64,000 nucleotides of DNA from a virus: the IMG/VR virus record IMGVR_UViG_3300008117_006295, positions 1 through 64,000 of that record; one strand, 5' to 3'. The translations under genes and the position numbers were made by a program. A model generated the notes under the pieces. It did no database searches, had not been told where the DNA came from, and worked only from the letters and a program-made list of their open reading frames with translations. Each line of letters starts with the position of its first letter. The stretch's first letter is position 1. This document shows, one piece after another, positions 1-64,000 of the stretch.

Positions 1-49
1 ATAACAATAATTAATACTAGCATTTTATTAGAAACTAAATAATAAGTAT

Positions 50-523
50 ATGTTTACAAGTAAAAATGAACAAAACTTTTTTTTATCTCATATTAAATCA
101 AATCATTATGTATTAGAGTATGGATCAGGTATTTCAACAACAGAAATAGCTAAATTATGCTATAAACTAATTAGTGTAGAACATCAAAATGAATGGTATA
201 TAAAACTTAAAGATCAATTACCAAATAATTGTACATTATTATTTCATCCTCCAGATAAAGAATATATCGAAGGATATGATTGTGGTACTATGGAACAGTT
301 TTTCAGTTATGTCAATTCTCCTATTCCATACAAGCCATTTGATGTTATATTAATAGATGGAAGAGCAAGAGTATCGTGTGCTTCTATCTCAAAAAATATT
401 GTTAAAGATAATGAAAGTATAATTTTTATACATGATTGGGATAGACTAGAATACCAAGAAGCCCTATTATATCTTGATCTAATAGATGTTTGTGAAACTA
501 TGGCAAAATTTAAAATAAAATGA
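50..523 (+). CDS. Class I SAM-dependent methyltransferase
   Basis: VLEYGSG motif I, ISVEH, and DVILIDGRAR strand typical of small glycan-associated methyltransferases. Confidence 0.7.
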   Translation: MFTSKNEQNFFLSHIKSNHYVLEYGSGISTTEIAKLCYKLISVEHQNEWYIKLKDQLPNNCTLLFHPPDKEYIEGYDCGTMEQFFSYVNSPIPYKPFDVILIDGRARVSCASISKNIVKDNESIIFIHDWDRLEYQEALLYLDLIDVCETMAKFKIK

Positions 524-1443
524 TTAATTTATTTCACATTAATAACTATAAAATAGATACTTATGACTATAGTAATATTCTACATGATAAAATTGTAACA
601 AATTTTGAAAATACTATAGCCTCTTACGTGGGCGCTAAATATGCTGTTGGTCTAAATAGCGCAACAAGTGCAATCTTTTTATCTCTTTTAAATAAAAATA
701 TTACTATTAATATACCTAGTATCATACCTCCAGTAGTACCAAATGCTATTCGAACATCTGGTAATGAATATAATTTTATAGATAATATAACTTGGGTAGG
801 AGACTCATACGTTCTGCATAATTTTGCAGACTATAAGATAGTGGATTCTGCCCAAAAAATAGAACCAGAACAATTCATAAAAGAATGTAACGATAATGAT
901 TTAATGATATTTAGTTTTTATCCAACAAAACCAATTGGTAGTTGCGATGGGGGAATGATCGTATCTAATGACTTTGATAAAATAAATTATATTAGAGAGA
1001 TGTCGTTAAATGGTATGACTTTTGCATCTAATAATTGGGAAAGAAAAAATAAATATATTGGCTATAAAATGTATATGAATAGTATTCAAGCTGATATAGG
1101 TTTTAAAAACTATAAAGAATACTTCATTAAAAGAAATACATTAAAATTTATACAAGAATACTATAATAATAAATTAAATCTTAATAATACATCATATCAT
1201 TTATATAGAATATCTGTAGATAATAATATAAAATTTATTGATTATATGAAATCAAATGGTATAATTTGTGGTATACACTATAAATGTCTACATAAAGATC
1301 CTGTTTACTCAGAGAATAATGAGAATCTTCCACTTTCTGAAGAAGAATCTGAAACAACAGTCTCTATACCATTTCACCATAATCTAACAATAGAAAATAT
1401 TAAATATATAGTATCTAAAATTAAGGATTATAAAAATGTCTAA
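520..1443 (+). CDS. DegT/DnrJ/EryC1/StrS PLP-dependent sugar aminotransferase
   Basis: YAVGLNSATSA, IVDSAQ (PLP Asp), FSFYPTKPIGSCDGGM (Schiff-base Lys), GIHY and SIPFH motifs. Confidence 0.9.
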   Translation: MINLFHINNYKIDTYDYSNILHDKIVTNFENTIASYVGAKYAVGLNSATSAIFLSLLNKNITINIPSIIPPVVPNAIRTSGNEYNFIDNITWVGDSYVLHNFADYKIVDSAQKIEPEQFIKECNDNDLMIFSFYPTKPIGSCDGGMIVSNDFDKINYIREMSLNGMTFASNNWERKNKYIGYKMYMNSIQADIGFKNYKEYFIKRNTLKFIQEYYNNKLNLNNTSYHLYRISVDNNIKFIDYMKSNGIICGIHYKCLHKDPVYSENNENLPLSEEESETTVSIPFHHNLTIENIKYIVSKIKDYKNV

Positions 1444-1813
1444 TAATATAATAAAATCAGATCGTGGAGATTTATATGAAATTAACTTTGAAAATGCCCC
1501 ATTTCATGTTAATAGAATTTTTATTGTAGACAATGTTGCTATCGGAGAAAAACGTGGCGAACATGCTCATTATAGTGAAAAACAATTAGTAATATGTATC
1601 AAGGGAGAAATAGAAGCTAACTGGATAACTCCAGACAGTAGTGGATCTGTTGTACTTTCCCAAGGAGATGAATTATATTCTCACCCATTAACTTGGTTAA
1701 CACTTACTTTTATGAAAGAGAATTCATCTTTTGCATGCCTATGTTCTGATCATTTTAATGAAAATGATTATATAAGAGACTTTTCTAAATTTCAAGAAAT
1801 AATCAATCAATGA
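1436..1813 (+). CDS. FdtA/QdtA (WxcM-like) cupin sugar 3,4-ketoisomerase
   Basis: DRGDL, PFHVNRIF, RGEHAH and DYIRD motifs. Confidence 0.88.
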   Translation: MSNNIIKSDRGDLYEINFENAPFHVNRIFIVDNVAIGEKRGEHAHYSEKQLVICIKGEIEANWITPDSSGSVVLSQGDELYSHPLTWLTLTFMKENSSFACLCSDHFNENDYIRDFSKFQEIINQ

Positions 1814-3366
1814 AAAACTATAGATGTTCTAGCTTTTGTTCCTTCTATAAGGGAGGAAAATTTATACAAAAATATATAGAGAATATGCTGGAACAAAGTA
1901 TTTTTAATGATGTAGAATTTATTTTTTTAGATTGTGCATCACCAGATAATGAAGCTACTTATATTAAACCATTATTATCTAAATATGATAATATTAAGTA
2001 TTATCGATTAGAAAAAGATCCAGGATTATATTCTTGTTGGAATATTGCAATTAATAAATGTTCTTCTAGTATAATAACAAATTGGAATATAGATGATAGA
2101 AAAAATAAATATGGATTAGAAATTCTTGTTAATGAACTAGAAGCAGATGAATCATTAGATATGATATATGGACTAACTTTTATTAGTAATATACCTAATG
2201 AAACTTATGACGAAAATCAAAAACTAGAATTATTTAAAAGTCATGAACACTCATTTTCTGAATTAATAAAACATAATTCTCCTCATTGTATGCCAATGTG
2301 GCGAAAAAATATTCATCAAAAATGTGGATATTTTAATGAAAATTATAATAGCATTTCCGATGCTGAAATGTGGCTTAAACTTACGTTAGTAGATGGTAAG
2401 ATTAAAAAAATAAATAAACCAGTAGGATTATATTTTTGGAACCCACAAGGTAGATCAACAGATAAAGAGTTATCTGATCAAAATTATAATGATCTTAAAA
2501 AAGCTAAAATAGAAATTTTAGCTAATATGAATGATATTGAAAAATTATTACCACCAATAAAAGAGTATAAAAATACTTATGATGAGTATAAAGATATTGG
2601 TTTTGTAGAAATGAAAAATACTAAAAATATTTTTATATCAATAGTAAATAATATATCACAAATTCCAATAAATATTAAAAAAATAAATACTCTACTATCT
2701 AATTATAAAGATTCAAAACTGGTTATATATAACTGTGGGTCAACAGATAATTCAGAAACTATATTAAATAATTTAGCTAAAACAAATAAAGATATAATTG
2801 TACTATCTGATAATTCTAAAACTAATCTATTATTATTTGGATATAATTATTATTATAATCTATTAATTAATTTAGTTAAAGAAAAATTTTCTAATTATGA
2901 TTTTTTAACTTTTATAGATATTAATTTTATTGATATAAGTATTAATGGAATAGCTAATTCTTTTGGATATTTATCTAAAAATGAATCAACTTTAATGATT
3001 TCAGGATTTAATATACAAAAAGAAATATATGAAGCTGTTAATCAAATTTTCTTAATAAATAAAAATGCATTATCATATAGATTAAATTATTGGTCATCTC
3101 CATCAGAACTAAAACATGATTATACTTATGATATAAGTTTTTCTTACCAGATGTTTACTCCTGTTGTTGGATCTCCACCAATACCAGTTTATAGTAATTT
3201 TGGAGGATGCGCAATATATAGAAATAAATTTTTAGATAATATACGAGGAGATAATAATATAAATGATAATTATTTTGTTTCTTTAAATAAAAAATTATTA
3301 TCTGAATATAAAAACCATAATATACTAATAAACCCTTCACAACTAATGCTTTCATACCATGAATAA
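1810..3366 (+). CDS. Two-domain glycosyltransferase: N-terminal GT2, C-terminal CAP59-like domain
   Basis: FIFLDCASPD, GLYSCWN, NIDD, PHCMPMWRK; C-terminal STDNSETIL and IPVYSNFGGCAIY motifs. Confidence 0.75.
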   Translation: MKNYRCSSFCSFYKGGKFIQKYIENMLEQSIFNDVEFIFLDCASPDNEATYIKPLLSKYDNIKYYRLEKDPGLYSCWNIAINKCSSSIITNWNIDDRKNKYGLEILVNELEADESLDMIYGLTFISNIPNETYDENQKLELFKSHEHSFSELIKHNSPHCMPMWRKNIHQKCGYFNENYNSISDAEMWLKLTLVDGKIKKINKPVGLYFWNPQGRSTDKELSDQNYNDLKKAKIEILANMNDIEKLLPPIKEYKNTYDEYKDIGFVEMKNTKNIFISIVNNISQIPINIKKINTLLSNYKDSKLVIYNCGSTDNSETILNNLAKTNKDIIVLSDNSKTNLLLFGYNYYYNLLINLVKEKFSNYDFLTFIDINFIDISINGIANSFGYLSKNESTLMISGFNIQKEIYEAVNQIFLINKNALSYRLNYWSSPSELKHDYTYDISFSYQMFTPVVGSPPIPVYSNFGGCAIYRNKFLDNIRGDNNINDNYFVSLNKKLLSEYKNHNILINPSQLMLSYHE

Positions 3367-4105
3367 TAAATATCTTTGTTCGTCTTTTTGTTCTTTTTAT
3401 AACGGTGAAATATTTATTAAAGAATATTTAAATGATATGATCAAACAAACACTTTTTGATCAAATTGAATTTATCTTTTTAGATTGCGCATCATCTGAAA
3501 ATATAAAAAAATATATTGAACCATTTATGAATAAATACGATAATATAAAATACCATCATCTGGAAAAAGATCCTGGATTGTATGCAGCATGGAATATAGC
3601 TATTAAATTTTGTTCTTCAGATATTATTGGTAACTGGAATATAGACGATAGAAAAAATACACATAGTTTTGAAATACTATTAAAAGAATTTAATCAAGAT
3701 CCAGAACTTGATCTTAGTTATGGTATTACATATGTATCATTAAAAGCTAATGAAAAATATGAAGAAAATAATTATAATCTTGTTTATCCATGTTTACAGC
3801 ATTCATTAGAAAATCTATTAAATAATAACTCTCCACATTGTATGCCTTTATGGAAAAAGAGTTTGCACGATAGATATGGTTTCTTTAATGAATCTTACAA
3901 ATCAGCGGCTGACGGAGAAATGTGGTTGCGTTGTGCTTTCCAGGGCGCTAAAATGAAAATGGTCAATCATCCAATTGGACTATATTACCACAATCCAAAT
4001 GGTCGATCAACAAATCCTGAAACTTTACAAGAAATGTTGCAAGAAGTTAGGATTAGTAGACAGCCATATATTCAGATACTACAAAAATTAAAGGAAAATA
4101 AATGA
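3359..4105 (+). CDS. GT2 glycosyltransferase, paralog of the N-terminal domain of 1810-3366
   Basis: Shares CSSFCSFY, FIFLDCAS, LEKDPGLY, NWNIDDRKN and NSPHCMP blocks with the upstream gene. Confidence 0.85.
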   Translation: MNNKYLCSSFCSFYNGEIFIKEYLNDMIKQTLFDQIEFIFLDCASSENIKKYIEPFMNKYDNIKYHHLEKDPGLYAAWNIAIKFCSSDIIGNWNIDDRKNTHSFEILLKEFNQDPELDLSYGITYVSLKANEKYEENNYNLVYPCLQHSLENLLNNNSPHCMPLWKKSLHDRYGFFNESYKSAADGEMWLRCAFQGAKMKMVNHPIGLYYHNPNGRSTNPETLQEMLQEVRISRQPYIQILQKLKENK

Positions 4106-4242
4106 TTATTGCTCTTTCATTTGCTATTATATTTGGAATTATACAAGGTATAAATTCATCATATAACTACAATAGAGCAAGACCACAACCAGTACCTCAT
4201 ACTGATAATTTACTAGAATATATATTTAATACTAAATATTAA
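4102..4242 (+). CDS. Small membrane-anchored protein (46 aa, not in the ORF track)
   Basis: ATGA overlap with the upstream stop; MIIALSFAIIFGIIQG hydrophobic N-terminus; fills the gap. Confidence 0.55.
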   Translation: MIIALSFAIIFGIIQGINSSYNYNRARPQPVPHTDNLLEYIFNTKY

Positions 4243-4252
4243 TAAATAAGAA

Positions 4253-4783
4253 ATGAATAGATTAAAAAATCAAAGAGTATATCTTGCTGGTGCGATGGAC
4301 AGGGTTGCGGATAGAGGAAATGGATGGAGAGACAGTATAACTCCATTTTTAGAAGATCTTGGTACAATAGTATTCAATCCTATTAAAAAACCTTCTGCCA
4401 TAGGGATAGAGGATACTGAGACACACAATCTAAAAAAAGAACTCAAAAAAGAAGAAAAGTATAACGAATTATCTCAATTAATGAAAGTTATACGCTCTGT
4501 TGATTTAAGACTAGTTGATATTAGTGATTTCTTAATTGTTAATCTTGATTTAGATATTCATCCTTGTGGAACATATGAAGAAATTTTTTGGGCAAATCGT
4601 CAAAAAAAACCTATTATAATACATATGGTTCAAGGTAAAGAAAATGCTCCTGATTGGCTATTTGGAACTATTCCTCATGAAATGATTTTCTCATCATGGG
4701 ATGATATAAAGTCTTATCTTGATAAAATTAATTCAATAACAGAAATAGATACCTATAATAGATGGTATTTTTTTAATATATAG
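4253..4783 (+). CDS. Nucleoside 2-deoxyribosyltransferase-like / nucleotide N-glycosidase
   Basis: VYLAG, WR, VFNP, D..VDISDFLIV and GTYEE (nucleophile Glu) pattern. Confidence 0.75.
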   Translation: MNRLKNQRVYLAGAMDRVADRGNGWRDSITPFLEDLGTIVFNPIKKPSAIGIEDTETHNLKKELKKEEKYNELSQLMKVIRSVDLRLVDISDFLIVNLDLDIHPCGTYEEIFWANRQKKPIIIHMVQGKENAPDWLFGTIPHEMIFSSWDDIKSYLDKINSITEIDTYNRWYFFNI

Positions 4784-4784
4784 T

Positions 4785-4988
4785 ATGGCAAAATATTATG
4801 TAAAATCGGGACAGATCAGATTTATAATAGACTGTACTGATCATATTTGTGCTATTATAGCAGCATTGACTCATTATAAAGGTAAAGGTATAATAACGGG
4901 GCCAAAAATTTGTGTTAGCGAACAAGGATTTGAAGATTTTAGAAAATGGAAATGCTACGATACTGATAAATATCTGAAAGAAATATAA
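4785..4988 (+). CDS. Hypothetical protein
   Basis: Tightly packed ORF in the operon. Confidence 0.6.
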   Translation: MAKYYVKSGQIRFIIDCTDHICAIIAALTHYKGKGIITGPKICVSEQGFEDFRKWKCYDTDKYLKEI

Positions 4989-4989
4989 A

Positions 4990-6120
4990 ATGCAAAAAAT
5001 AATTAATGAACTAAAATTAGATTTTGATGATGTTCTTATTCGTCCTAAAAGATCAACATTAAATAGTAGATCAGATGTATGTATTCAAAGAGAATTTAAA
5101 TTTAAATATTCTCCAAGAAAATTATTAACTGTTCCTATCATGGTGGCTAATATGGATACTGTTGGTACATTTAATATGGCTAAAACATTATCAGAATATC
5201 AAGCAATAACTTGCTTGCATAAACACTATAAAATAAATGAATATGTTGCTTTTTATACTGACCCAAGCATCCCTAATAAAGATTTAGTCTTTTATTCAGT
5301 AGGCACTGGACAAAAAGATATAGAAAAATTAATTGATGTATTTAATCAAATTAAAAAATATAATTTTCAAACACCTAATATTTGTTTAGATGTTGCAAAT
5401 GGTTATACAGAACAATTTGTAAAAACATCGTCTCATATTAGAAAACTATTTCCAGACTCTGTTTTAATGGCCGGAAATGTTGTTACTCCAGAAATGACAG
5501 AAGAACTTATTATTCATGGTCAGGTTGATATAGTTAAGGTCGGTATAGGTTCTGGTAGTGTATGTACCACTCGTTTAAAAACAGGCGTTGGATACCCCCA
5601 ATTGAGTGCTGTAATGGAATGTTCTGACGCTGCTCATGGTCTTGGTGGACATATTTGTTCTGACGGAGGTTGTAAAGTAATCGGAGATATTTGTAAAGCA
5701 TTTGGAGGAAATACTGACTTTGTAATGCTTGGAAGTATTTTTGCTGGAACAGATGAGTGCGAAGGAGAATGGGCCTATGAATACTATGTAGACCCAGGAT
5801 CGTCTGCTCCAGGATTTTGGCAACCTATTGATCCAGGAAATGAAGGATCTATAAAAAAGAAAATATCTCTTAAGTATTATGGAATGAGTAGTGAAAAAGC
5901 AATGAATAAACACCATAATGGGGTTGCTAAATATCGTACAGCAGAAGGTAAGTGTGTCACAATTCCATATAAGGGCAAGGCTAAAGAAATTTTACAAGAT
6001 ATTTATGGTGGGATAAGAAGCGCATGCACTTATATTGGTGCAAATAAAATAAAAGATTTTGGCAAAAAAACAACATTTATACAAGTTAACAATACTCACA
6101 ATAAGGTATATGAAAAATGA
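4990..6120 (+). CDS. guaC: GMP reductase
   Basis: KLDFDDVLIRPKRSTL.SRS, ANMDTVG, CLDVANGY, KVGIGSGSVCTTR, YGMSS, YRTAEGK, GGIRSACTY. Confidence 0.95.
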   Translation: MQKIINELKLDFDDVLIRPKRSTLNSRSDVCIQREFKFKYSPRKLLTVPIMVANMDTVGTFNMAKTLSEYQAITCLHKHYKINEYVAFYTDPSIPNKDLVFYSVGTGQKDIEKLIDVFNQIKKYNFQTPNICLDVANGYTEQFVKTSSHIRKLFPDSVLMAGNVVTPEMTEELIIHGQVDIVKVGIGSGSVCTTRLKTGVGYPQLSAVMECSDAAHGLGGHICSDGGCKVIGDICKAFGGNTDFVMLGSIFAGTDECEGEWAYEYYVDPGSSAPGFWQPIDPGNEGSIKKKISLKYYGMSSEKAMNKHHNGVAKYRTAEGKCVTIPYKGKAKEILQDIYGGIRSACTYIGANKIKDFGKKTTFIQVNNTHNKVYEK

Positions 6121-7232
6121 ATAATTTAAATATGATGTGTCCAATAGGTGGAACTGGTTATGGTATTACTTCTTTAAATATTTTTAAAGAACTATATAAA
6201 CTTAATAATAAAATTTCATTATTTCCAGTAGGGAATAATCTAAGCTATAACTCTGAAAATGAAAAACCTATATTACAAGAATGTATGGTTAATAGTAGAT
6301 TTTTTGATAACAATGCTCCTATTCTTAAAATATGGCATCAAAATGATCTTGCTATTAGACCAGGAAAAGGTAGATACTATGTTTTTCCATTTTTTGAGCT
6401 TGATACATTATCAGATTTAGAAAAACATCATCTTAAATGCGCAGATGAACTATTTGTTGCATCAGAATGGGGAAAAGAAGTTTTAATTAATAATGGTATA
6501 GATAAAAAGATAACAGTGTCTCCATTAGGGGTCGATCTTGAAATTTTTAAGAAACCATTAAAAATAAAGATAGATAATCCCAATTATGTCTTTATGCATA
6601 TTGGTAAGTGGGAAAAAAGAAAATCCCACGACTTTTTAATTGAAGCTTTTGATAAAGCCTTTAATATTGATGATAATGTAGAATTATGGTTAATGCCATT
6701 TAATCCATTCTTAACTAAAGAACAAGAAGAAGAATGGGTAAAATTAGTGCAGAAAGCTAAATTATCTTCTAAAATTAAAATATTCAATAGAGTAGAAACA
6801 CAACATCATTTAGCAGAATTTATTGACCATTGTGATTGTGGTATCTTTTTATCTCGCGCAGAAGGATGGAATAATGAAATTATTGAAACTATGGCGCTTG
6901 ATAAGCCAATAATAGCAACAAATTATTCAGCCCATACTGAATACTGCACACAAGATAATAGTTATTTAGTAGATATAGATACTTTAGAAAAAGCATTTGA
7001 TAATAAATGGTTCAATGGTGAGGGTAATTGGGCCAAATTAGGGGATCGTCAATTAGAGCAAAGTATTAATCATATGAGATTTGTGTATAACAATAATATT
7101 AAAAGTAACCCTAATGGTTTGGAAACAGCTAAATTATATAGTTGGAAAAATACTTCACAAATTATTTCTTCACAAATTTTTAATAAAGAAACAAACAATG
7201 CCTATTCCAGAAAAAAGAGAAAAAGAAGATAA
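6117..7232 (+). CDS. GT4 (GT-B fold) glycosyltransferase
   Basis: GTGYG, PLGVD, IGKWEKRK, SRAEGWNNEIIE (EX7E) and PIIATNYSA. Confidence 0.88.
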   Translation: MNNLNMMCPIGGTGYGITSLNIFKELYKLNNKISLFPVGNNLSYNSENEKPILQECMVNSRFFDNNAPILKIWHQNDLAIRPGKGRYYVFPFFELDTLSDLEKHHLKCADELFVASEWGKEVLINNGIDKKITVSPLGVDLEIFKKPLKIKIDNPNYVFMHIGKWEKRKSHDFLIEAFDKAFNIDDNVELWLMPFNPFLTKEQEEEWVKLVQKAKLSSKIKIFNRVETQHHLAEFIDHCDCGIFLSRAEGWNNEIIETMALDKPIIATNYSAHTEYCTQDNSYLVDIDTLEKAFDNKWFNGEGNWAKLGDRQLEQSINHMRFVYNNNIKSNPNGLETAKLYSWKNTSQIISSQIFNKETNNAYSRKKRKRR

Positions 7233-7863
7233 GCAAGAATTCGTTGCTCGTTGTATGGGTAGTGAAATAATGAAAAAAGACTATCCAGATAATAAACAAA
7301 GAATAGCCGTGTGCCTAAGTCAAAGTACAAAAACAAAAAGTAATTTTTTTGATCAAGTACTTGATATTTTAGGTTTTTCTTTATCGTATAATGACTGTGA
7401 ATCTTGTGGAGATTCTGAAGAAATTACTTCTTCAAATATAATAATACCAAAAAATACTGATTATTTAGACTATCATGATACTGATACAGAAGAAATAGAT
7501 GCTGAATTAATTATAGCAAAATATGAATACGAAGATCCTGTAACACATGAAGTTTTTTACTTTAATAAAATTGGTAATTATAAAAAAAATAATAGATATT
7601 TAGTATTTCAAGGTAAAGCATCAGAATATCAAAATCGTAAAGTAACCTTGAACAAACCTTTTAGAACACCAAAAGGGCCAAAAAAGTTTAGTGTATATGT
7701 TAAGAATGAGAAAGGTAATATTGTTAAGGTGAACTTTGGTGATCCTAACATGAAAATTAAAAAATATATACCAGAACGCCGTAAAAGTTTTAGAGCAAGA
7801 CATAATTGCGATAATCCTGGCCCAAAATGGAAAGCAAGGTACTGGAGCTGCAAAGCTTGGTAA
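7198..7863 (+). CDS. Modular phage protein with a basic C-terminal domain (DUF6321-like), probable head-internal protein
   Basis: Likely start is the ATG at 7198 (MPIPEK...FVARCM); C-terminal KVTLNKPFR...VNFGDPNM...RRKSFRARHNC...ARYWSC. Confidence 0.65.
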   Translation: MPIPEKREKEDKQEFVARCMGSEIMKKDYPDNKQRIAVCLSQSTKTKSNFFDQVLDILGFSLSYNDCESCGDSEEITSSNIIIPKNTDYLDYHDTDTEEIDAELIIAKYEYEDPVTHEVFYFNKIGNYKKNNRYLVFQGKASEYQNRKVTLNKPFRTPKGPKKFSVYVKNEKGNIVKVNFGDPNMKIKKYIPERRKSFRARHNCDNPGPKWKARYWSCKAW

Positions 7864-7869
7864 ATTAAT

Positions 7870-8208
7870 ATGAATTATCATCAAATACTAAATAGCCTTA
7901 AAGACTCCATTAAAGCAAGTGATCTTGTAATGGATACAGATGGACCAGATTACATAAATAGTCCTTCTGATAACTATGAAAGAATAACTAGATCTGTTTT
8001 TAAAACTGGTGATAAAGTACAAAATATTAATAAATCATGTAAGCACTATGGTAGTGAAGGAATTGTGGAAGGTTTAGAAGAATTACCTGAATATATGGGA
8101 AATGTTGTTTTGTATAGAACAACAAATTCTGGACCAAATTGGAAAAAAGGAGAGGTTCTAAAAAAGACCGAAGTTCAACTTAAAAATCTTAGTTGCGTAC
8201 AAAAATAA
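7870..8208 (+). CDS. Hypothetical protein with an SH3/KOW-like C-terminal part
   Basis: FKTGDKV.NIN..C.HYGS.G.V pattern; N-terminal peptide shared with its neighbours. Confidence 0.55.
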   Translation: MNYHQILNSLKDSIKASDLVMDTDGPDYINSPSDNYERITRSVFKTGDKVQNINKSCKHYGSEGIVEGLEELPEYMGNVVLYRTTNSGPNWKKGEVLKKTEVQLKNLSCVQK

Positions 8209-8223
8209 GAAAGGCTCATAAAT

Positions 8224-8751
8224 ATGTCAGAAATTAATAAGTTATTAGAGAATCTTGATTCTTCAAAAAGTCAAGAAATAACAAATTATTCATCACAAAA
8301 TGTTATTGAATTACTTAAAAAATCTTTAAATATTCACTGGCAACAAACAACGTCGCTATCTGCACAAGCAATTCATCTAGAGCGTTGGGGCTATAAAAAA
8401 TTATCTGATATTATTAGAAAAGACGCAGAGGAAGAACATCAACATGCTATTATCAATATAAAAAGATTAGAATTTTTTGATGTAGATTATCAGCCACTAG
8501 TTATAGAGCCACCATCTTGGAAAAGACATGATATGGTTGCTTTAATACAATATAATCTTAATTCTGTAAGAGAAGCATCTGCTACTGAAAGAGCCACAAT
8601 AGTTGCGGCAAGAGCAGTTGGAGACGAAATAACAGCAAATATGATGATACCACTACTACAAGGTAGTGAAGATGGTATTGAGCTTTATGAAAGTTTCCTA
8701 AAACTAATTGATCAAATGGGTATTGATGACTTCTTAACTTTACAGGTTTAA
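8224..8751 (+). CDS. bfr: Bacterioferritin-like protein with a degenerate ferroxidase centre
   Basis: ERWGYKKL, EEEHQHA...RLEFF, AVGDEITA and LIDQMGIDDFL align by eye with bacterioferritin helices A-E. Confidence 0.75.
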   Translation: MSEINKLLENLDSSKSQEITNYSSQNVIELLKKSLNIHWQQTTSLSAQAIHLERWGYKKLSDIIRKDAEEEHQHAIINIKRLEFFDVDYQPLVIEPPSWKRHDMVALIQYNLNSVREASATERATIVAARAVGDEITANMMIPLLQGSEDGIELYESFLKLIDQMGIDDFLTLQV

Positions 8752-8752
8752 T

Positions 8753-8815
8753 ATGGATAAACTAAATAGTATTTTAAATTCTATACAAGCTGCTATAGAA
8801 TGTCCACTAACTTAA
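8753..8815 (+). pseudogene. 20-codon ORF or gene remnant (MDKLNSILNSIQAAIECPLT)
   Basis: Starts 1 nt after the bfr stop and carries the same N-terminal motif as flanking genes. Confidence 0.4.
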
Positions 8816-8834
8816 TATATAAGGTATAACTACA

Positions 8835-9725
8835 ATGGATAGATATCATTTTATTTTAAACGACATCTCAGAATCTGCTCAAAAAACATATAGAGATAAA
8901 AAAAGAAGCGAGCTTAAAGATAGTGACTTTTTATTTCCAGAAACAAGATCATTTCCTATAGTTAGTCCATCTGATGTTCCAGACGCTATAAGTAATTTTG
9001 GCAGAATGAAGAGCGGTATGAGTTATGATAGTTTTCTTAAAAAACTATATAGTATGTGTAAAAGAAAAGGAAAAGAGTTCATAGACGCTTTACCAGAAGC
9101 ATCTAAAGAAAAATTAGGTATTAATAAGAGTAAAAATTGCCAAATGGATAGTGGTCCAGATTTAATCTTATCTGGGGATCCAGAAAAAATTAAATATAAT
9201 GATATGGAAGAAGAAGAAGAAGAAGAAGAAGATCCATTAGATATGGAAATAGAGAAATTAGAAAAAGAAATTGAACTAGAAATTTTAAAACAAAAATTAA
9301 TAGAAATTAAAAAGACTAAAGGACAAGATTTTACACAAGTTGAGAATCTTGAAAAAGAAAATATAGAATCTGAAATGATGGAATACAAGAATGATTTTTA
9401 TCAAATGAGTGTAGGATCGTTAAAAGCAATTATGACTCATAGTCAAGCGATATTAAATTCACTTGATGATGAAAAAATAAAAGAAAACTTGACCGAAAGC
9501 TGGCTACAAGGTAGAATTGCCATAACTGAAGACTACATGCGTACAATTCATGATTTTGTCATGTTTGTGTCTGATGATGACGATAATTCAAATGCTGGGT
9601 CAAAACCCGGATTATGGGATAATATTCGAAAGAAAAAAGAAAGAATGGGTAAAAAATATAAACCAGCTAAACCTGGAGATAAAGATAGACCAGATCCCGA
9701 AGCATTTAAAAAGGCTCAAAAATAA
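8835..9725 (+). CDS. Modular phage protein (DUF6582-like N-domain, acidic linker, basic C-terminal module)
   Basis: KRSELKDSDFLFPETRSFPI; E8 tract; ESWLQGRIAITEDYM; KPGLWDNIRKKK...KPGDKDRP. Confidence 0.6.
   Translation: MDRYHFILNDISESAQKTYRDKKRSELKDSDFLFPETRSFPIVSPSDVPDAISNFGRMKSGMSYDSFLKKLYSMCKRKGKEFIDALPEASKEKLGINKSKNCQMDSGPDLILSGDPEKIKYNDMEEEEEEEEDPLDMEIEKLEKEIELEILKQKLIEIKKTKGQDFTQVENLEKENIESEMMEYKNDFYQMSVGSLKAIMTHSQAILNSLDDEKIKENLTESWLQGRIAITEDYMRTIHDFVMFVSDDDDNSNAGSKPGLWDNIRKKKERMGKKYKPAKPGDKDRPDPEAFKKAQK
9207..9230 (+). repeat. (GAA)8 microsatellite encoding poly-Glu
   Basis: Read directly from the sequence. Confidence 0.9.
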
Positions 9726-9788
9726 GCTTTAATACAAAGCTATAATTATAGTTGGAAATAGGACTTAGGACTTTTACAAAGGAAAAAT

Positions 9789-10445
9789 ATGTTTTTACAA
9801 TTAAGTGGTATTGGTAATCAGAAAATTACATACAAGGATCATTCTGATATTAAGTTTGAAAATCTCAATACGTATCTATTATTAGCTAAAAAAGCAATAT
9901 CTAAATTTGCTAATAGTATATATAGTGGACTATCTACTAAAATGCTGAAAGATGAAGAAGCAATATCAAGTATAGCAAACGCTATAATGATGGCTGACTG
10001 GAGATGGGACGATAATTACACTAACAGTAAGAATACAAAAAAAACCAAATATTCATATCGTAATCAATGTGCTATTTGGGCTATACAAACTTATGTTACA
10101 AAAAACTATAAACATCAAAATAAAACAAAAAGAAAAGTATATTCTTTAGATTTTGATATCAATAACGACGACTCTGCTTCAATTTATGAAATGGTAGAAA
10201 ATTTTAGTTGCGATCCACCAGATTTGCAACTTATAGAAAAAGAAGAAAAAGAGAATTTATCAAATAATATTATGAATCTTTTATCTTCGGATCTATTAAC
10301 AGAACGTCAAAAGGAATATATCAAATTATATTATTTTGAAGATAAAACATTTGAACAAATAGGTAACCAATATGGTATTACTAGAGAAGCTGTTCGTCAA
10401 GGTTTAAACAAAGCAATAGAAACAATCAGACATCTATCAACATAA
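9789..10445 (+). CDS. Phage RNA polymerase sigma70-family factor
   Basis: Region 4 HTH LTERQKEYIKLYYFEDKTFEQIG..YGITREAVRQ; region 2-like KYSYRNQCAIWAI; SLD linker. Confidence 0.85.
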   Translation: MFLQLSGIGNQKITYKDHSDIKFENLNTYLLLAKKAISKFANSIYSGLSTKMLKDEEAISSIANAIMMADWRWDDNYTNSKNTKKTKYSYRNQCAIWAIQTYVTKNYKHQNKTKRKVYSLDFDINNDDSASIYEMVENFSCDPPDLQLIEKEEKENLSNNIMNLLSSDLLTERQKEYIKLYYFEDKTFEQIGNQYGITREAVRQGLNKAIETIRHLST

Positions 10446-10447
10446 TT

Positions 10448-10846
10448 ATGAATAATACAAATCTACTCTATAAAATAGTTGCAAATTTAATCGTACTAAG
10501 TGTCAATATAAACTTAAATAAAAGATATATACTATCTCTTTCTAAAGATGATATTATATTGCCAACAATAAATTTTGATAAAAATAAAATATCAAATACT
10601 AATCAAATGGTAATAGATTATTTAAAAGAATTAAATGTTAGCAATAATGATCTATTTCTTATTCCTCAGATAATATGTCTTGATTCTATATACATAAAAT
10701 CTGATAATAATACCATAAATCCTGTTTTTGGTTTGCTTGTAGACTATAATAGTAATATAAAAGATTGTTATTGGTATGAGTTTGAATACGGTATACCAAA
10801 TCAATATTCCGATATTATTATTGAGGTAGCGCAAAAATTACAATGA
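10448..10846 (+). CDS. Hypothetical protein
   Basis: Packed ORF. Confidence 0.6.
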   Translation: MNNTNLLYKIVANLIVLSVNINLNKRYILSLSKDDIILPTINFDKNKISNTNQMVIDYLKELNVSNNDLFLIPQIICLDSIYIKSDNNTINPVFGLLVDYNSNIKDCYWYEFEYGIPNQYSDIIIEVAQKLQ

Positions 10847-11229
10847 TATTTATCAAAAAAACTTTTACTAAAATAGTAGAGTACTTCAAGTACCACTATG
10901 GTCCTTTACCAGATAAAAATAAAAAAGATGATGAGATAAAAGAAAATAGTATATCTTTTAGAATAGATGAATGGAATAGATTCTATATAAAAATAAAATT
11001 AGATCTAGATAATAATGCTTCTTGTGAAGAATTTGGTAAAATGTTATTTTTTCTTCAAGATGGTAGATACGAACAAAATATAGTTGATGCTTTTGTTGAT
11101 ATGGCAACTAAAAGATTGATAAAGACAGATAATGTTCAGAAAGTTATGTCCGGATGGACAGCATTATTAGCACAAAATCTGAATCATCAAACATCTCCAT
11201 GCATTAAGCCCACAGAAGTATTTAAATAA
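10843..11229 (+). CDS. Hypothetical protein
   Basis: ATGA overlap with the upstream ORF. Confidence 0.6.
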   Translation: MIFIKKTFTKIVEYFKYHYGPLPDKNKKDDEIKENSISFRIDEWNRFYIKIKLDLDNNASCEEFGKMLFFLQDGRYEQNIVDAFVDMATKRLIKTDNVQKVMSGWTALLAQNLNHQTSPCIKPTEVFK

Positions 11230-11230
11230 T

Positions 11231-11695
11231 ATGTTTTCTAACAATTATAAAATCATATGGGAAAAATGGCATGATCCATTTGGTCAAGATATTGATGAAA
11301 TAAAAGAAACTGATTATGATAATGAAATTGATGATATCCCATTCATTGAAGAAAAAGATCTTGAAGAAAACGAGAGCCAAAGTTCTCCTTTAATAAAAAA
11401 GAAACCAATAAGAGTTATTGCATCACCAATGGGTTTGATTCCATATAATGAGCATACTGCTAGTGGTAAAATTTTTAATTTTTGGTTAGGACATTCAAAC
11501 TTTGATATAACACAAGATATATGTAAAATTATTGAAACAACAGATGGAGTAGAAGTTCTAGATATTTTTACAAGATATAGATTTAGAATAGGCATTGGTA
11601 AATGTTTTGGAGCAAGCGAAACTATGATTAGAATACAAGACAATATATATAGGTATTTAGATGAGCAAGACAAATGTCAATCCGGTACTGATTAA
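11231..11695 (+). CDS. Hypothetical protein
   Basis: Packed ORF with an acidic N-terminal linker. Confidence 0.6.
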   Translation: MFSNNYKIIWEKWHDPFGQDIDEIKETDYDNEIDDIPFIEEKDLEENESQSSPLIKKKPIRVIASPMGLIPYNEHTASGKIFNFWLGHSNFDITQDICKIIETTDGVEVLDIFTRYRFRIGIGKCFGASETMIRIQDNIYRYLDEQDKCQSGTD

Positions 11696-12341
11696 TCTAA
11701 ATGATATACATACATTTAATATAGATACTGAAAATAGAGAAATATATTTACATTCTCATATTAGTGATTCTGAAGAGCCCGGCGTAGATTATAGATCAGC
11801 AATAACTTTTGAAAAAAATTTAAGATATCTAAATTTATTATCTTTAGATCCTATCTTAGTACATATGCATCTTCCTGGTGGAGATTGGCAAGATTGTTTA
11901 GGAATATACGATAATATTAAAATTAGCAAAAGTAAAGTTTGTATTGTTGCGTATGCTAAAGTTGAATCTAGCAGTAGCGTTCTATTACAAGCGGCCGATC
12001 TCAGAATATTAAGTGCAAATACTAATTTTTTGGTTCATTATGGATCTCTAAGTATAGATAATGAACATAAAGCAGCTCTTAGTATGGTGCAATGGAGCGA
12101 AAAAGAAAGCGAGAAGATGATTGATATATTCACAGAAAGGTGTATGAATAGTAGGATTTGTAAAGAAAAAAATTGGAAAAGAATGATGGTACGAAAACAT
12201 ATTGTAACACAATTAGCAACAAAAAGAGATTGGATATTAACAGCAGAAGAAGCTGTTGATTATGGTTTTGCCGATGGTATTCTTGGTACTAAAAAATTTC
12301 CAAATATAGAATATATTAAAAACTATATAAAAAAATTATAA
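11661..12341 (+). CDS. clpP: ClpP-like serine protease subunit
   Basis: NREIYL, PGGD...IYD, ESSSS (Ser), FLVHYG (His), RDWILTAEEAVDYGFADGI (Asp). Confidence 0.85.
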   Translation: MSKTNVNPVLINLNDIHTFNIDTENREIYLHSHISDSEEPGVDYRSAITFEKNLRYLNLLSLDPILVHMHLPGGDWQDCLGIYDNIKISKSKVCIVAYAKVESSSSVLLQAADLRILSANTNFLVHYGSLSIDNEHKAALSMVQWSEKESEKMIDIFTERCMNSRICKEKNWKRMMVRKHIVTQLATKRDWILTAEEAVDYGFADGILGTKKFPNIEYIKNYIKKL

Positions 12342-13000
12342 TGTATATAGATTACAAAATAACTGATCCAGACACAAATGAAGCAGAAACAAAAGAACTT
12401 GTAAAAGAATTGTGTTCTTTTAAGTTAGTTAATAGTATAACTGCTCCTCATTATTTATTAAAAAGTATCAAAAATACCATAGACACCAAAGACATAAGTC
12501 TTTCTTGTGTTATAGATTATCCACTAGGTTTTTCAGATCTAAGAACCAGACTAACTGCAATAGAGTCTGCGATTAAAATTGGTATTGATATGGTGGATAT
12601 TGTTATGCCACAAAATTTAGCCGCAAATAGAAAATATGATAAAATTAGAGAAGATATAAAAAACTGTTTAGATATTTGTTCAAATAATAATATAGAACCT
12701 AGATATATATTAGAATATAGAGTATTTGATCATCATTGTTTAAAAAAAATATGTGAAATATTAGATTCTTTTGGAATAAAAAAAGTGTTTCCTTCAACAG
12801 GATATTTTTTAGATAATTTAGCCGATAATTTAATAGCATCATCTTTTTTATATCAAAACTCTAAAGATCTAGAAATAATTTGTAGTGCTAATATATGGAA
12901 TAATAAACATTTTGAATTAATAAATAAGGCTAATATTTATGGTATTCGTATATCTTATATAGAAATATTAAGAAATTTTTTGAGTTATAATTTAAAATAA
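12341..13000 (+). CDS. deoC: Deoxyribose-phosphate aldolase-like protein lacking the catalytic lysines
   Basis: CVIDYPLG, AIKIGIDMVDIVM, YILE and PSTG; KVFPSTG stands in place of the canonical FVKTSTG. Confidence 0.7.
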   Translation: MYIDYKITDPDTNEAETKELVKELCSFKLVNSITAPHYLLKSIKNTIDTKDISLSCVIDYPLGFSDLRTRLTAIESAIKIGIDMVDIVMPQNLAANRKYDKIREDIKNCLDICSNNNIEPRYILEYRVFDHHCLKKICEILDSFGIKKVFPSTGYFLDNLADNLIASSFLYQNSKDLEIICSANIWNNKHFELINKANIYGIRISYIEILRNFLSYNLK

Positions 13001-13003
13001 TTT

Positions 13004-13016
13004 GGTGTACTCTTAG
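13004..13016 (+). promoter_or_regulatory. RGTGTA intergenic motif (candidate phage promoter)
   Basis: GGTGTA; recurs in six intergenic gaps. Confidence 0.55.
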
Positions 13017-13055
13017 ATAGAGCATAAACCTTTTTTATAGCTATGGAGATTTAAT

Positions 13056-13616
13056 ATGGCCACAGTTCAAATAGATGGTTCAACAGCAGTAACCAGTAGT
13101 TCAACCAGAAATAATGGCGGTGCTGCTATTCAAACAGGATCAGCCGCTTCTGGTAAATTAGACAAAGTAAATGTTGGCTCCTATTATACTCGTTTAGGAG
13201 TTTTTGCATCAACACCAATTGATGGAACAGATACAAATGAAGCTAATAGTTCTGGCACTTTTGCTTATAATAACACTCGTCCAATAGCTAAGAGATATAC
13301 AACAACTCTTTCTGGCGTTAGCAACACAGTTCTTTTAAGTGGTGCGGCTAGACCAGGATTGAGACGTAAGGTTAATAAAACTGAAAGTACAACTAATAGG
13401 CTTGATACAACTCTAATTAGATCTGGTGGATTTAATATCTATACCGGTAAGTTTACAAATAACCAAACTGGTGCAGTTGTTAAACCAACAGTTCAAACAG
13501 ATAGTTTTGGTCAGGATGATGCTGCAACACCAACATCAAGCGTTCCTGGCGAACTAACTTATACTCTTGGCGGCGCTCCTATTAATACAGAATATAAACC
13601 AAAGTATAATACATAA
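13056..13616 (+). CDS. Thr/Ser/Gly-rich probable virion protein
   Basis: GGAG RBS; composition typical of structural proteins; followed by a hairpin. Confidence 0.55.
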   Translation: MATVQIDGSTAVTSSSTRNNGGAAIQTGSAASGKLDKVNVGSYYTRLGVFASTPIDGTDTNEANSSGTFAYNNTRPIAKRYTTTLSGVSNTVLLSGAARPGLRRKVNKTESTTNRLDTTLIRSGGFNIYTGKFTNNQTGAVVKPTVQTDSFGQDDAATPTSSVPGELTYTLGGAPINTEYKPKYNT

Positions 13617-13632
13617 TTATTTAATATAAATT

Positions 13633-13645
13633 AGTGTATCTAATA
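13633..13645 (+). promoter_or_regulatory. RGTGTA intergenic motif (candidate phage promoter)
   Basis: AGTGTATCTAATA. Confidence 0.5.
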
Positions 13646-13647
13646 AC

Positions 13648-13680
13648 AGGGCCAATGATACTTTTGGTGTCATTGGCTCT
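13648..13680 (+). terminator. 14-bp stem-loop (terminator or transcript-stabilising hairpin)
   Basis: AGGGCCAATGATAC-TTTTG-GTGTCATTGGCTCT with two G:U pairs; weak U tail. Confidence 0.6.
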
Positions 13681-13714
13681 GCTTATTATATCTCTTTCTT
13701 AGAAAGAATAGTAT

Positions 13715-14038
13715 ATGAATGAAAATATAACTCATTTTTGGCAATCCCTTTCAACAGTAAGTATTGGAGTTATAGTAACACTAGTTGGATTTTGGGTTGG
13801 TATTGGTAGAAAGATTATTACCAGAGAAGAGATAGGAGAAATGATTAAAAATGAATCATCGTATTCACAAGATAGACAATTTATTATGGAAAGACTAGCA
13901 ACGAATAAAGAAAATCAAGCATTAATAACGAATATGTTACAGCGTAATACGGAAGTAATGAATGAGTTAAAAATTCAAATTGCTACATTAGGTAAAACTC
14001 TTGAGGCACTAGAAGAGAGAATAGAAAGAGCTAAATAA
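13715..14038 (+). CDS. Membrane-anchored coiled-coil protein
   Basis: N-terminal hydrophobic helix VSIGVIVTLVGFWVGIG; C-terminal heptads. Confidence 0.6.
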   Translation: MNENITHFWQSLSTVSIGVIVTLVGFWVGIGRKIITREEIGEMIKNESSYSQDRQFIMERLATNKENQALITNMLQRNTEVMNELKIQIATLGKTLEALEERIERAK

Positions 14039-14054
14039 TTTAATTTTTATTGAT

Positions 14055-14067
14055 GGTGTATATAATA
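14055..14067 (+). promoter_or_regulatory. RGTGTA intergenic motif (candidate phage promoter)
   Basis: GGTGTATATAATA. Confidence 0.55.
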
Positions 14068-14086
14068 TATATTCTGGAGAAAAAAT

Positions 14087-14308
14087 ATGGCCAATGATAT
14101 TCAACTTGCAATTTCTGGAAATCCTATAAAAAATGGTAGTATCGTTTTTTCGTGCGGAATGACAGGCTATCCATCTGGAACTATAGTGAATAATAGTTTT
14201 GTTAAAAATACTCCAACCATAAATACTATTCAATCAAAATATGATTTAAGATTTGATGATCCTAGTTATTATTATGGTATTGGTAGTGGTTTAATAGTGG
14301 GCGGTTAA
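14087..14308 (+). CDS. Hypothetical protein
   Basis: GGAG RBS upstream. Confidence 0.6.
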   Translation: MANDIQLAISGNPIKNGSIVFSCGMTGYPSGTIVNNSFVKNTPTINTIQSKYDLRFDDPSYYYGIGSGLIVGG

Positions 14309-14309
14309 A

Positions 14310-14897
14310 ATGCCAATACTCAGAATAGATCAATTTCCAGACGGAAGTGGTGCTGTAAGTAATGATGATCTTATATTATTTTTGGATAACCCAAGTGGTT
14401 CTTCAACGACTAAATATATGAAGATTTCTGATATGGCCGGTGCTACATATAAACATTATGGATCTTTTTATGATACCACTATTCAAACAAATGTTAATGT
14501 TTCTGGAATAAATACTATAAAAATTAATAGTACAAATATTTCTAGTGGAATTAGTATTGCTAGTGGAACACGACTTTTATTTGCTAATAGTGGAATATAT
14601 AATATACAATTTTCAGCACAAATAGAAAAAACTGATGGCGGAGATGACACTATAGAGATATGGTTGTCTAAAAATGGTTCTGGAGTAGCCGATTCTAATA
14701 CTTCCATCACGCTACATCAACAAGATGCAAAAACGGTTGCCGCATGGAATTTTCTAGTGTCTGCTAATTCTAATGATTATTATGAATTAAAATGGTATTC
14801 TACAGACCCAGGTCTAATAATACTTGCTCAATCAGGATTAACTAATCCTAATAGGCCAGAAATACCATCTATTATATTAACAGCAGTACAGGTTTAA
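14310..14897 (+). CDS. Probable virion fibre/decoration protein with a C1q-like beta-sandwich C-terminus
   Basis: YGSFYDTT.Q, GIYNIQFSAQ, IWLSKNG, AAWNF and PSIILT motifs. Confidence 0.55.
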   Translation: MPILRIDQFPDGSGAVSNDDLILFLDNPSGSSTTKYMKISDMAGATYKHYGSFYDTTIQTNVNVSGINTIKINSTNISSGISIASGTRLLFANSGIYNIQFSAQIEKTDGGDDTIEIWLSKNGSGVADSNTSITLHQQDAKTVAAWNFLVSANSNDYYELKWYSTDPGLIILAQSGLTNPNRPEIPSIILTAVQV

Positions 14898-14901
14898 TTA
14901 A

Positions 14902-14914
14902 GGTGTATTCTAAT
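14902..14914 (+). promoter_or_regulatory. RGTGTA intergenic motif (candidate phage promoter)
   Basis: GGTGTATTCTAAT. Confidence 0.55.
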
Positions 14915-14949
14915 TTATTAGAATATTGTCTTTATATTTGGAGATATAA

Positions 14950-15288
14950 ATGATTAAACCTGGATATAGAACTAGCGAATTTTGGTTTACACTAGTTAGT
15001 TTTTTATTTAGTGGATTATATTTATTAGGTATTATTAATGATAATGGTCAGAAAGAAGATCTGATAAGAGATGTTAGTCATGGCGTAGAATCAGCTATAT
15101 TAATTGGTGGTCAATTAGCTATTTTATGGAAATATATTAATAGTAGAAAACAAATTAAACAAACTTGGTGGAGCACAGCAAGTCCAGAAGAAAGAATAGA
15201 AGCGAATATTAAAAATAGTAAAGGTACTAAAAATGAATCTGTCAGAAGCACTAAAACCAGAGCTAGAAAATCTAGTAAAAGAAAGTAA
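14950..15288 (+). CDS. Holin-like membrane protein
   Basis: KPGYRTSEFW start, two hydrophobic segments, highly basic C-terminus; GGAG RBS. Confidence 0.5.
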   Translation: MIKPGYRTSEFWFTLVSFLFSGLYLLGIINDNGQKEDLIRDVSHGVESAILIGGQLAILWKYINSRKQIKQTWWSTASPEERIEANIKNSKGTKNESVRSTKTRARKSSKRK

Positions 15289-15619
15289 AAAATCTTTAGG
15301 AGAAGTTAAATCTGTAGCTATTGCTCAAGCATGGAAAATATTACAGTTAACAATTGCTGCACTTATACAAAAGATAGAAGTATTAGGTGATGGAGTACCA
15401 GGAAAAACTAAAAAAGAAATAGCCATGGATCTATTAAGTAGATTCTATGATAGTGTTTTTATTATCATAGATATTCCTTTTGTTGCTCCTATTTTTGAGT
15501 CTATTATACATAAGTATGTGAAAATATTTCTTATGATACTTGTTGGATCAACCATAGATGCTATGGTAACAACTTTTAAAGAATTAGGGATTTTTAATAA
15601 ACCATCAATTAATACTTAA
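15233..15619 (+). CDS. Hypothetical helical protein
   Basis: Overlapping packed ORF. Confidence 0.6.
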   Translation: MNLSEALKPELENLVKESKKSLGEVKSVAIAQAWKILQLTIAALIQKIEVLGDGVPGKTKKEIAMDLLSRFYDSVFIIIDIPFVAPIFESIIHKYVKIFLMILVGSTIDAMVTTFKELGIFNKPSINT

Positions 15620-15633
15620 AGGAAAATAATACT

Positions 15634-16014
15634 ATGAATTATACTGAAACCTTTGATCAATTTGCTAGCAGACTCAGTGGAACAGATCTTGCATTATATG
15701 CTGGAGCAGGATTAATTCTGTGGGTTTTGTTTAAAGATAAATTAAGTCCAGTTCAACAATTTCTTAGTCCATTCTTTGAAAAACTAAAAAATTCTACAGC
15801 TATTAAACCAAATACTTCTAATCTTATCACAATTCCTACTGTTAAGCCAAATGTACAAAAAGAAGATATATTTTTTAAGTTAATAGCATCATGGAAACAA
15901 ACAAGAGACTTGGCATCAGAATGTGGATGCGTAGCAGCAGTTAAGGCTGCTGATGAAATGTTTCCTTATTTAAGTCCTGTAGTATGTACAAAAGAAGAGG
16001 TTAAACCACTATGA
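15634..16014 (+). CDS. Membrane-anchored hypothetical protein
   Basis: LALYAGAGLILWVLF hydrophobic segment. Confidence 0.6.
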   Translation: MNYTETFDQFASRLSGTDLALYAGAGLILWVLFKDKLSPVQQFLSPFFEKLKNSTAIKPNTSNLITIPTVKPNVQKEDIFFKLIASWKQTRDLASECGCVAAVKAADEMFPYLSPVVCTKEEVKPL

Positions 16015-16511
16015 ATTTAAAAATATTATTGTTATTAATAGGATCAGTATTATTAGGAATTGGTATACTTAAACCAAATATTAATTTATTAAATAATCCT
16101 AATCCATCTCCAGCGGTAATTGTAGATGGTTCAGATTTATCAGAACCAACAGATGAAAAACTTAAATCAAGGGCTAAAGATGTTATTAAAGCATTATCTA
16201 GTAATAATGATAGAAAAACAGACGGTAAGAGATTAGCTAGTTTATATTCTGATCTTGCTAATTTAGTTTCTCTTGATGGCGAAGATCAAGTTATTAAAAA
16301 TACAGAAGAAATTAGACAAGCTAATAAATTAGTTGGTTTAATGCTACGTTTAGATATTAAGGGTAAATATGAAGACTTACCTGAAGCAGCACAAGCTTTG
16401 ATGTTAGAAGCCATTGGAGACGATCAAGTTTTATTAAGCACACAATTAAGGGCTAAAGCAGTAGATGGTTTTAAGGCTTTAGCATGGTCATGTTATGAAG
16501 GAAGTAAATAA
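16011..16511 (+). CDS. Exported or membrane-anchored protein
   Basis: N-terminal signal/anchor, Pro-rich linker, helical domain. Confidence 0.6.
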   Translation: MNLKILLLLIGSVLLGIGILKPNINLLNNPNPSPAVIVDGSDLSEPTDEKLKSRAKDVIKALSSNNDRKTDGKRLASLYSDLANLVSLDGEDQVIKNTEEIRQANKLVGLMLRLDIKGKYEDLPEAAQALMLEAIGDDQVLLSTQLRAKAVDGFKALAWSCYEGSK

Positions 16512-17440
16512 TGCCAAGATATTCTCCAGAAGAACTATATAATAATTATAAAAAAGGATACAGTGGTTGTTTATGGGAACAACACGTATTCGACCATTTA
16601 ATGGAAATTAGTAAATATCCATTATTTGGCGATGCAATAGGAAAAAGATTTGTTAATAGCGGAAAAGGTAAACTGTCTACTCCTTTTAAAAGCGTATTAA
16701 AATTTGATAAAAGAGCTTATGAAGAAAGACAAACTACTGGTGATTGTGTAAGCCATGGAACAAGAAATGCATGCGATATTAGTAGAGCAGTAGAAATAGA
16801 TATTAATGGAGAAAAAGAAGCATGGATAGCAAGAGGAGCAACAGAAGCTATTTATGGAGCCAGAGGTCATGGTGGTCAAGGAATGAGTTGTGCTAGAGCG
16901 GCAGAATTTGTTAGTAAAAATGGCGGAATAGTATTAAGACAAAACTATAAAGGTGTCGCTGATTTTACCAAGTATAATGGAAATCTTGGTGCCGGTTGGG
17001 GAGGAAGAGGATTACCTGATCCTGTTATAGATTTAGCTAATGATCACCAAATCAAAACCGTAAGCCTTATTAATACAATAGAAGAAGCTAGAGATGCTTT
17101 AGCTAATGGTTATGGTTTAGCCGTATGTTCTAATTATGGCTTTAGTAATAAAAGAGATAAAAAAGGCATATCAAATGTTAGTGGTAACTGGGCTCATTGT
17201 ATGGCTTGGATAGCCTGTGATGATACTGGTAGCGAACCATTATTTTTAGTACAAAATAGTTGGGGTAAGTGGAATGATGGTGGACATCCGGATTGGGGTC
17301 CAATACCAGACGGCTCTTTTCTTATACGAGCAGATGCTGCTGCTGGAATGTTAGCAGCAAATGGTAGTTATGCTTTTAGTAATTTTGATGGATTTCCTGT
17401 TCAAAAACTTCCTTCATATGGTTTTGAGGATTATTTATGA
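16511..17440 (+). CDS. Papain-like (C1 family) cysteine peptidase
   Basis: QTTGDCVSHG (Gln, Cys), WAHCM (His), VQNSWG (Asn). Confidence 0.85.
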   Translation: MPRYSPEELYNNYKKGYSGCLWEQHVFDHLMEISKYPLFGDAIGKRFVNSGKGKLSTPFKSVLKFDKRAYEERQTTGDCVSHGTRNACDISRAVEIDINGEKEAWIARGATEAIYGARGHGGQGMSCARAAEFVSKNGGIVLRQNYKGVADFTKYNGNLGAGWGGRGLPDPVIDLANDHQIKTVSLINTIEEARDALANGYGLAVCSNYGFSNKRDKKGISNVSGNWAHCMAWIACDDTGSEPLFLVQNSWGKWNDGGHPDWGPIPDGSFLIRADAAAGMLAANGSYAFSNFDGFPVQKLPSYGFEDYL

Positions 17441-17601
17441 GAATTATTGATAAGATTGCTATGAATAGATTAATCGGTATTATAAGTAATTTTATATTAG
17501 GATTAATCAAAATTTTTGCACCAAAAGCTGTTGATGATATAGAAATTCCAAAACCAGTAAAACGCAAAAAAATATTACCATGGAGAAATAAAGATGAATA
17601 A
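17437..17601 (+). CDS. Small amphipathic protein (54 aa, not in the ORF track)
   Basis: ATGA overlap; MRIIDKIAMNRLIGIISNFILGLIKIF...ILPWRNKDE; fills the gap. Confidence 0.55.
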   Translation: MRIIDKIAMNRLIGIISNFILGLIKIFAPKAVDDIEIPKPVKRKKILPWRNKDE

Positions 17602-17911
17602 ATTTTTTGGATTATTATTAATTGCTTCAATTTTTTCTTTTGGTTCATATAAATATACTGGGTCAACAACAGCAGCAGTAACTTTAGCTGGCGGTATTAT
17701 AAAAGCACAGCATGTTAATATTGATAAAAAGTATAAAAGAAAAGATTGTCCAGTTTGCAAAGGTAAAGGATACTATATTAGTGGAGATGGAATTAGTAAA
17801 GTAGATTGTGGATATTGTGAACCAGAAACAAATAATGCAAAAGTAGTAACACATCCTGGTCCATATATTACTGGAACCTGTTCATCAAATAACTGTAGAA
17901 CTATTAAATAA
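17594..17911 (+). CDS. Signal-peptide protein with a DnaJ-type zinc-finger motif
   Basis: MNKFFGLLLIAS signal; CPVCKGKG...CGYC. Confidence 0.6.
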   Translation: MNKFFGLLLIASIFSFGSYKYTGSTTAAVTLAGGIIKAQHVNIDKKYKRKDCPVCKGKGYYISGDGISKVDCGYCEPETNNAKVVTHPGPYITGTCSSNNCRTIK

Positions 17912-18126
17912 TGATAACTATTAATTTAACACAATATCTTATTAAAATTTATGGAGATAATATTGATAATATAATTAATGAAGATCTTATTAATATATTA
18001 GATACTAAACAATATCCAAGAGAAATTTTAGAAGAACTAGAAACTAATCAAGAAATAAAAAATATAGAAATATTTACTGTAGATGGAGAAACTTTACTAT
18101 TAAATAGTCAAAAAGAAATCGAATAA
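17911..18126 (+). CDS. Hypothetical acidic protein
   Basis: TAATG overlap. Confidence 0.5.
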   Translation: MITINLTQYLIKIYGDNIDNIINEDLINILDTKQYPREILEELETNQEIKNIEIFTVDGETLLLNSQKEIE

Positions 18127-18132
18127 AGCAAT

Positions 18133-18145
18133 AGTGTATTTAAAT
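18133..18145 (+). promoter_or_regulatory. RGTGTA intergenic motif (candidate phage promoter)
   Basis: AGTGTATTTAAAT. Confidence 0.5.
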
Positions 18146-18159
18146 TATAAAGGTAATAT

Positions 18160-18546
18160 ATGAAAGAAAAATTAGAAAAAATAGCACAAAAAGTTCTTGA
18201 TCAAGCAAACATACCAAAAGATGAAAACTATGGTAGTGTTATAGCTATTTTAATGGTCATTAGTATAATTTTAACTTGTATTAGAGTTCTACAAGAATGT
18301 AGAAAAAGTAAAGATAGTAGTTTATCTCAATCTCAACTAGGAGATTCTTATGGTCAAGAAATTAGATTACTGGGCAAAAAAAGAGGAATGTTTACTAAAT
18401 TAAGATTGCGTAAAATTATAAAAAGAAATCTTAGTCCGGATCAATATAATACATATGGTGAAAACTTATTAAATAGTATTCTATCAATAGGAGAAAATAT
18501 CACGGATGATGAAACAATAACTTTACTGGAGGCAGCAAATGTTTAA
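18160..18546 (+). CDS. Membrane-associated hypothetical protein
   Basis: VIAILMVISIILTCI hydrophobic segment. Confidence 0.6.
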   Translation: MKEKLEKIAQKVLDQANIPKDENYGSVIAILMVISIILTCIRVLQECRKSKDSSLSQSQLGDSYGQEIRLLGKKRGMFTKLRLRKIIKRNLSPDQYNTYGENLLNSILSIGENITDDETITLLEAANV

Positions 18547-18793
18547 TATTTTAGTATGGTGCGTATACGGACTATTTGTTGGAAGCATAGCCAAATCAAT
18601 AGTTCCTGGTGAAGAAAATTTTGGGTTTGTTAAAACTGTGGCTCTCGGCATAGCAGGATCTTATATGGGCGGCGCCATACTCTACCTACTCGGCTCATAT
18701 AGCGCAGTATCACCAGCAGGAATAATGATGGGAGTGGCTGGTGGAATATTAACCTTAGTTCTATATAACAAGCTCATCGAAAAAAAATCTTGA
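18539..18793 (+). CDS. GlsB/YeaQ/YmgE (transglycosylase-associated) membrane protein
   Basis: W...GLFVGSIAK.IVPG, LGIAGSYMGG; three hydrophobic helices. Confidence 0.85.
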   Translation: MFNILVWCVYGLFVGSIAKSIVPGEENFGFVKTVALGIAGSYMGGAILYLLGSYSAVSPAGIMMGVAGGILTLVLYNKLIEKKS

Positions 18794-18818
18794 CTCTCGT
18801 ACTCAGTCAACCTATAAT
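18790..18818 (+). promoter_or_regulatory. sigma70-type promoter, probably giving a leaderless mRNA
   Basis: TTGACT-17nt-TATAAT with the ATG 6 nt downstream. Confidence 0.75.
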
Positions 18819-18824
18819 AGCTCC

Positions 18825-19292
18825 ATGCGACCAACATGGAGCGATTATTTTCTAGGACTAGCTAAAGTAGCTTCTAAAAGAAGCCACGATATCCATACGC
18901 AGCATGGTTGTGTAATAACAGATCAATATAATAGAATTTTAGGAGTAGGATACAACGGTTTTCCAAAAGGACTTGATGATTCTGTTTTACCATTAACTCG
19001 TCCAGAGAAATATGACTGGATGATTCATGCTGAACGAAATGCTCTTTCTAATTGTGTTGTTCGTCCTGATAATGGAATAGCGTATGTTACTGGACAATGT
19101 TGTTGTGATTGTATAATGGCCCTATGGCAAGAAGGAATTATAAAAGTAATCATGTCTGACACTCATGGAACTCATAAATTTACAGAAGAAGATCAAAAAC
19201 GTTTTGATACTTTTGTATCACACAGTAAAATACAAATAGAAAAAATAAACCCGAATCTTTCTTGGATCAAAGGTATAGGTGGTGTATTATGA
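18825..19292 (+). CDS. dCMP deaminase
   Basis: W.DYFL.LA...S.RS, GYNGFP, HAERNA and CCDC zinc motif. Confidence 0.92.
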   Translation: MRPTWSDYFLGLAKVASKRSHDIHTQHGCVITDQYNRILGVGYNGFPKGLDDSVLPLTRPEKYDWMIHAERNALSNCVVRPDNGIAYVTGQCCCDCIMALWQEGIIKVIMSDTHGTHKFTEEDQKRFDTFVSHSKIQIEKINPNLSWIKGIGGVL

Positions 19293-19459
19293 TAAACACT
19301 ATAGTTGAACTTTGTTTTTATCTTTCTGTGATTAAATATTATTATGTTTATTTTTTTGATAACATAGAAATTAATCAACAGTATTTACAATTTCAATTTT
19401 ATAACTCTACAATACTAGGGATATTCACAATATTGAATTATAAAAGGTATCAAAAATGA
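19289..19459 (+). CDS. Small hydrophobic hypothetical protein
   Basis: ATGA overlaps at both ends. Confidence 0.5.
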   Translation: MINTIVELCFYLSVIKYYYVYFFDNIEINQQYLQFQFYNSTILGIFTILNYKRYQK

Positions 19460-20430
19460 TTTTTAATGAACAAATAACTAGAAAACCTGATCACTATCCT
19501 TGGACACAAGAATTTATAGAAGCTATGCATAATGGCTTTTGGACACATAGAGAATTTAATTTCCAAAGCGATATACAAGATTTTAAAGTAAATTTAAATG
19601 ATCAAGAACAAGAAATTATAGTTCGTGCATTATCTACTATTGGTCAATTAGAAATATCTGTTAAAAAGTTTTGGGCTAAATTAGGAGATAATCTTCCTCA
19701 TCCATCGTTGAACGATATGGGCTATGTAATGGCTAATGTTGAAGTTGTTCACGGAGATGCTTATGAGAGACTATTAGAAGTACTAGGAATTGATGATAAT
19801 TTTGAAAAAATATTACAACTAGATATTATTAATGGTCGAGTGAACTATCTAAGAAAACACTTACACAAGTTTCACTCTGATAACAAAAAACAGTTTGTAT
19901 ATTCTTTGATACTATTTACATTGTTTGTTGAAAATATAGCATTGTTTTCTCAATTTTATACTATCAGTTGGTTTGGTCGTTATAAAAATGTTTTAAAAGA
20001 CACAAACAAGCAAGTAGAATATACTTCAAGAGAAGAAAATTTACATGCTATGATTGGTATGAAAATTATTAATGTTATTCGTGAAGAATATCCAGAACTT
20101 TTTGATGAAGAACTAGAGAATAAAATACTTCATGAGTCTAAGGAAGCAGTCAAGTATGAATGTGAAATAATAGAATGGATAGTAAATGGTTATGATGATG
20201 ATCATTTAAATACTCCACTATTAAAAGAATTTATAAAGAACAGAATGAATATATCATTACAAGAAATAGGATACGATCCAATTTTTGAGGTCGATACCGT
20301 ATTGTTAAGAAAAACCTTCTGGTTTGAAGAACAGGTTCTTGGTAATAATATGTCGGACTTCTTTCACTCTAGACCTGTTGAATATCAAAAATCTGCTATG
20401 AGTTTTGCAGAAGAAGATTTATTTTCTTGA
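19456..20430 (+). CDS. nrdB: Ribonucleotide reductase beta subunit, class Id-like
   Basis: QLEISVK (E66, K70), EVVH..Y (E96, H99, Y103), VENIALF, EENLH, DFFHSRPVEY. Confidence 0.92.
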   Translation: MIFNEQITRKPDHYPWTQEFIEAMHNGFWTHREFNFQSDIQDFKVNLNDQEQEIIVRALSTIGQLEISVKKFWAKLGDNLPHPSLNDMGYVMANVEVVHGDAYERLLEVLGIDDNFEKILQLDIINGRVNYLRKHLHKFHSDNKKQFVYSLILFTLFVENIALFSQFYTISWFGRYKNVLKDTNKQVEYTSREENLHAMIGMKIINVIREEYPELFDEELENKILHESKEAVKYECEIIEWIVNGYDDDHLNTPLLKEFIKNRMNISLQEIGYDPIFEVDTVLLRKTFWFEEQVLGNNMSDFFHSRPVEYQKSAMSFAEEDLFS

Positions 20431-20450
20431 TTTATCACTAAAGGATAATT

Positions 20451-22103
20451 ATGTCTCATAAAAAATATTATTGGCTCAATTCTCATAGTCGTTTATTCTT
20501 AGAAAGAGGATATTTAGCTGATGGGCTTAGTCCAGAAGAAAGAATCAGACAAATAGCAGATAGAGCAGAAGAACTACTAGGAATCCCAGGATTTGCTGAT
20601 AAATTTGAGGACTATGTTAGTAGAGGATTTTATTCATTATCTACTCCTGTATGGAATAACTTTGGTAATCAAAGAGGACTGCCAGTTAGTTGTTTTAATA
20701 GTCATATTAGTGATACTATGCAAAGCATACTATATAAAGTTGCTGAAGTAGGAATGATGAGTAAATTGGGTGGTGGTACAAGCGGATATTTCGGTGATCT
20801 TAGACCAAGAGGATCAAAGATAAGTGTTGGTGGAGAATCTAGTGGACCTATTCACTTTATGGAATTGTTTGATAAAGTAGCAGATGTTGTTAGTCAGGGT
20901 TCTGCTCGTAGAGGATCGTTTGCAGCATATATGCCAGTTGAACATCCAGATATTGAAGAGTTTTTACAAATTAGATCCGAAGGACACAGTATTCAGAATA
21001 TGAGTATTGGCATAACAATCAGTGATTCTTGGATGAAGAGTATGGTAGATGGTGACAAAGAAAAACGAAAAATTTGGGCAAAGATTATTAAAAAACGTTT
21101 TGAAACTGGCTATCCATATTTAATGTTTGTAGACACTATTAACAATAATAGTCCAGAAGTCTATAAAGATAAAAATCTAAAGATCAATAGTTCTAATTTA
21201 TGTTCAGAGATTACACTATCTTCAGATGAAAGTAATTCTTTTGTTTGTGTACTATCATCATTAAATCTGCTTCATTGGGATGAAATAATACAAACAGATG
21301 CTATTGAAACTTTGATTTATTTTTTGGATGCAATAAATGAAGAATTTATAATCAAAACTGAAAATATTAAATTTATGGAAAGCGCATATAATTTTGCAAA
21401 AAATCAAAGAGCGCTAGGAATGGGTGTTCTTGGATGGCATTCATATTTACAAAGTAAAATGATACCGTTTGAATCTCTAAAAGCTAAAACATTAAATAAT
21501 ACTATATGGAAACAAATTAGAGAAAAATCCGATAAAGCAAGTATAGAGCTAGCTAATAAATTTGGAGAACCACCTTTATTAAAAGGATATGGTAGACGCA
21601 ATGTTACTACACTAGCTATTGCCCCAACAACATCTAGTTCATTTATTCTTGGGCAAGTTAGTCCAAGCATAGAACCATTGAATAGCAATTATTTTGTTAA
21701 AAATTTAGCAAAAGGTAAATTCACATATAAAAATCCATATCTCAAAGAACTTCTAAAAGGCTATGATAAAAATGATGATGAGACATGGAAGAGCATTTTA
21801 ATAAGAGGAGGATCTGTTCAACATCTATCATTCTTATCCAAAGAAGAAAAAGATGTATTCAAAACATTTGGTGAAATTTCTCAAAAAGAAATTGTGATTC
21901 AAGCATCTCAAAGACAAAAATATATAGATCAATCACAATCGTTAAACCTAATGGTTGGTACAGACGTTTCTCCAAAAGAAGTTAGCACTCTACTAATAGA
22001 GGGCTGGGAAATGGGAATCAAAACATTTTACTATCAAAGATCAGGTAATCCTGCTCAGGAATTAGCTCGTAATATTTTAACTTGTTCATCATGTGAGGCT
22101 TAA
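20451..22103 (+). CDS. nrdA: Ribonucleotide reductase alpha subunit, short form without an ATP cone
   Basis: LPVSCF, GGGTS, RRGS, SNLCSEI, AIAPTTSSS, KTFYYQR and C-terminal CSSC. Confidence 0.95.
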   Translation: MSHKKYYWLNSHSRLFLERGYLADGLSPEERIRQIADRAEELLGIPGFADKFEDYVSRGFYSLSTPVWNNFGNQRGLPVSCFNSHISDTMQSILYKVAEVGMMSKLGGGTSGYFGDLRPRGSKISVGGESSGPIHFMELFDKVADVVSQGSARRGSFAAYMPVEHPDIEEFLQIRSEGHSIQNMSIGITISDSWMKSMVDGDKEKRKIWAKIIKKRFETGYPYLMFVDTINNNSPEVYKDKNLKINSSNLCSEITLSSDESNSFVCVLSSLNLLHWDEIIQTDAIETLIYFLDAINEEFIIKTENIKFMESAYNFAKNQRALGMGVLGWHSYLQSKMIPFESLKAKTLNNTIWKQIREKSDKASIELANKFGEPPLLKGYGRRNVTTLAIAPTTSSSFILGQVSPSIEPLNSNYFVKNLAKGKFTYKNPYLKELLKGYDKNDDETWKSILIRGGSVQHLSFLSKEEKDVFKTFGEISQKEIVIQASQRQKYIDQSQSLNLMVGTDVSPKEVSTLLIEGWEMGIKTFYYQRSGNPAQELARNILTCSSCEA

Positions 22104-22105
22104 TA

Positions 22106-22531
22106 ATGATTAGAGTAATGAAAATAAATGATAATGCAACAATACCGACCAGAGCAAATATGTATGATGCTGGTGCAGACTTACACTCTGTTGAAAATAT
22201 AACAATACCACCATTATCAAGAGCGATAGTTAGTACTGGTATTATTGTAGAGTTTCCATCATATAATGTATATGGAAGAATTGCACCAAGATCTGGCTTA
22301 GCTGTAAAACATGGTATTGATGTTTTAGCAGGAGTAGTTGATAATGGATATAGAGGAGAAATAAAAGTAGTACTATTTAATACTGATAAAGATAATTCAT
22401 TCGAGGTTAAAATAGGTGACAGGATTGCTCAATTAATAGTTGAAAATTTTTATATTGGTCCAGTAATGGAAGGTGAAATTGATTTAAATACAGAAAGATC
22501 CAATAACGGGTTTGGATCAAGTGGGACATAG
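22106..22531 (+). CDS. dut: dUTPase (trimeric type)
   Basis: AGADL, PRSGLA, GVVDNGYRGE, GDRIAQL, R..NGFGSSG. Confidence 0.96.
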   Translation: MIRVMKINDNATIPTRANMYDAGADLHSVENITIPPLSRAIVSTGIIVEFPSYNVYGRIAPRSGLAVKHGIDVLAGVVDNGYRGEIKVVLFNTDKDNSFEVKIGDRIAQLIVENFYIGPVMEGEIDLNTERSNNGFGSSGT

Positions 22532-22558
22532 ATATAACATATATATAAAATAGCTTTT

Positions 22559-22571
22559 AGTGTATATATTA
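22559..22571 (+). promoter_or_regulatory. RGTGTA intergenic motif (candidate phage promoter)
   Basis: AGTGTATATATTA upstream of phoH. Confidence 0.5.
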
Positions 22572-22612
22572 AGTATTGTAGTACTTAACAGTATATATTA
22601 AAGGAATCAAAC

Positions 22613-23347
22613 TTGAAAAAAAATACCAGAAGTAAGAGTGGTAAAAAGAAAAAAGTAATAGATGCTACTAATAATATTCAAGTTCCAGCGATTAATAGAA
22701 ATAGTCTTAAGCCAAGAACTCCAAATCAGATTGAATATATAAGAACAATATCTGAGAATGTTATTACGTTCTGTCATGGTGTTGCTGGTTCTGGAAAGAC
22801 TCATATCGCAATAGGTATGGCTCTAGAATATTTATTAGCCAATAAAATTAAAAAAATTATAATTACTAGACCAGTTGTTGAAAGTGGAGAAAAAATTGGA
22901 TATTTACCAGGAACAGCAGAAGAAAAATTACATCCTTATCTTCTGCCTATTCTTGATGAAATTAAATACTTCATATCTGTTGCAGAGTACTCAAGTTTAA
23001 AAACGAACGACAGAATCGAAGTGGTGCCTCTTGGATTGATGAGAGGACGTAACTTTCATAATAGTTTTATAGTTGCGGACGAATGCCAAAATGCATCATA
23101 CGATCAATTAAAAATGCTATTGACAAGAATTGGAAATGGAAGTAAAATGATATTGACCGGTGACCATACTCAAAGTGATCTTAGTCGTAATTTACGCGGA
23201 GGATTCTTCGATATAATCAACGCTCTTACGGGTACTGATGGAATCGGTTTTTCACAGTTAGAACACAAGGATATAGTTCGTAATCCTATTATACCAAAAA
23301 TACTTGTTCGTTTAGAAAATTTTGAAAATGAAAGCAGAAAACAGTAG
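22613..23347 (+). CDS. phoH: PhoH family ATPase
   Basis: GVAGSGKT, ITRPVVE, IGYLPG, MRGR.F, DECQN, LTRIG, GD..QSD; TTG start with AAGGA RBS. Confidence 0.95.
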   Translation: MKKNTRSKSGKKKKVIDATNNIQVPAINRNSLKPRTPNQIEYIRTISENVITFCHGVAGSGKTHIAIGMALEYLLANKIKKIIITRPVVESGEKIGYLPGTAEEKLHPYLLPILDEIKYFISVAEYSSLKTNDRIEVVPLGLMRGRNFHNSFIVADECQNASYDQLKMLLTRIGNGSKMILTGDHTQSDLSRNLRGGFFDIINALTGTDGIGFSQLEHKDIVRNPIIPKILVRLENFENESRKQ

Positions 23348-23912
23348 ATGCTTATTATTAAATGGTGATTATTCTCCATTAGCCATTATAAGTTGGAAAC
23401 GAGCACTTATACTATCTATTAAATATGAGGAGAATAATATAAGAGGTGTTGAAATAATAGATTTTTATAAATCAGATTTTATTCAATGCTCTAATGATAA
23501 ACGGATGCCTATACCAGCGGTTGCTAAGACTAAAAAGTTTTTTAGACTACAAGATCAACAAGCTACATTTTCTAGAAAAAATATATTTATAAGAGATAAT
23601 TATACTTGCCAATATTGTGGAAATAAATTTGATACTAATTCGTTAACATATGATCATGTTATACCGAAATCTGTACTTAAAAATTCTGGATCTCCACCAA
23701 CTTGTTGGACAAATATAGTAACGGCTTGTGTATCATGTAATAGAAAAAAAGGCAATAGAACACCTAAACAAGCTAATATGCCATTAAGAACTATACCTAT
23801 TAGACCAAAACAAAATGGTAGGAGCTTGTCAATCACGCATCAGCTGTCTAAAATAAGAACAGCCGTGCCAAGTGAATGGCTGTTATATATCCCAGAATCA
23901 TATTTATTATAA
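23328..23912 (+). CDS. HNH endonuclease
   Basis: LLLN.DY.PL, RDNYTCQYCG, DHVIP, NIVTAC..CNRKK. Confidence 0.9.
   Translation: MKAENSRCLLLNGDYSPLAIISWKRALILSIKYEENNIRGVEIIDFYKSDFIQCSNDKRMPIPAVAKTKKFFRLQDQQATFSRKNIFIRDNYTCQYCGNKFDTNSLTYDHVIPKSVLKNSGSPPTCWTNIVTACVSCNRKKGNRTPKQANMPLRTIPIRPKQNGRSLSITHQLSKIRTAVPSEWLLYIPESYLL
23826..23854 (+). promoter_or_regulatory. Candidate sigma70 promoter inside the 3' end of the HNH gene
   Basis: TTGTCA-17nt-TAAAAT. Confidence 0.5.
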
Positions 23913-24265
23913 TGCCTCTATACTCCTATATCTGTAATAACTGTAGCAGCTTATTTGAAATGGTTTATTCTTATTCAGAATATGATGAATCTAAAAATAG
24001 CACAAAATGTCCATCTTGTGGTTCTAAAAAAGTTGAACGAAATGTTGATGATATGAAAACATTAAGCTCTTCTGTAAAAAAATCTGACGGCGAACTTAAA
24101 ACTATTGGTGATCTTGCTCGTAGAAATACAGATAGAATGAGCGAAGATCAAAAAGAAGTATTGAATCAAAAACATAATGCATATAAAGAAGAAGTAATAG
24201 ATAAACCATTACCAAAAGGTATGTCTAGAATGAAAAAAACTAAGGGTAAAACAAAATGGTACTAA
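23912..24265 (+). CDS. FmdB-family zinc-ribbon protein
   Basis: MPLYSYICNNC...FE...CPSCGS; TAATG overlap. Confidence 0.8.
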   Translation: MPLYSYICNNCSSLFEMVYSYSEYDESKNSTKCPSCGSKKVERNVDDMKTLSSSVKKSDGELKTIGDLARRNTDRMSEDQKEVLNQKHNAYKEEVIDKPLPKGMSRMKKTKGKTKWY

Positions 24266-24276
24266 AAGAAGATAAT

Positions 24277-24657
24277 ATGGAAAATTATATTTATCAAAAT
24301 AATACTGATAATAATAATATTGAAAGTGAATATTATACTTTAATAGGTCTTGAAGACTACATGGATTCAAATAATAGACCAAGGCTTAAAGATGAACAAG
24401 ATGATAATATTTTTGCTAAAAAAATTGTTAGAGACAATTCATCAGTAAGATATAGTGTCAGATTATCAAAAGATGGTAAAATTTTTAATCCAGTATCTAT
24501 TTATGGTAAAGAAAATAATTCTACATTTTTAGATAGAATTTGTAGAGCATCAGGGAAATTTAAAGATGTAAACTATAAAGCTTTTGATATGTATATTAAT
24601 TTCTTAAAAACAAAAAATTCCGCATGGCTACATAACGCCGAAAGAGAGGCTGAATAA
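24277..24657 (+). CDS. Hypothetical protein
   Basis: Packed ORF; start uncertain (24256 or 24277). Confidence 0.6.
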   Translation: MENYIYQNNTDNNNIESEYYTLIGLEDYMDSNNRPRLKDEQDDNIFAKKIVRDNSSVRYSVRLSKDGKIFNPVSIYGKENNSTFLDRICRASGKFKDVNYKAFDMYINFLKTKNSAWLHNAEREAE

Positions 24658-25013
24658 TGGCAAAAATTACAAAGATTCAAAACTATGCTATATTATGGTT
24701 GAACTATCAAGGAATAGAATCAATTAAAATAGCAGATGAACTCAAATTAACAGAAAAACAAGTCCTCTCTGTTTTAGAAAAAGGCATAGATTCTAAAGTA
24801 TCAAAAGATTCAACTATTAAAACCGTTAAGTCATCAGTGAATAAAAGCAGATCAAAAGATTTGATGATAACGCAAACATCTGCAAAAGGAACAAAAAACG
24901 TAGCTATAATGACACAAGAGGCCAGTCAACTAAATGATGATTTAAAAAAAATTAATACTAGCACTTCATCTTCAAGAGCCAAAAATAATATAATCTATCG
25001 CCCAAATGGCTAA
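24657..25013 (+). CDS. Hypothetical protein with a possible N-terminal HTH
   Basis: IKIADELKLTEKQV HTH-like segment. Confidence 0.55.
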   Translation: MAKITKIQNYAILWLNYQGIESIKIADELKLTEKQVLSVLEKGIDSKVSKDSTIKTVKSSVNKSRSKDLMITQTSAKGTKNVAIMTQEASQLNDDLKKINTSTSSSRAKNNIIYRPNG

Positions 25014-25440
25014 TAAAAAATATCCATCGAAATATTCGAATGGTAAACTAGTATCTGCTGCTCAATATATCACAGAGATAATATGTGAAAATAGAGCTAA
25101 GATGCTTAAAAAAGATTTACATTATCGTTTTTGGGTAAGTAAAGAATGGGCTTCTTACTATCGTAATCAAATAGGAACCGCTAATAAACTCTTAGAAAAA
25201 TATAGTGATACCGCTATAATAAAAGCATTGAATAATTCAAAGGCTTCAAAAATTTATTCTTTGCGAGCACCACACTTGTTGCCTATCATAGAACACGAAG
25301 AAGAAATAGTACAATCCCAAAATAAAATATTCACAAAAGAAATTGAAAGATTAGAAAATCCAAAATTTCAATCTGTGAATATAGGTATCAAAAAAAATAA
25401 TATATTGTCAAAATTAAAGGATATAGATAATGAGTCTTAA
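25006..25440 (+). CDS. Hypothetical protein
   Basis: Packed ORF upstream of recA. Confidence 0.6.
   Translation: MANKKYPSKYSNGKLVSAAQYITEIICENRAKMLKKDLHYRFWVSKEWASYYRNQIGTANKLLEKYSDTAIIKALNNSKASKIYSLRAPHLLPIIEHEEEIVQSQNKIFTKEIERLENPKFQSVNIGIKKNNILSKLKDIDNES
25261..25289 (+). promoter_or_regulatory. Candidate sigma70 promoter upstream of recA, inside the preceding gene
   Basis: TTGCGA-17nt-TATCAT. Confidence 0.4.
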
Positions 25441-26443
25441 AGACGATGTTGTGAAAAATTTCGGTGATGATATTATCCTAAGTGGTAATGCTATAGTTGA
25501 TAAAAAAAATGTGATAATACCAATTAGTCCATCATTAGACATAGTACTAAATGGAGGAATACCAGAAGGTAGCTTCGTAGTATTAACAGGACAACCAAAG
25601 TGCGGTAAAACAACAACCTCATTGGATTTTGCCGCTACTGCACAAAAACCAGAATATAAAGGAGCATTAAAAGATACACGAGAAGTGTACTACCTTAACA
25701 TTGAAGGTCGATTAAAGAAACGCGATCTTGAAGGAATACCAGGATTAAATCTTGACAAATTCCATGTAATTGGTAGTCAGCAAGGCAAAATTCTTCATGC
25801 TGAGGAATATCTACAAATTGGTGAAAAAATTATTAATGAAATCCCAGGAAGTGTTGTTATCATAGACTCATATTCTGCATTATGCACAGAAGCAGAAATA
25901 ACGAGTGAAATGGATAAGATGCAAAGAGCAGATGGGGCTAAATTATTAGCAAAATTTTGTCGCAAGGTCGCTAATGTTATTCCTGTTAATAAAAATATAG
26001 TAATTGGTATTACCCATCTTATGGGTAATCCTACCGGCTATGGTGCAGAATTCAAGGAGAAAAGTGGTCAGGCTATCGCTTATCAAACTGATATTAAACT
26101 AAGAGCTAAAACATTTAAACCTTGGACATTAAGTGCAGATAGTACTCAGATAGGACAAGAGATAGAATGGCAAGTAGTATGCTCTGCTTTAGGTCCACCA
26201 GGAGGTAATATCACAAGCTATATTAGATATGGCCAAGGGGTTGACAAATATATGGAAGCGATTACACTTGCTTCTGATATGGGTATCATACATAAAGGTG
26301 GTGCATGGTATACTTTGACTAGTTTGTCAGATAAACCAAAATTTCAAGGTGCTGAAAAAGTAAGACAGTATTTGTTAGAAAATGAACAAGCCTATAAAGA
26401 TTTAGTATCAAGTATTAAAACAACAATGGGTCTTAAATGCTAG
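25430..26443 (+). CDS. recA: RecA/UvsX-like recombinase
   Basis: SLDIVLNGGIPEG, GQPKCGKTT (Walker A), IIDS (Walker B), KGGAWY. Confidence 0.9.
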   Translation: MSLKDDVVKNFGDDIILSGNAIVDKKNVIIPISPSLDIVLNGGIPEGSFVVLTGQPKCGKTTTSLDFAATAQKPEYKGALKDTREVYYLNIEGRLKKRDLEGIPGLNLDKFHVIGSQQGKILHAEEYLQIGEKIINEIPGSVVIIDSYSALCTEAEITSEMDKMQRADGAKLLAKFCRKVANVIPVNKNIVIGITHLMGNPTGYGAEFKEKSGQAIAYQTDIKLRAKTFKPWTLSADSTQIGQEIEWQVVCSALGPPGGNITSYIRYGQGVDKYMEAITLASDMGIIHKGGAWYTLTSLSDKPKFQGAEKVRQYLLENEQAYKDLVSSIKTTMGLKC

Positions 26444-26841
26444 TAAAAGATTTGGATGGTAATAATCATAATTGGTTATTAACTGGTAATATGGCTAAGG
26501 GTAAAGTATCCAATAAGTCTTCTTATCATCTTTCCGCTAGAAATATTATTAATATTATATATCCAACATTACAAATTTTAGAAGAAGTACCAATACAGTT
26601 AAGAAAAAATGAAACCTTATATTTAGATTTTTATTTACCCTTAAAAAAAGTATGTATAGAAGTTCATGGCGAACAGCACTATAAGTTTATTGCATTTTAT
26701 CACAATACTATATTAAATTTTTTGAAAGCACAAAAAAGAGATAAAGAAAAACAAGAATGGTGTGAAATCAATAGTATAAAGCATATTATTTTACCATATG
26801 ATAAAGAAACAGAATGGAGAGATATCATTGTCAACCACTAA
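26437..26841 (+). CDS. PD-(D/E)xK (Vsr/DUF559-like) endonuclease
   Basis: LDFYLP...IEVHGEQHY...RD.EK..WC. Confidence 0.75.
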   Translation: MLVKDLDGNNHNWLLTGNMAKGKVSNKSSYHLSARNIINIIYPTLQILEEVPIQLRKNETLYLDFYLPLKKVCIEVHGEQHYKFIAFYHNTILNFLKAQKRDKEKQEWCEINSIKHIILPYDKETEWRDIIVNH

Positions 26842-27316
26842 AGAACAAGTAGAGCATTGGGATAAAATTCTTGATGAATATGAAACATCTGTTGGTCTTG
26901 GTAAATATAGCGATATTCATAATTTTACTGAAGATGAACTTAATCAATATTTTACAATGAATCGTGATGTAATAGAGAAATTAACCCCAGAAGATTGTGC
27001 TCAAATATCTTATAGATTAGCACAGTATGCCTTTTTTATGCAAAGAACACTTAATAGAGAAATAGCTAGACATAACTGGGCTGAAGAAACAATAAAAGAA
27101 ACTATTGCTGATGAAATTAATAATTACAAAGGATATGGATTTGTTGAAAAATCTTTACAAGCAATTAAACATAATGAAAAAGCATTTGCTCTCAATAAAA
27201 TTAAAAAATATGCTCAACAAAGAATGGATAGATTGAGCTATCTTGCAAATAGTATTAAAAATTTATCAGATATTCTTCTTTCTGTACAAAGAACAAAGGT
27301 GAAACATGGATCTTAA
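26798..27316 (+). CDS. Helical hypothetical protein (possible recombination mediator)
   Basis: All-helical pattern and position near recA; start uncertain. Confidence 0.5.
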   Translation: MIKKQNGEISLSTTKEQVEHWDKILDEYETSVGLGKYSDIHNFTEDELNQYFTMNRDVIEKLTPEDCAQISYRLAQYAFFMQRTLNREIARHNWAEETIKETIADEINNYKGYGFVEKSLQAIKHNEKAFALNKIKKYAQQRMDRLSYLANSIKNLSDILLSVQRTKVKHGS

Positions 27317-27707
27317 TAAATTATTCAGTGATTCTAATCCAAACGAAATCAAAAAATTGATCAGTTTATTGCAATCTATGGTTGACAATAGTTCATCAGA
27401 TGGAGATAATGAATCTGAGGACAATGAAGATGAACAGATAATCAAAACCCGTTCACAAAAAACAAATACTAAACGATCAAAAAAACAAAACAATAAATTC
27501 TTATCTATGCAAGAAATGAATATGCATAAAGAAGATATTGAATTTCAAAAAAGGGTTTCTAAACATCCTCCAGTACCAAGGAATAGAGGATTTGAACCAT
27601 TAAGAGTAAAATGTAGAGTTTGTGGAAAAACAGAAGAAGTTAATGGAGCATTAGTTGATTCTGTTGAAAGATATAAATGTAATAATTGTGCATCATCCGC
27701 TGGTTAA
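27306..27707 (+). CDS. Hypothetical protein with a C-terminal zinc finger
   Basis: CRVCG...CNNC. Confidence 0.6.
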   Translation: MDLNKLFSDSNPNEIKKLISLLQSMVDNSSSDGDNESEDNEDEQIIKTRSQKTNTKRSKKQNNKFLSMQEMNMHKEDIEFQKRVSKHPPVPRNRGFEPLRVKCRVCGKTEEVNGALVDSVERYKCNNCASSAG

Positions 27708-27719
27708 TCAAGGAATAAA

Positions 27720-29201
27720 ATGATATTATGTGATCCAGCAGCCGAGAGGGCTGTTTTAGCTGGTATTTGTTCATATGGTGAAGATGCCTATTTGGACATT
27801 ATCGATATAGTTCAATCATCGACATTTACCATTGATAGTAATGGTATAATTTTTCAATGTTTAAAAAAAATCTGTGAAAGCGATAAAAAGCCCAAAATAG
27901 ATTTGGCTTCAATATATTCTTCGGCACAAGAACTTGGATTTGCAAACATCTTATCCAAAAAAGAAGAAGCACAACATTTAAAAGCTGTTATAGATTTTCC
28001 AGTTAGTTTAGAAAATGTAAGAAAATTTGCAGCCAAAATACGCAAACTTGAAATAACAAGATTGCTTAGAAAACAATTAGAATCAGCACAAGATAAACTT
28101 TTAGATATTAATGGTAGTGAATCAATTTCTAGTATTCTGGGGATAGCAGAAGACACCATCTTTAATTTTTCTTCTTTATTAAATGATACTGATAATAATC
28201 CTGTTCATGTTGCAAAAGACATAGACTCTTACATCAAAAGTTTAGAAGAAAATAAAATTGATCAAATCGGCATACCCACCGGCTTTCCTGCTTATGATAG
28301 AGCGATAGGAGGAGGCTTTAGAAGAGGAACCGTTAATGTAATTGCTGCTAGACCTAAAACTGGTAAAACTTTATTAGCAGATAATATTGGATATTATATT
28401 GCAAATAAATTAAAAATTCCAGTTCTTAATATGGATACAGAAATGAGCACTCTTGATCATATTAATAGAATTCTAGCTATGAATACAGAGATTGAAATCA
28501 ATTCAATTGAAACTGGAAAATTTGCAGAATCTCCAGATAAAAAGACAAAAATTATACAAGCATCAGAAACATTAAAAGAAACTCCTCTTTTCTATAAAAG
28601 TATAGCGGGAAAACCATTCGAAGAACAACTAGCTATTATGAGAAGATGGATAGTTAAAGAAGTGGGTTTAAATGATGATGGTTCAGCAAAAGAATGCGTT
28701 ATAATATATGATTATCTAAAACTTATGGATAGTACCGGAATATCTCAGGATATGAAAGAGTATCAAGTTCTAGGCTTCATGATGACTAGTTTACATAATT
28801 TTGCCGTTAGATATCAGGTTCCAATATTATCATTTATTCAATTAAATAGAGATGGCATAACAAAAGAAAGTACAGATACTGCTTCCGGTTCAGATAGAAT
28901 TATATGGTTATGTAGTAATTTCAGTATCTTTAAAAGAAAGAGCGATGAAGAAATAGCGGAAGATGGAATAGATAACGGTAATAGAAAATTATTACCATTA
29001 GTTAGTCGTCACGGTGGAGGATTAGACGATAATGATTATATCAATTGTCATATGAAAGGCTGGTGTGCCAAAATATCTGAAGGTAAGACAAGACTAGAAT
29101 TATTAAATAATACTAAAAATAAAGACGAAGGATTTATAATTGATGACAACTCAAACTTTAATGACGAAGATGAAGACGCACCGCAAATCCCATTTAAATA
29201 A
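27720..29201 (+). CDS. dnaB: Replicative DNA helicase
   Basis: AERAVL, GIPTGF, AARPKTGKT, DTEMS, YDYLKL, QLNR. Confidence 0.93.
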   Translation: MILCDPAAERAVLAGICSYGEDAYLDIIDIVQSSTFTIDSNGIIFQCLKKICESDKKPKIDLASIYSSAQELGFANILSKKEEAQHLKAVIDFPVSLENVRKFAAKIRKLEITRLLRKQLESAQDKLLDINGSESISSILGIAEDTIFNFSSLLNDTDNNPVHVAKDIDSYIKSLEENKIDQIGIPTGFPAYDRAIGGGFRRGTVNVIAARPKTGKTLLADNIGYYIANKLKIPVLNMDTEMSTLDHINRILAMNTEIEINSIETGKFAESPDKKTKIIQASETLKETPLFYKSIAGKPFEEQLAIMRRWIVKEVGLNDDGSAKECVIIYDYLKLMDSTGISQDMKEYQVLGFMMTSLHNFAVRYQVPILSFIQLNRDGITKESTDTASGSDRIIWLCSNFSIFKRKSDEEIAEDGIDNGNRKLLPLVSRHGGGLDDNDYINCHMKGWCAKISEGKTRLELLNNTKNKDEGFIIDDNSNFNDEDEDAPQIPFK

Positions 29202-30327
29202 TCAAGATAAATTAAAACTTGTTTGTGATGATTTATGCGATCATATTGATGAACTTTTAGATTTTCTAGATCTAAAGTATAGTATGAACAATAAAATGGT
29301 CTCAATGTGCTGTCCGATACACGATGGAGACAACCCATCTGCTATAAATATATATTATACTGGTGACTATTATAGAGGAAACTGGAAATGCAGAACTCAT
29401 GGTTGCGATAAAATTTTTAAAGGATCGATAATAGGATTTGTTAGAGGCGTTATATCAAGTCAAAAATATGGATGGGTGAAAGACGGTGATCAAGGATGCT
29501 CGTTTGAAGAGGCTGTAGAATTTTGTCTAAATTTTTTGAAAAAAGATTTTAAAGACATAAAGGTATCAAAAACCGATAAAGAAAAAAAGCAATTTGCATC
29601 TATCATAGAAAATATATTTGATGATCGAAAAATAGAAAATAATAAAGTGTTGCCATCAAGAGATGCTGTTCGCAAGTCTCTTATTATGCCATGCGATTAT
29701 TTTGTTAACAGAGGCTTTAACAAAGATATATTAGATAAATATGATGTAGGTCTATGTAACAAACAAGATAAAGAAATGTTTAATAGGGCGGTAGCACCAA
29801 TCTATAATGATGATGCTACAAAAATGGTTGGATGTACTGCTCGTAGCATATTTGAAAAATGTGATCATTGTAAACATTTTCACGACCCTGTTTTAGAATG
29901 CCCAGATAAAGAAGATCTATGGAAATATTCAAAATGGAAACATAGTAATAATTTTAAGATAAATCATTATCTATATAATTTTTGGTATGCTAAAGAACAT
30001 ATAGCAAAATCTCATACGGCCATACTGGTTGAGAGTCCTGGAAATGTTTGGAAATTAGAAGAAAATGGTATACATAATAGTTTAGCTATATTTGGATCTT
30101 CATTGAGCGATAGACAAAAAATCTTATTGGATTCTTCTGGAGCAATGGCTATAGTTATTATAACAGATAACGATGAGGCAGGAGACAGTGCTGCCAAACA
30201 AATAGAATCAAAATGTAAAAATACCTATAGAATATTTCATTTTAAAATTTCTAAAAACGATGTTGCCGATATGACATCAGAAGAGATTCAAGCTGAAATT
30301 AAAAATAAATTAGAAAGAATAGTATGA
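29140..30327 (+). CDS. dnaG: DNA primase (zinc finger plus TOPRIM)
   Basis: CPIH...WKC..HGC; LYN; LVESPGNV; TDNDEAG; DVADM; start uncertain. Confidence 0.85.
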   Translation: MMTTQTLMTKMKTHRKSHLNNQDKLKLVCDDLCDHIDELLDFLDLKYSMNNKMVSMCCPIHDGDNPSAINIYYTGDYYRGNWKCRTHGCDKIFKGSIIGFVRGVISSQKYGWVKDGDQGCSFEEAVEFCLNFLKKDFKDIKVSKTDKEKKQFASIIENIFDDRKIENNKVLPSRDAVRKSLIMPCDYFVNRGFNKDILDKYDVGLCNKQDKEMFNRAVAPIYNDDATKMVGCTARSIFEKCDHCKHFHDPVLECPDKEDLWKYSKWKHSNNFKINHYLYNFWYAKEHIAKSHTAILVESPGNVWKLEENGIHNSLAIFGSSLSDRQKILLDSSGAMAIVIITDNDEAGDSAAKQIESKCKNTYRIFHFKISKNDVADMTSEEIQAEIKNKLERIV

Positions 30328-30914
30328 CTAAAATTATAGCATTTTCTGGTCGTAAACAATCTGGAAAAACTTCTAGTGGAGATTATTTACAATCATTATT
30401 AGATCATGCTGGCTTATCACAAAAATATAAATTATATAGTTTCGCTGATCCTTTAAAAAACGATATTTGTATGAATATTTTAGGACTAACATATGAACAA
30501 TGTAATGGTACCGATGTAGATAAAAATACTCTAACAGATATATTTTGGCAAGGAGAGCAATTAACTGCCAGAAGAGTGATGGAGGTTGTTGGTACTGATA
30601 TATTTAGATCACTTAAAAATGATGTTTGGGTAAGCTCTACAGTTAGAAAAATTCAACAAGAAAATTGTGATATTGCTATTATTTTAGATGTAAGATTTCC
30701 AAATGAAGTAGAAGCTATAAAATCTATCGGTGGACACGTTCTAAGGCTAACGCTAGATCCATTTCATTCTGAATCATCTAGCGAAAGCGCATTGGATCAA
30801 AAAATATATGATTGGAATAATTTTGATGCTATTATAAATAATATAAATATGTCAATTGAAGATAAAAATATTGCTATTAAAGATTTTTGTAAACATAAAA
30901 ACATTATACCATAG
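30324..30914 (+). CDS. Deoxynucleoside monophosphate kinase
   Basis: SGRKQSGKT, SFADPLK, R..MEVVGTD, DVRFPNE, H.SE. Confidence 0.88.
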   Translation: MTKIIAFSGRKQSGKTSSGDYLQSLLDHAGLSQKYKLYSFADPLKNDICMNILGLTYEQCNGTDVDKNTLTDIFWQGEQLTARRVMEVVGTDIFRSLKNDVWVSSTVRKIQQENCDIAIILDVRFPNEVEAIKSIGGHVLRLTLDPFHSESSSESALDQKIYDWNNFDAIINNINMSIEDKNIAIKDFCKHKNIIP

Positions 30915-30927
30915 AAATAAAAATAAT

Positions 30928-31968
30928 ATGATAATAACTTATTTAAGAAGTTCTAGTTATGGCACTCATTCTATGTGTGAGCAGCAATATTTTATAGAAT
31001 ATGTTCTTGGATTAAAAAGTCCATCAAATAAAAAAGCAGACAAAGGCACAATATGTCATAAGATATTAGAAATTTTAGCAGATATTAAGCTAGCTATTCA
31101 AAGCGATAAAACAATAATTAATGATGATATTGTTGGTAAATTAGATATTAATAATTATGATCTAAATAAAATTTCAGAACAAGTATATAAATATTATACT
31201 TCTCAATTTACTCACCATAAATGGGAATCTAAAGATCAAAAAGATTGTATTAATTGGGTTAATAAAGCTTTAACTTATAATAATGGTATGTTTGATCCTC
31301 GCAATAGAGAAATAGTACAATCTGAACAAAGATTTGATATTGAAATTAAAAAAGAATGGTCAAAATATGAATACGATTTGAATGGTGAGATAATCAAAGG
31401 TAATCTTGCTATAAAAGGAACTATCGATTTAATAACTAAGGTTAATGATTCTACTTTAGAAATAATTGACTGGAAAACTGGTCGTAGATTAGATTGGGCC
31501 ACTGGAGAAGAAAAAACTCATGAAAAATTACAGAATGATCCACAGTTAAGAATGTATCATTATGCTGTTAGTCATATCTATCCTCAATATGATCATATAA
31601 TGGTAAGTATTAATTTTATTAATGATGGTGGAGTATTCTCTATATGTTATGATAAAAGCGATTTACCAAAAACCGAAATGATGTTGTGTAAAAAATTCGA
31701 AACAATCAAAAAGAGTAATCGTCCTATTTTAAGTAAATCATGGAAATGCAATAAACTTTGTCATTTTGGTAAAACTACTTTCCAAGATTCTCACGTTCTT
31801 CCTATATTAGAGTATAGAGAAAATCAATTAGTACCACAAGGTAATTTTATGACCAAGTGCGAACAAATAAAGCATGATATCGATCTCAAAGGTATAAAAA
31901 GCGTTGTTGACGAATACACAACTCCGGGCTATACTGTAGGACACTACAAGTCTCCGGGAAGCACCTAA
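30928..31968 (+). CDS. PD-(D/E)xK (RecB/Cas4-like) exonuclease with probable Fe-S cysteines
   Basis: SS....C, GTICH, GTIDL, IIDWKTG, QLRMY, C-terminal C..LC...C. Confidence 0.85.
   Translation: MIITYLRSSSYGTHSMCEQQYFIEYVLGLKSPSNKKADKGTICHKILEILADIKLAIQSDKTIINDDIVGKLDINNYDLNKISEQVYKYYTSQFTHHKWESKDQKDCINWVNKALTYNNGMFDPRNREIVQSEQRFDIEIKKEWSKYEYDLNGEIIKGNLAIKGTIDLITKVNDSTLEIIDWKTGRRLDWATGEEKTHEKLQNDPQLRMYHYAVSHIYPQYDHIMVSINFINDGGVFSICYDKSDLPKTEMMLCKKFETIKKSNRPILSKSWKCNKLCHFGKTTFQDSHVLPILEYRENQLVPQGNFMTKCEQIKHDIDLKGIKSVVDEYTTPGYTVGHYKSPGST
31907..31935 (+). promoter_or_regulatory. sigma70 promoter upstream of dnaE-N, inside the 3' end of the nuclease gene
   Basis: TTGACG-17nt-TATACT. Confidence 0.6.
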
Positions 31969-31973
31969 AATTT

Positions 31974-33848
31974 ATGAATTATTCAGTACTACATTGTCAT
32001 TCTATGCATTCTTTATTGGACGGGTTAAGTAAACCAAGTTCTATAGCAGATAGGTGCGTAGAAATTGGTGTTAAAGCATGCGCATTAACTGATCATGGAA
32101 ATATTTCAGGCGCTGTTAAATTTTATTCGGCTATGAAAAAAGCAGGAGTAAAACCTATCTTAGGATGCGAATTATATATTTGTGATCAAGATGCATCAAT
32201 TAAGGACGCATCCAATAAAAAACTAAGCCATTTTTTAGTATTGGCCAAAAATCTTCAAGGATGGAAAAGTCTGGTCCGTTTAGTTTCAGAGAGCAACAAC
32301 CCTGATCTTTTTTATTTCAAGCCACGCCTCAATCTGGAGCGCCTAGAGAAGTATTGTCGAGGTAATCTGATAGGAGTCTGTGGTCATCTTGGGTCATACT
32401 TGGCCGATAAGATTTTGGATGATAAAAATGAACTAATTCCAGATTATCTTACCGTTGGTATTGAAGCAGTTAAAAAATTGCATTCTATATTTGGACCAGA
32501 AAATGTATTCTTGGAATCACAACTTATTGATCAAGAAAATCTTCCTTGTCAGGTTATTTTAACAAATGCTATTAGAGAAATTGGTAAAAAGACAAATACC
32601 AAAATTATAGCAACTCCAGATGCTCATTATGCTAGGCGTAGTGATGCTGTTGATCAAAGAATTTTATTATGTACTAATCTCAAAACCACATTACCAGAAA
32701 TTAGTAGAAAAATCAGCAATAATGAAGATGTTCCAATGGGATGTTTTTTCTTGTCAGATAACTATCATATTCCATCTTATGATGAATTGATAGAGCTGCA
32801 CCCTGCTGAAGAATTAGAGAATACTAATTTGGTAGCCTCTATGATTGAAGACTATAATATTTTAAGTAAACCAAGGCTACCGCCATTTTCTTGTCCAAAA
32901 GGCTACGATCCTGATACATACTTAAGACAACTATGTAGAAATGGTTGGAAACAAAAAATAGCTAATATAGTACCAAAACATGATCATCAACAATATACTG
33001 ATCGTATCAAATACGAATTAGAAGTTTTACAAGGTGCGGGATTATCTAGTTATTTCTTGATTGTACAAGATGTTGTTGATTATGTTCGTAAACAAAATTG
33101 GCTTCCCGGTCCTGGAAGAGGAAGTGCTGCTGGATGTTTGGTATCTTATTTGATAGGTATAACAAGCATTGATCCAATAAAATACGGATTAATTTTTGAT
33201 AGATTCTATAATGCTGGTAGAAATACAGCTGATCATATTTCTATGCCAGATATTGATGTTGACGTTCCTATTAATAAAAGAGAATATGTAATTGAATATA
33301 TTAAAAATAAATACGGGGCAGATAAAGTCTCTCAAATGGTTACATTCAATACGATGAAGGGAAGAGGCGCTCTCAAAGATGTTTTAAGAGCATATGGAAA
33401 TATTACATTTGATGAAATGAATAAAATAACTAAAAATATTCCTGATGAAGCTAAAATTGCTGATGAACTACAAGAAATGAAAGAAGAAACCGGGGAAGCA
33501 TCTATTATTAGATGGGCATTAGAAAATAAGAGCGATGACTTAAGAGAATGGTGCTATATAGATGATAATAATGAATTACAAGGACCACTTGCAAAACGTT
33601 TCGAACAAGCTATTAGATTAGAAGGCACAAAAACAAACCAATCTAAACATGCTGCTGGTATTGCGATCAGTAGTATGCCATTGGGAGAATGTTGCCCCAT
33701 GGTTTACGATACAAAAAATGATAAACCTATTGCAGGAATGGAAATGCAAGATCTAGAAAGTATCGGAATTATTAAGTTTGATATACTCGGCGTAGCAATG
33801 TTAGACAAAATTATGTTTATTGAAGATTTACTTTTACAAGGAGCTTAA
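31974..33848 (+). CDS. dnaE: DNA polymerase III alpha, N-terminal part (PHP, palm, thumb)
   Basis: LHCHS..SLLDG, ALTDHGN, PILGCE, DAHY, GPGRGSAAG, PDIDVD, HAAG, KFDILG then stop. Confidence 0.93.
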   Translation: MNYSVLHCHSMHSLLDGLSKPSSIADRCVEIGVKACALTDHGNISGAVKFYSAMKKAGVKPILGCELYICDQDASIKDASNKKLSHFLVLAKNLQGWKSLVRLVSESNNPDLFYFKPRLNLERLEKYCRGNLIGVCGHLGSYLADKILDDKNELIPDYLTVGIEAVKKLHSIFGPENVFLESQLIDQENLPCQVILTNAIREIGKKTNTKIIATPDAHYARRSDAVDQRILLCTNLKTTLPEISRKISNNEDVPMGCFFLSDNYHIPSYDELIELHPAEELENTNLVASMIEDYNILSKPRLPPFSCPKGYDPDTYLRQLCRNGWKQKIANIVPKHDHQQYTDRIKYELEVLQGAGLSSYFLIVQDVVDYVRKQNWLPGPGRGSAAGCLVSYLIGITSIDPIKYGLIFDRFYNAGRNTADHISMPDIDVDVPINKREYVIEYIKNKYGADKVSQMVTFNTMKGRGALKDVLRAYGNITFDEMNKITKNIPDEAKIADELQEMKEETGEASIIRWALENKSDDLREWCYIDDNNELQGPLAKRFEQAIRLEGTKTNQSKHAAGIAISSMPLGECCPMVYDTKNDKPIAGMEMQDLESIGIIKFDILGVAMLDKIMFIEDLLLQGA

Positions 33849-33849
33849 A

Positions 33850-34032
33850 ATGGCAACGGTAGAATTCAAAGACTTGGCAGAAGGAGCAGAGTTTATTTAC
33901 AATAGTATACAGTATAAAAAAATTCCTGTTATCAAAGTAAGTTGTTGTACATCCTTGAATGCAGAGAATATTACTGATTCTAATAAAAAAATTATGATTA
34001 GACCACTAGAAAAGGTTGAAGTTAATGAATAA
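33850..34032 (+). CDS. Small hypothetical protein between the dnaE halves
   Basis: GGAG RBS before the ATG at 33850. Confidence 0.6.
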   Translation: MATVEFKDLAEGAEFIYNSIQYKKIPVIKVSCCTSLNAENITDSNKKIMIRPLEKVEVNE

Positions 34033-34714
34033 TAACAAAATTTGCGTTTTTGATTTCGAGACAGATGGATCAAATCCAGATTTCTGTAGTCCTGTACAAA
34101 TAGCTGCTGTAATGATAGATCCGGTTAGTTTAGAAATTATTGATGGTTCAGAATTTAATGTAAACTTTAAACCAGAAGTGATAGAACAGAATGAAAATTA
34201 TGAATATACAACTGATATCTTAGATTTTCATGCTAAAGTTAGAGGATGTTCAAAAGCCGATATTCTAAAACAGTGGCAACAATATCCTAAACAAGAATAT
34301 AGTTGGCAATTATTTATTAATTATTTACAGAATTATCATACTAGAAGTAGTCGCAAAAGTCAATTTAGCGCCCCTATTGCCGCTGGATATAATATACATA
34401 GATTTGATCTTCGTATTATAGAAAGACTTAGCTCAAAATATAATAATCTAAATAAAGAAAATCGATCAGATATCTTTTATCCTCGTGATACATTAGATAT
34501 AATGGGACTAATGTTTTATTGGTTTGAAGCAAGTAATGAACTCAATAGTTATTCTTTAGATACTGTGAGAGAATACTTTGGTATTAGTGGAGAGGGTGCT
34601 CATGATGCACTAAAAGACGTTAAAGATTGTGCGGAAATATTAACGAGATTTATGAAACTACATCGTAATCTTTCATCGAAAGTAAAATTTAAAAATTCAT
34701 TTTTGGGAAAATAA
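34025..34714 (+). CDS. dnaQ: DEDDh 3'-5' exonuclease (DnaQ/epsilon-like)
   Basis: DFETDG (ExoI), GYNIHRFD (ExoII), HDALKD (ExoIII). Confidence 0.85.
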   Translation: MNNNKICVFDFETDGSNPDFCSPVQIAAVMIDPVSLEIIDGSEFNVNFKPEVIEQNENYEYTTDILDFHAKVRGCSKADILKQWQQYPKQEYSWQLFINYLQNYHTRSSRKSQFSAPIAAGYNIHRFDLRIIERLSSKYNNLNKENRSDIFYPRDTLDIMGLMFYWFEASNELNSYSLDTVREYFGISGEGAHDALKDVKDCAEILTRFMKLHRNLSSKVKFKNSFLGK

Positions 34715-36324
34715 TGTCTAAAAATTTACAATTTAATTGTGGATGTTCTTTTAAAATCAATGATAATAGTATCGAATTTAATCCTAATATTGAAACTATT
34801 AATTTAGATTGTCAAAAAACTTGGGATTTAATTAGCGATGGTAATACTAAGGGATGTTTTCAATTAGAAAGCAGACTTGGTAGGTCGTATGCTAAAAAAC
34901 TTAAACCAGAAAATGTAGAACAGCTTTCTGCATTAATAGCAATTATTAGACCAGGATGCTTGGAGTCTTTTAAAGACGGTAAGAGTATTACCCAGCATTA
35001 TATAGATATTAAAAATGGACAAGAGTCTATTGATTATCTACATCCATCATTAGAGCCAATATTAAAGACAACATATTCTCAAATGATTTATCAAGAGCAG
35101 GCGATGCAAATAGCAAAAGATATCGCGGGATTTAGTTTGCAAGATGCTGATTCTTTAAGAAAAGCTATCGGTAAAAAACTTCCAGAAGAAATGGCAAAAA
35201 TTAAAACAAAATTTTTAGAAGGATGCAAACAAAGTAAAGTTGTTGACGAAGCAACTGCCGAACAAATATTCGGCTGGATTGAAAAAAGTCAAAGATATAG
35301 CTTTAATAAATCCCATTCTGTATCATATGCGATGAATGCTTATTTATCAGCATATGCTAAGGCCCATTTTCCGAAAATCTTCTTCTCCTCTTATTTGTCT
35401 TTTGCTAAAGATAAAGTAGATCCACAAGATGAAATTAAGGAATTAATCCAAAATGCAAATGAGATGGATGTTGATGTAAGAACGCCAGATCTTAGAAATC
35501 TAAATAGATTTTTTCTATTAAAAAATGATAAGATTTATTTTGGACTAACAGATATAAAAGGTGTTGGTCAATCAGTTTTTGATAAAATAGTTTCAATTGT
35601 TAAAGAGTCCCATATTCATCTAGATACTGCCTGCTGGTATAAAATACTATTTAAATTATTGGTTAATATTAATTCTACAGCAGCAAAAGCATTAATACAA
35701 AGTGGTGCCTTGGACTATCTTAGTAAACCAAGACAAACAATGCTCTATGAATTTAATACTGTCAGCAATCTTACAAAGAAAGAAATAGAACACGCTCTTA
35801 ATTATACCGTAGAAAATACTAGCCTAATAATTATTCTAAATAAATTAATAGGAAATAGTAAGATTAATAAAAAACGTAAAGAAAATCTTGAAAATTTGAT
35901 TTATAATCTTCAACATCCTCCTCATTCGTTGAGTGATCAAGCTGAATGGATATCTGATTGTGAATATACTTTATTAGGATATTCTATATCTTGTAGTAAG
36001 GTTGATCTTTATGATATAAGTATGACAAATACTTCTTGCCGTGACTTTAAAAATGGTATTAATAATCAAAAATTAATTATGGGTGGAGAAATAACTGGTT
36101 GTAATGTTACCCAAACCAAAACTGGTAAAACAAAAGGATCAGATATGGCTTTTGTAACATTACAAGACAATACTGGTGCTGTAGACTCAGTAATATTTTT
36201 TCCAGAAACATATAAAAAATATCGTAATATTTTATTTGCAGGACATGTTATTATAGTGCAGGGAGCACGATCAAAAACTGGAGACTCGTTCATTGTTGAA
36301 AAAGCTTATGTGGCAAGATCTTGA
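34714..36324 (+). CDS. dnaE: DNA polymerase III alpha, C-terminal part (fingers, HhH, OB)
   Basis: GCFQLES, IIRPG, IYQEQ.M, LRKAIGKK, YSFNKSH, GL..IKGVG, MAFVTLQD. Confidence 0.93.
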   Translation: MSKNLQFNCGCSFKINDNSIEFNPNIETINLDCQKTWDLISDGNTKGCFQLESRLGRSYAKKLKPENVEQLSALIAIIRPGCLESFKDGKSITQHYIDIKNGQESIDYLHPSLEPILKTTYSQMIYQEQAMQIAKDIAGFSLQDADSLRKAIGKKLPEEMAKIKTKFLEGCKQSKVVDEATAEQIFGWIEKSQRYSFNKSHSVSYAMNAYLSAYAKAHFPKIFFSSYLSFAKDKVDPQDEIKELIQNANEMDVDVRTPDLRNLNRFFLLKNDKIYFGLTDIKGVGQSVFDKIVSIVKESHIHLDTACWYKILFKLLVNINSTAAKALIQSGALDYLSKPRQTMLYEFNTVSNLTKKEIEHALNYTVENTSLIIILNKLIGNSKINKKRKENLENLIYNLQHPPHSLSDQAEWISDCEYTLLGYSISCSKVDLYDISMTNTSCRDFKNGINNQKLIMGGEITGCNVTQTKTGKTKGSDMAFVTLQDNTGAVDSVIFFPETYKKYRNILFAGHVIIVQGARSKTGDSFIVEKAYVARS

Positions 36325-36348
36325 CAACTCACTCCACCATGATATAAT
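36321..36348 (+). promoter_or_regulatory. Near-consensus sigma70 promoter for ssb
   Basis: TTGACA-16nt-TATAAT with a TGn extended -10. Confidence 0.8.
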
Positions 36349-36398
36349 ACGTTACAAAGTGTTTGGTTTTGGTTTTAACTTTTTTAGGAGATAATTAT

Positions 36399-36782
36399 AT
36401 GAATTTAGTTATTTTAAAGGGTAATTTGGCTAGAGATCCTGAATTAAGGATGGTTGGTGGCGAAAAGCAAACAGCCGTTGTTAATTTTTCCATTGCTGTT
36501 AACCGTGAATTTATACGAGCAAATGGAACTCTAGATAAGATTACAAGTTTCATTTCTTGTGAAGCCTGGGATAGCGGAGCAGAAGCGATTGCAAAGGCTT
36601 TAAAGAAGGGTGATCTAGTTCTAGTTGAAGGATCACTAAGAAATGATAGCTGGGAAAAGGATGGAGTAAAGCATAGTACTATTAAGGTTAGGGTAAATAA
36701 TTTTGCTCCATTAGCAAAAGCTCGCAGCAAATCAGCGTCAAGCGAAAGCGATGCTGATGTAGAAGAAACAGTATCGTTCTAA
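36399..36782 (+). CDS. ssb: Single-stranded DNA-binding protein
   Basis: MN.VIL.GNLARDPELR, FSIAVNR, CEAW, KGD.V.VEG.L; acidic tail ending in Phe; AGGAG RBS. Confidence 0.95.
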   Translation: MNLVILKGNLARDPELRMVGGEKQTAVVNFSIAVNREFIRANGTLDKITSFISCEAWDSGAEAIAKALKKGDLVLVEGSLRNDSWEKDGVKHSTIKVRVNNFAPLAKARSKSASSESDADVEETVSF

Positions 36783-36811
36783 TTAATCAATTGATTATTA
36801 TTCTAGCAGTT

Positions 36812-36842
36812 AGGACATATCCATTGGTATGTCCTTTCTGTT
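36812..36842 (+). terminator. Hairpin after ssb, probable intrinsic terminator
   Basis: AGGACATA...TATGTCCT followed by TTCTGTT. Confidence 0.6.
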
Positions 36843-36866
36843 ATGAATATCAAAATAGGAATACTT

Positions 36867-38531
36867 ATGAAGAAAAGAATATTTATTTGTAATGAAGCTA
36901 GTTTTATAGCAAGTGGTTATGGTATACATGGTAAAGAACTTTTAACTAGACTTCATAATAGTGATAAATATGAGGTTGCAGAATTAGGCTGCTATTCAAC
37001 AGTAAATGATCCTAGGATTCAAAATATACCATGGAAATTTTATCCTAATCTTCCTAAGCCTGATGATACTGAAAAGCTAAACGAATATAAAAGCAATGGA
37101 AATAACCAATTCGGTCTTTGGAGATTTAATAAAGCTATAATAGATTTCAAGCCGCACATTGTTTTCGATGTTAGAGATTACTGGATGTATGCTTATCAAG
37201 AGACTAGTCCTTTACGAAAATATTTTAAATGGATTCTAATGCCAACGGTTGATAGCGCTCCTCAACATTTTGAATGGTTATCAACTTTCTGCAATGCCGA
37301 TATGGTTATGCCATATACTGAATGGGCAAGAGATGTTCTTGTGAATTCTTGTGGAAATAAGATTAATTTATTTCCTAAAGTTGCATTGGCTGGTGTTAAC
37401 CCTAATGATTTTTATCCTATTGATGATAGAGCATCTCTTAAAGAAAAGTATTTTGGTAGAAAAGATGCTATGATTACTGGCTTGGTTGTAAGAAACCAAA
37501 AAAGAAAACTAGTATCAGATATTCTATTAACATATAAAAAATATCTAAATACATTATTAATTTCTGGTAATAAAGATCTTTATGATAGATCATTCTTATA
37601 CCTACACACAACATATCCTGAAGAACACGGATGGAATATTCCTGCTTTACTTTTAGAGTTTGGTATGTTAGATAAAACTTACTTTACTCATAATTGCAGA
37701 AATTGTGGCAATATAGAAGCCTCCAAATTTCAAAATGCTGTTACTGTTTGTCAGAAATGTAATAGTGCATCAAGAACATTTCCTAATCCAACAAATCCGC
37801 TCAGTACTGAAAAATTAAATGAAATATACAATTTGTTTGATTTATTTATACAGTATGCTATCTGTGAAGGATTTGGTTATCCTCAAATAGAAGCAGCGGC
37901 TTGTGGCGTTCCTATTGCTAGTGTTGATTATAGCGCTATGTCAGAAATATGCCGCGATCTAAATGGAACAAAAATTCCTGTTAAGAGACTATTTAGAGAA
38001 CTCGAAACAAATGCAGATAGAGCATATCCTGATAATGATTTTACATCAAAGATGATATATGATTATTTTATCAATTATTCCGAAGAAAATGCTAAAAAAT
38101 TATCTGCTGAAACTAGACAATTATGCATAAATAAATATACTTGGGATAATGTATATAAGATATGGGAAGAATGTTTCGATAGTATAGACATATCAGATTT
38201 AAAAGATTGGAATGATCCTACTATATCAGAAGTATCGACAAATATGTCTGTTCCTGGAAATCTATCAAAAATAGAATTTGTCAAATATATTTGCGATAAT
38301 ATAATTAAGGAACCAAAACTATTTTATAGTGGACATATACAAATGCTTCTTAGAGATTTTCTAAGTGGTATAGTAGCTAAAAATAGTAATATTACAACTA
38401 TAAATCATCAAGAAGTTGTAAATATATTAGAGCAATATTTAGTTAATAAAGTTAATCATGAAAAATTAAGAGTAAATTCACACTTATTAAAACAAGAAGA
38501 TTTTATAACATGTCAGAATCCAAAGAGATGA
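36867..38531 (+). CDS. GT4 (GT-B) glycosyltransferase with a zinc-ribbon insertion
   Basis: SGYG, RNQKRK, EGFGYPQIEAAACGVP; CRNC...CQKC insert. Confidence 0.85.
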   Translation: MKKRIFICNEASFIASGYGIHGKELLTRLHNSDKYEVAELGCYSTVNDPRIQNIPWKFYPNLPKPDDTEKLNEYKSNGNNQFGLWRFNKAIIDFKPHIVFDVRDYWMYAYQETSPLRKYFKWILMPTVDSAPQHFEWLSTFCNADMVMPYTEWARDVLVNSCGNKINLFPKVALAGVNPNDFYPIDDRASLKEKYFGRKDAMITGLVVRNQKRKLVSDILLTYKKYLNTLLISGNKDLYDRSFLYLHTTYPEEHGWNIPALLLEFGMLDKTYFTHNCRNCGNIEASKFQNAVTVCQKCNSASRTFPNPTNPLSTEKLNEIYNLFDLFIQYAICEGFGYPQIEAAACGVPIASVDYSAMSEICRDLNGTKIPVKRLFRELETNADRAYPDNDFTSKMIYDYFINYSEENAKKLSAETRQLCINKYTWDNVYKIWEECFDSIDISDLKDWNDPTISEVSTNMSVPGNLSKIEFVKYICDNIIKEPKLFYSGHIQMLLRDFLSGIVAKNSNITTINHQEVVNILEQYLVNKVNHEKLRVNSHLLKQEDFITCQNPKR

Positions 38532-39280
38532 CAATAAATAATATTCATACGTCATGTAAAGATTGCGTTTTTGCAACATATGATCAAAATACACAAACCG
38601 ATTGTCAGTTAAATCTAATAAATAGATATAAGGAAAGTGGAACTTCAATCATAGAAGCATATGATGATGATAAAGAATTCTTTATAGTTAACGATAGGAA
38701 ATGTATCGGATACCGAACAGAGTCTTGGTATACTAATCTAGGATTAGAATTATCTATCGAAGAAAAAATAAAACAAATAAAAGAAACTTTTAGACTAAAA
38801 TATATTTTATTTATTGATTTAAAAAATATCTCTATAGATAAACTACAAATAATCTTTAATGATATAAAAAATGCTGATATTAAACCATCAAAACTGATCT
38901 TATTAAGGTATAATTATACAAATAAAATTTTTGATTTTGATTCACTTAAAGAGCTAATAGAAAATAGCGACCTTAACTGTGAGTGGCGTGTACAAACAAT
39001 GGTTGATGATGAAGTTACACTAAAGAGCTTAATATCATCTACTATTGCCACGAATACTAAATATAAGTTTATTCTGTATATTTCTGAATATACTGATCTA
39101 TTAAATAAAATAATTAATGAAGCTAATAAGATTATTTATGATGATCTAAAAACATTTATAGTACTATCTGATAAAGAGCATAATGCAAAATTATTTTTAG
39201 GACTATTATATAGATATGTTTGGCATTCATCTGGCGTAGATATATTGGAGGAAACTAAAGATTTCACGATAGTATCATGA
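38510..39280 (+). CDS. Hypothetical protein with an N-terminal Cys cluster
   Basis: HTSCKDC...C...C. Confidence 0.55.
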   Translation: MSESKEMTINNIHTSCKDCVFATYDQNTQTDCQLNLINRYKESGTSIIEAYDDDKEFFIVNDRKCIGYRTESWYTNLGLELSIEEKIKQIKETFRLKYILFIDLKNISIDKLQIIFNDIKNADIKPSKLILLRYNYTNKIFDFDSLKELIENSDLNCEWRVQTMVDDEVTLKSLISSTIATNTKYKFILYISEYTDLLNKIINEANKIIYDDLKTFIVLSDKEHNAKLFLGLLYRYVWHSSGVDILEETKDFTIVS

Positions 39281-39933
39281 AAATTATTATTCTAGGAGAT
39301 AAATACCAAAAAGGAAGTAAAAGTCAAGGATGTGCCGGATTAATAAAGATTAATAATAATTCAAATATATTAGAAAATCAGTATCTTATATTAAAGTCAA
39401 GTTTCCCAGATTCAAAAATATTTTATGTATATGGATTTGATAATAAAAAGATCATATCATATTTTGAAAATAAAAAACTAAATATTAATTTTATATATAA
39501 TGAAAAATACGACGAATACAACGAAGGGTTCTCTTTGAGTCTAATTAAGGAGTACATAGATTCTGAAACATTAATTATTTCTGGATATAATATATTTTCT
39601 CCAAATTGCTTTAAAAAATTTGATACAACACACTCTCAAGTTTTTGTTGATAATTCGGAAAATAGCAAAATAGGATGTATTATAAATAATAAAAATATTC
39701 TTGAGAATATCTTTTATGATCTAGATAATAAAATTCATTCAATGTTTTATCTAAACAAACCAGATGCAATCATTTTTAATAACTTATTACAATCAAAAGT
39801 ATATAATGCTTTTCTATTTGAACTAATCAATACTTGCATATCATCAGGTTGTAATATAAAATTAAAAAATCTAAATAAAAACATAAGACATTATAAAACC
39901 ACTAACAATACTAAACAATATGAAAAACATTAA
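39277..39933 (+). CDS. Degenerate sugar-phosphate nucleotidyltransferase-like protein
   Basis: MKIIIL start, LIKI...ILENQ, YVYGF, N..Y..YN...SL pattern; lacks the GxGxR signature. Confidence 0.55.
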   Translation: MKIIILGDKYQKGSKSQGCAGLIKINNNSNILENQYLILKSSFPDSKIFYVYGFDNKKIISYFENKKLNINFIYNEKYDEYNEGFSLSLIKEYIDSETLIISGYNIFSPNCFKKFDTTHSQVFVDNSENSKIGCIINNKNILENIFYDLDNKIHSMFYLNKPDAIIFNNLLQSKVYNAFLFELINTCISSGCNIKLKNLNKNIRHYKTTNNTKQYEKH

Positions 39934-40309
39934 ATTATCATTTTTTATAGATGGCACAGATTCTTCCGAAATCTTGGTTAAAATTAAGGAATATTTCTCA
40001 CAAAAATATACTATAGACGATGTTATAGTATTCAGTAAAGATCCTATAATTAGCAGGATGCCAAAAGAGTATGGAATATTATCAACATACCACTTAACTT
40101 TCTATAAAGGAATAATAGTCTTTTTCACGCTAGAGGATTATTTATCCCATGAAAATATTTCATTATCAAAAGAAAGATACCTATTCATAAATGATAAAAC
40201 AATTAAAGATATAGAATCTATTAATAGATCAACTATACAAAATATTAATATGATAACTATGAACGAAGATAAAACTATTCAATTAACAAAATTACCATCA
40301 ACATTATGA
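39920..40309 (+). CDS. Hypothetical protein
   Basis: Packed ORF. Confidence 0.55.
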   Translation: MKNIKLSFFIDGTDSSEILVKIKEYFSQKYTIDDVIVFSKDPIISRMPKEYGILSTYHLTFYKGIIVFFTLEDYLSHENISLSKERYLFINDKTIKDIESINRSTIQNINMITMNEDKTIQLTKLPSTL

Positions 40310-41100
40310 ACAACTATAATAACTTATCAGATTCCAAAAAAAAACAAATTCTAGAAAAAGAATATTGCTCGCTAAAAAAAAGCTTTGGTGAGATAGCATC
40401 TTTATATAACACTTATTCTAATAAATTAAGAAGAGACGCAATAAAATTTGGATTATCTATACGATCCAAAAGTGATGCTCAAAAAAATGCCTTATCCAAG
40501 GGTGTTGCTAAACATCCAACAAAAGGAAAAGAAAGATCAATTACAGAAAAAAATAAAATTGGACTCGGAGTAATGAAAAATTGGGAAGAGCTTCCTGATA
40601 ATGAACTTCAAAAAAGAAAAAATAAAGCTAAAGAAAATTGGGATAAATTATCAGATGATACTAAAGCTAATATGATAAACTCAGCAAATGCTGCTGTAAG
40701 AGTTGCTAGTAAAGTCGGATCTAAATTAGAAAAATGTATACTAGAAAATTTACTAGCAGACGGATACAAGGTTGATTTTCATAAAGAACAAATGTTATCA
40801 AATACCAAGCTACAAATAGATATTTTTCTACCAGAAGATAATATTGCTATTGAAGTAGATGGACCTTCTCATTATGAACCAGTATGGGGCGACGAAGCAT
40901 TAAAACGTAATAAGTCTTATGATAATAAAAAGACAGGACTCATACTGGGAAAAGGGTTGGTATTAATTAGAATTAAACAGATCAAGGACTTTTCACCATC
41001 ACGCGGACGATTATTATATGATCAGCTGAAAACCGTTCTGATGCAAATTAAAGAAAAATTCCCGGACACAGACAACAGATATTTTGAATTAGGAGAATAA
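40306..41100 (+). CDS. Vsr/DUF559-like endonuclease with a basic N-terminal DNA-binding region (homing-endonuclease-like)
   Basis: SKLE, IDIFLP...IAIEVDGPSH, D.KK...G..LIRI. Confidence 0.75.
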   Translation: MNNYNNLSDSKKKQILEKEYCSLKKSFGEIASLYNTYSNKLRRDAIKFGLSIRSKSDAQKNALSKGVAKHPTKGKERSITEKNKIGLGVMKNWEELPDNELQKRKNKAKENWDKLSDDTKANMINSANAAVRVASKVGSKLEKCILENLLADGYKVDFHKEQMLSNTKLQIDIFLPEDNIAIEVDGPSHYEPVWGDEALKRNKSYDNKKTGLILGKGLVLIRIKQIKDFSPSRGRLLYDQLKTVLMQIKEKFPDTDNRYFELGE

Positions 41101-41101
41101 G

Positions 41102-41842
41102 ATGGCTAAAAAAACTATTGTATCTACAGAAAATACTATCGAAATAACAGAAGCAAAAACTGTTGTTAAACCAGCTATGCACAGCTTAGAGTGGACAGAC
41201 TATGTACTAAGCTTATTATCAGATGATGAAAAAATAAAGGGCAATCCAACAACTGATGGATTAAGAAGAATATTTGAAATTGCTCTGGATTGTACTGTTG
41301 TTACATCTTCAACCAAAGTAGCACAGTGTCCCGACCATAATAATGAAAAAAGAGCCACCGTGGTTCACTCCATAGGCTATATTTTAAATTCACCGACCAA
41401 GGAGACAGAAAAACAAAACACGATCAATATAGATGGTGCCGCTGACGTTTACTGGGGGAATTGCGATAAGATCTATAGAAATCATCCAGTAGCAGTTGCT
41501 GAAACAAGAGCAGAAGGACGAGCATTAAGAAGAGCCCTGAGATTACGCAAAGTGGTTGCCGCAGAAGAAATAGCCGAAAATATCGAAGACCATGTTGATG
41601 GAGATAGTATAGGTAAAATAACACCAAATCAGATTAATTTTATTGATGTTTTAGCAAAAAGACTTGATATTAATATATCTAAAACGTTAGAGAAACTTGC
41701 TTTATCAAACGATAATATCTATAATATTAAATATGACGACGCTGTTATTATTGTCAAAACACTATCAGATTTCCAGCAGGATCACTCAAAAATGTCGTCG
41801 GATCTTATTGGATATGATGAAACATGGAAACATAGATCATGA
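41102..41842 (+). CDS. Possible ssDNA-annealing (Rad52/Sak-like) protein
   Basis: AVAETRAEGRALRRAL motif and ITPNQI C-terminal module; AGGAG RBS. Confidence 0.4.
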   Translation: MAKKTIVSTENTIEITEAKTVVKPAMHSLEWTDYVLSLLSDDEKIKGNPTTDGLRRIFEIALDCTVVTSSTKVAQCPDHNNEKRATVVHSIGYILNSPTKETEKQNTINIDGAADVYWGNCDKIYRNHPVAVAETRAEGRALRRALRLRKVVAAEEIAENIEDHVDGDSIGKITPNQINFIDVLAKRLDINISKTLEKLALSNDNIYNIKYDDAVIIVKTLSDFQQDHSKMSSDLIGYDETWKHRS

Positions 41843-42168
41843 AAATTTTCTACAAAGTTAATGATAAGCTCACTTTTGAATTAGAGGCAGAAGGTCAAAA
41901 AGAAATTTTTAAAGAACTAGCAACTATTCAAGAGATTTTTAGCGAAGAAAAGTGCGGACTCTGTGGAAGTACCAATATTAAATTTGTTGTTAGAAGCGTT
42001 GATGGTAATGATTATTACGAATTAAGATGTAATGATTGTGGAGCTGTCTTAGCTTTTGGTCAACATAAAAAAGGTGGCACTTTGTTTCCAAAAAGAAAAG
42101 ATGATGATGGAAATTATATGCCCAACAAAGGTTGGCATAAGTTTGTAAAAGATACTAAGGATAAATGA
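41839..42168 (+). CDS. Zinc-ribbon hypothetical protein
   Basis: CGLCG...CNDCG. Confidence 0.6.
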   Translation: MKIFYKVNDKLTFELEAEGQKEIFKELATIQEIFSEEKCGLCGSTNIKFVVRSVDGNDYYELRCNDCGAVLAFGQHKKGGTLFPKRKDDDGNYMPNKGWHKFVKDTKDK

Positions 42169-43811
42169 ATAATACCACTATAGTAACAGGTATTTGGGAT
42201 TTAGGAAGAGACTCTCTTTCTGAAGGCTGGGGAAGAAAATTCGATCATTATATAGAAAATTTTAAAAGATTACTAAGTATACAAGAATTAAATCTTGCTA
42301 TATTTATTGATTCTTCCCTTGAGGATCTGGTATGGAAATATCGTAATAAAAATAATACGGTAGTTTATAAACACTCTATAAATGAATTTAATGGAGCGTT
42401 TTTCCCATTTTTTGACCAAGTACAAAATATACGTTTATCTGAACAGTGGCAGAATCAAGTAGGTTGGTTAAAGGATAGTACTCAGGCAAAAATGCCTTTG
42501 TATAATCCTATGGTTATGAGCAAAATGTTTTTATTACATAATGCTAAAATATTTAATCCATTTAATAGTACTCATTATTTTTGGTTAGATGGAGGAATAA
42601 CAAATACTGTACATCCAGGATATTTCAGCCATGATAATGTAATAGAAAAAATAGAATCTATTACAGAAAAGATGCTATTTGTATGTTTTCCTTATGAGAC
42701 TAAAACAGAAATACATGGTTTTGATATTAATGCAATGAAGAGATATGGGAAAAACAATGAGATAAATAGAGTTGCCAGAGCAGGTTTTTTTGGTGGACAC
42801 AAAGATTATATTTCATCAGCAAACACACTATATTATTCTTTATTGCAAAGTTCTTTAAATGAAGGATATATGGGTACTGAAGAGAGTATCTTTACCCTTA
42901 TGACATATCTTGAACCAAATACATATCATATTGAAATGATTAATGAAGATGGTTTATTAAGTACATTTTTTGAGAATGTAAAAAATAATACTACTAAACA
43001 AGATAAAATTAAAACAACACAGAATTATAAACATAATAAAATATCTTTATATATTAATACTTTTAATTCTCCAGAACAATTACAAATGGTTTTGGACTCT
43101 TTCTCTAAACATGATAAAAGATTTATAGAAAATACTGAAAAAATTCTTATTAATAATTCCACTAAAAATGAGTTATTTGAAAAATACGATAATATCTGTT
43201 CAAAGTATAACTTTATAGACCATATCAAAAAAGGTAATCTTGGTATTTGCAGAGCAAGACAGTTAGCCGCAGAACACTTTAAAGAATCTGGTAATAAATA
43301 CATGTTATTCTTTGAAGATGATATGCTTTTAGACTTTAACAATAATTGTGATTTTGGTTTTAGTAAAAATGTTAAAGATCTATTTACTAATATGGTTAGA
43401 ATTATGGATTTGGAAAAATATGATTTTTTAAAATTAAGTTTTAGTGAATTTTATGGTAATAATGGTCAACAGTGGAGTTGGCATAATGTTCCTAGTCCAA
43501 AAAAAGAAGAATATTTTGGTAATATAAATTCAAAACCTCCAACAAAATTTAATACTATTCATAGTTTAAACAGTGTTATTTATGCTGATGGCGAGATTTA
43601 CTATTCAAACTGGCCTCATATTATAAGTCAAGAAGGTAATAAAAAATGCTTCTTAGATACAACTTGGAATAGTCCATTTGAACAAACATGGATGAGTCAT
43701 ATTTATAGTTTAACAAAAAACAATATAGTCAAACCAGCAATACTATTACATAGTCCCATAACACATAATAGAGTTCATCATTATGAAGCCAAAGACAGAA
43801 AAGAAAATTAA
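42165..43811 (+). CDS. Two-domain glycosyltransferase: HtrL/YibB (WlaTC)-like plus a GT-A domain
   Basis: TIVTGIWDLGR, NPFNSTHYFWLDGG, GFFGG, GTEES; second domain NLGICRAR...FFEDD. Confidence 0.75.
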   Translation: MNNTTIVTGIWDLGRDSLSEGWGRKFDHYIENFKRLLSIQELNLAIFIDSSLEDLVWKYRNKNNTVVYKHSINEFNGAFFPFFDQVQNIRLSEQWQNQVGWLKDSTQAKMPLYNPMVMSKMFLLHNAKIFNPFNSTHYFWLDGGITNTVHPGYFSHDNVIEKIESITEKMLFVCFPYETKTEIHGFDINAMKRYGKNNEINRVARAGFFGGHKDYISSANTLYYSLLQSSLNEGYMGTEESIFTLMTYLEPNTYHIEMINEDGLLSTFFENVKNNTTKQDKIKTTQNYKHNKISLYINTFNSPEQLQMVLDSFSKHDKRFIENTEKILINNSTKNELFEKYDNICSKYNFIDHIKKGNLGICRARQLAAEHFKESGNKYMLFFEDDMLLDFNNNCDFGFSKNVKDLFTNMVRIMDLEKYDFLKLSFSEFYGNNGQQWSWHNVPSPKKEEYFGNINSKPPTKFNTIHSLNSVIYADGEIYYSNWPHIISQEGNKKCFLDTTWNSPFEQTWMSHIYSLTKNNIVKPAILLHSPITHNRVHHYEAKDRKEN

Positions 43812-45090
43812 GAAAAAAACAAACATTGTAGAAACCCCAAATACTATTTTTGTACAGATAGCCTCTTATAGGGATCCTCAGTTATTACCCACAATTGAGG
43901 ATATGTTACGTAATGCTAAATATCCAGAAAATATAAGTATTGGTATAGCATGGCAGCACTGTAATAGTGATACTTGGGCGGATATAGAAAAATATGCTGA
44001 TGATAGCAGATTTAAAATTATAGATATACCATATGAAGAAAGTAAGGGGGTTTGTTGGGCCAGAAATAAAGTTCAACAACTATATGATGGAGAAAAGTAT
44101 ACTCTGCAAATAGATAGTCATCACAGATTTGTTAAAAATTGGGATGAAATATTAATTAATATGATAGTTGATCTACAGAATAATGGTTATGATAAGCCAT
44201 TATTAACAGGATATATACCGAGTTTTGATCCTGATAATGATCCTGCTGCAAGAGTTAATACTCCGTGGAAAATGAACTTTGATAGATTCATACCAGAAGG
44301 AGCGGTATTTTTTCTACCGGCTAATTTTGACTCTTGGGATGATCCAACAAAACCATTGCCAGCAAGATTCTATAGTGCGCATTTCGCTTTTACAGTAGGA
44401 GAATTTTGTAAAGAAGTTCCTCATGATCCATATTATTATTTTCATGGAGAAGAAATTAATATTGCAGCCAGAGCTTATACCTGTGGATATGATCTATTTC
44501 ACCCCCATAAAGTAATATGTTGGCATGAGTATACCAGAAAAGGCAGAACCAAACAATGGGATGATGATAAGCATTGGGGAGCCAGAAATACAGAATCTCA
44601 TTTAAGAAACAGAAAACTCTTCGAGATGGATGGAGAAAAAAGAGATATAGATTTTGGAAAATATGGATTTGGTAATGTCAGAACACTAAGAGACTATGAA
44701 AGATATTCTGGTCTTAGTTTTAAATATAGGGCCATACAACAGGATGTTTTGGATCATAAGCCTCCACCAGATCCGTCTAAAGATTTAACAGATGAAGAAT
44801 TCGATAGCAAATTATTAAAAATATTTAAACACTGTATAGATATTGGATATAATCAAGTTCCAGAAAATGATTATGATTTTTGGGCAGTAGCATTCAAAGA
44901 TGAAAATGGTCAGGATATGTACAGAAAAGATGCTGATAAAGAAGAAATTATAAGGATGAAAAATGATCCTGATAATTATTGTAAAGTATGGCGAGAGTTC
45001 CAAACGGATAAAAAGCCTCATAGTTGGATAGTTTGGCCGCATAGTATTAGTAAAGGATGGGCAGATCCAATTACTGGATTTTTACCATGA
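43783..45090 (+). CDS. GT60-family polypeptide/hydroxyproline alpha-GlcNAc transferase homolog
   Basis: IFVQIASYRD, SKGVCWAR, LQIDSH.RF..NWD, LLTGY, FYSAHFAF, VPHDP, FHGEE, GYDLFHP. Confidence 0.82.
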   Translation: MKPKTEKKIKKKTNIVETPNTIFVQIASYRDPQLLPTIEDMLRNAKYPENISIGIAWQHCNSDTWADIEKYADDSRFKIIDIPYEESKGVCWARNKVQQLYDGEKYTLQIDSHHRFVKNWDEILINMIVDLQNNGYDKPLLTGYIPSFDPDNDPAARVNTPWKMNFDRFIPEGAVFFLPANFDSWDDPTKPLPARFYSAHFAFTVGEFCKEVPHDPYYYFHGEEINIAARAYTCGYDLFHPHKVICWHEYTRKGRTKQWDDDKHWGARNTESHLRNRKLFEMDGEKRDIDFGKYGFGNVRTLRDYERYSGLSFKYRAIQQDVLDHKPPPDPSKDLTDEEFDSKLLKIFKHCIDIGYNQVPENDYDFWAVAFKDENGQDMYRKDADKEEIIRMKNDPDNYCKVWREFQTDKKPHSWIVWPHSISKGWADPITGFLP

Positions 45091-45698
45091 TTAATAATTT
45101 TTGTTTTCTTAGTGAAGCTAATTATCCTAATTATGTTAATAGGATACAACAATATTCTATTCCAAGATATTTAGAACTTAATATTAATATACCTTTTTAT
45201 ATAAGCACTAATTATAAAAATTTATTTAAAGAAGAATATTTAAATCATGAATATATTAAAATTTATGATATTGAAGAACTTAGAAAAAATAATATCAAAT
45301 CTCAGAATTATGAATTATTACCGTCAGATCCCACAGGAATATATCCAGCAAGATATCCGTGGAATTTAAGACGTTTTATTTTAGAAAAAGCCATAGATGA
45401 TGGATATTTAGGATTATTTTTTATAGAGTGCGACACTAAGATTCATCCTGGTATTAATAATAGTCGTTTAATAGAACTAATGAATAATCTTTATAGTCCC
45501 AATACTGTTAAAACCTCATCTGCTAGATTTGTTTATAAAAACAGATCTCCAGCTTGTGTGTTTGATTATCATAATGAGTATATAAAAGATTTAAAATTAA
45601 ATTTTAATGATGAGGATTATGATAGTCTGGATGGAACAAATCAATTATTTTTTGGTAAAGATACAGAGAGTTTGAAACAATTTATTAATACATACTGA
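45087..45698 (+). CDS. Glycosyltransferase-like protein, apparently C-terminally truncated
   Basis: YPWNLRR...FFIECD DxD-like motif; a short reading frame continues out of frame after the stop. Confidence 0.5.
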   Translation: MINNFCFLSEANYPNYVNRIQQYSIPRYLELNINIPFYISTNYKNLFKEEYLNHEYIKIYDIEELRKNNIKSQNYELLPSDPTGIYPARYPWNLRRFILEKAIDDGYLGLFFIECDTKIHPGINNSRLIELMNNLYSPNTVKTSSARFVYKNRSPACVFDYHNEYIKDLKLNFNDEDYDSLDGTNQLFFGKDTESLKQFINTY

Positions 45699-45755
45699 AA
45701 CACCATTTATAACAGAACATTCTTTTGATGATAGGTATTAAATTACAGTATTATT

Positions 45756-47276
45756 ATGTTTAAAATATTAGATTCTAAATTAGCAGATGCCGGATTCTAT
45801 ATAAATCTTGATGAGTCTATAGAAAGGAAAAATTTTATAGAAAATCAGAAAGAAATTTTTAGTATAAGTAATCTGGAAAGGTTTTCTGCTTTATCTAATG
45901 AATTAAGACAATCATCTTGTACAGAAAGTCATAGGGCAATTTTTAGAAAATGTATCAATAATGGTATTAAAAAAACATTTGTAGCAGAAGATGACTTTGT
46001 TATAAATGCAAAATTTAATTTCTTAAATAAGAATATAGAATTATCTAGTATTTTAGAGTATCTGGTAGATTTTGATGATTATGATGTTTTAATGTTTGGA
46101 TGTAACCCTAAGAAAAAACTTATAGTTCAAAGTAAATATATAGCAAAAAATTTGAGTAGCACAGGAGCCTGGGCATATATAATAAAAGAAAATGCTATGA
46201 AATATATATTAGATAACTATAATTATAGAAAAGATTACTGTGCTATAGATGATATATTACCAAGTTTAAATGGTAAAGGATTTAAAACAGTTGTAACATT
46301 ACCACAAATTTGTAATCATAGAGATGGTATAGAATCAACATTACAGCCACATGTTGGAGTAACACACTACTCTACTTGGATAAATGGTAATTGGGATAAA
46401 TATTTTTTTGATTATATAAAGAATGAAGATGAGCTAATCAAGTCTATAGATAATGAATATCTAGTACCTCAAAAATTAACTGTTGTTATAACGGGACATT
46501 CTGTAGAAAATTGGCTATTCCACCTAAGATATTTATTACAGAGTATGCCAAAAATATTATTTGATTGTCATTTTATAGTATGTTATGATAATTTTAGTTA
46601 TGATGATAAGTTTAATTTATCAAAATTTTTTAGAGATGTTAAATCTGAAATACATCCAACTATAGAATATGTTAATGGTGGATTGATTAGTTCTCTTAAA
46701 AAAGTTTTATCATGTATTAATACAGAGTATTTTCTATGGTTAGAGCATGATTGGGTATTTTTAAAACAAAATATAGACTTTTTCAATATTATTAAAGCAA
46801 TGGATAATAATAATTTTATTAATTCAATATGGTTAAATAAAGACGATAATAATCCTAGGGGTTTTGATATTTGCGAATATAATAATAAAATAACTCCATA
46901 TGAACTAGACAATAGAATAGACGAATGCGATATTGTAACCACATGCAGATGGTCAAATAATCCTGCTATACATAGAACATCAAGAATGAGAGAATTATTT
47001 GATAAGTATATTAATAATGAATATGTAGATTTAACTAATCAAAGATCTCATAATATAGAAGAGAAAATAATACCAATTTACCGTAAAGAAATTGAAGATT
47101 ATGGTTGGGAAGCAGTTAAAGACACTTGGGGTACATATGTATACGGTAATTTAAATGATAGCCCTTGTATGGGCCACACAGACGCTACAAGAAGGTATCA
47201 GGGAGGAAGCAAGTCTATGCCAGAGATCAATGGCGAGAACTATATAAACCAAAATCCTTTAAAAGATAGTGATTAA
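45756..47276 (+). CDS. Two-domain glycosyltransferase: GT25-like plus a GT-A domain
   Basis: YINLD...R, RFSA, C..SH, AEDD, AYII, IDD; second domain YFLWLEHDW and WSNNP. Confidence 0.8.
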   Translation: MFKILDSKLADAGFYINLDESIERKNFIENQKEIFSISNLERFSALSNELRQSSCTESHRAIFRKCINNGIKKTFVAEDDFVINAKFNFLNKNIELSSILEYLVDFDDYDVLMFGCNPKKKLIVQSKYIAKNLSSTGAWAYIIKENAMKYILDNYNYRKDYCAIDDILPSLNGKGFKTVVTLPQICNHRDGIESTLQPHVGVTHYSTWINGNWDKYFFDYIKNEDELIKSIDNEYLVPQKLTVVITGHSVENWLFHLRYLLQSMPKILFDCHFIVCYDNFSYDDKFNLSKFFRDVKSEIHPTIEYVNGGLISSLKKVLSCINTEYFLWLEHDWVFLKQNIDFFNIIKAMDNNNFINSIWLNKDDNNPRGFDICEYNNKITPYELDNRIDECDIVTTCRWSNNPAIHRTSRMRELFDKYINNEYVDLTNQRSHNIEEKIIPIYRKEIEDYGWEAVKDTWGTYVYGNLNDSPCMGHTDATRRYQGGSKSMPEINGENYINQNPLKDSD

Positions 47277-47279
47277 TTT

Positions 47280-47876
47280 ATGTTTAATTTTACTAATGCT
47301 AATTTACTATTAAATAGACCAAATCATACGATAGATGCTAGTATAATTTCAAAAGAACAGATAAGATATATTTTAGCAGTGCTAGATAGTGTATTAAGTC
47401 AAAATATTCAAGGAGACGTTGTTGAATTTGGATGTTATGTTGGCGAGTCATCAAAATATTTAAGAATGATGCTAGATCATCATTTATCTACAAAAAAATT
47501 ATATGTTTATGATTCTTTTGATGGATTACCTCCATTAAGTAAATATGAAGAAAATACTGGGTGGCAACCAGGAACATTAAAAACATCAGAGTCCGTATTA
47601 GTAGAAAATTTTTATAACAATGGATTAAAACCACCAATAATTACTAAGAATTGTTTTGGATTTTTGGATGGTGATTTTTATGATAGTATTTATGATAGTT
47701 TATCTAAAGCCTATCCTCTATTATCTGTTGGAGGATGCTTAATGTTTCATGATTATGAAAGAAATGATCTTCCAGGAGTAAAAGCAGCTATAATAGATTA
47801 TATGAAAAATTATAATGATAATTCATATACTTTAATTAAAATTTATGAACAACTGGGATTATTAATTATTCTATAA
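47280..47876 (+). CDS. TylF/MycF/NovP-family sugar O-methyltransferase
   Basis: IQGDVVEFGCY.G, YDSFDGLP, LDGDFYDS, HDY, GVKAA. Confidence 0.88.
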   Translation: MFNFTNANLLLNRPNHTIDASIISKEQIRYILAVLDSVLSQNIQGDVVEFGCYVGESSKYLRMMLDHHLSTKKLYVYDSFDGLPPLSKYEENTGWQPGTLKTSESVLVENFYNNGLKPPIITKNCFGFLDGDFYDSIYDSLSKAYPLLSVGGCLMFHDYERNDLPGVKAAIIDYMKNYNDNSYTLIKIYEQLGLLIIL

Positions 47877-50800
47877 TATTATCTTTTCTTAATAAAATAT
47901 TTTCACTAAATATTGCACTATCCCAAGTAGGCTTAAAACTACTAAGTGTTGGTAATGTTGCTCCTGAAATATCAGATATATATTGTGAATTGTGGATATT
48001 AATATTTGGATTACTAGTATATGGATAATTAACATATGTTAATTTTGTTGTTTGTATATTATTAGCTAAATTAAGACTATCCTCATAATATAAAATATCG
48101 TCAACATATCCATTATTATAGAAATTATAAAAAACATATCCGTCATTAGAATTATACGTTAACCATGGAGCTTGTTGTTGTAGCCAGCCGGTGTATATAT
48201 CATTTCTCTTAATATCTTTTCTTCTAATAGTATTGGTAGATATTTGATGTCTAGATCCTATATTATCTAGTCTAGTAAAATTAGTTTGATAACCTTCAGC
48301 ATATTTAATAGCATATAATTTATCAGAATTATATACACTCTGATTTGGAACAGCAAACCTGGAAATATATGGCGAAGCATTTTTGAAATAAAAATCTATT
48401 AACTGTAAGGGACCAATAGGAAAACTATAGTCCTTAATATTTTTATTATATATTTTATTATTAAGATAATACTCTTTCCATGTTGTATTATAATCTATAA
48501 CAATTGCTTCTGGCGCAGAAACGTATCCTCTTCCAGGATCCGTAATTGTTACAGTTTCAATAATACCCTTACCGGTATATATTGAACCTAATATATCTTC
48601 GCTAATATCTATAGAGTAAGTCGCCTTTCCTCCTATACCTCCTCCTCCAGAAAAATAAATCTCAAATTTTCTTAAATTATAATCGCCACTATTTGTTTGT
48701 GGGAAAAATCCTTCTCCTCCATCTATAACATCTACATTAGATATCTGTCCATACTGATTAATTTGTACTAAAAATTCTGGTTTATGATTCCAACTAGTAG
48801 GTACTCCGGGAGTTTTGCAAATTAATGTACTATAACTCGAAAAACCTGTAGCGTCTGATATAGTAAGATCACTATATATATATCTACTATATCCATCAGC
48901 TATAGCTTGATTGTTTTCTAATGAATAATATTCTCCAACATCAGGATAACTATAAGAATAATTATCAAATAATCTAATAAATTTACTAGCTCCATTTAAA
49001 GATAGAGTTGCAGATTCCGTATCTCCTAATTCGTCTTCAATAGCTAAAACTGGATTTACATCAAAAAATGCTAACATATTAATATGGTGATCGTCATTAT
49101 TATAAGAATATCCAGATGGACAAATAAACCCACAGCGAGTTCCTGAGGGCCAATAGCTTGAATAATAAGAATCATATATTGGAAATGATAGTCCTATTAT
49201 CTCTCCAGAAACAGAAAAAAATGGATCTATAGGATAAGTAATAAATGTTCCAGAACTCACAGATTCATCATAAAAATATTCTGTAATATAGTTTGTGGTG
49301 CAACTAGCATAATTATTTTCGATATTTATTAATGAATTTATTTTATTAATATTTCCATAAGCATCTATAATTTTATCTATATAGTATAATTGATCATATA
49401 TTGATGAATATTTATTTGTTGTAATATACTGATCCTCTGTACTATTTTCACAATATCCTGGTATACCTGTTGTTGATATTGCTATAGATGAAGATTCTAA
49501 AAATGTTTTTGTAAAAACTAATGTAGTATCATCAAAAGCTATAATTGGTTTTTCATTAAATAAATAACCAGATAGGGTAGAGCAATAGTACTCACTACCG
49601 CTATAGTTAATATTGTAACTATTAGTAATAAATTTATTATCAGCTACATATGCATTATATGGTAATATTTCTCCACTAGAATCTTTCATAAGATCATTTA
49701 TTAGAATTTTTTGAATACCATGAATAGTTTGACCATATAAATATATGCCAATAGATTTATTGGAATTACAAGTATTGTAATCATCTCCTCCATCTGTAAT
49801 TTTAATATTTGAACATATTCCTTCTATTTTAGCCTGAGCTTTTGCTGGTTTAGATATTGAAAACTGAGAAAAATCTTTTTGCTCTCCATTTATAATTACT
49901 TGAGGTGGATAAGAATAATTTTCTCCATTATTCGTTATGGTTGCTCCCAAAACTTTATAATTTACTTCTGGAGTAAAAGAACAAGGGGTTCCACTATGAG
50001 TAGACTGTAATATAACTTCGGCTTGGGAATTAATCGGTCCATCTCCACCTTCGAATAAAATTCTAACATTTGGAGTACCAGAAGTTAAATTTAATCCAGG
50101 GTCAGATATGTATACTTTATCTAAAGTTCCAGATAATGTCAATCTAATTTCTAAACCATATCCTTCATCATTGGAGTTAATACTAATATACGGAGCTGTT
50201 TGGTAAAATTGTCCAGGATTATCTATATTTATCTGTGTAACACTGCCATCTGATATTAATGCTGTAAGATTTGCCCTGACTCCTTTTATAGGATTATAAC
50301 CTCCTATTAAATTAATTGTCGGCGCAATAGTATAATTATATCCAGTATTTAATATATCTATTTTACCAATAGAATAATTTATAGAAGCTATAGCTTTTGG
50401 CTCTCTTGTTTCTTTAAACGGAGAGGATATTGTACTGCCTATAATTTTTAATGTGGGTTGTGAAGCAAAAGATTGAAAATTACCAGAATCAACTATATAT
50501 CCTTCATAAGAAGCAACTGTCGGCGGAATAATTTCTACCGTTGGCTGACTAGCATAACGACCTCCATCTAGAATATTAATCTTTGATACTCCATAACTCA
50601 TTCTTGGAATTATAATAGCGTCACTAGATACAGTGAAAATATTAGTTGTATGACTTGGGGTCACAGTATGAGTAGCAGATACTGTACATGTTGGGGACGA
50701 GGTTTTTGTTATAGTCGGTGTTGATGTAGATGTTTTAGTAATCGTTGGAGTTTGAGTTTTAGTCTTTGTTACTGTAGGAGTTGGACTAAAAGATTTAGTA

Positions 50801-51915
50801 ACGGTTGGGCTTGGCGTTAATGTTTTAGTAACAGTTACTGATGGAGTAGGAGTTACTGTTGGTAAATTAAATGTAGCAATTGGGCCATGAAGAGCCTTAT
50901 GTGTTGGCGTTATACTTATCGTATTAGTCGGCGTCGGAGTATGTGTCCAAGATGGAGTTTTTGATTTGGTAAGAGTCGGAGTAAAAGTCACAGTAGCACT
51001 TGGAGTAGCAGTATTACTAGGAGTAACAGTCGGAGTTGATGTGGTGGTTGGTGTTGGTGTTTGAGACTCAACGATAGGATATAAAAATATACTAGCTCCA
51101 CTAGGCTTAGGTAAAGTTGGTAATGGTTTTCTTTTAATAAGTATCTTTGGAATTTGAGTATAATTTTTACCAGGATTAATAATATTCACTCCTGATATAC
51201 CCCCATTAATAAAACAACAACCAGAAGCCGCAAATCCCGGTATATGTCCTTCTATTAAAAGATTTGGCGCCTTAGAAAAACCAAATCCTTCATTTATAAT
51301 ATCTAATTCTTTTATATTCCAATAATCCTCATTTAAAATACTCATTATAGGAATAATTGAAGCTCCTCCAATATTATTTTCTATTGTAATTGTTGGAATA
51401 ATATCTCTATTAAATAATCCTGGGTTTATTATTTTAGTTTTATAGATATATCCAGATATAATTGCTTCTAATTTTGCATTTTCTCCATCTCCTTCTACTA
51501 TTAGATCTGGCGCTTCGTTATACGATCCACAGTCTACTATTTCTACAGATTTTATAAATCCACTTATTTCACATATTGCTTCGGCACTTAATCCACTACC
51601 ACTAAAAATAATATTTGGTTTATCTATATAATCATTACCACCAATAAAATTATTAATATTTTCTATACTACCAATAGAAATAATATCTGCGATTGCGCCA
51701 TTACCTCCACCTCCTTCGATAGTTATTGTAGGTGGTGAAATATATCCATTACCAGTATGATCAATACCAATAGCTACAACTTTACCATTAAACTCAGAAA
51801 CGTTGCCTTCGGCTTCTTTTGGTCTTCGATCCAAATAAACACTAACTGGTATTTGTAAATTTGATCCTCTGTTTTCTACTAATAATCCATAATCAGCTAT
51901 TGGTAATATATCCAT
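47866..51915 (-). CDS. Large virion fibre/baseplate-like protein with G.GY..AP repeats and a mucin-like tract
   Basis: About ten GxxYxxxPx[IV]x[IL] repeats plus a Thr/Pro/Ser tract. Confidence 0.7.
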   Translation of the reverse strand: MDILPIADYGLLVENRGSNLQIPVSVYLDRRPKEAEGNVSEFNGKVVAIGIDHTGNGYISPPTITIEGGGGNGAIADIISIGSIENINNFIGGNDYIDKPNIIFSGSGLSAEAICEISGFIKSVEIVDCGSYNEAPDLIVEGDGENAKLEAIISGYIYKTKIINPGLFNRDIIPTITIENNIGGASIIPIMSILNEDYWNIKELDIINEGFGFSKAPNLLIEGHIPGFAASGCCFINGGISGVNIINPGKNYTQIPKILIKRKPLPTLPKPSGASIFLYPIVESQTPTPTTTSTPTVTPSNTATPSATVTFTPTLTKSKTPSWTHTPTPTNTISITPTHKALHGPIATFNLPTVTPTPSVTVTKTLTPSPTVTKSFSPTPTVTKTKTQTPTITKTSTSTPTITKTSSPTCTVSATHTVTPSHTTNIFTVSSDAIIIPRMSYGVSKINILDGGRYASQPTVEIIPPTVASYEGYIVDSGNFQSFASQPTLKIIGSTISSPFKETREPKAIASINYSIGKIDILNTGYNYTIAPTINLIGGYNPIKGVRANLTALISDGSVTQINIDNPGQFYQTAPYISINSNDEGYGLEIRLTLSGTLDKVYISDPGLNLTSGTPNVRILFEGGDGPINSQAEVILQSTHSGTPCSFTPEVNYKVLGATITNNGENYSYPPQVIINGEQKDFSQFSISKPAKAQAKIEGICSNIKITDGGDDYNTCNSNKSIGIYLYGQTIHGIQKILINDLMKDSSGEILPYNAYVADNKFITNSYNINYSGSEYYCSTLSGYLFNEKPIIAFDDTTLVFTKTFLESSSIAISTTGIPGYCENSTEDQYITTNKYSSIYDQLYYIDKIIDAYGNINKINSLINIENNYASCTTNYITEYFYDESVSSGTFITYPIDPFFSVSGEIIGLSFPIYDSYYSSYWPSGTRCGFICPSGYSYNNDDHHINMLAFFDVNPVLAIEDELGDTESATLSLNGASKFIRLFDNYSYSYPDVGEYYSLENNQAIADGYSRYIYSDLTISDATGFSSYSTLICKTPGVPTSWNHKPEFLVQINQYGQISNVDVIDGGEGFFPQTNSGDYNLRKFEIYFSGGGGIGGKATYSIDISEDILGSIYTGKGIIETVTITDPGRGYVSAPEAIVIDYNTTWKEYYLNNKIYNKNIKDYSFPIGPLQLIDFYFKNASPYISRFAVPNQSVYNSDKLYAIKYAEGYQTNFTRLDNIGSRHQISTNTIRRKDIKRNDIYTGWLQQQAPWLTYNSNDGYVFYNFYNNGYVDDILYYEDSLNLANNIQTTKLTYVNYPYTSNPNINIHNSQYISDISGATLPTLSSFKPTWDSAIFSENILLRKDNIIE
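50641..51069 (-). repeat. Mucin-like TPT/PTVT/PTIT tract of about 140 codons
   Basis: ESQTPTPTTTSTPTVTPS...PTVTKSFSPTPTVTKTKTQTPTITKT...HTVTPSHTTN. Confidence 0.9.
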
Positions 51916-51931
51916 TATAGTCTTTCTTTTA

Positions 51932-54900
51932 TTAACCTATTTTATAAGCATTTCCTAAATTATCTATTAAAATATTTCCAATAATATTATCAAAGCTGCT
52001 AGAAAAACTAGTCATATGATTATTACATAATTTAGTTATATAATACACATAAGCTGGTTCACCTATAAGATGACCACGGAGTACATTTAATTCGCCAAAA
52101 TTTGTTATTATAATACTATCAAAATTAGAATTTTTAATTGATAGTCCACTAGCCATCAAAATATCAGTATTAAGATAATGGTTAAATTTAAAAGAATCAA
52201 AACTTATTTCTTCTGGAGCTGTATAGGCAGATGTATTAAGCTCGAAGCTATAATCTATATCACTACCTGAAATACTAGTCATAGAATAACTTTCATATGA
52301 ATGCCCATTAATCATACCGATACTATTTAAATATAATGAGTTACCGCACGGAGATGCTGTCCTAGATCCTACCGCTCCATCTGCACCAGTAGGGATACTA
52401 ATGGTGTAGTTCATACCACTAGTAACTAATACTGGAAATGGATTATGTCCAGTTATTTCTAATGTTAAATCACCAGATGCTATTATCTCTCCTTGTAAAC
52501 AACATGTTGTATCTTGATATATTATTTGTGGTATTATCTTTTGTTTAACACATTGTATATCCTCTAGATTAATCGTTGGAATATTTTTGATAGTATATAT
52601 ATTATTTATACTAGCATTACCATAATATAAAGCATAATTAATATTATCGATTGGAAATATATTGATAGATTTATTTATAATAGCAGTAAAAGATCCTGTG
52701 GGACTGGTATAAGTTATTTCTGCTAGATTATATTTTGTTTCTTCTAATAAATATATTTGATCCTGCATATATCCTTGATTATTAATAAATAATTTATCTT
52801 TATTATCTATTTTTATTATTCTACCAGGAAATACTTTATCGGGAACGCTATCTTCTATAGCTGATGATACAATGCCAAGATCTAGAGCAATTTCATTATA
52901 TGTAGTATATAGTGGTTCTTCTATAACTGATCTTATTCCTCCTGTTGGCGGAGGCCATACATATGAATTACCAAAAATATAGTCATTAATATTGGGATCG
53001 CTAGTATATCCTAGTGATGTAGTATAATTTACATAAGTGATACTAGTATTATAGTCTATTCCAGAAATTATAGTATTATTAGGATCTGCATTATCATCAG
53101 CAAATAATAAACTTAATGATTGAACAGGTATTATTAATGAGTGAGAAGTATTTTTTATTGGTAAATCTGGAGGACTAATATATCTATTTATAATACGATC
53201 ATAATTAGTATTTGTATCATAATTTATATAGTCACTAGAAGGAGAACTATTAGTCAATACAAAATCACTAGTAATACTATAAGATTTACCTAATGGATAT
53301 GTTGTTAATTGATCAATTATATAAACATGATTATTTGTATCAACTCCTAAATAATTTATGATATTACCATTATCAGCAGCGATTTTTGATTCTTCATTAT
53401 CAAAAATTATATCTCCAGAAACAAAAATATTGTTTTCTGAGCATCCTACTCTAATAGGATAATCAAAACCCTGACTTAGAATAACTCCTGTAGGCTCAAT
53501 GCTATACTTATTATTGGAAATAATATTACCAGAATTGACTATAATAAAACCAAATGGACCATCTGTTGGGACCAATTCAGCAATCGCTCCATCTCCATAA
53601 CCATTACCAGGAAAATAAATTTTAGCTATCTCTTTTTTAGACATTGGAAAAATATAACTATAATTTGTAAAATCTTCTTTAAACATAGTATCAGAATCAA
53701 TTTTGCTATAATATATAGAATTTAAATAGCCCGAAACCTCAATTTCGGCAGCGGTAGGAAATGGAGGAGAAGAATTTCCATCTATAGTTGTTGTTGTAGA
53801 TTCTGTAATGCCACCAGGACCAGGCCTATTTTCAAAATAAGATTTAGTTGTTATATTACCTCTTTTAATTGTTTGACCAACAAGCGTTATGTCATTATTA
53901 ATGAAACTAGCTCCTTCTGTTTTAAAATTACCAGCTCCACTTTCACCATCATCGAACATACCAGTAGTATTGACCGTAGAGACCTCTATCCATGGTGCAT
54001 CGACTAAAGTTTGATTTATAATAGATCCTCGATAATATCTAGTAGATGATTCATTATCCCCTTTTACTGTTAAATCATAAAAGGGTAAAGAAGGATTATA
54101 TATGCCCTCTTCATAATTATCTAATCTAGAAATATATTTAGCCCCGTGAATAGGATAAGGTACTGTACTAAAATAACTAGATAGATCATTATCAGTAGAA
54201 TAATTTGATGTAAACCCTTCTCTGGTATAATTATCTGTAGTAACAGATTTTGTTCCTGTTATACAATTCCCGGCTAATGATCTGCTACTACTATAGGTTA
54301 CTTGTTTACTGGCACTAACTCCACTTGAAGAGATACTTATACTTTTAGTTACAGTAAAACTTAATGGATTATTGCCAACGAGTGTTCTGGGTAAAGTTAC
54401 AACAGAATCTTCATCTACTATACCATCTCTTTCAATGTATCCCTGGCCCTCTGCATATACTTTTACTCTTCCAGCATTAATATAATCATCATAGACTCCC
54501 CATGCGGTAAGATATTCTCCTAGAATAGCATTACAATCAAAATCCATAAAGCCACCACCCGCTGATGGAAAATCTCCAATACGAAAATAATAATAATAAG
54601 TTTCTCCATCTTCTGGAGGAGGATCTATTTCCCAAGATATTCCAAAAGTAATAACGTCTCTTATATTTAATGGAGCATGTCTAAAATAGATTTCTGATCC
54701 TGCGATTTGAGATAAAATATTCTCTTCTGGTGGAGGAAGAGCATTATTGAATTTTGTTATACCGTATATATTTTCTGGAAAAGATTGTGAAACTATAATA
54801 TTAAAATTCGATCCATAGATATTTTCTATACTACGATATAATTGATGATAATTAATACTTTTACAAATATTATCTAATGTAAAAATTGTTTTATCACTAA

Positions 54901-57580
54901 ATTCTTCATTGGTTAAAGGATCGGACGATAAAGTATCAGTTCCTGGACCATGAATTTGCATCTCAATAAAATCTGGACTGTTTTTTACGCCAGAGAGAGT
55001 AGATAAAAAAGATTCTTTAAATTTAACACATCCGCTTCTTTCTGGAACCACCATTGTATAATTATCTAAAAGATATTTTTGGCGTATACCAGAAATATTG
55101 GTAATATGATTAATAGGTATAGGTATTCCGCTATATGTAGTTGCTCCAGAAAAACCAGGATTTGAATATGCAAAATCTAATGCATATAATGGTTTATCAA
55201 ATTCTATATAATCAATATCTGAAGCATTTAAATTAATATCTGCTATTTTCCATTGTTTAAATCTTGATTTGTCTATAATACTAGTTGCGCTAGGAGTTAT
55301 TGTTGAAGTAGGAGTTTGACTTAATGTTGGAGTTGCAGTAATAGATGATGTGGGAGTTTGTGTTTTTGTAACTGTAATTGTTGGAGTATTTGTGCTAGTA
55401 CGGCTATTTGTTGGAGTTTGAGTGTTAGTTGGAGTTGGTGTTGCGGGGGTTGGGCTTAATGTTGGTGTTTTGGTATGCGTAGGCGTAGTAGATTGTGTTA
55501 ATGTACAAGTGGGAGTAAATGTTGATGTTGGTGTTGGAGTATTCGCTATACTGGCAGGAGAAGACGAAGGTTCTGGAGTAGTAGTAGGTGTAGGAGTTGC
55601 TGTATTATAGTTATTTGGAAGATATCTTGTTACATTGGGGGCAGGAGATTTGCTAGGAGTAGGCGAAGCTGTATTTGTTGTTGTAGGAGTTAAGGTTGGA
55701 GAAGCAGTTAGGCTCGCCGTTGCCGTTGGCGTAAAAGACTGTGTTGTTGTTGGTGTTGGAGTCTTAGTTTTAGTTACAGTAATTGTTGGTGTAAACGATG
55801 GAGTTGCTGTTGACGATGGAGTTAAACTTTTAGTTGGAGTACATGTTGGTGTAATAGTAGGGGTTTGCGTACGAGTAGGAGTAATACTTGGTGTTGTAAA
55901 TGGAGGAATAGACGATGTCACACTTGGAGTTGGTGTAACGAACATAGGTATACCATGTACTAATAAATCGTCATCAGCTGCTTGTAAAAGTAGTTGTAAT
56001 TTAGAAGACGCTGTTCCTGCATGAGTATATCCTGTTCCAGATTCTGCTATTTTTATACTTGAAACCTTACCTCTAATTTCACATACCGCATATGCTCCAC
56101 TACCAGGACCAGGTTCTACAATAAAAGTTTCACCATTTATTTCTACTGTTTCTAATGGTTCTGGAGAAATTATTATATTAGGTGGTTTTTTCCATAATAC
56201 AGGATTATTCTCCATATAAATCTCTAAAACACCAGAAGATTCAGGATTTAATACGGCAATAGGTATTGGTATTTCTTCAAAATTAATTATTTCTCCACCA
56301 GCCGGTTGTAGTGCGACTACTGGAGCAGAAATATATCCTGTTCCAGGGAGTATAACTCTTATCCAATCAATTGATCCACTCCATGCAACGTCAAATTCTG
56401 CATCAACACCTTCTTCATCATGATAGTATTTTGTATTGTTTTCTCTAATAAAATTATGATTATAATGATAAAATCCATCAGAATCTTTAGAAGTATTATT
56501 TACATTAAAAAGACTTGGTTTATAATATTTTAGATAAATATTCGGTTCTCTACTAAATTCCAAAATATCTAGAAATGTTGGCGGTCTACCATTTTTTTTA
56601 AAAAAAGTATCATATGTGTCAAACCATGTATAAGTATTACCCGGTATATTTTCCCATGGTTCTTCTTTTGGATTTGGTAGATCAACTAAAGAAAATGATT
56701 TTATACTAGTATTTAATCTTGCCCTAACCGCTTCTGTGTCAGGATTATATCTATAGTTTTCTGGATAAGAATAAAATCCAGAATCTGCCAAACAGTCCAT
56801 TTGTAAATGTATTTTATTTGGAACACAATATAGATCATATGTATGAGAATCTATAAATTTAGTACCACTTGGTCTTGGTGTGCCATCTGTAGTTCCGTCA
56901 TTAACTATAAGAATATTACTATCTGGTATATCTAAAATTTTAAATCCTAATCCATTAAAAATTATATCATCTCCAATTCTAGGAATATATTCTACTTCTT
57001 CTAATGATTCATATATAATTTCGTTATATATTTTATATTCACCATTTCTATTGTAATAACTACCAGTTATTCCACTAGGTGGTATAGTTCCAATTCTTAC
57101 AATTATTGGCGATCTATTACTAGATAAACATGCACCATATCTATTTTCTATTATTGGAAAAGTATTTTGGTTATTAATTGCAATTGCACCATTATATAAA
57201 TCAACACCAAAAGTATTATTCATAGTCCATATTGAGCCATCACTTTTCATCAATAATTCTATATTATTATCTCCTGTTGGTGCAATAATTACTTTTAACC
57301 AATCAGTATTTCTATCTATTTGACAATAATTATTATATATTGGTAAATTTAAATTAAAATTACCCGCACCAACTTTTCCATTTATAGACCACAGAGTACC
57401 GCTCGTGCTAATTGCAAAATAATTACCAATACTTTGCCATTCTTGAATTTCACACTTTACTGGATTTAATGATCCATCTAAATGATAATATCTTGGACTA
57501 TAAGTAGGATCACATCCTTGTGATAGATTAGTATAATTATTGTTATTACAACAATATTGCCAAAAACTCATTATAAACAC
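51932..57580 (-). CDS. Very large virion protein with RCC1-like blades, G.GY repeats and a mucin-like tract
   Basis: FAISTSGTLWS, LMKSDGSIWT; PGTGYISAP; long Thr/Pro tract. Confidence 0.65.
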   Translation of the reverse strand: MFIMSFWQYCCNNNNYTNLSQGCDPTYSPRYYHLDGSLNPVKCEIQEWQSIGNYFAISTSGTLWSINGKVGAGNFNLNLPIYNNYCQIDRNTDWLKVIIAPTGDNNIELLMKSDGSIWTMNNTFGVDLYNGAIAINNQNTFPIIENRYGACLSSNRSPIIVRIGTIPPSGITGSYYNRNGEYKIYNEIIYESLEEVEYIPRIGDDIIFNGLGFKILDIPDSNILIVNDGTTDGTPRPSGTKFIDSHTYDLYCVPNKIHLQMDCLADSGFYSYPENYRYNPDTEAVRARLNTSIKSFSLVDLPNPKEEPWENIPGNTYTWFDTYDTFFKKNGRPPTFLDILEFSREPNIYLKYYKPSLFNVNNTSKDSDGFYHYNHNFIRENNTKYYHDEEGVDAEFDVAWSGSIDWIRVILPGTGYISAPVVALQPAGGEIINFEEIPIPIAVLNPESSGVLEIYMENNPVLWKKPPNIIISPEPLETVEINGETFIVEPGPGSGAYAVCEIRGKVSSIKIAESGTGYTHAGTASSKLQLLLQAADDDLLVHGIPMFVTPTPSVTSSIPPFTTPSITPTRTQTPTITPTCTPTKSLTPSSTATPSFTPTITVTKTKTPTPTTTQSFTPTATASLTASPTLTPTTTNTASPTPSKSPAPNVTRYLPNNYNTATPTPTTTPEPSSSPASIANTPTPTSTFTPTCTLTQSTTPTHTKTPTLSPTPATPTPTNTQTPTNSRTSTNTPTITVTKTQTPTSSITATPTLSQTPTSTITPSATSIIDKSRFKQWKIADINLNASDIDYIEFDKPLYALDFAYSNPGFSGATTYSGIPIPINHITNISGIRQKYLLDNYTMVVPERSGCVKFKESFLSTLSGVKNSPDFIEMQIHGPGTDTLSSDPLTNEEFSDKTIFTLDNICKSINYHQLYRSIENIYGSNFNIIVSQSFPENIYGITKFNNALPPPEENILSQIAGSEIYFRHAPLNIRDVITFGISWEIDPPPEDGETYYYYFRIGDFPSAGGGFMDFDCNAILGEYLTAWGVYDDYINAGRVKVYAEGQGYIERDGIVDEDSVVTLPRTLVGNNPLSFTVTKSISISSSGVSASKQVTYSSSRSLAGNCITGTKSVTTDNYTREGFTSNYSTDNDLSSYFSTVPYPIHGAKYISRLDNYEEGIYNPSLPFYDLTVKGDNESSTRYYRGSIINQTLVDAPWIEVSTVNTTGMFDDGESGAGNFKTEGASFINNDITLVGQTIKRGNITTKSYFENRPGPGGITESTTTTIDGNSSPPFPTAAEIEVSGYLNSIYYSKIDSDTMFKEDFTNYSYIFPMSKKEIAKIYFPGNGYGDGAIAELVPTDGPFGFIIVNSGNIISNNKYSIEPTGVILSQGFDYPIRVGCSENNIFVSGDIIFDNEESKIAADNGNIINYLGVDTNNHVYIIDQLTTYPLGKSYSITSDFVLTNSSPSSDYINYDTNTNYDRIINRYISPPDLPIKNTSHSLIIPVQSLSLLFADDNADPNNTIISGIDYNTSITYVNYTTSLGYTSDPNINDYIFGNSYVWPPPTGGIRSVIEEPLYTTYNEIALDLGIVSSAIEDSVPDKVFPGRIIKIDNKDKLFINNQGYMQDQIYLLEETKYNLAEITYTSPTGSFTAIINKSINIFPIDNINYALYYGNASINNIYTIKNIPTINLEDIQCVKQKIIPQIIYQDTTCCLQGEIIASGDLTLEITGHNPFPVLVTSGMNYTISIPTGADGAVGSRTASPCGNSLYLNSIGMINGHSYESYSMTSISGSDIDYSFELNTSAYTAPEEISFDSFKFNHYLNTDILMASGLSIKNSNFDSIIITNFGELNVLRGHLIGEPAYVYYITKLCNNHMTSFSSSFDNIIGNILIDNLGNAYKIG
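55278..55940 (-). repeat. Mucin-like TPT tract of about 220 codons
   Basis: VTPTPSVTSS...TPTITVTKTKTPTPTT...TPTSTITPSATS. Confidence 0.9.
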
Positions 57581-59721
57581 TCCGCTGAAATTAATTCATA
57601 AATATTTCCACCAAAATTAGATATATAACATACATTCTGCTCACCAGAAATAGTATCTGGTTGAATATCTTTTAACTTATTTATAACGCTAACTGTAGTA
57701 TTAAATTGAACTAATGTAACTTCTTTGCTAGAATTTTTATCCCAAGAGCCACTATATAAGCCTTTCATCATTGATGATGATCCAGCTGAGTTTAAAGCTA
57801 TATATTTATTTGTAAATGTATCATAATATGCATAAACTAAAGAATCTTTAGGTATTAATCCTCCAATTTTATCAATAATTTCAATTTTTGCATTACCAGA
57901 AGTTTCTGTGGTTTGAGCAGTTTGACCATTTTTATCATAAATATCATCAGAATATTGAGTTATACTTTCACTATGTTCTGTAACTATAAATCCGGATGAT
58001 GAAGAGAATGGTACTAATGTATTTTCTATTTTTGCGACAACTACTTTATATGGCTGAGGACTTACCCAAACACCTCTATCGTTATCAAATCTTAAGTCTA
58101 CAGGACCAACAGGCCATGTTGATGGAGAAGATAACCAATTGTGTGGAAATCTATCAGTATTGTCTCCTTCATTTGGAATAGGTTTTCCATTTGTATCATA
58201 TCCCCAAGATTGTAATACTAATGGGCCTCTCAACCCCAAAAATCTATAATCGTCTGAATATCTATTAGGATCTTCTTTTCCATAAAAATTAGTAATAAGA
58301 CCACTTTCTGGAACAGTTTCTTCTCTTCCGACCAAGTCTAATGAATGACCATCTCCCGATCCAGAATGATGATGTTCTCCGCTACCAAAAGGATTTGTTA
58401 ATGGATTAAGATAAAATTGAGTTATATCTAGATTATATAACATTTCTCCACTTACTGAACATGGTGGATTAGGATGATTTGAAGAACTCAATAAATCTTT
58501 TTTAGTAAATTTGGTAAAAGAAGGTAATCCTCCGTCTCCATTTAATGAAATAGGTGTGAAAAAAGCATCAAGACCCATGTATGCTTTATTGCCATAATTT
58601 TCCATCATTTCTACTGCTGTTTTGGCTAAAGTACTAGTTCCAACAATAACTCTTTCAACATTTGCAGTAGCATTTAAATCATACCCACCAACTAATATTC
58701 TTTGCAATGAAGCTTTTGCAGAATTAGGTTTATTTTCTTCTCCTGATACTCGTCTATTACTATTATTAAATTTTTTGATTTGACGATTAATTTTACCTTG
58801 AGTAATTTGATTATTTCTTAAAAATCTTAGTTGTTCTGTTCTATATTTTGCAATCATCTTAAATCGCTCAATATACTGTCTTGTTAGTCCTCCAAATTTT
58901 GGAGTAAATGTTCTAAAGTCATATGATGTTGTTATTCCATTTGAACCAAAAGAAACTGATACGCCAGTTAAATTTGGACCGGTTGCACCAAATATCTGAC
59001 CAAAACCATATTGCGGCAAACCAGGAACTGTTACTCCTCCGGTTTCACCATATAACAAGCCAATATTGGCGGATTGGGCTATAGCATTTCCTGCTTCTAT
59101 CATGTATGCAGTTGATCCAAAAACCCATGGAGCTAAATCTTGATTAACTTCAACTCCTATACCACCAGAACTTGTATGGAAATTAGTAGATGCAAATGGA
59201 CCATATGTCCTGATATTACTTTTCATTGGTATAACAGCTGCTGCTGGTAAAACAGCTGCTGGTTGACCACCTTTATCATTAATTGATGCGGCATCCACAG
59301 ACGATGAAGCGTTTGACATTATATTATCAGCAGAACATACACTTTGGGCTTTAACTGAAGATGTATCTTGTAGGCTTGATGTAGACGATTGACTAGGAGG
59401 AGATGATCCAGACGATTCCCCATCTCCACCATTTGCTACGAATGCAGTAGCATTAAGAGCTTGAGCTGTCATTAGTAAGGTTGGATTAAAAACATTTTGG
59501 TTAGCAGGACATAATGAAGCAAAACACCCATCGCTAAATTTTATAACAACACCCGGTATTAAACTACTACTGGTAGTATTACTATCTGCTAAAAAATAGA
59601 TTTTTTCCTCAACATCAGCTTTTAACCATGCTCTACCATTGCTACTAACATCATCAGCCAATATTTCTGACTCAGAAATTTTACTAAAATCTAACTTAGC
59701 ACTACAGGATGTTCCAGCCAT
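57571..59721 (-). CDS. Probable tail/baseplate structural protein
   Basis: AGGAG RBS; located in the structural operon; LRGPLVL..WGYD and GPVDLR.D..RGVW motifs. Confidence 0.55.
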   Translation of the reverse strand: MAGTSCSAKLDFSKISESEILADDVSSNGRAWLKADVEEKIYFLADSNTTSSSLIPGVVIKFSDGCFASLCPANQNVFNPTLLMTAQALNATAFVANGGDGESSGSSPPSQSSTSSLQDTSSVKAQSVCSADNIMSNASSSVDAASINDKGGQPAAVLPAAAVIPMKSNIRTYGPFASTNFHTSSGGIGVEVNQDLAPWVFGSTAYMIEAGNAIAQSANIGLLYGETGGVTVPGLPQYGFGQIFGATGPNLTGVSVSFGSNGITTSYDFRTFTPKFGGLTRQYIERFKMIAKYRTEQLRFLRNNQITQGKINRQIKKFNNSNRRVSGEENKPNSAKASLQRILVGGYDLNATANVERVIVGTSTLAKTAVEMMENYGNKAYMGLDAFFTPISLNGDGGLPSFTKFTKKDLLSSSNHPNPPCSVSGEMLYNLDITQFYLNPLTNPFGSGEHHHSGSGDGHSLDLVGREETVPESGLITNFYGKEDPNRYSDDYRFLGLRGPLVLQSWGYDTNGKPIPNEGDNTDRFPHNWLSSPSTWPVGPVDLRFDNDRGVWVSPQPYKVVVAKIENTLVPFSSSSGFIVTEHSESITQYSDDIYDKNGQTAQTTETSGNAKIEIIDKIGGLIPKDSLVYAYYDTFTNKYIALNSAGSSSMMKGLYSGSWDKNSSKEVTLVQFNTTVSVINKLKDIQPDTISGEQNVCYISNFGGNIYELISAECL

Positions 59722-59733
59722 ATTATCTCCTTA

Positions 59734-61335
59734 TTATTCTACTAAATCACTAATTGTAGGATTTTGTATACCTATATTTGAACCTTCATCTGGACTAGTT
59801 CCAATACCATCTATATTAAATTCTGCAAATGCGCCTATTCTATTATCTTCTTGTCTAAAAAATGTTAGTGCAGGATCTGTGAGTCCTAGCACCCTAGTGC
59901 CTTCATCTACCCAGCCTCCAGCGTTTGTTGGAATATCGCTAAATATTAATTGTGAATAATTTTGTCCATCTGTTGATCGATTATAACATATTGTTTGATT
60001 AATATTAGCAATATATTGTTTACCATAGTAAGTATCTCCTAAATTTTGCACAAAGGCATGTATCTTCTTTAGATCTTCTGTTATATTATACTTATTAACA
60101 TAAATATCTCTGCTTTTTGGATTATTAACAGAATCAGCAGCAGATAATGAAGCATCAAGAGCGGTAGCTGCATTTGCTAAAGTATTTAATGAATTGTCTA
60201 AGTTAGCAACACCCTGAGGATGCATCTCTCTTATTGCTGCGTTTAATGTGCCAGGAGTTGATGAATTAAAAGCGCGATCTTTCCAGAGTTCGTAAGATGA
60301 CATGGCCGCTCTTATGTCCATTTCAGAAATTGTGTATGGCCCATTACTTGCAAAAGGCATATTTAAAGAACAGTTTAATGTATGTACTCTTTTTGCTATC
60401 CAAAAACCGACGCAGTTATCTCTGGCATAAGGCACTATTGGATTACCATTTAATTCATCTTCTCCAAAAAAGAAATCAAATTTATCAACATAAGTTAGAT
60501 AGTGTTGTTGTTCTCCAAAAATTAAACTTCGTGTTTTATCATTTCTTATTTCTTGACCATAACTTAAATCAGTAGCTGATCCATTAAAAGCATTAATTAT
60601 ATAATTAAAACTTGTTGGTTGTTGATTAAGCGTTACAGTATTTATACTGATGACATTTTCATTATTCATTGTTATAAAAAAATCTAGTCCAAGAACATCG
60701 CAAACATCGCTGATAAGTTGTAGTATACTAATACTAGGGCCTGGGACTCTATAGTATTCTGGAAGTCCTGTTGGAAAACTAGTAAAATTAATAGTAAATT
60801 CATAATTTGTTGGAGAATAAATAGTTGGATTCATTAACTTTAATCCATCTATAATTTTTTGGTATGGCATACCTCTTTCACTGGTAAAAGACGTACCGAA
60901 AACTGTACAGTCCTGATTTAAAACATTTCCTTCATAATAAGAATATATATTAAAATAATTTTTTGTTTGAATAGGTGGACCTAAATAAGAATCTACAATA
61001 ACAACACAATTTTCAAGTAATGATCTTGGATCAGAAATCTTAACATTATATACTTTACCAGAACTATTTTGAGTAACTGTCCAATTATTTAATATTCCAC
61101 CAAAATCAAAAAAAGTAGACTCAGAAGCTATTCGCGTTGTAAAATAAACAGGTTGGCCGATTGTATTTGCTCCCACTCTTGGTCCGAAATTCTGATTTGC
61201 TTCACAATCCTCAATAAGATCCAAACTTAAAGTACTTTCTTGCTGACTACCAAATCCTAAAGAACTATTAAAAGATAAAACTGTTGCTCCTAAAAAAACA
61301 ATAGGTTCATTCAAAATTGGTGTTGGTAAAGTCAT
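59734..61335 (-). CDS. Probable tail hub/baseplate structural protein
   Basis: GGAG RBS; beta-rich; FLGATVLSFNSSLGFG start. Confidence 0.55.
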   Translation of the reverse strand: MTLPTPILNEPIVFLGATVLSFNSSLGFGSQQESTLSLDLIEDCEANQNFGPRVGANTIGQPVYFTTRIASESTFFDFGGILNNWTVTQNSSGKVYNVKISDPRSLLENCVVIVDSYLGPPIQTKNYFNIYSYYEGNVLNQDCTVFGTSFTSERGMPYQKIIDGLKLMNPTIYSPTNYEFTINFTSFPTGLPEYYRVPGPSISILQLISDVCDVLGLDFFITMNNENVISINTVTLNQQPTSFNYIINAFNGSATDLSYGQEIRNDKTRSLIFGEQQHYLTYVDKFDFFFGEDELNGNPIVPYARDNCVGFWIAKRVHTLNCSLNMPFASNGPYTISEMDIRAAMSSYELWKDRAFNSSTPGTLNAAIREMHPQGVANLDNSLNTLANAATALDASLSAADSVNNPKSRDIYVNKYNITEDLKKIHAFVQNLGDTYYGKQYIANINQTICYNRSTDGQNYSQLIFSDIPTNAGGWVDEGTRVLGLTDPALTFFRQEDNRIGAFAEFNIDGIGTSPDEGSNIGIQNPTISDLVE

Positions 61336-61346
61336 TAATTAATCTC

Positions 61347-63263
61347 CTAAATAGAACATCCTGCATTACATATATATTCTAGACTGATAGTAAAGCTTCC
61401 ATCTAATGGATTTTTAGTATATTGTTTTTGTGTTATAACAGTATTAGCGCTATTTGGTAGTGATATGGGAAAAGAACCAAGATCCTGACAAGACATACAT
61501 TCTAATTGATTTAACCATTCAGCACCATCAGTAATATAATATTTACCAGTAGACGATAAGTCCACACCTCTTATTGTTATTGATACTGTTTTTGATGTTG
61601 TGGTATTGATATCCTGTATTACTGCGCATTGGCCATTATTTGGTATTGTAAAAGTAGCTATTATTGGAGTAGGATTATTTGTAGATATAGAAATTTCACT
61701 ATATTTTCTTCCGCATGGATTATTTTTATTAGTATATTCAGCTGAATAACTTATTGAACCATCATAATTATGAGTAATATTAAATGATGATGGATGAGGT
61801 GGATTACTTCTAGGATCATCAGATGGAGCTGTTATTTCTAATGACGCTAAAGTAACCCCTAATAAATTTTTGAAATTAGTATTAAAATCTTTTTTACGGG
61901 CGTCTGCTGAACCATATTCATATGTTGCTGGAGTATATATTATATCTAATAATTTTTTAGCATTTTCATACTTATTAGTTAATGCATCACCAGCAGCATT
62001 ATATAAGAAAAATGATCCTGTTTTAGGAAGTTCCAATGGTTTACTACTTCTAATTAATCCACCTTCAATTAAACCTTCTATATTTCCATCAATAGATATA
62101 GTATGATATTTTATTCCACTTTTATATTCTATATTGTGTTTTTTTGAAACAGTATGTTTTGTTTCTGGTAAACTAAAATTATTAGATGTTTTATTTTTTA
62201 TTAAAGCAGAATATGTTGCAGAAAAAGAGCCTTTTGATTCTGAAGCTGAACAAGTTATAGTTTCATTAAAAACCATAAAATCATCATCTCCTATCTCTTT
62301 TAATAGTCCTTCTGATCCTCCTATAGCATGAGCTGTTGTCAAATCTTTTAACATACTAGGATCGCACCCGGACGTGGCCGTTTGATTTTCTAATACTTGA
62401 TTTAATAAGTTTTTAACCTGATAATATAATCTATACTGAACAAAATTTTTGGCCTGTTCCCAGGCAGGAATTAATTTACTAATACTATTTTCCTCATCTG
62501 ATGCTGAACTATATGTATAAAAGTTTTTACCAGTAGCACTAATTTCATATTGTATTTCAAAAGTTGTATTATCTATATTTAGCAATTGATTTTCTTCAGT
62601 ATTTTGCACTTTATTAAATGATGATTCTGAATTAAAATTAATTGACCAATTATCATTAAAATTTTTAATTTTAAATTTATTAATATCTAATATATTAGAA
62701 TAATCGCCTTTTGGGAAGGTACTATCAGATAAAAATATAGTTTCACTAAAAGATTCTTCTAAATTTGGATTAGATTGCCATGCGCCAAAGTTTCCATCAA
62801 ACTTTGCGCCAATAAAATCAACACTATTAAATTCTAATTCTGCAGTATATCTGGCATTATGATGCCAATTATTTTCACTATCATTAATATTAAAAGATCT
62901 TAATATTCCCCCTTTAGCTTTTAATATACTTTTGGTAGTACCTCCGCTAACATCTTTAACCACATGTAAAACGCTACCATTTTTACTCAGAATAGCTCTT
63001 AATTTATACATATGATCTATAACGGCACCTATACCATTATTAGTATCGGTTGTAGTTTGAGTATTAGCATCCCAGTTTCTTAGATCCATTGCTGTTATAG
63101 TGCCATTTAATGTTATTATATATGTATATCCAATAATTGTATCATTAGAATAATTAAATTGTAAATCAATAGCGATAGTTGGAGATGGAATAACTCTACA
63201 CTCTGCCAGATCTTTTTGTCCATAAAAAACTTTAATATCTGGTGCATATTTTATTGTAGGCAT
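61347..63263 (-). CDS. Probable tail structural protein, paralog of the upstream gene
   Basis: C-terminal half is colinear with 63251-64000. Confidence 0.55.
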   Translation of the reverse strand: MPTIKYAPDIKVFYGQKDLAECRVIPSPTIAIDLQFNYSNDTIIGYTYIITLNGTITAMDLRNWDANTQTTTDTNNGIGAVIDHMYKLRAILSKNGSVLHVVKDVSGGTTKSILKAKGGILRSFNINDSENNWHHNARYTAELEFNSVDFIGAKFDGNFGAWQSNPNLEESFSETIFLSDSTFPKGDYSNILDINKFKIKNFNDNWSINFNSESSFNKVQNTEENQLLNIDNTTFEIQYEISATGKNFYTYSSASDEENSISKLIPAWEQAKNFVQYRLYYQVKNLLNQVLENQTATSGCDPSMLKDLTTAHAIGGSEGLLKEIGDDDFMVFNETITCSASESKGSFSATYSALIKNKTSNNFSLPETKHTVSKKHNIEYKSGIKYHTISIDGNIEGLIEGGLIRSSKPLELPKTGSFFLYNAAGDALTNKYENAKKLLDIIYTPATYEYGSADARKKDFNTNFKNLLGVTLASLEITAPSDDPRSNPPHPSSFNITHNYDGSISYSAEYTNKNNPCGRKYSEISISTNNPTPIIATFTIPNNGQCAVIQDINTTTSKTVSITIRGVDLSSTGKYYITDGAEWLNQLECMSCQDLGSFPISLPNSANTVITQKQYTKNPLDGSFTISLEYICNAGCSI

Positions 63264-64000
63264 ATAAACTCCAGTTCTACATGAAATGATCCGTCTATCC
63301 TATTAACATTATATTGTTCTTTAGTTTTTATATATCCATCTTCTTTATTTATAGCAGTTAAAGTTGTTAATCCGACTATTCCTGTTAATGATGGGATAGA
63401 GTTACAAATTTGTATAGTATCAGTACCACAAATTTTATTAGCTTGAGATGCTCCGTCTATTGATATGGAAATAGTGCCATTTTTTTTGGTATTTAATTTT
63501 TGTATAATTGGTCCAGCAGATCGTCCTGGAACAACAAATTCTTGAACAACATCTGCAGGATAATTTTTAACTATAGAAATATTTGTATATCCAAATTCAT
63601 TACTAATAGAATTTAAACTATCATAATTTGCATTATAGTTAATAATTCCATTATTATAATCATGAGTTATTACAAAAGAAGTTGGTAGTGGAGACGTTGG
63701 TAAATTTTGATGAGCAGTTAATAATAAATTAGCATTAGTAATATTTAATGTTGTTTTTATACTATCTGAAAGATCGTCGTTAGCACTATGTTTAATATAT
63801 GCTAAAAATGAATCGTATGCATTATCATATTTTGTAATATTATTATTTTTTTTTGTAATAAAAGCTCCACTAGCTGGCAATTCAAAATTATCATCTATTT
63901 TATCTATAAAACCACCTTCCACTAATCCTGTAACACTACCATTAACTGACAAACTAACATTCATTGAATCTCCATCAGAATATGAATTATCAACAGTAAA
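63251..64000 (-). CDS. Probable tail structural protein, 5' end outside the window
   Basis: Frame is open to the window edge; paralogous to 61347-63263. Confidence 0.55.
   Translation of the reverse strand, partial: FTVDNSYSDGDSMNVSLSVNGSVTGLVEGGFIDKIDDNFELPASGAFITKKNNNITKYDNAYDSFLAYIKHSANDDLSDSIKTTLNITNANLLLTAHQNLPTSPLPTSFVITHDYNNGIINYNANYDSLNSISNEFGYTNISIVKNYPADVVQEFVVPGRSAGPIIQKLNTKKNGTISISIDGASQANKICGTDTIQICNSIPSLTGIVGLTTLTAINKEDGYIKTKEQYNVNRIDGSFHVELEFICLQ

Follow-up and report, generated by a model that had tools for sequence, protein, structure and literature searches.

A candidate GT60-based O-glycosylation island beside Thr/Pro-rich giant proteins in a large uncultured phage

The window, a 64,000-nucleotide stretch of viral DNA from a 77-kb contig, contains five plus-strand genes at 42165-47876 (A-E) that run convergently into two giant minus-strand genes, F and G (Table 1). 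The source is a large uncultured phage of freshwater type. A preliminary description had reported an island of HtrL-like, GT60, GT-like, GT25 and TylF O-methyltransferase genes facing two structural genes with Thr/Pro/Ser tracts, and recomputing the ORF coordinates returned the same five genes in the same places, with the convergent E/F overlap spanning positions 47866-47876. Its HtrL, GT60, GT25 and TylF assignments were likewise upheld by Pfam matches above cut-off. The upstream segment 36843-42168, which includes a GT4-like gene and a weak nucleotidyltransferase match, was considered as a further part of the island and rejected for most of its genes, since GT4_36843, o40306 and o41102 are also present in GT60-negative relatives.

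Table 1 Genes of the island and of the adjoining giant-protein block.
Gene	Position	Strand	Description
A	42165-43811	+	Two-domain glycosyltransferase: WlaTC/HtrL-type N-domain (aa 3-256), GT2-like C-domain (aa ~280-548)
B	43783-45090	+	Predicted soluble GT60-family (PF11397) glycosyltransferase; candidate initiating polypeptide GlcNAc-transferase
C	45057-45741	+	GT-A-fold family gene, broken: ORF 45057-45698, family C-terminus in other frame 45691-45741
D	45756-47276	+	Tandem GT-A glycosyltransferase: GT25 N-domain and second GT-A domain
E	47280-47876	+	TylF-family O-methyltransferase; 3' end overlaps F 3' end by 11 nt
F	47866-51915	-	1349 aa; tail/baseplate-type repeat protein; Thr/Pro tract aa 275-426 (DNA 50638-51093)
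G	51932-57580	-	1882 aa; Thr/Pro/Ser tract aa 543-773 (DNA 55262-55954)
H, I, J	57571-63263	-	Upstream genes of the F/G block (context)

The N-terminal domain of A belongs to HtrL_YibB (PF09612; E 4e-15, 56.6 bits versus a Pfam cut-off of 24.1). Because A scored 53.8 bits with the NCBIfam equivalog model, below its cut-off of 264.9, we regard it as a member of this family and not as an orthologue of E. coli YibB. Its C-terminal domain matched phrog_842 (E 5.5e-5) and, weakly, GT2 and TAGT, and its structural neighbours were HtrL/GT2 viral clusters (TM 0.64-0.86). B matched PF11397, which corresponds to CAZy family GT60, with 262 bits (cut-off 21, E 1.3e-77) over profile positions 97-350 and an N-terminal stretch, as well as phrog_24687 (E 1.7e-178). 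Its D111-S112-H113 motif (DxH, within QxDSHHRF) is unchanged across 20 aligned sequences, including that of Xanthomonas phage XacN1, and in GT27 and GT60 such a DxH takes the place of the metal-binding DxD of GT-A enzymes (PMC7185993). The N-terminus of B is Lys-rich and has no hydrophobic segment that would qualify as a Golgi-type membrane anchor; B is predicted to be a soluble form of GT60. The alignment also revealed a conserved C-terminal region of ~100 aa that is extra relative to the protist enzymes.

The third gene, C, is truncated here, the one correction to the preliminary observation, which is otherwise confirmed. Over 203 aa, C shares 97% identity with P0123, a protein of 253 aa, with the loss of ~33 residues and a frameshift, the family's final 16 residues being readable in another frame. 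It had no match in the HMM search; a model of the 253-aa family (pLDDT 93) showed a GT-A fold, with Foldseek matches to GT6/GT8 GT-A enzymes, so that the label "GT-like" fits the fold of the family but not an intact gene at this locus. The N-terminal domain of D is GT25 (PF01755; E 3.7e-9, 37.2 bits versus a cut-off of 24), and Foldseek matches of the D model (pLDDT 90.7) comprised LH3, Mimivirus R699 and R655, K4CP, COLGALT1 and beta-1,4-galactosyltransferases. E matched TylF (PF05711) in two stretches (E 1.5e-18, 67.4 bits versus a cut-off of 23). Searches of PDB sequences with A, B, C and D returned nothing meaningful.

F matched PHROG families of virion structural, baseplate wedge and tail fibre proteins (E 6e-28 to 1e-9), whereas G had no match in Pfam, PHROG or Atlas and no recognisable structural domain. 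The term "structural" fits F; for G, which lies with F and H-L in a tightly packed minus-strand block, it is a putative label that we base on the repeat domains of F and on gene order. Both giant genes do carry the tracts described. That of F (aa 275-341 and 348-426, ~150 aa) consists of 34-39% Thr and 14-16% Pro with six PT[VI]T units and 11 TPT, and the 231-aa tract of G of 36% Thr, 19% Pro and 13% Ser with 24 TPT, compared with ~6.5% Thr in each protein outside the tracts. No other ORF of the 77-kb contig reaches 65% T+P+S in any 40-aa window, and F and G both directly adjoin the island. Capsid and tail-tube genes are absent from this contig. H, I and J had no HMM matches, H-L show no recognisable structural domain, and neither H, I, J and K nor a 3820-aa ORF gave a usable match in PHROG, Pfam or Atlas. 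No relatives of gene I were found among viral contigs; in four loci, homologues of H, I and J border Thr/Pro-tract ORFs as well as the A+B pair.

The preliminary description had proposed that co-occurrence of GT60 with Thr/Pro tracts be examined, and this comparison bore it out. All 17 GT60-positive genomes of at least 90% completeness contained 9-60 TPTPT-coding motifs (0-4 for a reversed-pattern control), compared with 0-1 in five complete relatives without A and B (exact Mann-Whitney p = 3.8e-5 for 17 positive versus 5 negative records, uncorrected for phylogeny). In three of the negatives (G007, G020 and G027), the backbone of Pase, S8-Tryp, Volactin and RuvB is kept and the island site is empty. 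GT60-positive and GT60-negative genomes interleave in an RNR tree, in which negative G027 is sister to positive G002 (99/96) and negative G007 is nearly identical to positive G041; as RNR is not a universal marker (of 27 records searched, 11 lack it and one has a distant match only), this tree covers a subset. RNR may also fail to track the whole genome. A pair of orthologues with 68% identity illustrates the difference, the G041 protein having 487 aa with a tract at aa 7-200 and its tract-free G007 counterpart 322 aa, so that the two differ by a tract of 194 aa. Since the TPTPT proxy misses poly-Thr linkers, the genomes were also scanned in full for T+P+S-rich tracts of any kind, which gave 1140-1513 aa of tract in positives and 22-423 aa in negatives. 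The one apparent exception, GT60-positive G044 with no TPTPT, carries an (SPP)n tract that is cut off where the contig ends. Four contigs that are only 82-90% complete had 13-31 TPTPT motifs and no GT60; because the island-flanking S8 and Volactin are gone as well, the GT60 region is probably missing from these assemblies and not truly absent.

A and B occur together in 76 of 81 loci, with identities of 60-80% and differing neighbouring genes, among them the cultured phage XacN1, and they alone form the conserved core, while C, D and E are a variable cassette. The island was found in three unrelated genomic contexts. Thr/Pro-tract ORFs adjoin it in contexts (ii) and (iii); in the main context (i) they are often found no more than 10 kb away. 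At about half of 80 loci, a 10-kb surround contains no tract ORF. Since the tracts of complete relatives are spread across many virion-region genes and are not confined to the neighbours of the island, adjacency is not the rule. The GT60 family is very abundant, with more than 7,400 metagenome sequence clusters and 247 viral contigs. Bacterial GT60 loci show a similar arrangement: 30 of 80 have a Thr-rich tract (at least 40 aa) no more than 10 kb away, and at least 10 of these tracts directly adjoin the gene. Counting against the model, B is far better conserved than its proposed substrates, which are hypervariable.

The A+B pair is present in the cultured phages XacN1, Xoo-sp13, CM1 and RAS14. 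In XacN1, a distant lineage relative to the present phage (385 kb, ~50% GC in the stretch read, Rak2-like), ORF334 is the homologue of B (48% identity) and the nearby ORF330 is A-like (39%). The XacN1 genome contains 85 TPTPT matches versus four for the control, its TPTPT-bearing genes adjoin baseplate, sheath and head-completion genes, and its island is convergent with a baseplate-region giant protein. Its Thr/Pro-tract proteins include ORF325, 350, 369, 370, 372 and 384. At least two glycoprotein bands of XacN1 virions were stained by the Schiff method, and the authors suggested the phage's own glycosyltransferases as their makers (PMC5852040). In that paper, ORF334 was not recognised as GT60, Thr/Pro tracts were not mentioned and the stained proteins were not identified (PMC5852040).

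These comparisons bear on the chief alternative, that the tracts are plain linkers, flexible or extended, that carry no modification, and that the island glycosylates non-tract virion proteins, host envelope glycans (for receptor masking or superinfection exclusion) or small molecules. Thr-rich linkers are indeed possible without the island, as GT60-negative G020 and G007 carry PT and poly-Thr linkers (the latter up to 110 aa, with TTTTTDAP-type repeats), and HtrL/WlaTC, GT25 and GT2 are, by family name, classically LPS or LOS enzymes; the many loci without a nearby tract ORF point the same way. However, this reading leaves unexplained both the genome-wide loss of TPTPT-type tracts where the same backbone lacks the island and the tract proteins directly beside GT60 in unrelated phages and bacteria, and B has no membrane segment. 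We consider it unlikely.

Characterised GT60 enzymes transfer alpha-GlcNAc onto Thr of Thr-rich peptides (PMC3769586). B shares its Pfam/CAZy family and the DxH motif with TcOGNT-2 of T. cruzi and Gnt2 of Dictyostelium, and the acceptor used in the T. cruzi assay, KPPTTTTTTTTKPP, is Thr-rich and Pro-flanked (PMC3769586), resembling the tracts of F and G. In the protist systems, later transferases lengthen the chain after initiation. The protist enzymes differ in being Golgi type II membrane proteins that act on secreted or GPI-anchored mucins, whereas B is soluble and predicted to act in the cytoplasm on virion proteins.

A second alternative is that the island modifies phage DNA, producing a glycosylated hypermodified base against restriction as in T-even and other DNA-glycosylating viruses. 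DNA glycosylation is the commonest role assigned to phage glycosyltransferases (PMC12619734), and the C-domain of A is weakly similar to the beta-glucosyl-HMC alpha-glucosyltransferase family phrog_842 (the match given above) and, below cut-off, to the TET-associated glycosyltransferase PF20691 (E 0.036). Against it, the enzymes of GT60 glycosylate polypeptides (PMC3769586, PMC7185993). Moreover, neither the contig nor the complete GT60-positive genomes G017, G002 and G041 matched the ThyA family of dNMP hydroxymethylases (PF00303), while control genomes did, and DNA modification would not account for the co-variation of island and protein tracts; we regard such a role as very improbable. Among GT60 enzymes, the Skp1-type Gnt1 is soluble and the Golgi enzymes are membrane-anchored. 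That B acts like cytoplasmic Gnt1 and glycosylates hydroxyproline, not Thr, in Pro-rich tracts would fit its solubility and the Pro/Ser-dominated, Thr-poor tracts of three loci and of G044, yet it is the least credible of the three alternatives, as the contig and three of four complete GT60-positive genomes lack a P4H-like 2OG oxygenase (PF13640) and the tracts of F and G are Thr-dominated.

Taken together, we consider it probable that the island at 42165-47876 serves as a portable module for protein O-glycosylation and acts on the phage's own Thr/Pro(/Ser) tracts, here those of F and G. Because relatives without the enzymes are also without the Thr/Pro stretches, the phage probably sugar-coats its own fibres. 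The interpretation in the preliminary description, a phage-encoded mucin-type system of initiating, elongating and capping enzymes, is partly supported: the putative link between island and tracts has strong comparative support from co-variation, adjacency in independent contexts, XacN1 with its stained glycoproteins, and bacteria, while the unity of the five genes gives way to a core of A and B.

We infer the following scheme, including which sugar is donated, which residue accepts it, how the enzymes follow one another and what the coat is for. Late in infection, soluble B would use its DxH motif in the host cytoplasm to place a HexNAc, most likely GlcNAc drawn from host UDP-GlcNAc, on Thr and perhaps Ser of the tracts. 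A, a double glycosyltransferase and the constant partner of B, would add the next one or two sugars, and the lineage-variable cassette, here D with its two GT-A domains and the TylF-type E (C being broken), would complete and cap the chains. The outcome may be extended "bottle-brush" fibre segments with dense glycans; stalk stiffness, adhesion or protease resistance as benefits are speculation.

Such a module would have parallels in several known systems. According to the account of Freeman et al. 2023 given in PMC12619734, mycobacteriophage glycosyltransferases decorate the phage's own virion proteins, with the glycans on C-termini of capsid and tail-tube subunits, whereas the candidates here are internal Thr/Pro tracts of giant tail-region proteins. 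Giant viruses likewise encode cytoplasmic glycosylation of their surface (PBCV-1 capsid; Mimivirus fibril with R655/R699, which are among the closest solved folds of D), but they are viruses of eukaryotic hosts with other initiating enzymes and acceptor sites. The serine-rich-repeat adhesins of Gram-positive bacteria are initiated with O-GlcNAc in the cytoplasm by GtfA/GtfB on long Ser/Thr-rich repeats, and, similar to the island, strain-variable extension enzymes are encoded next to the substrate gene. Their initiator, however, belongs to GT4 rather than GT60 and has a GT-B fold, and export of the substrate relies on an accessory Sec system.

We found no published description of a mucin-type arrangement in phages. 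To our knowledge, experimental demonstrations that phages glycosylate their own particles are limited to mycobacteriophages, and GT60 enzymes of prokaryotes and viruses have no assigned function. On a broader proposal the odds seem to us evenly balanced: that A+B is a mobile "glycocalyx kit", repeatedly gained and lost on one backbone and common to distant jumbo phages and bacteria, which lets mucin tracts spread over many virion proteins and yields a mucin-like coat whose glycan varies among lineages with the swappable downstream cassette. If true, the mobile kit would give GT60 its first function in prokaryotes or viruses, and phages a second way of glycosylating their virions that differs in mechanism from the first. 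Sugar-coating of the tracts is testable now, as four cultured phages carry the pair and the glycoproteins of XacN1 have already been stained. Should these enzymes indeed place sugars on Thr/Pro stalks, mucin-like glycan coats would be borne by a large share of the big phages of aquatic habitats, which would be relevant to adsorption, protease and grazer resistance, particle stickiness, carbon export and the immune recognition of therapeutic phages.

The viral contig whose first 64 kb form the window spans 77,131 bp at ~30% GC, is estimated by CheckV to be 56% complete and carries genes including RNR, RecA, DnaB, primase and DnaE, the last split into two ORFs (PHP and polymerase core; finger, HhH and OB) with other ORFs intervening. 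Very large ORFs are tightly packed on its minus strand, namely F (1349 aa), G (1882 aa), H, I, J, K and a 3820-aa ORF, which neither Pfam nor PHROG matched at E ≤ 1e-3. Five plus-strand genes, A to E, run toward the 3' end of F, and the 11-nt overlap of this glyco island with the first structural gene, reported in the preliminary description, is present between E and F.

Coordinates and assignments of features (window positions unless a record is named)
Feature	Position	Strand	Assignment or remark
A	42165-43811	+	HtrL_YibB domain, E 4e-15; C-domain GT2-like
B	43783-45090	+	PF11397 (GT60 family), E 1.3e-77, 262 bits; phrog_24687, E 1.7e-178
C	45057-45698	+	no HMM match; family model GT-A fold
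D	45756-47276	+	GT25 N-domain, E 3.7e-9
E	47280-47876	+	TylF family, E 1.5e-18
DegT/DnrJ/EryC1 sugar aminotransferase	520-1443		second glycan-related cluster
Two GT2 genes	1810-3366, 3359-4105		second glycan-related cluster
IMPDH/GMP-reductase-like gene	4990-6120		second glycan-related cluster
GT4	6117-7232		second glycan-related cluster
Split DnaE	31974-36324		two ORFs
Sugar-1-phosphate nucleotidylyltransferase-like ORF	39277-39933		weak match; upstream of island
3820-aa ORF	G000:C1:65051-76513	-	beyond window; heads minus-strand block
Volactin-family protein	L042:1741-2742		PF25216, E 1e-62
Poly-Thr linkers	G020 17520-19046, 117183-119114, 228271-230097; G007 148786-149880		GT60-negative records
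(SPP)n tract	G044:C1:119732-122120		GT60-positive record

All five gene assignments proposed for the island hold, through HMM matches and because the predicted structures for C and D show glycosyltransferase folds, but the window's own copy of C is broken. The model of C's 253-aa family (pLDDT 93) has a GT-A fold most similar to retaining enzymes of families GT6 and GT8, and that of D (pLDDT 90.7) aligns over its full length to the two-domain glycosyltransferases LH3, Mimivirus R699, K4CP and COLGALT1. C is 97% identical to the 253-aa family member P0123 across 203 residues; past these, ~33 residues are gone, nearly invariant ones among them, and the last 16 residues of the family are readable in a different frame (45691-45741). 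Compared with its family, the gene (45057-45741) thus carries a deletion of ~100 nt plus a frameshift, which may mark a genuine pseudogene or stem from faulty assembly. Judged by sequence and motif, B is a GT60 member of soluble form: its N-terminus is not hydrophobic, and QxDSHHRF is invariant, DxH in place of DxD being the hallmark common to GT27 and GT60 (PMC7185993). It belongs to the same family as the Golgi GT60 enzymes but differs from them in its predicted solubility. Characterised GT60 enzymes transfer alpha-GlcNAc onto Thr of Thr-rich peptides and require Mn2+ (PMC3769586).

A second glycan-related cluster lies at 520-7232; homologues of its GT2 genes occur only in GT60-positive genomes, near their islands, and its GT4 was found in all relatives. 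Upstream of the island, 36843-42168 holds a GT4-like gene with a weak GtfA-like match and several unknown ORFs. Because the GT4-like gene at 36843 and the ORFs o40306 and o41102 are conserved also in GT60-negative relatives, they were rejected as island genes and assigned to the backbone.

Long Thr/Pro/Ser tracts with TPT and PT[VI]T units had been described for both giant genes and were found in each. In F two tracts adjoin each other (aa 275-341 and 348-426; 34-39% Thr, 14-16% Pro), and G has a single one of 231 aa (aa 543-773; 36% Thr, 19% Pro, 13% Ser), with 11 and 24 TPT and six and three PT[VI]T units in F and G, respectively. Outside the tracts Thr makes up ~6.5% of each protein, and no contig ORF besides F and G contains a 40-aa window of ≥65% T+P+S. 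The structural role ascribed to both proteins is well founded for F, since its repeats outside the tracts match phage 'virion structural', 'baseplate wedge' and 'tail fibre' families (E 6e-28 to 1e-9). G, like H, I, J and K, gave no match in Pfam and PHROG profile searches, so that its structural role is suggested by gene order.

Relatives of B are abundant in metagenomes (>7,400 clusters at 90% identity, on contigs of up to 238 kb) and lie on 247 viral contigs. Of 81 cases (the 80 loci fetched plus the cultured Xanthomonas jumbo phage XacN1), 76 have A together with B, whereas C, D and E recur in two, 11 and five loci, respectively. Homologues of A and B show 60-80% identity across loci (39% for A and 48% for B in XacN1), their surrounding genes mostly differ, and downstream of the pair lies a variable cassette with other small glycosyltransferase and methyltransferase-like genes; the island core is thus A plus B. 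Gene maps revealed three arrangements. In the main one, a phosphatase gene precedes A, B and the cassette, followed by S8 protease, trypsin-like protease, HNH, hypervariable Thr/Pro or Pro-rich ORFs, a Volactin-like actin and RuvB. The second (L051, L061, L064, L066, L069, L071, L072, L078) runs on one strand throughout, with two conserved genes, a Thr/Pro ORF, B, the cassette, A and a second Thr/Pro ORF. In the third, the window's type (L056, L057, L059, L060), Thr/Pro ORFs fill the slot between the island and homologues of H, I and J. Roughly half of the 80 loci lack any tract ORF within 10 kb, and most tracts of complete genomes are remote from the island, clustered with tail-fibre-like and Hoc-like genes. 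The Volactin-family actin-like protein is conserved in the phage group (homologues in 42 loci, and in G007, G020, G027 and G017), adjoining subtilase, trypsin-like protease, HNH and RuvB.

Co-occurrence of GT60 with Thr/Pro tracts, earlier suggested as a check, was borne out when whole records were searched for ACNCCNACNCCNACN, which encodes TPTPT, with the pattern read backwards as control. All 17 GT60-positive records of ≥90% completeness gave 9-60 matches (control 0-4), as against 1, 1, 0, 0 and 0 in five complete records whose RNR is 69-81% identical and which lack both A and B by tblastn (exact Mann-Whitney p = 3.8e-5, uncorrected for phylogeny). The negatives G007, G020 and G027 share the backbone (Volactin 81-92%, RuvB 78-91% identity to positives), and their phosphatase gene directly adjoins the S8 gene, the junction at which positives carry the island. 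Positives and negatives interleave in the RNR tree, where negative G027 is sister to positive G002 (support 99/96) and negative G007 is nearly identical to positive G041. In G041 a 487-aa protein carries a tract (aa 7-200) that its 322-aa orthologue in G007 (68% identity) lacks. When six whole genomes were scanned generically, positives gave 1140 and 1513 tract residues and negatives 22-423; the count for negative G033 was 94. Since poly-Thr linkers built differently (5-12 Thr in a row, split by D/E-A-P; longest array 110 aa of TTTTTDAP repeats) occur in negatives G020 and G007, the association of the island is with TP-alternating tracts and does not extend to all Thr-rich linkers. Four contigs of 82-90% completeness had 13-31 TPTPT matches and neither A nor B; because S8 and Volactin are absent too, the whole island region is probably missing from them. 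GT60-positive G044 (86% complete) had no TPTPT match; its tract is of the (SPP)n type, resembling extensin, and is truncated where the contig stops. L007, L009 and L016 likewise have tracts dominated by Pro and Ser.

The main rival, that the tracts are plain linkers and the island acts elsewhere, is unlikely, as it leaves this co-variation unexplained. DNA glucosylation by the island, to which the weak similarity of A's C-domain is the sole pointer, is improbable given that no ThyA-type hydroxymethylase was found in the contig or in three complete GT60-positive genomes. Hydroxyproline (Skp1-type) modification of the tracts appears more improbable still, with a P4H-like gene in only one of four complete GT60-positive genomes.

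In XacN1 (385 kb), an independent lineage, GT60, carbamoyltransferase and the A-like ORF330 form an island convergent with a GT9 gene and with the 3313-aa ORF325, which follows baseplate wedge genes and contains a PT tract. TPTPT matches number 85 (control 4) and fall in ORF325, 350, 369, 370, 372 and 384, adjacent to baseplate, tail sheath and head-completion genes. XacN1 virions display at least two Schiff-stained glycoprotein bands, whose makers, its authors suggested, are the phage's two annotated glycosyltransferases (PMC5852040); one of these, ORF334, is the GT60 homologue. The search of bacterial genomes yielded 160 GT60 relatives, from which 80 loci were kept; in 30 of these, a Thr-rich tract of ≥40 aa lies no further than 10 kb away (raw count, uncalibrated). 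Cultured bacteria are among the carriers. Tract proteins directly abut the gene in at least 10 of the 30 loci, e.g. in Jiulongibacter sediminis (L278), Gemmatimonas and Saprospiraceae, and in Burkholderiales, e.g. Ralstonia sp. 25C (chromosome, L298; also L283, L295, L306, L316), a ~760-950-aa protein with a C-terminal TP tract of 54-150 aa is encoded 1-5 kb away.

One paper places GT60 in 'prokaryotes and protists only' (PMC7185993), and one preprint includes it among viral auxiliary genes (bioRxiv 10.64898/2026.01.21.700432); our literature search found no description of a phage system combining GT60 with Thr/Pro tracts. Taken from comparative sequence evidence, the functional link of the island to the tracts is well supported. 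By analogy, the candidate phage system would resemble the mycobacteriophage case in outcome only, and would work like protist mucin-type initiation and the glycosylation of serine-rich-repeat adhesins.
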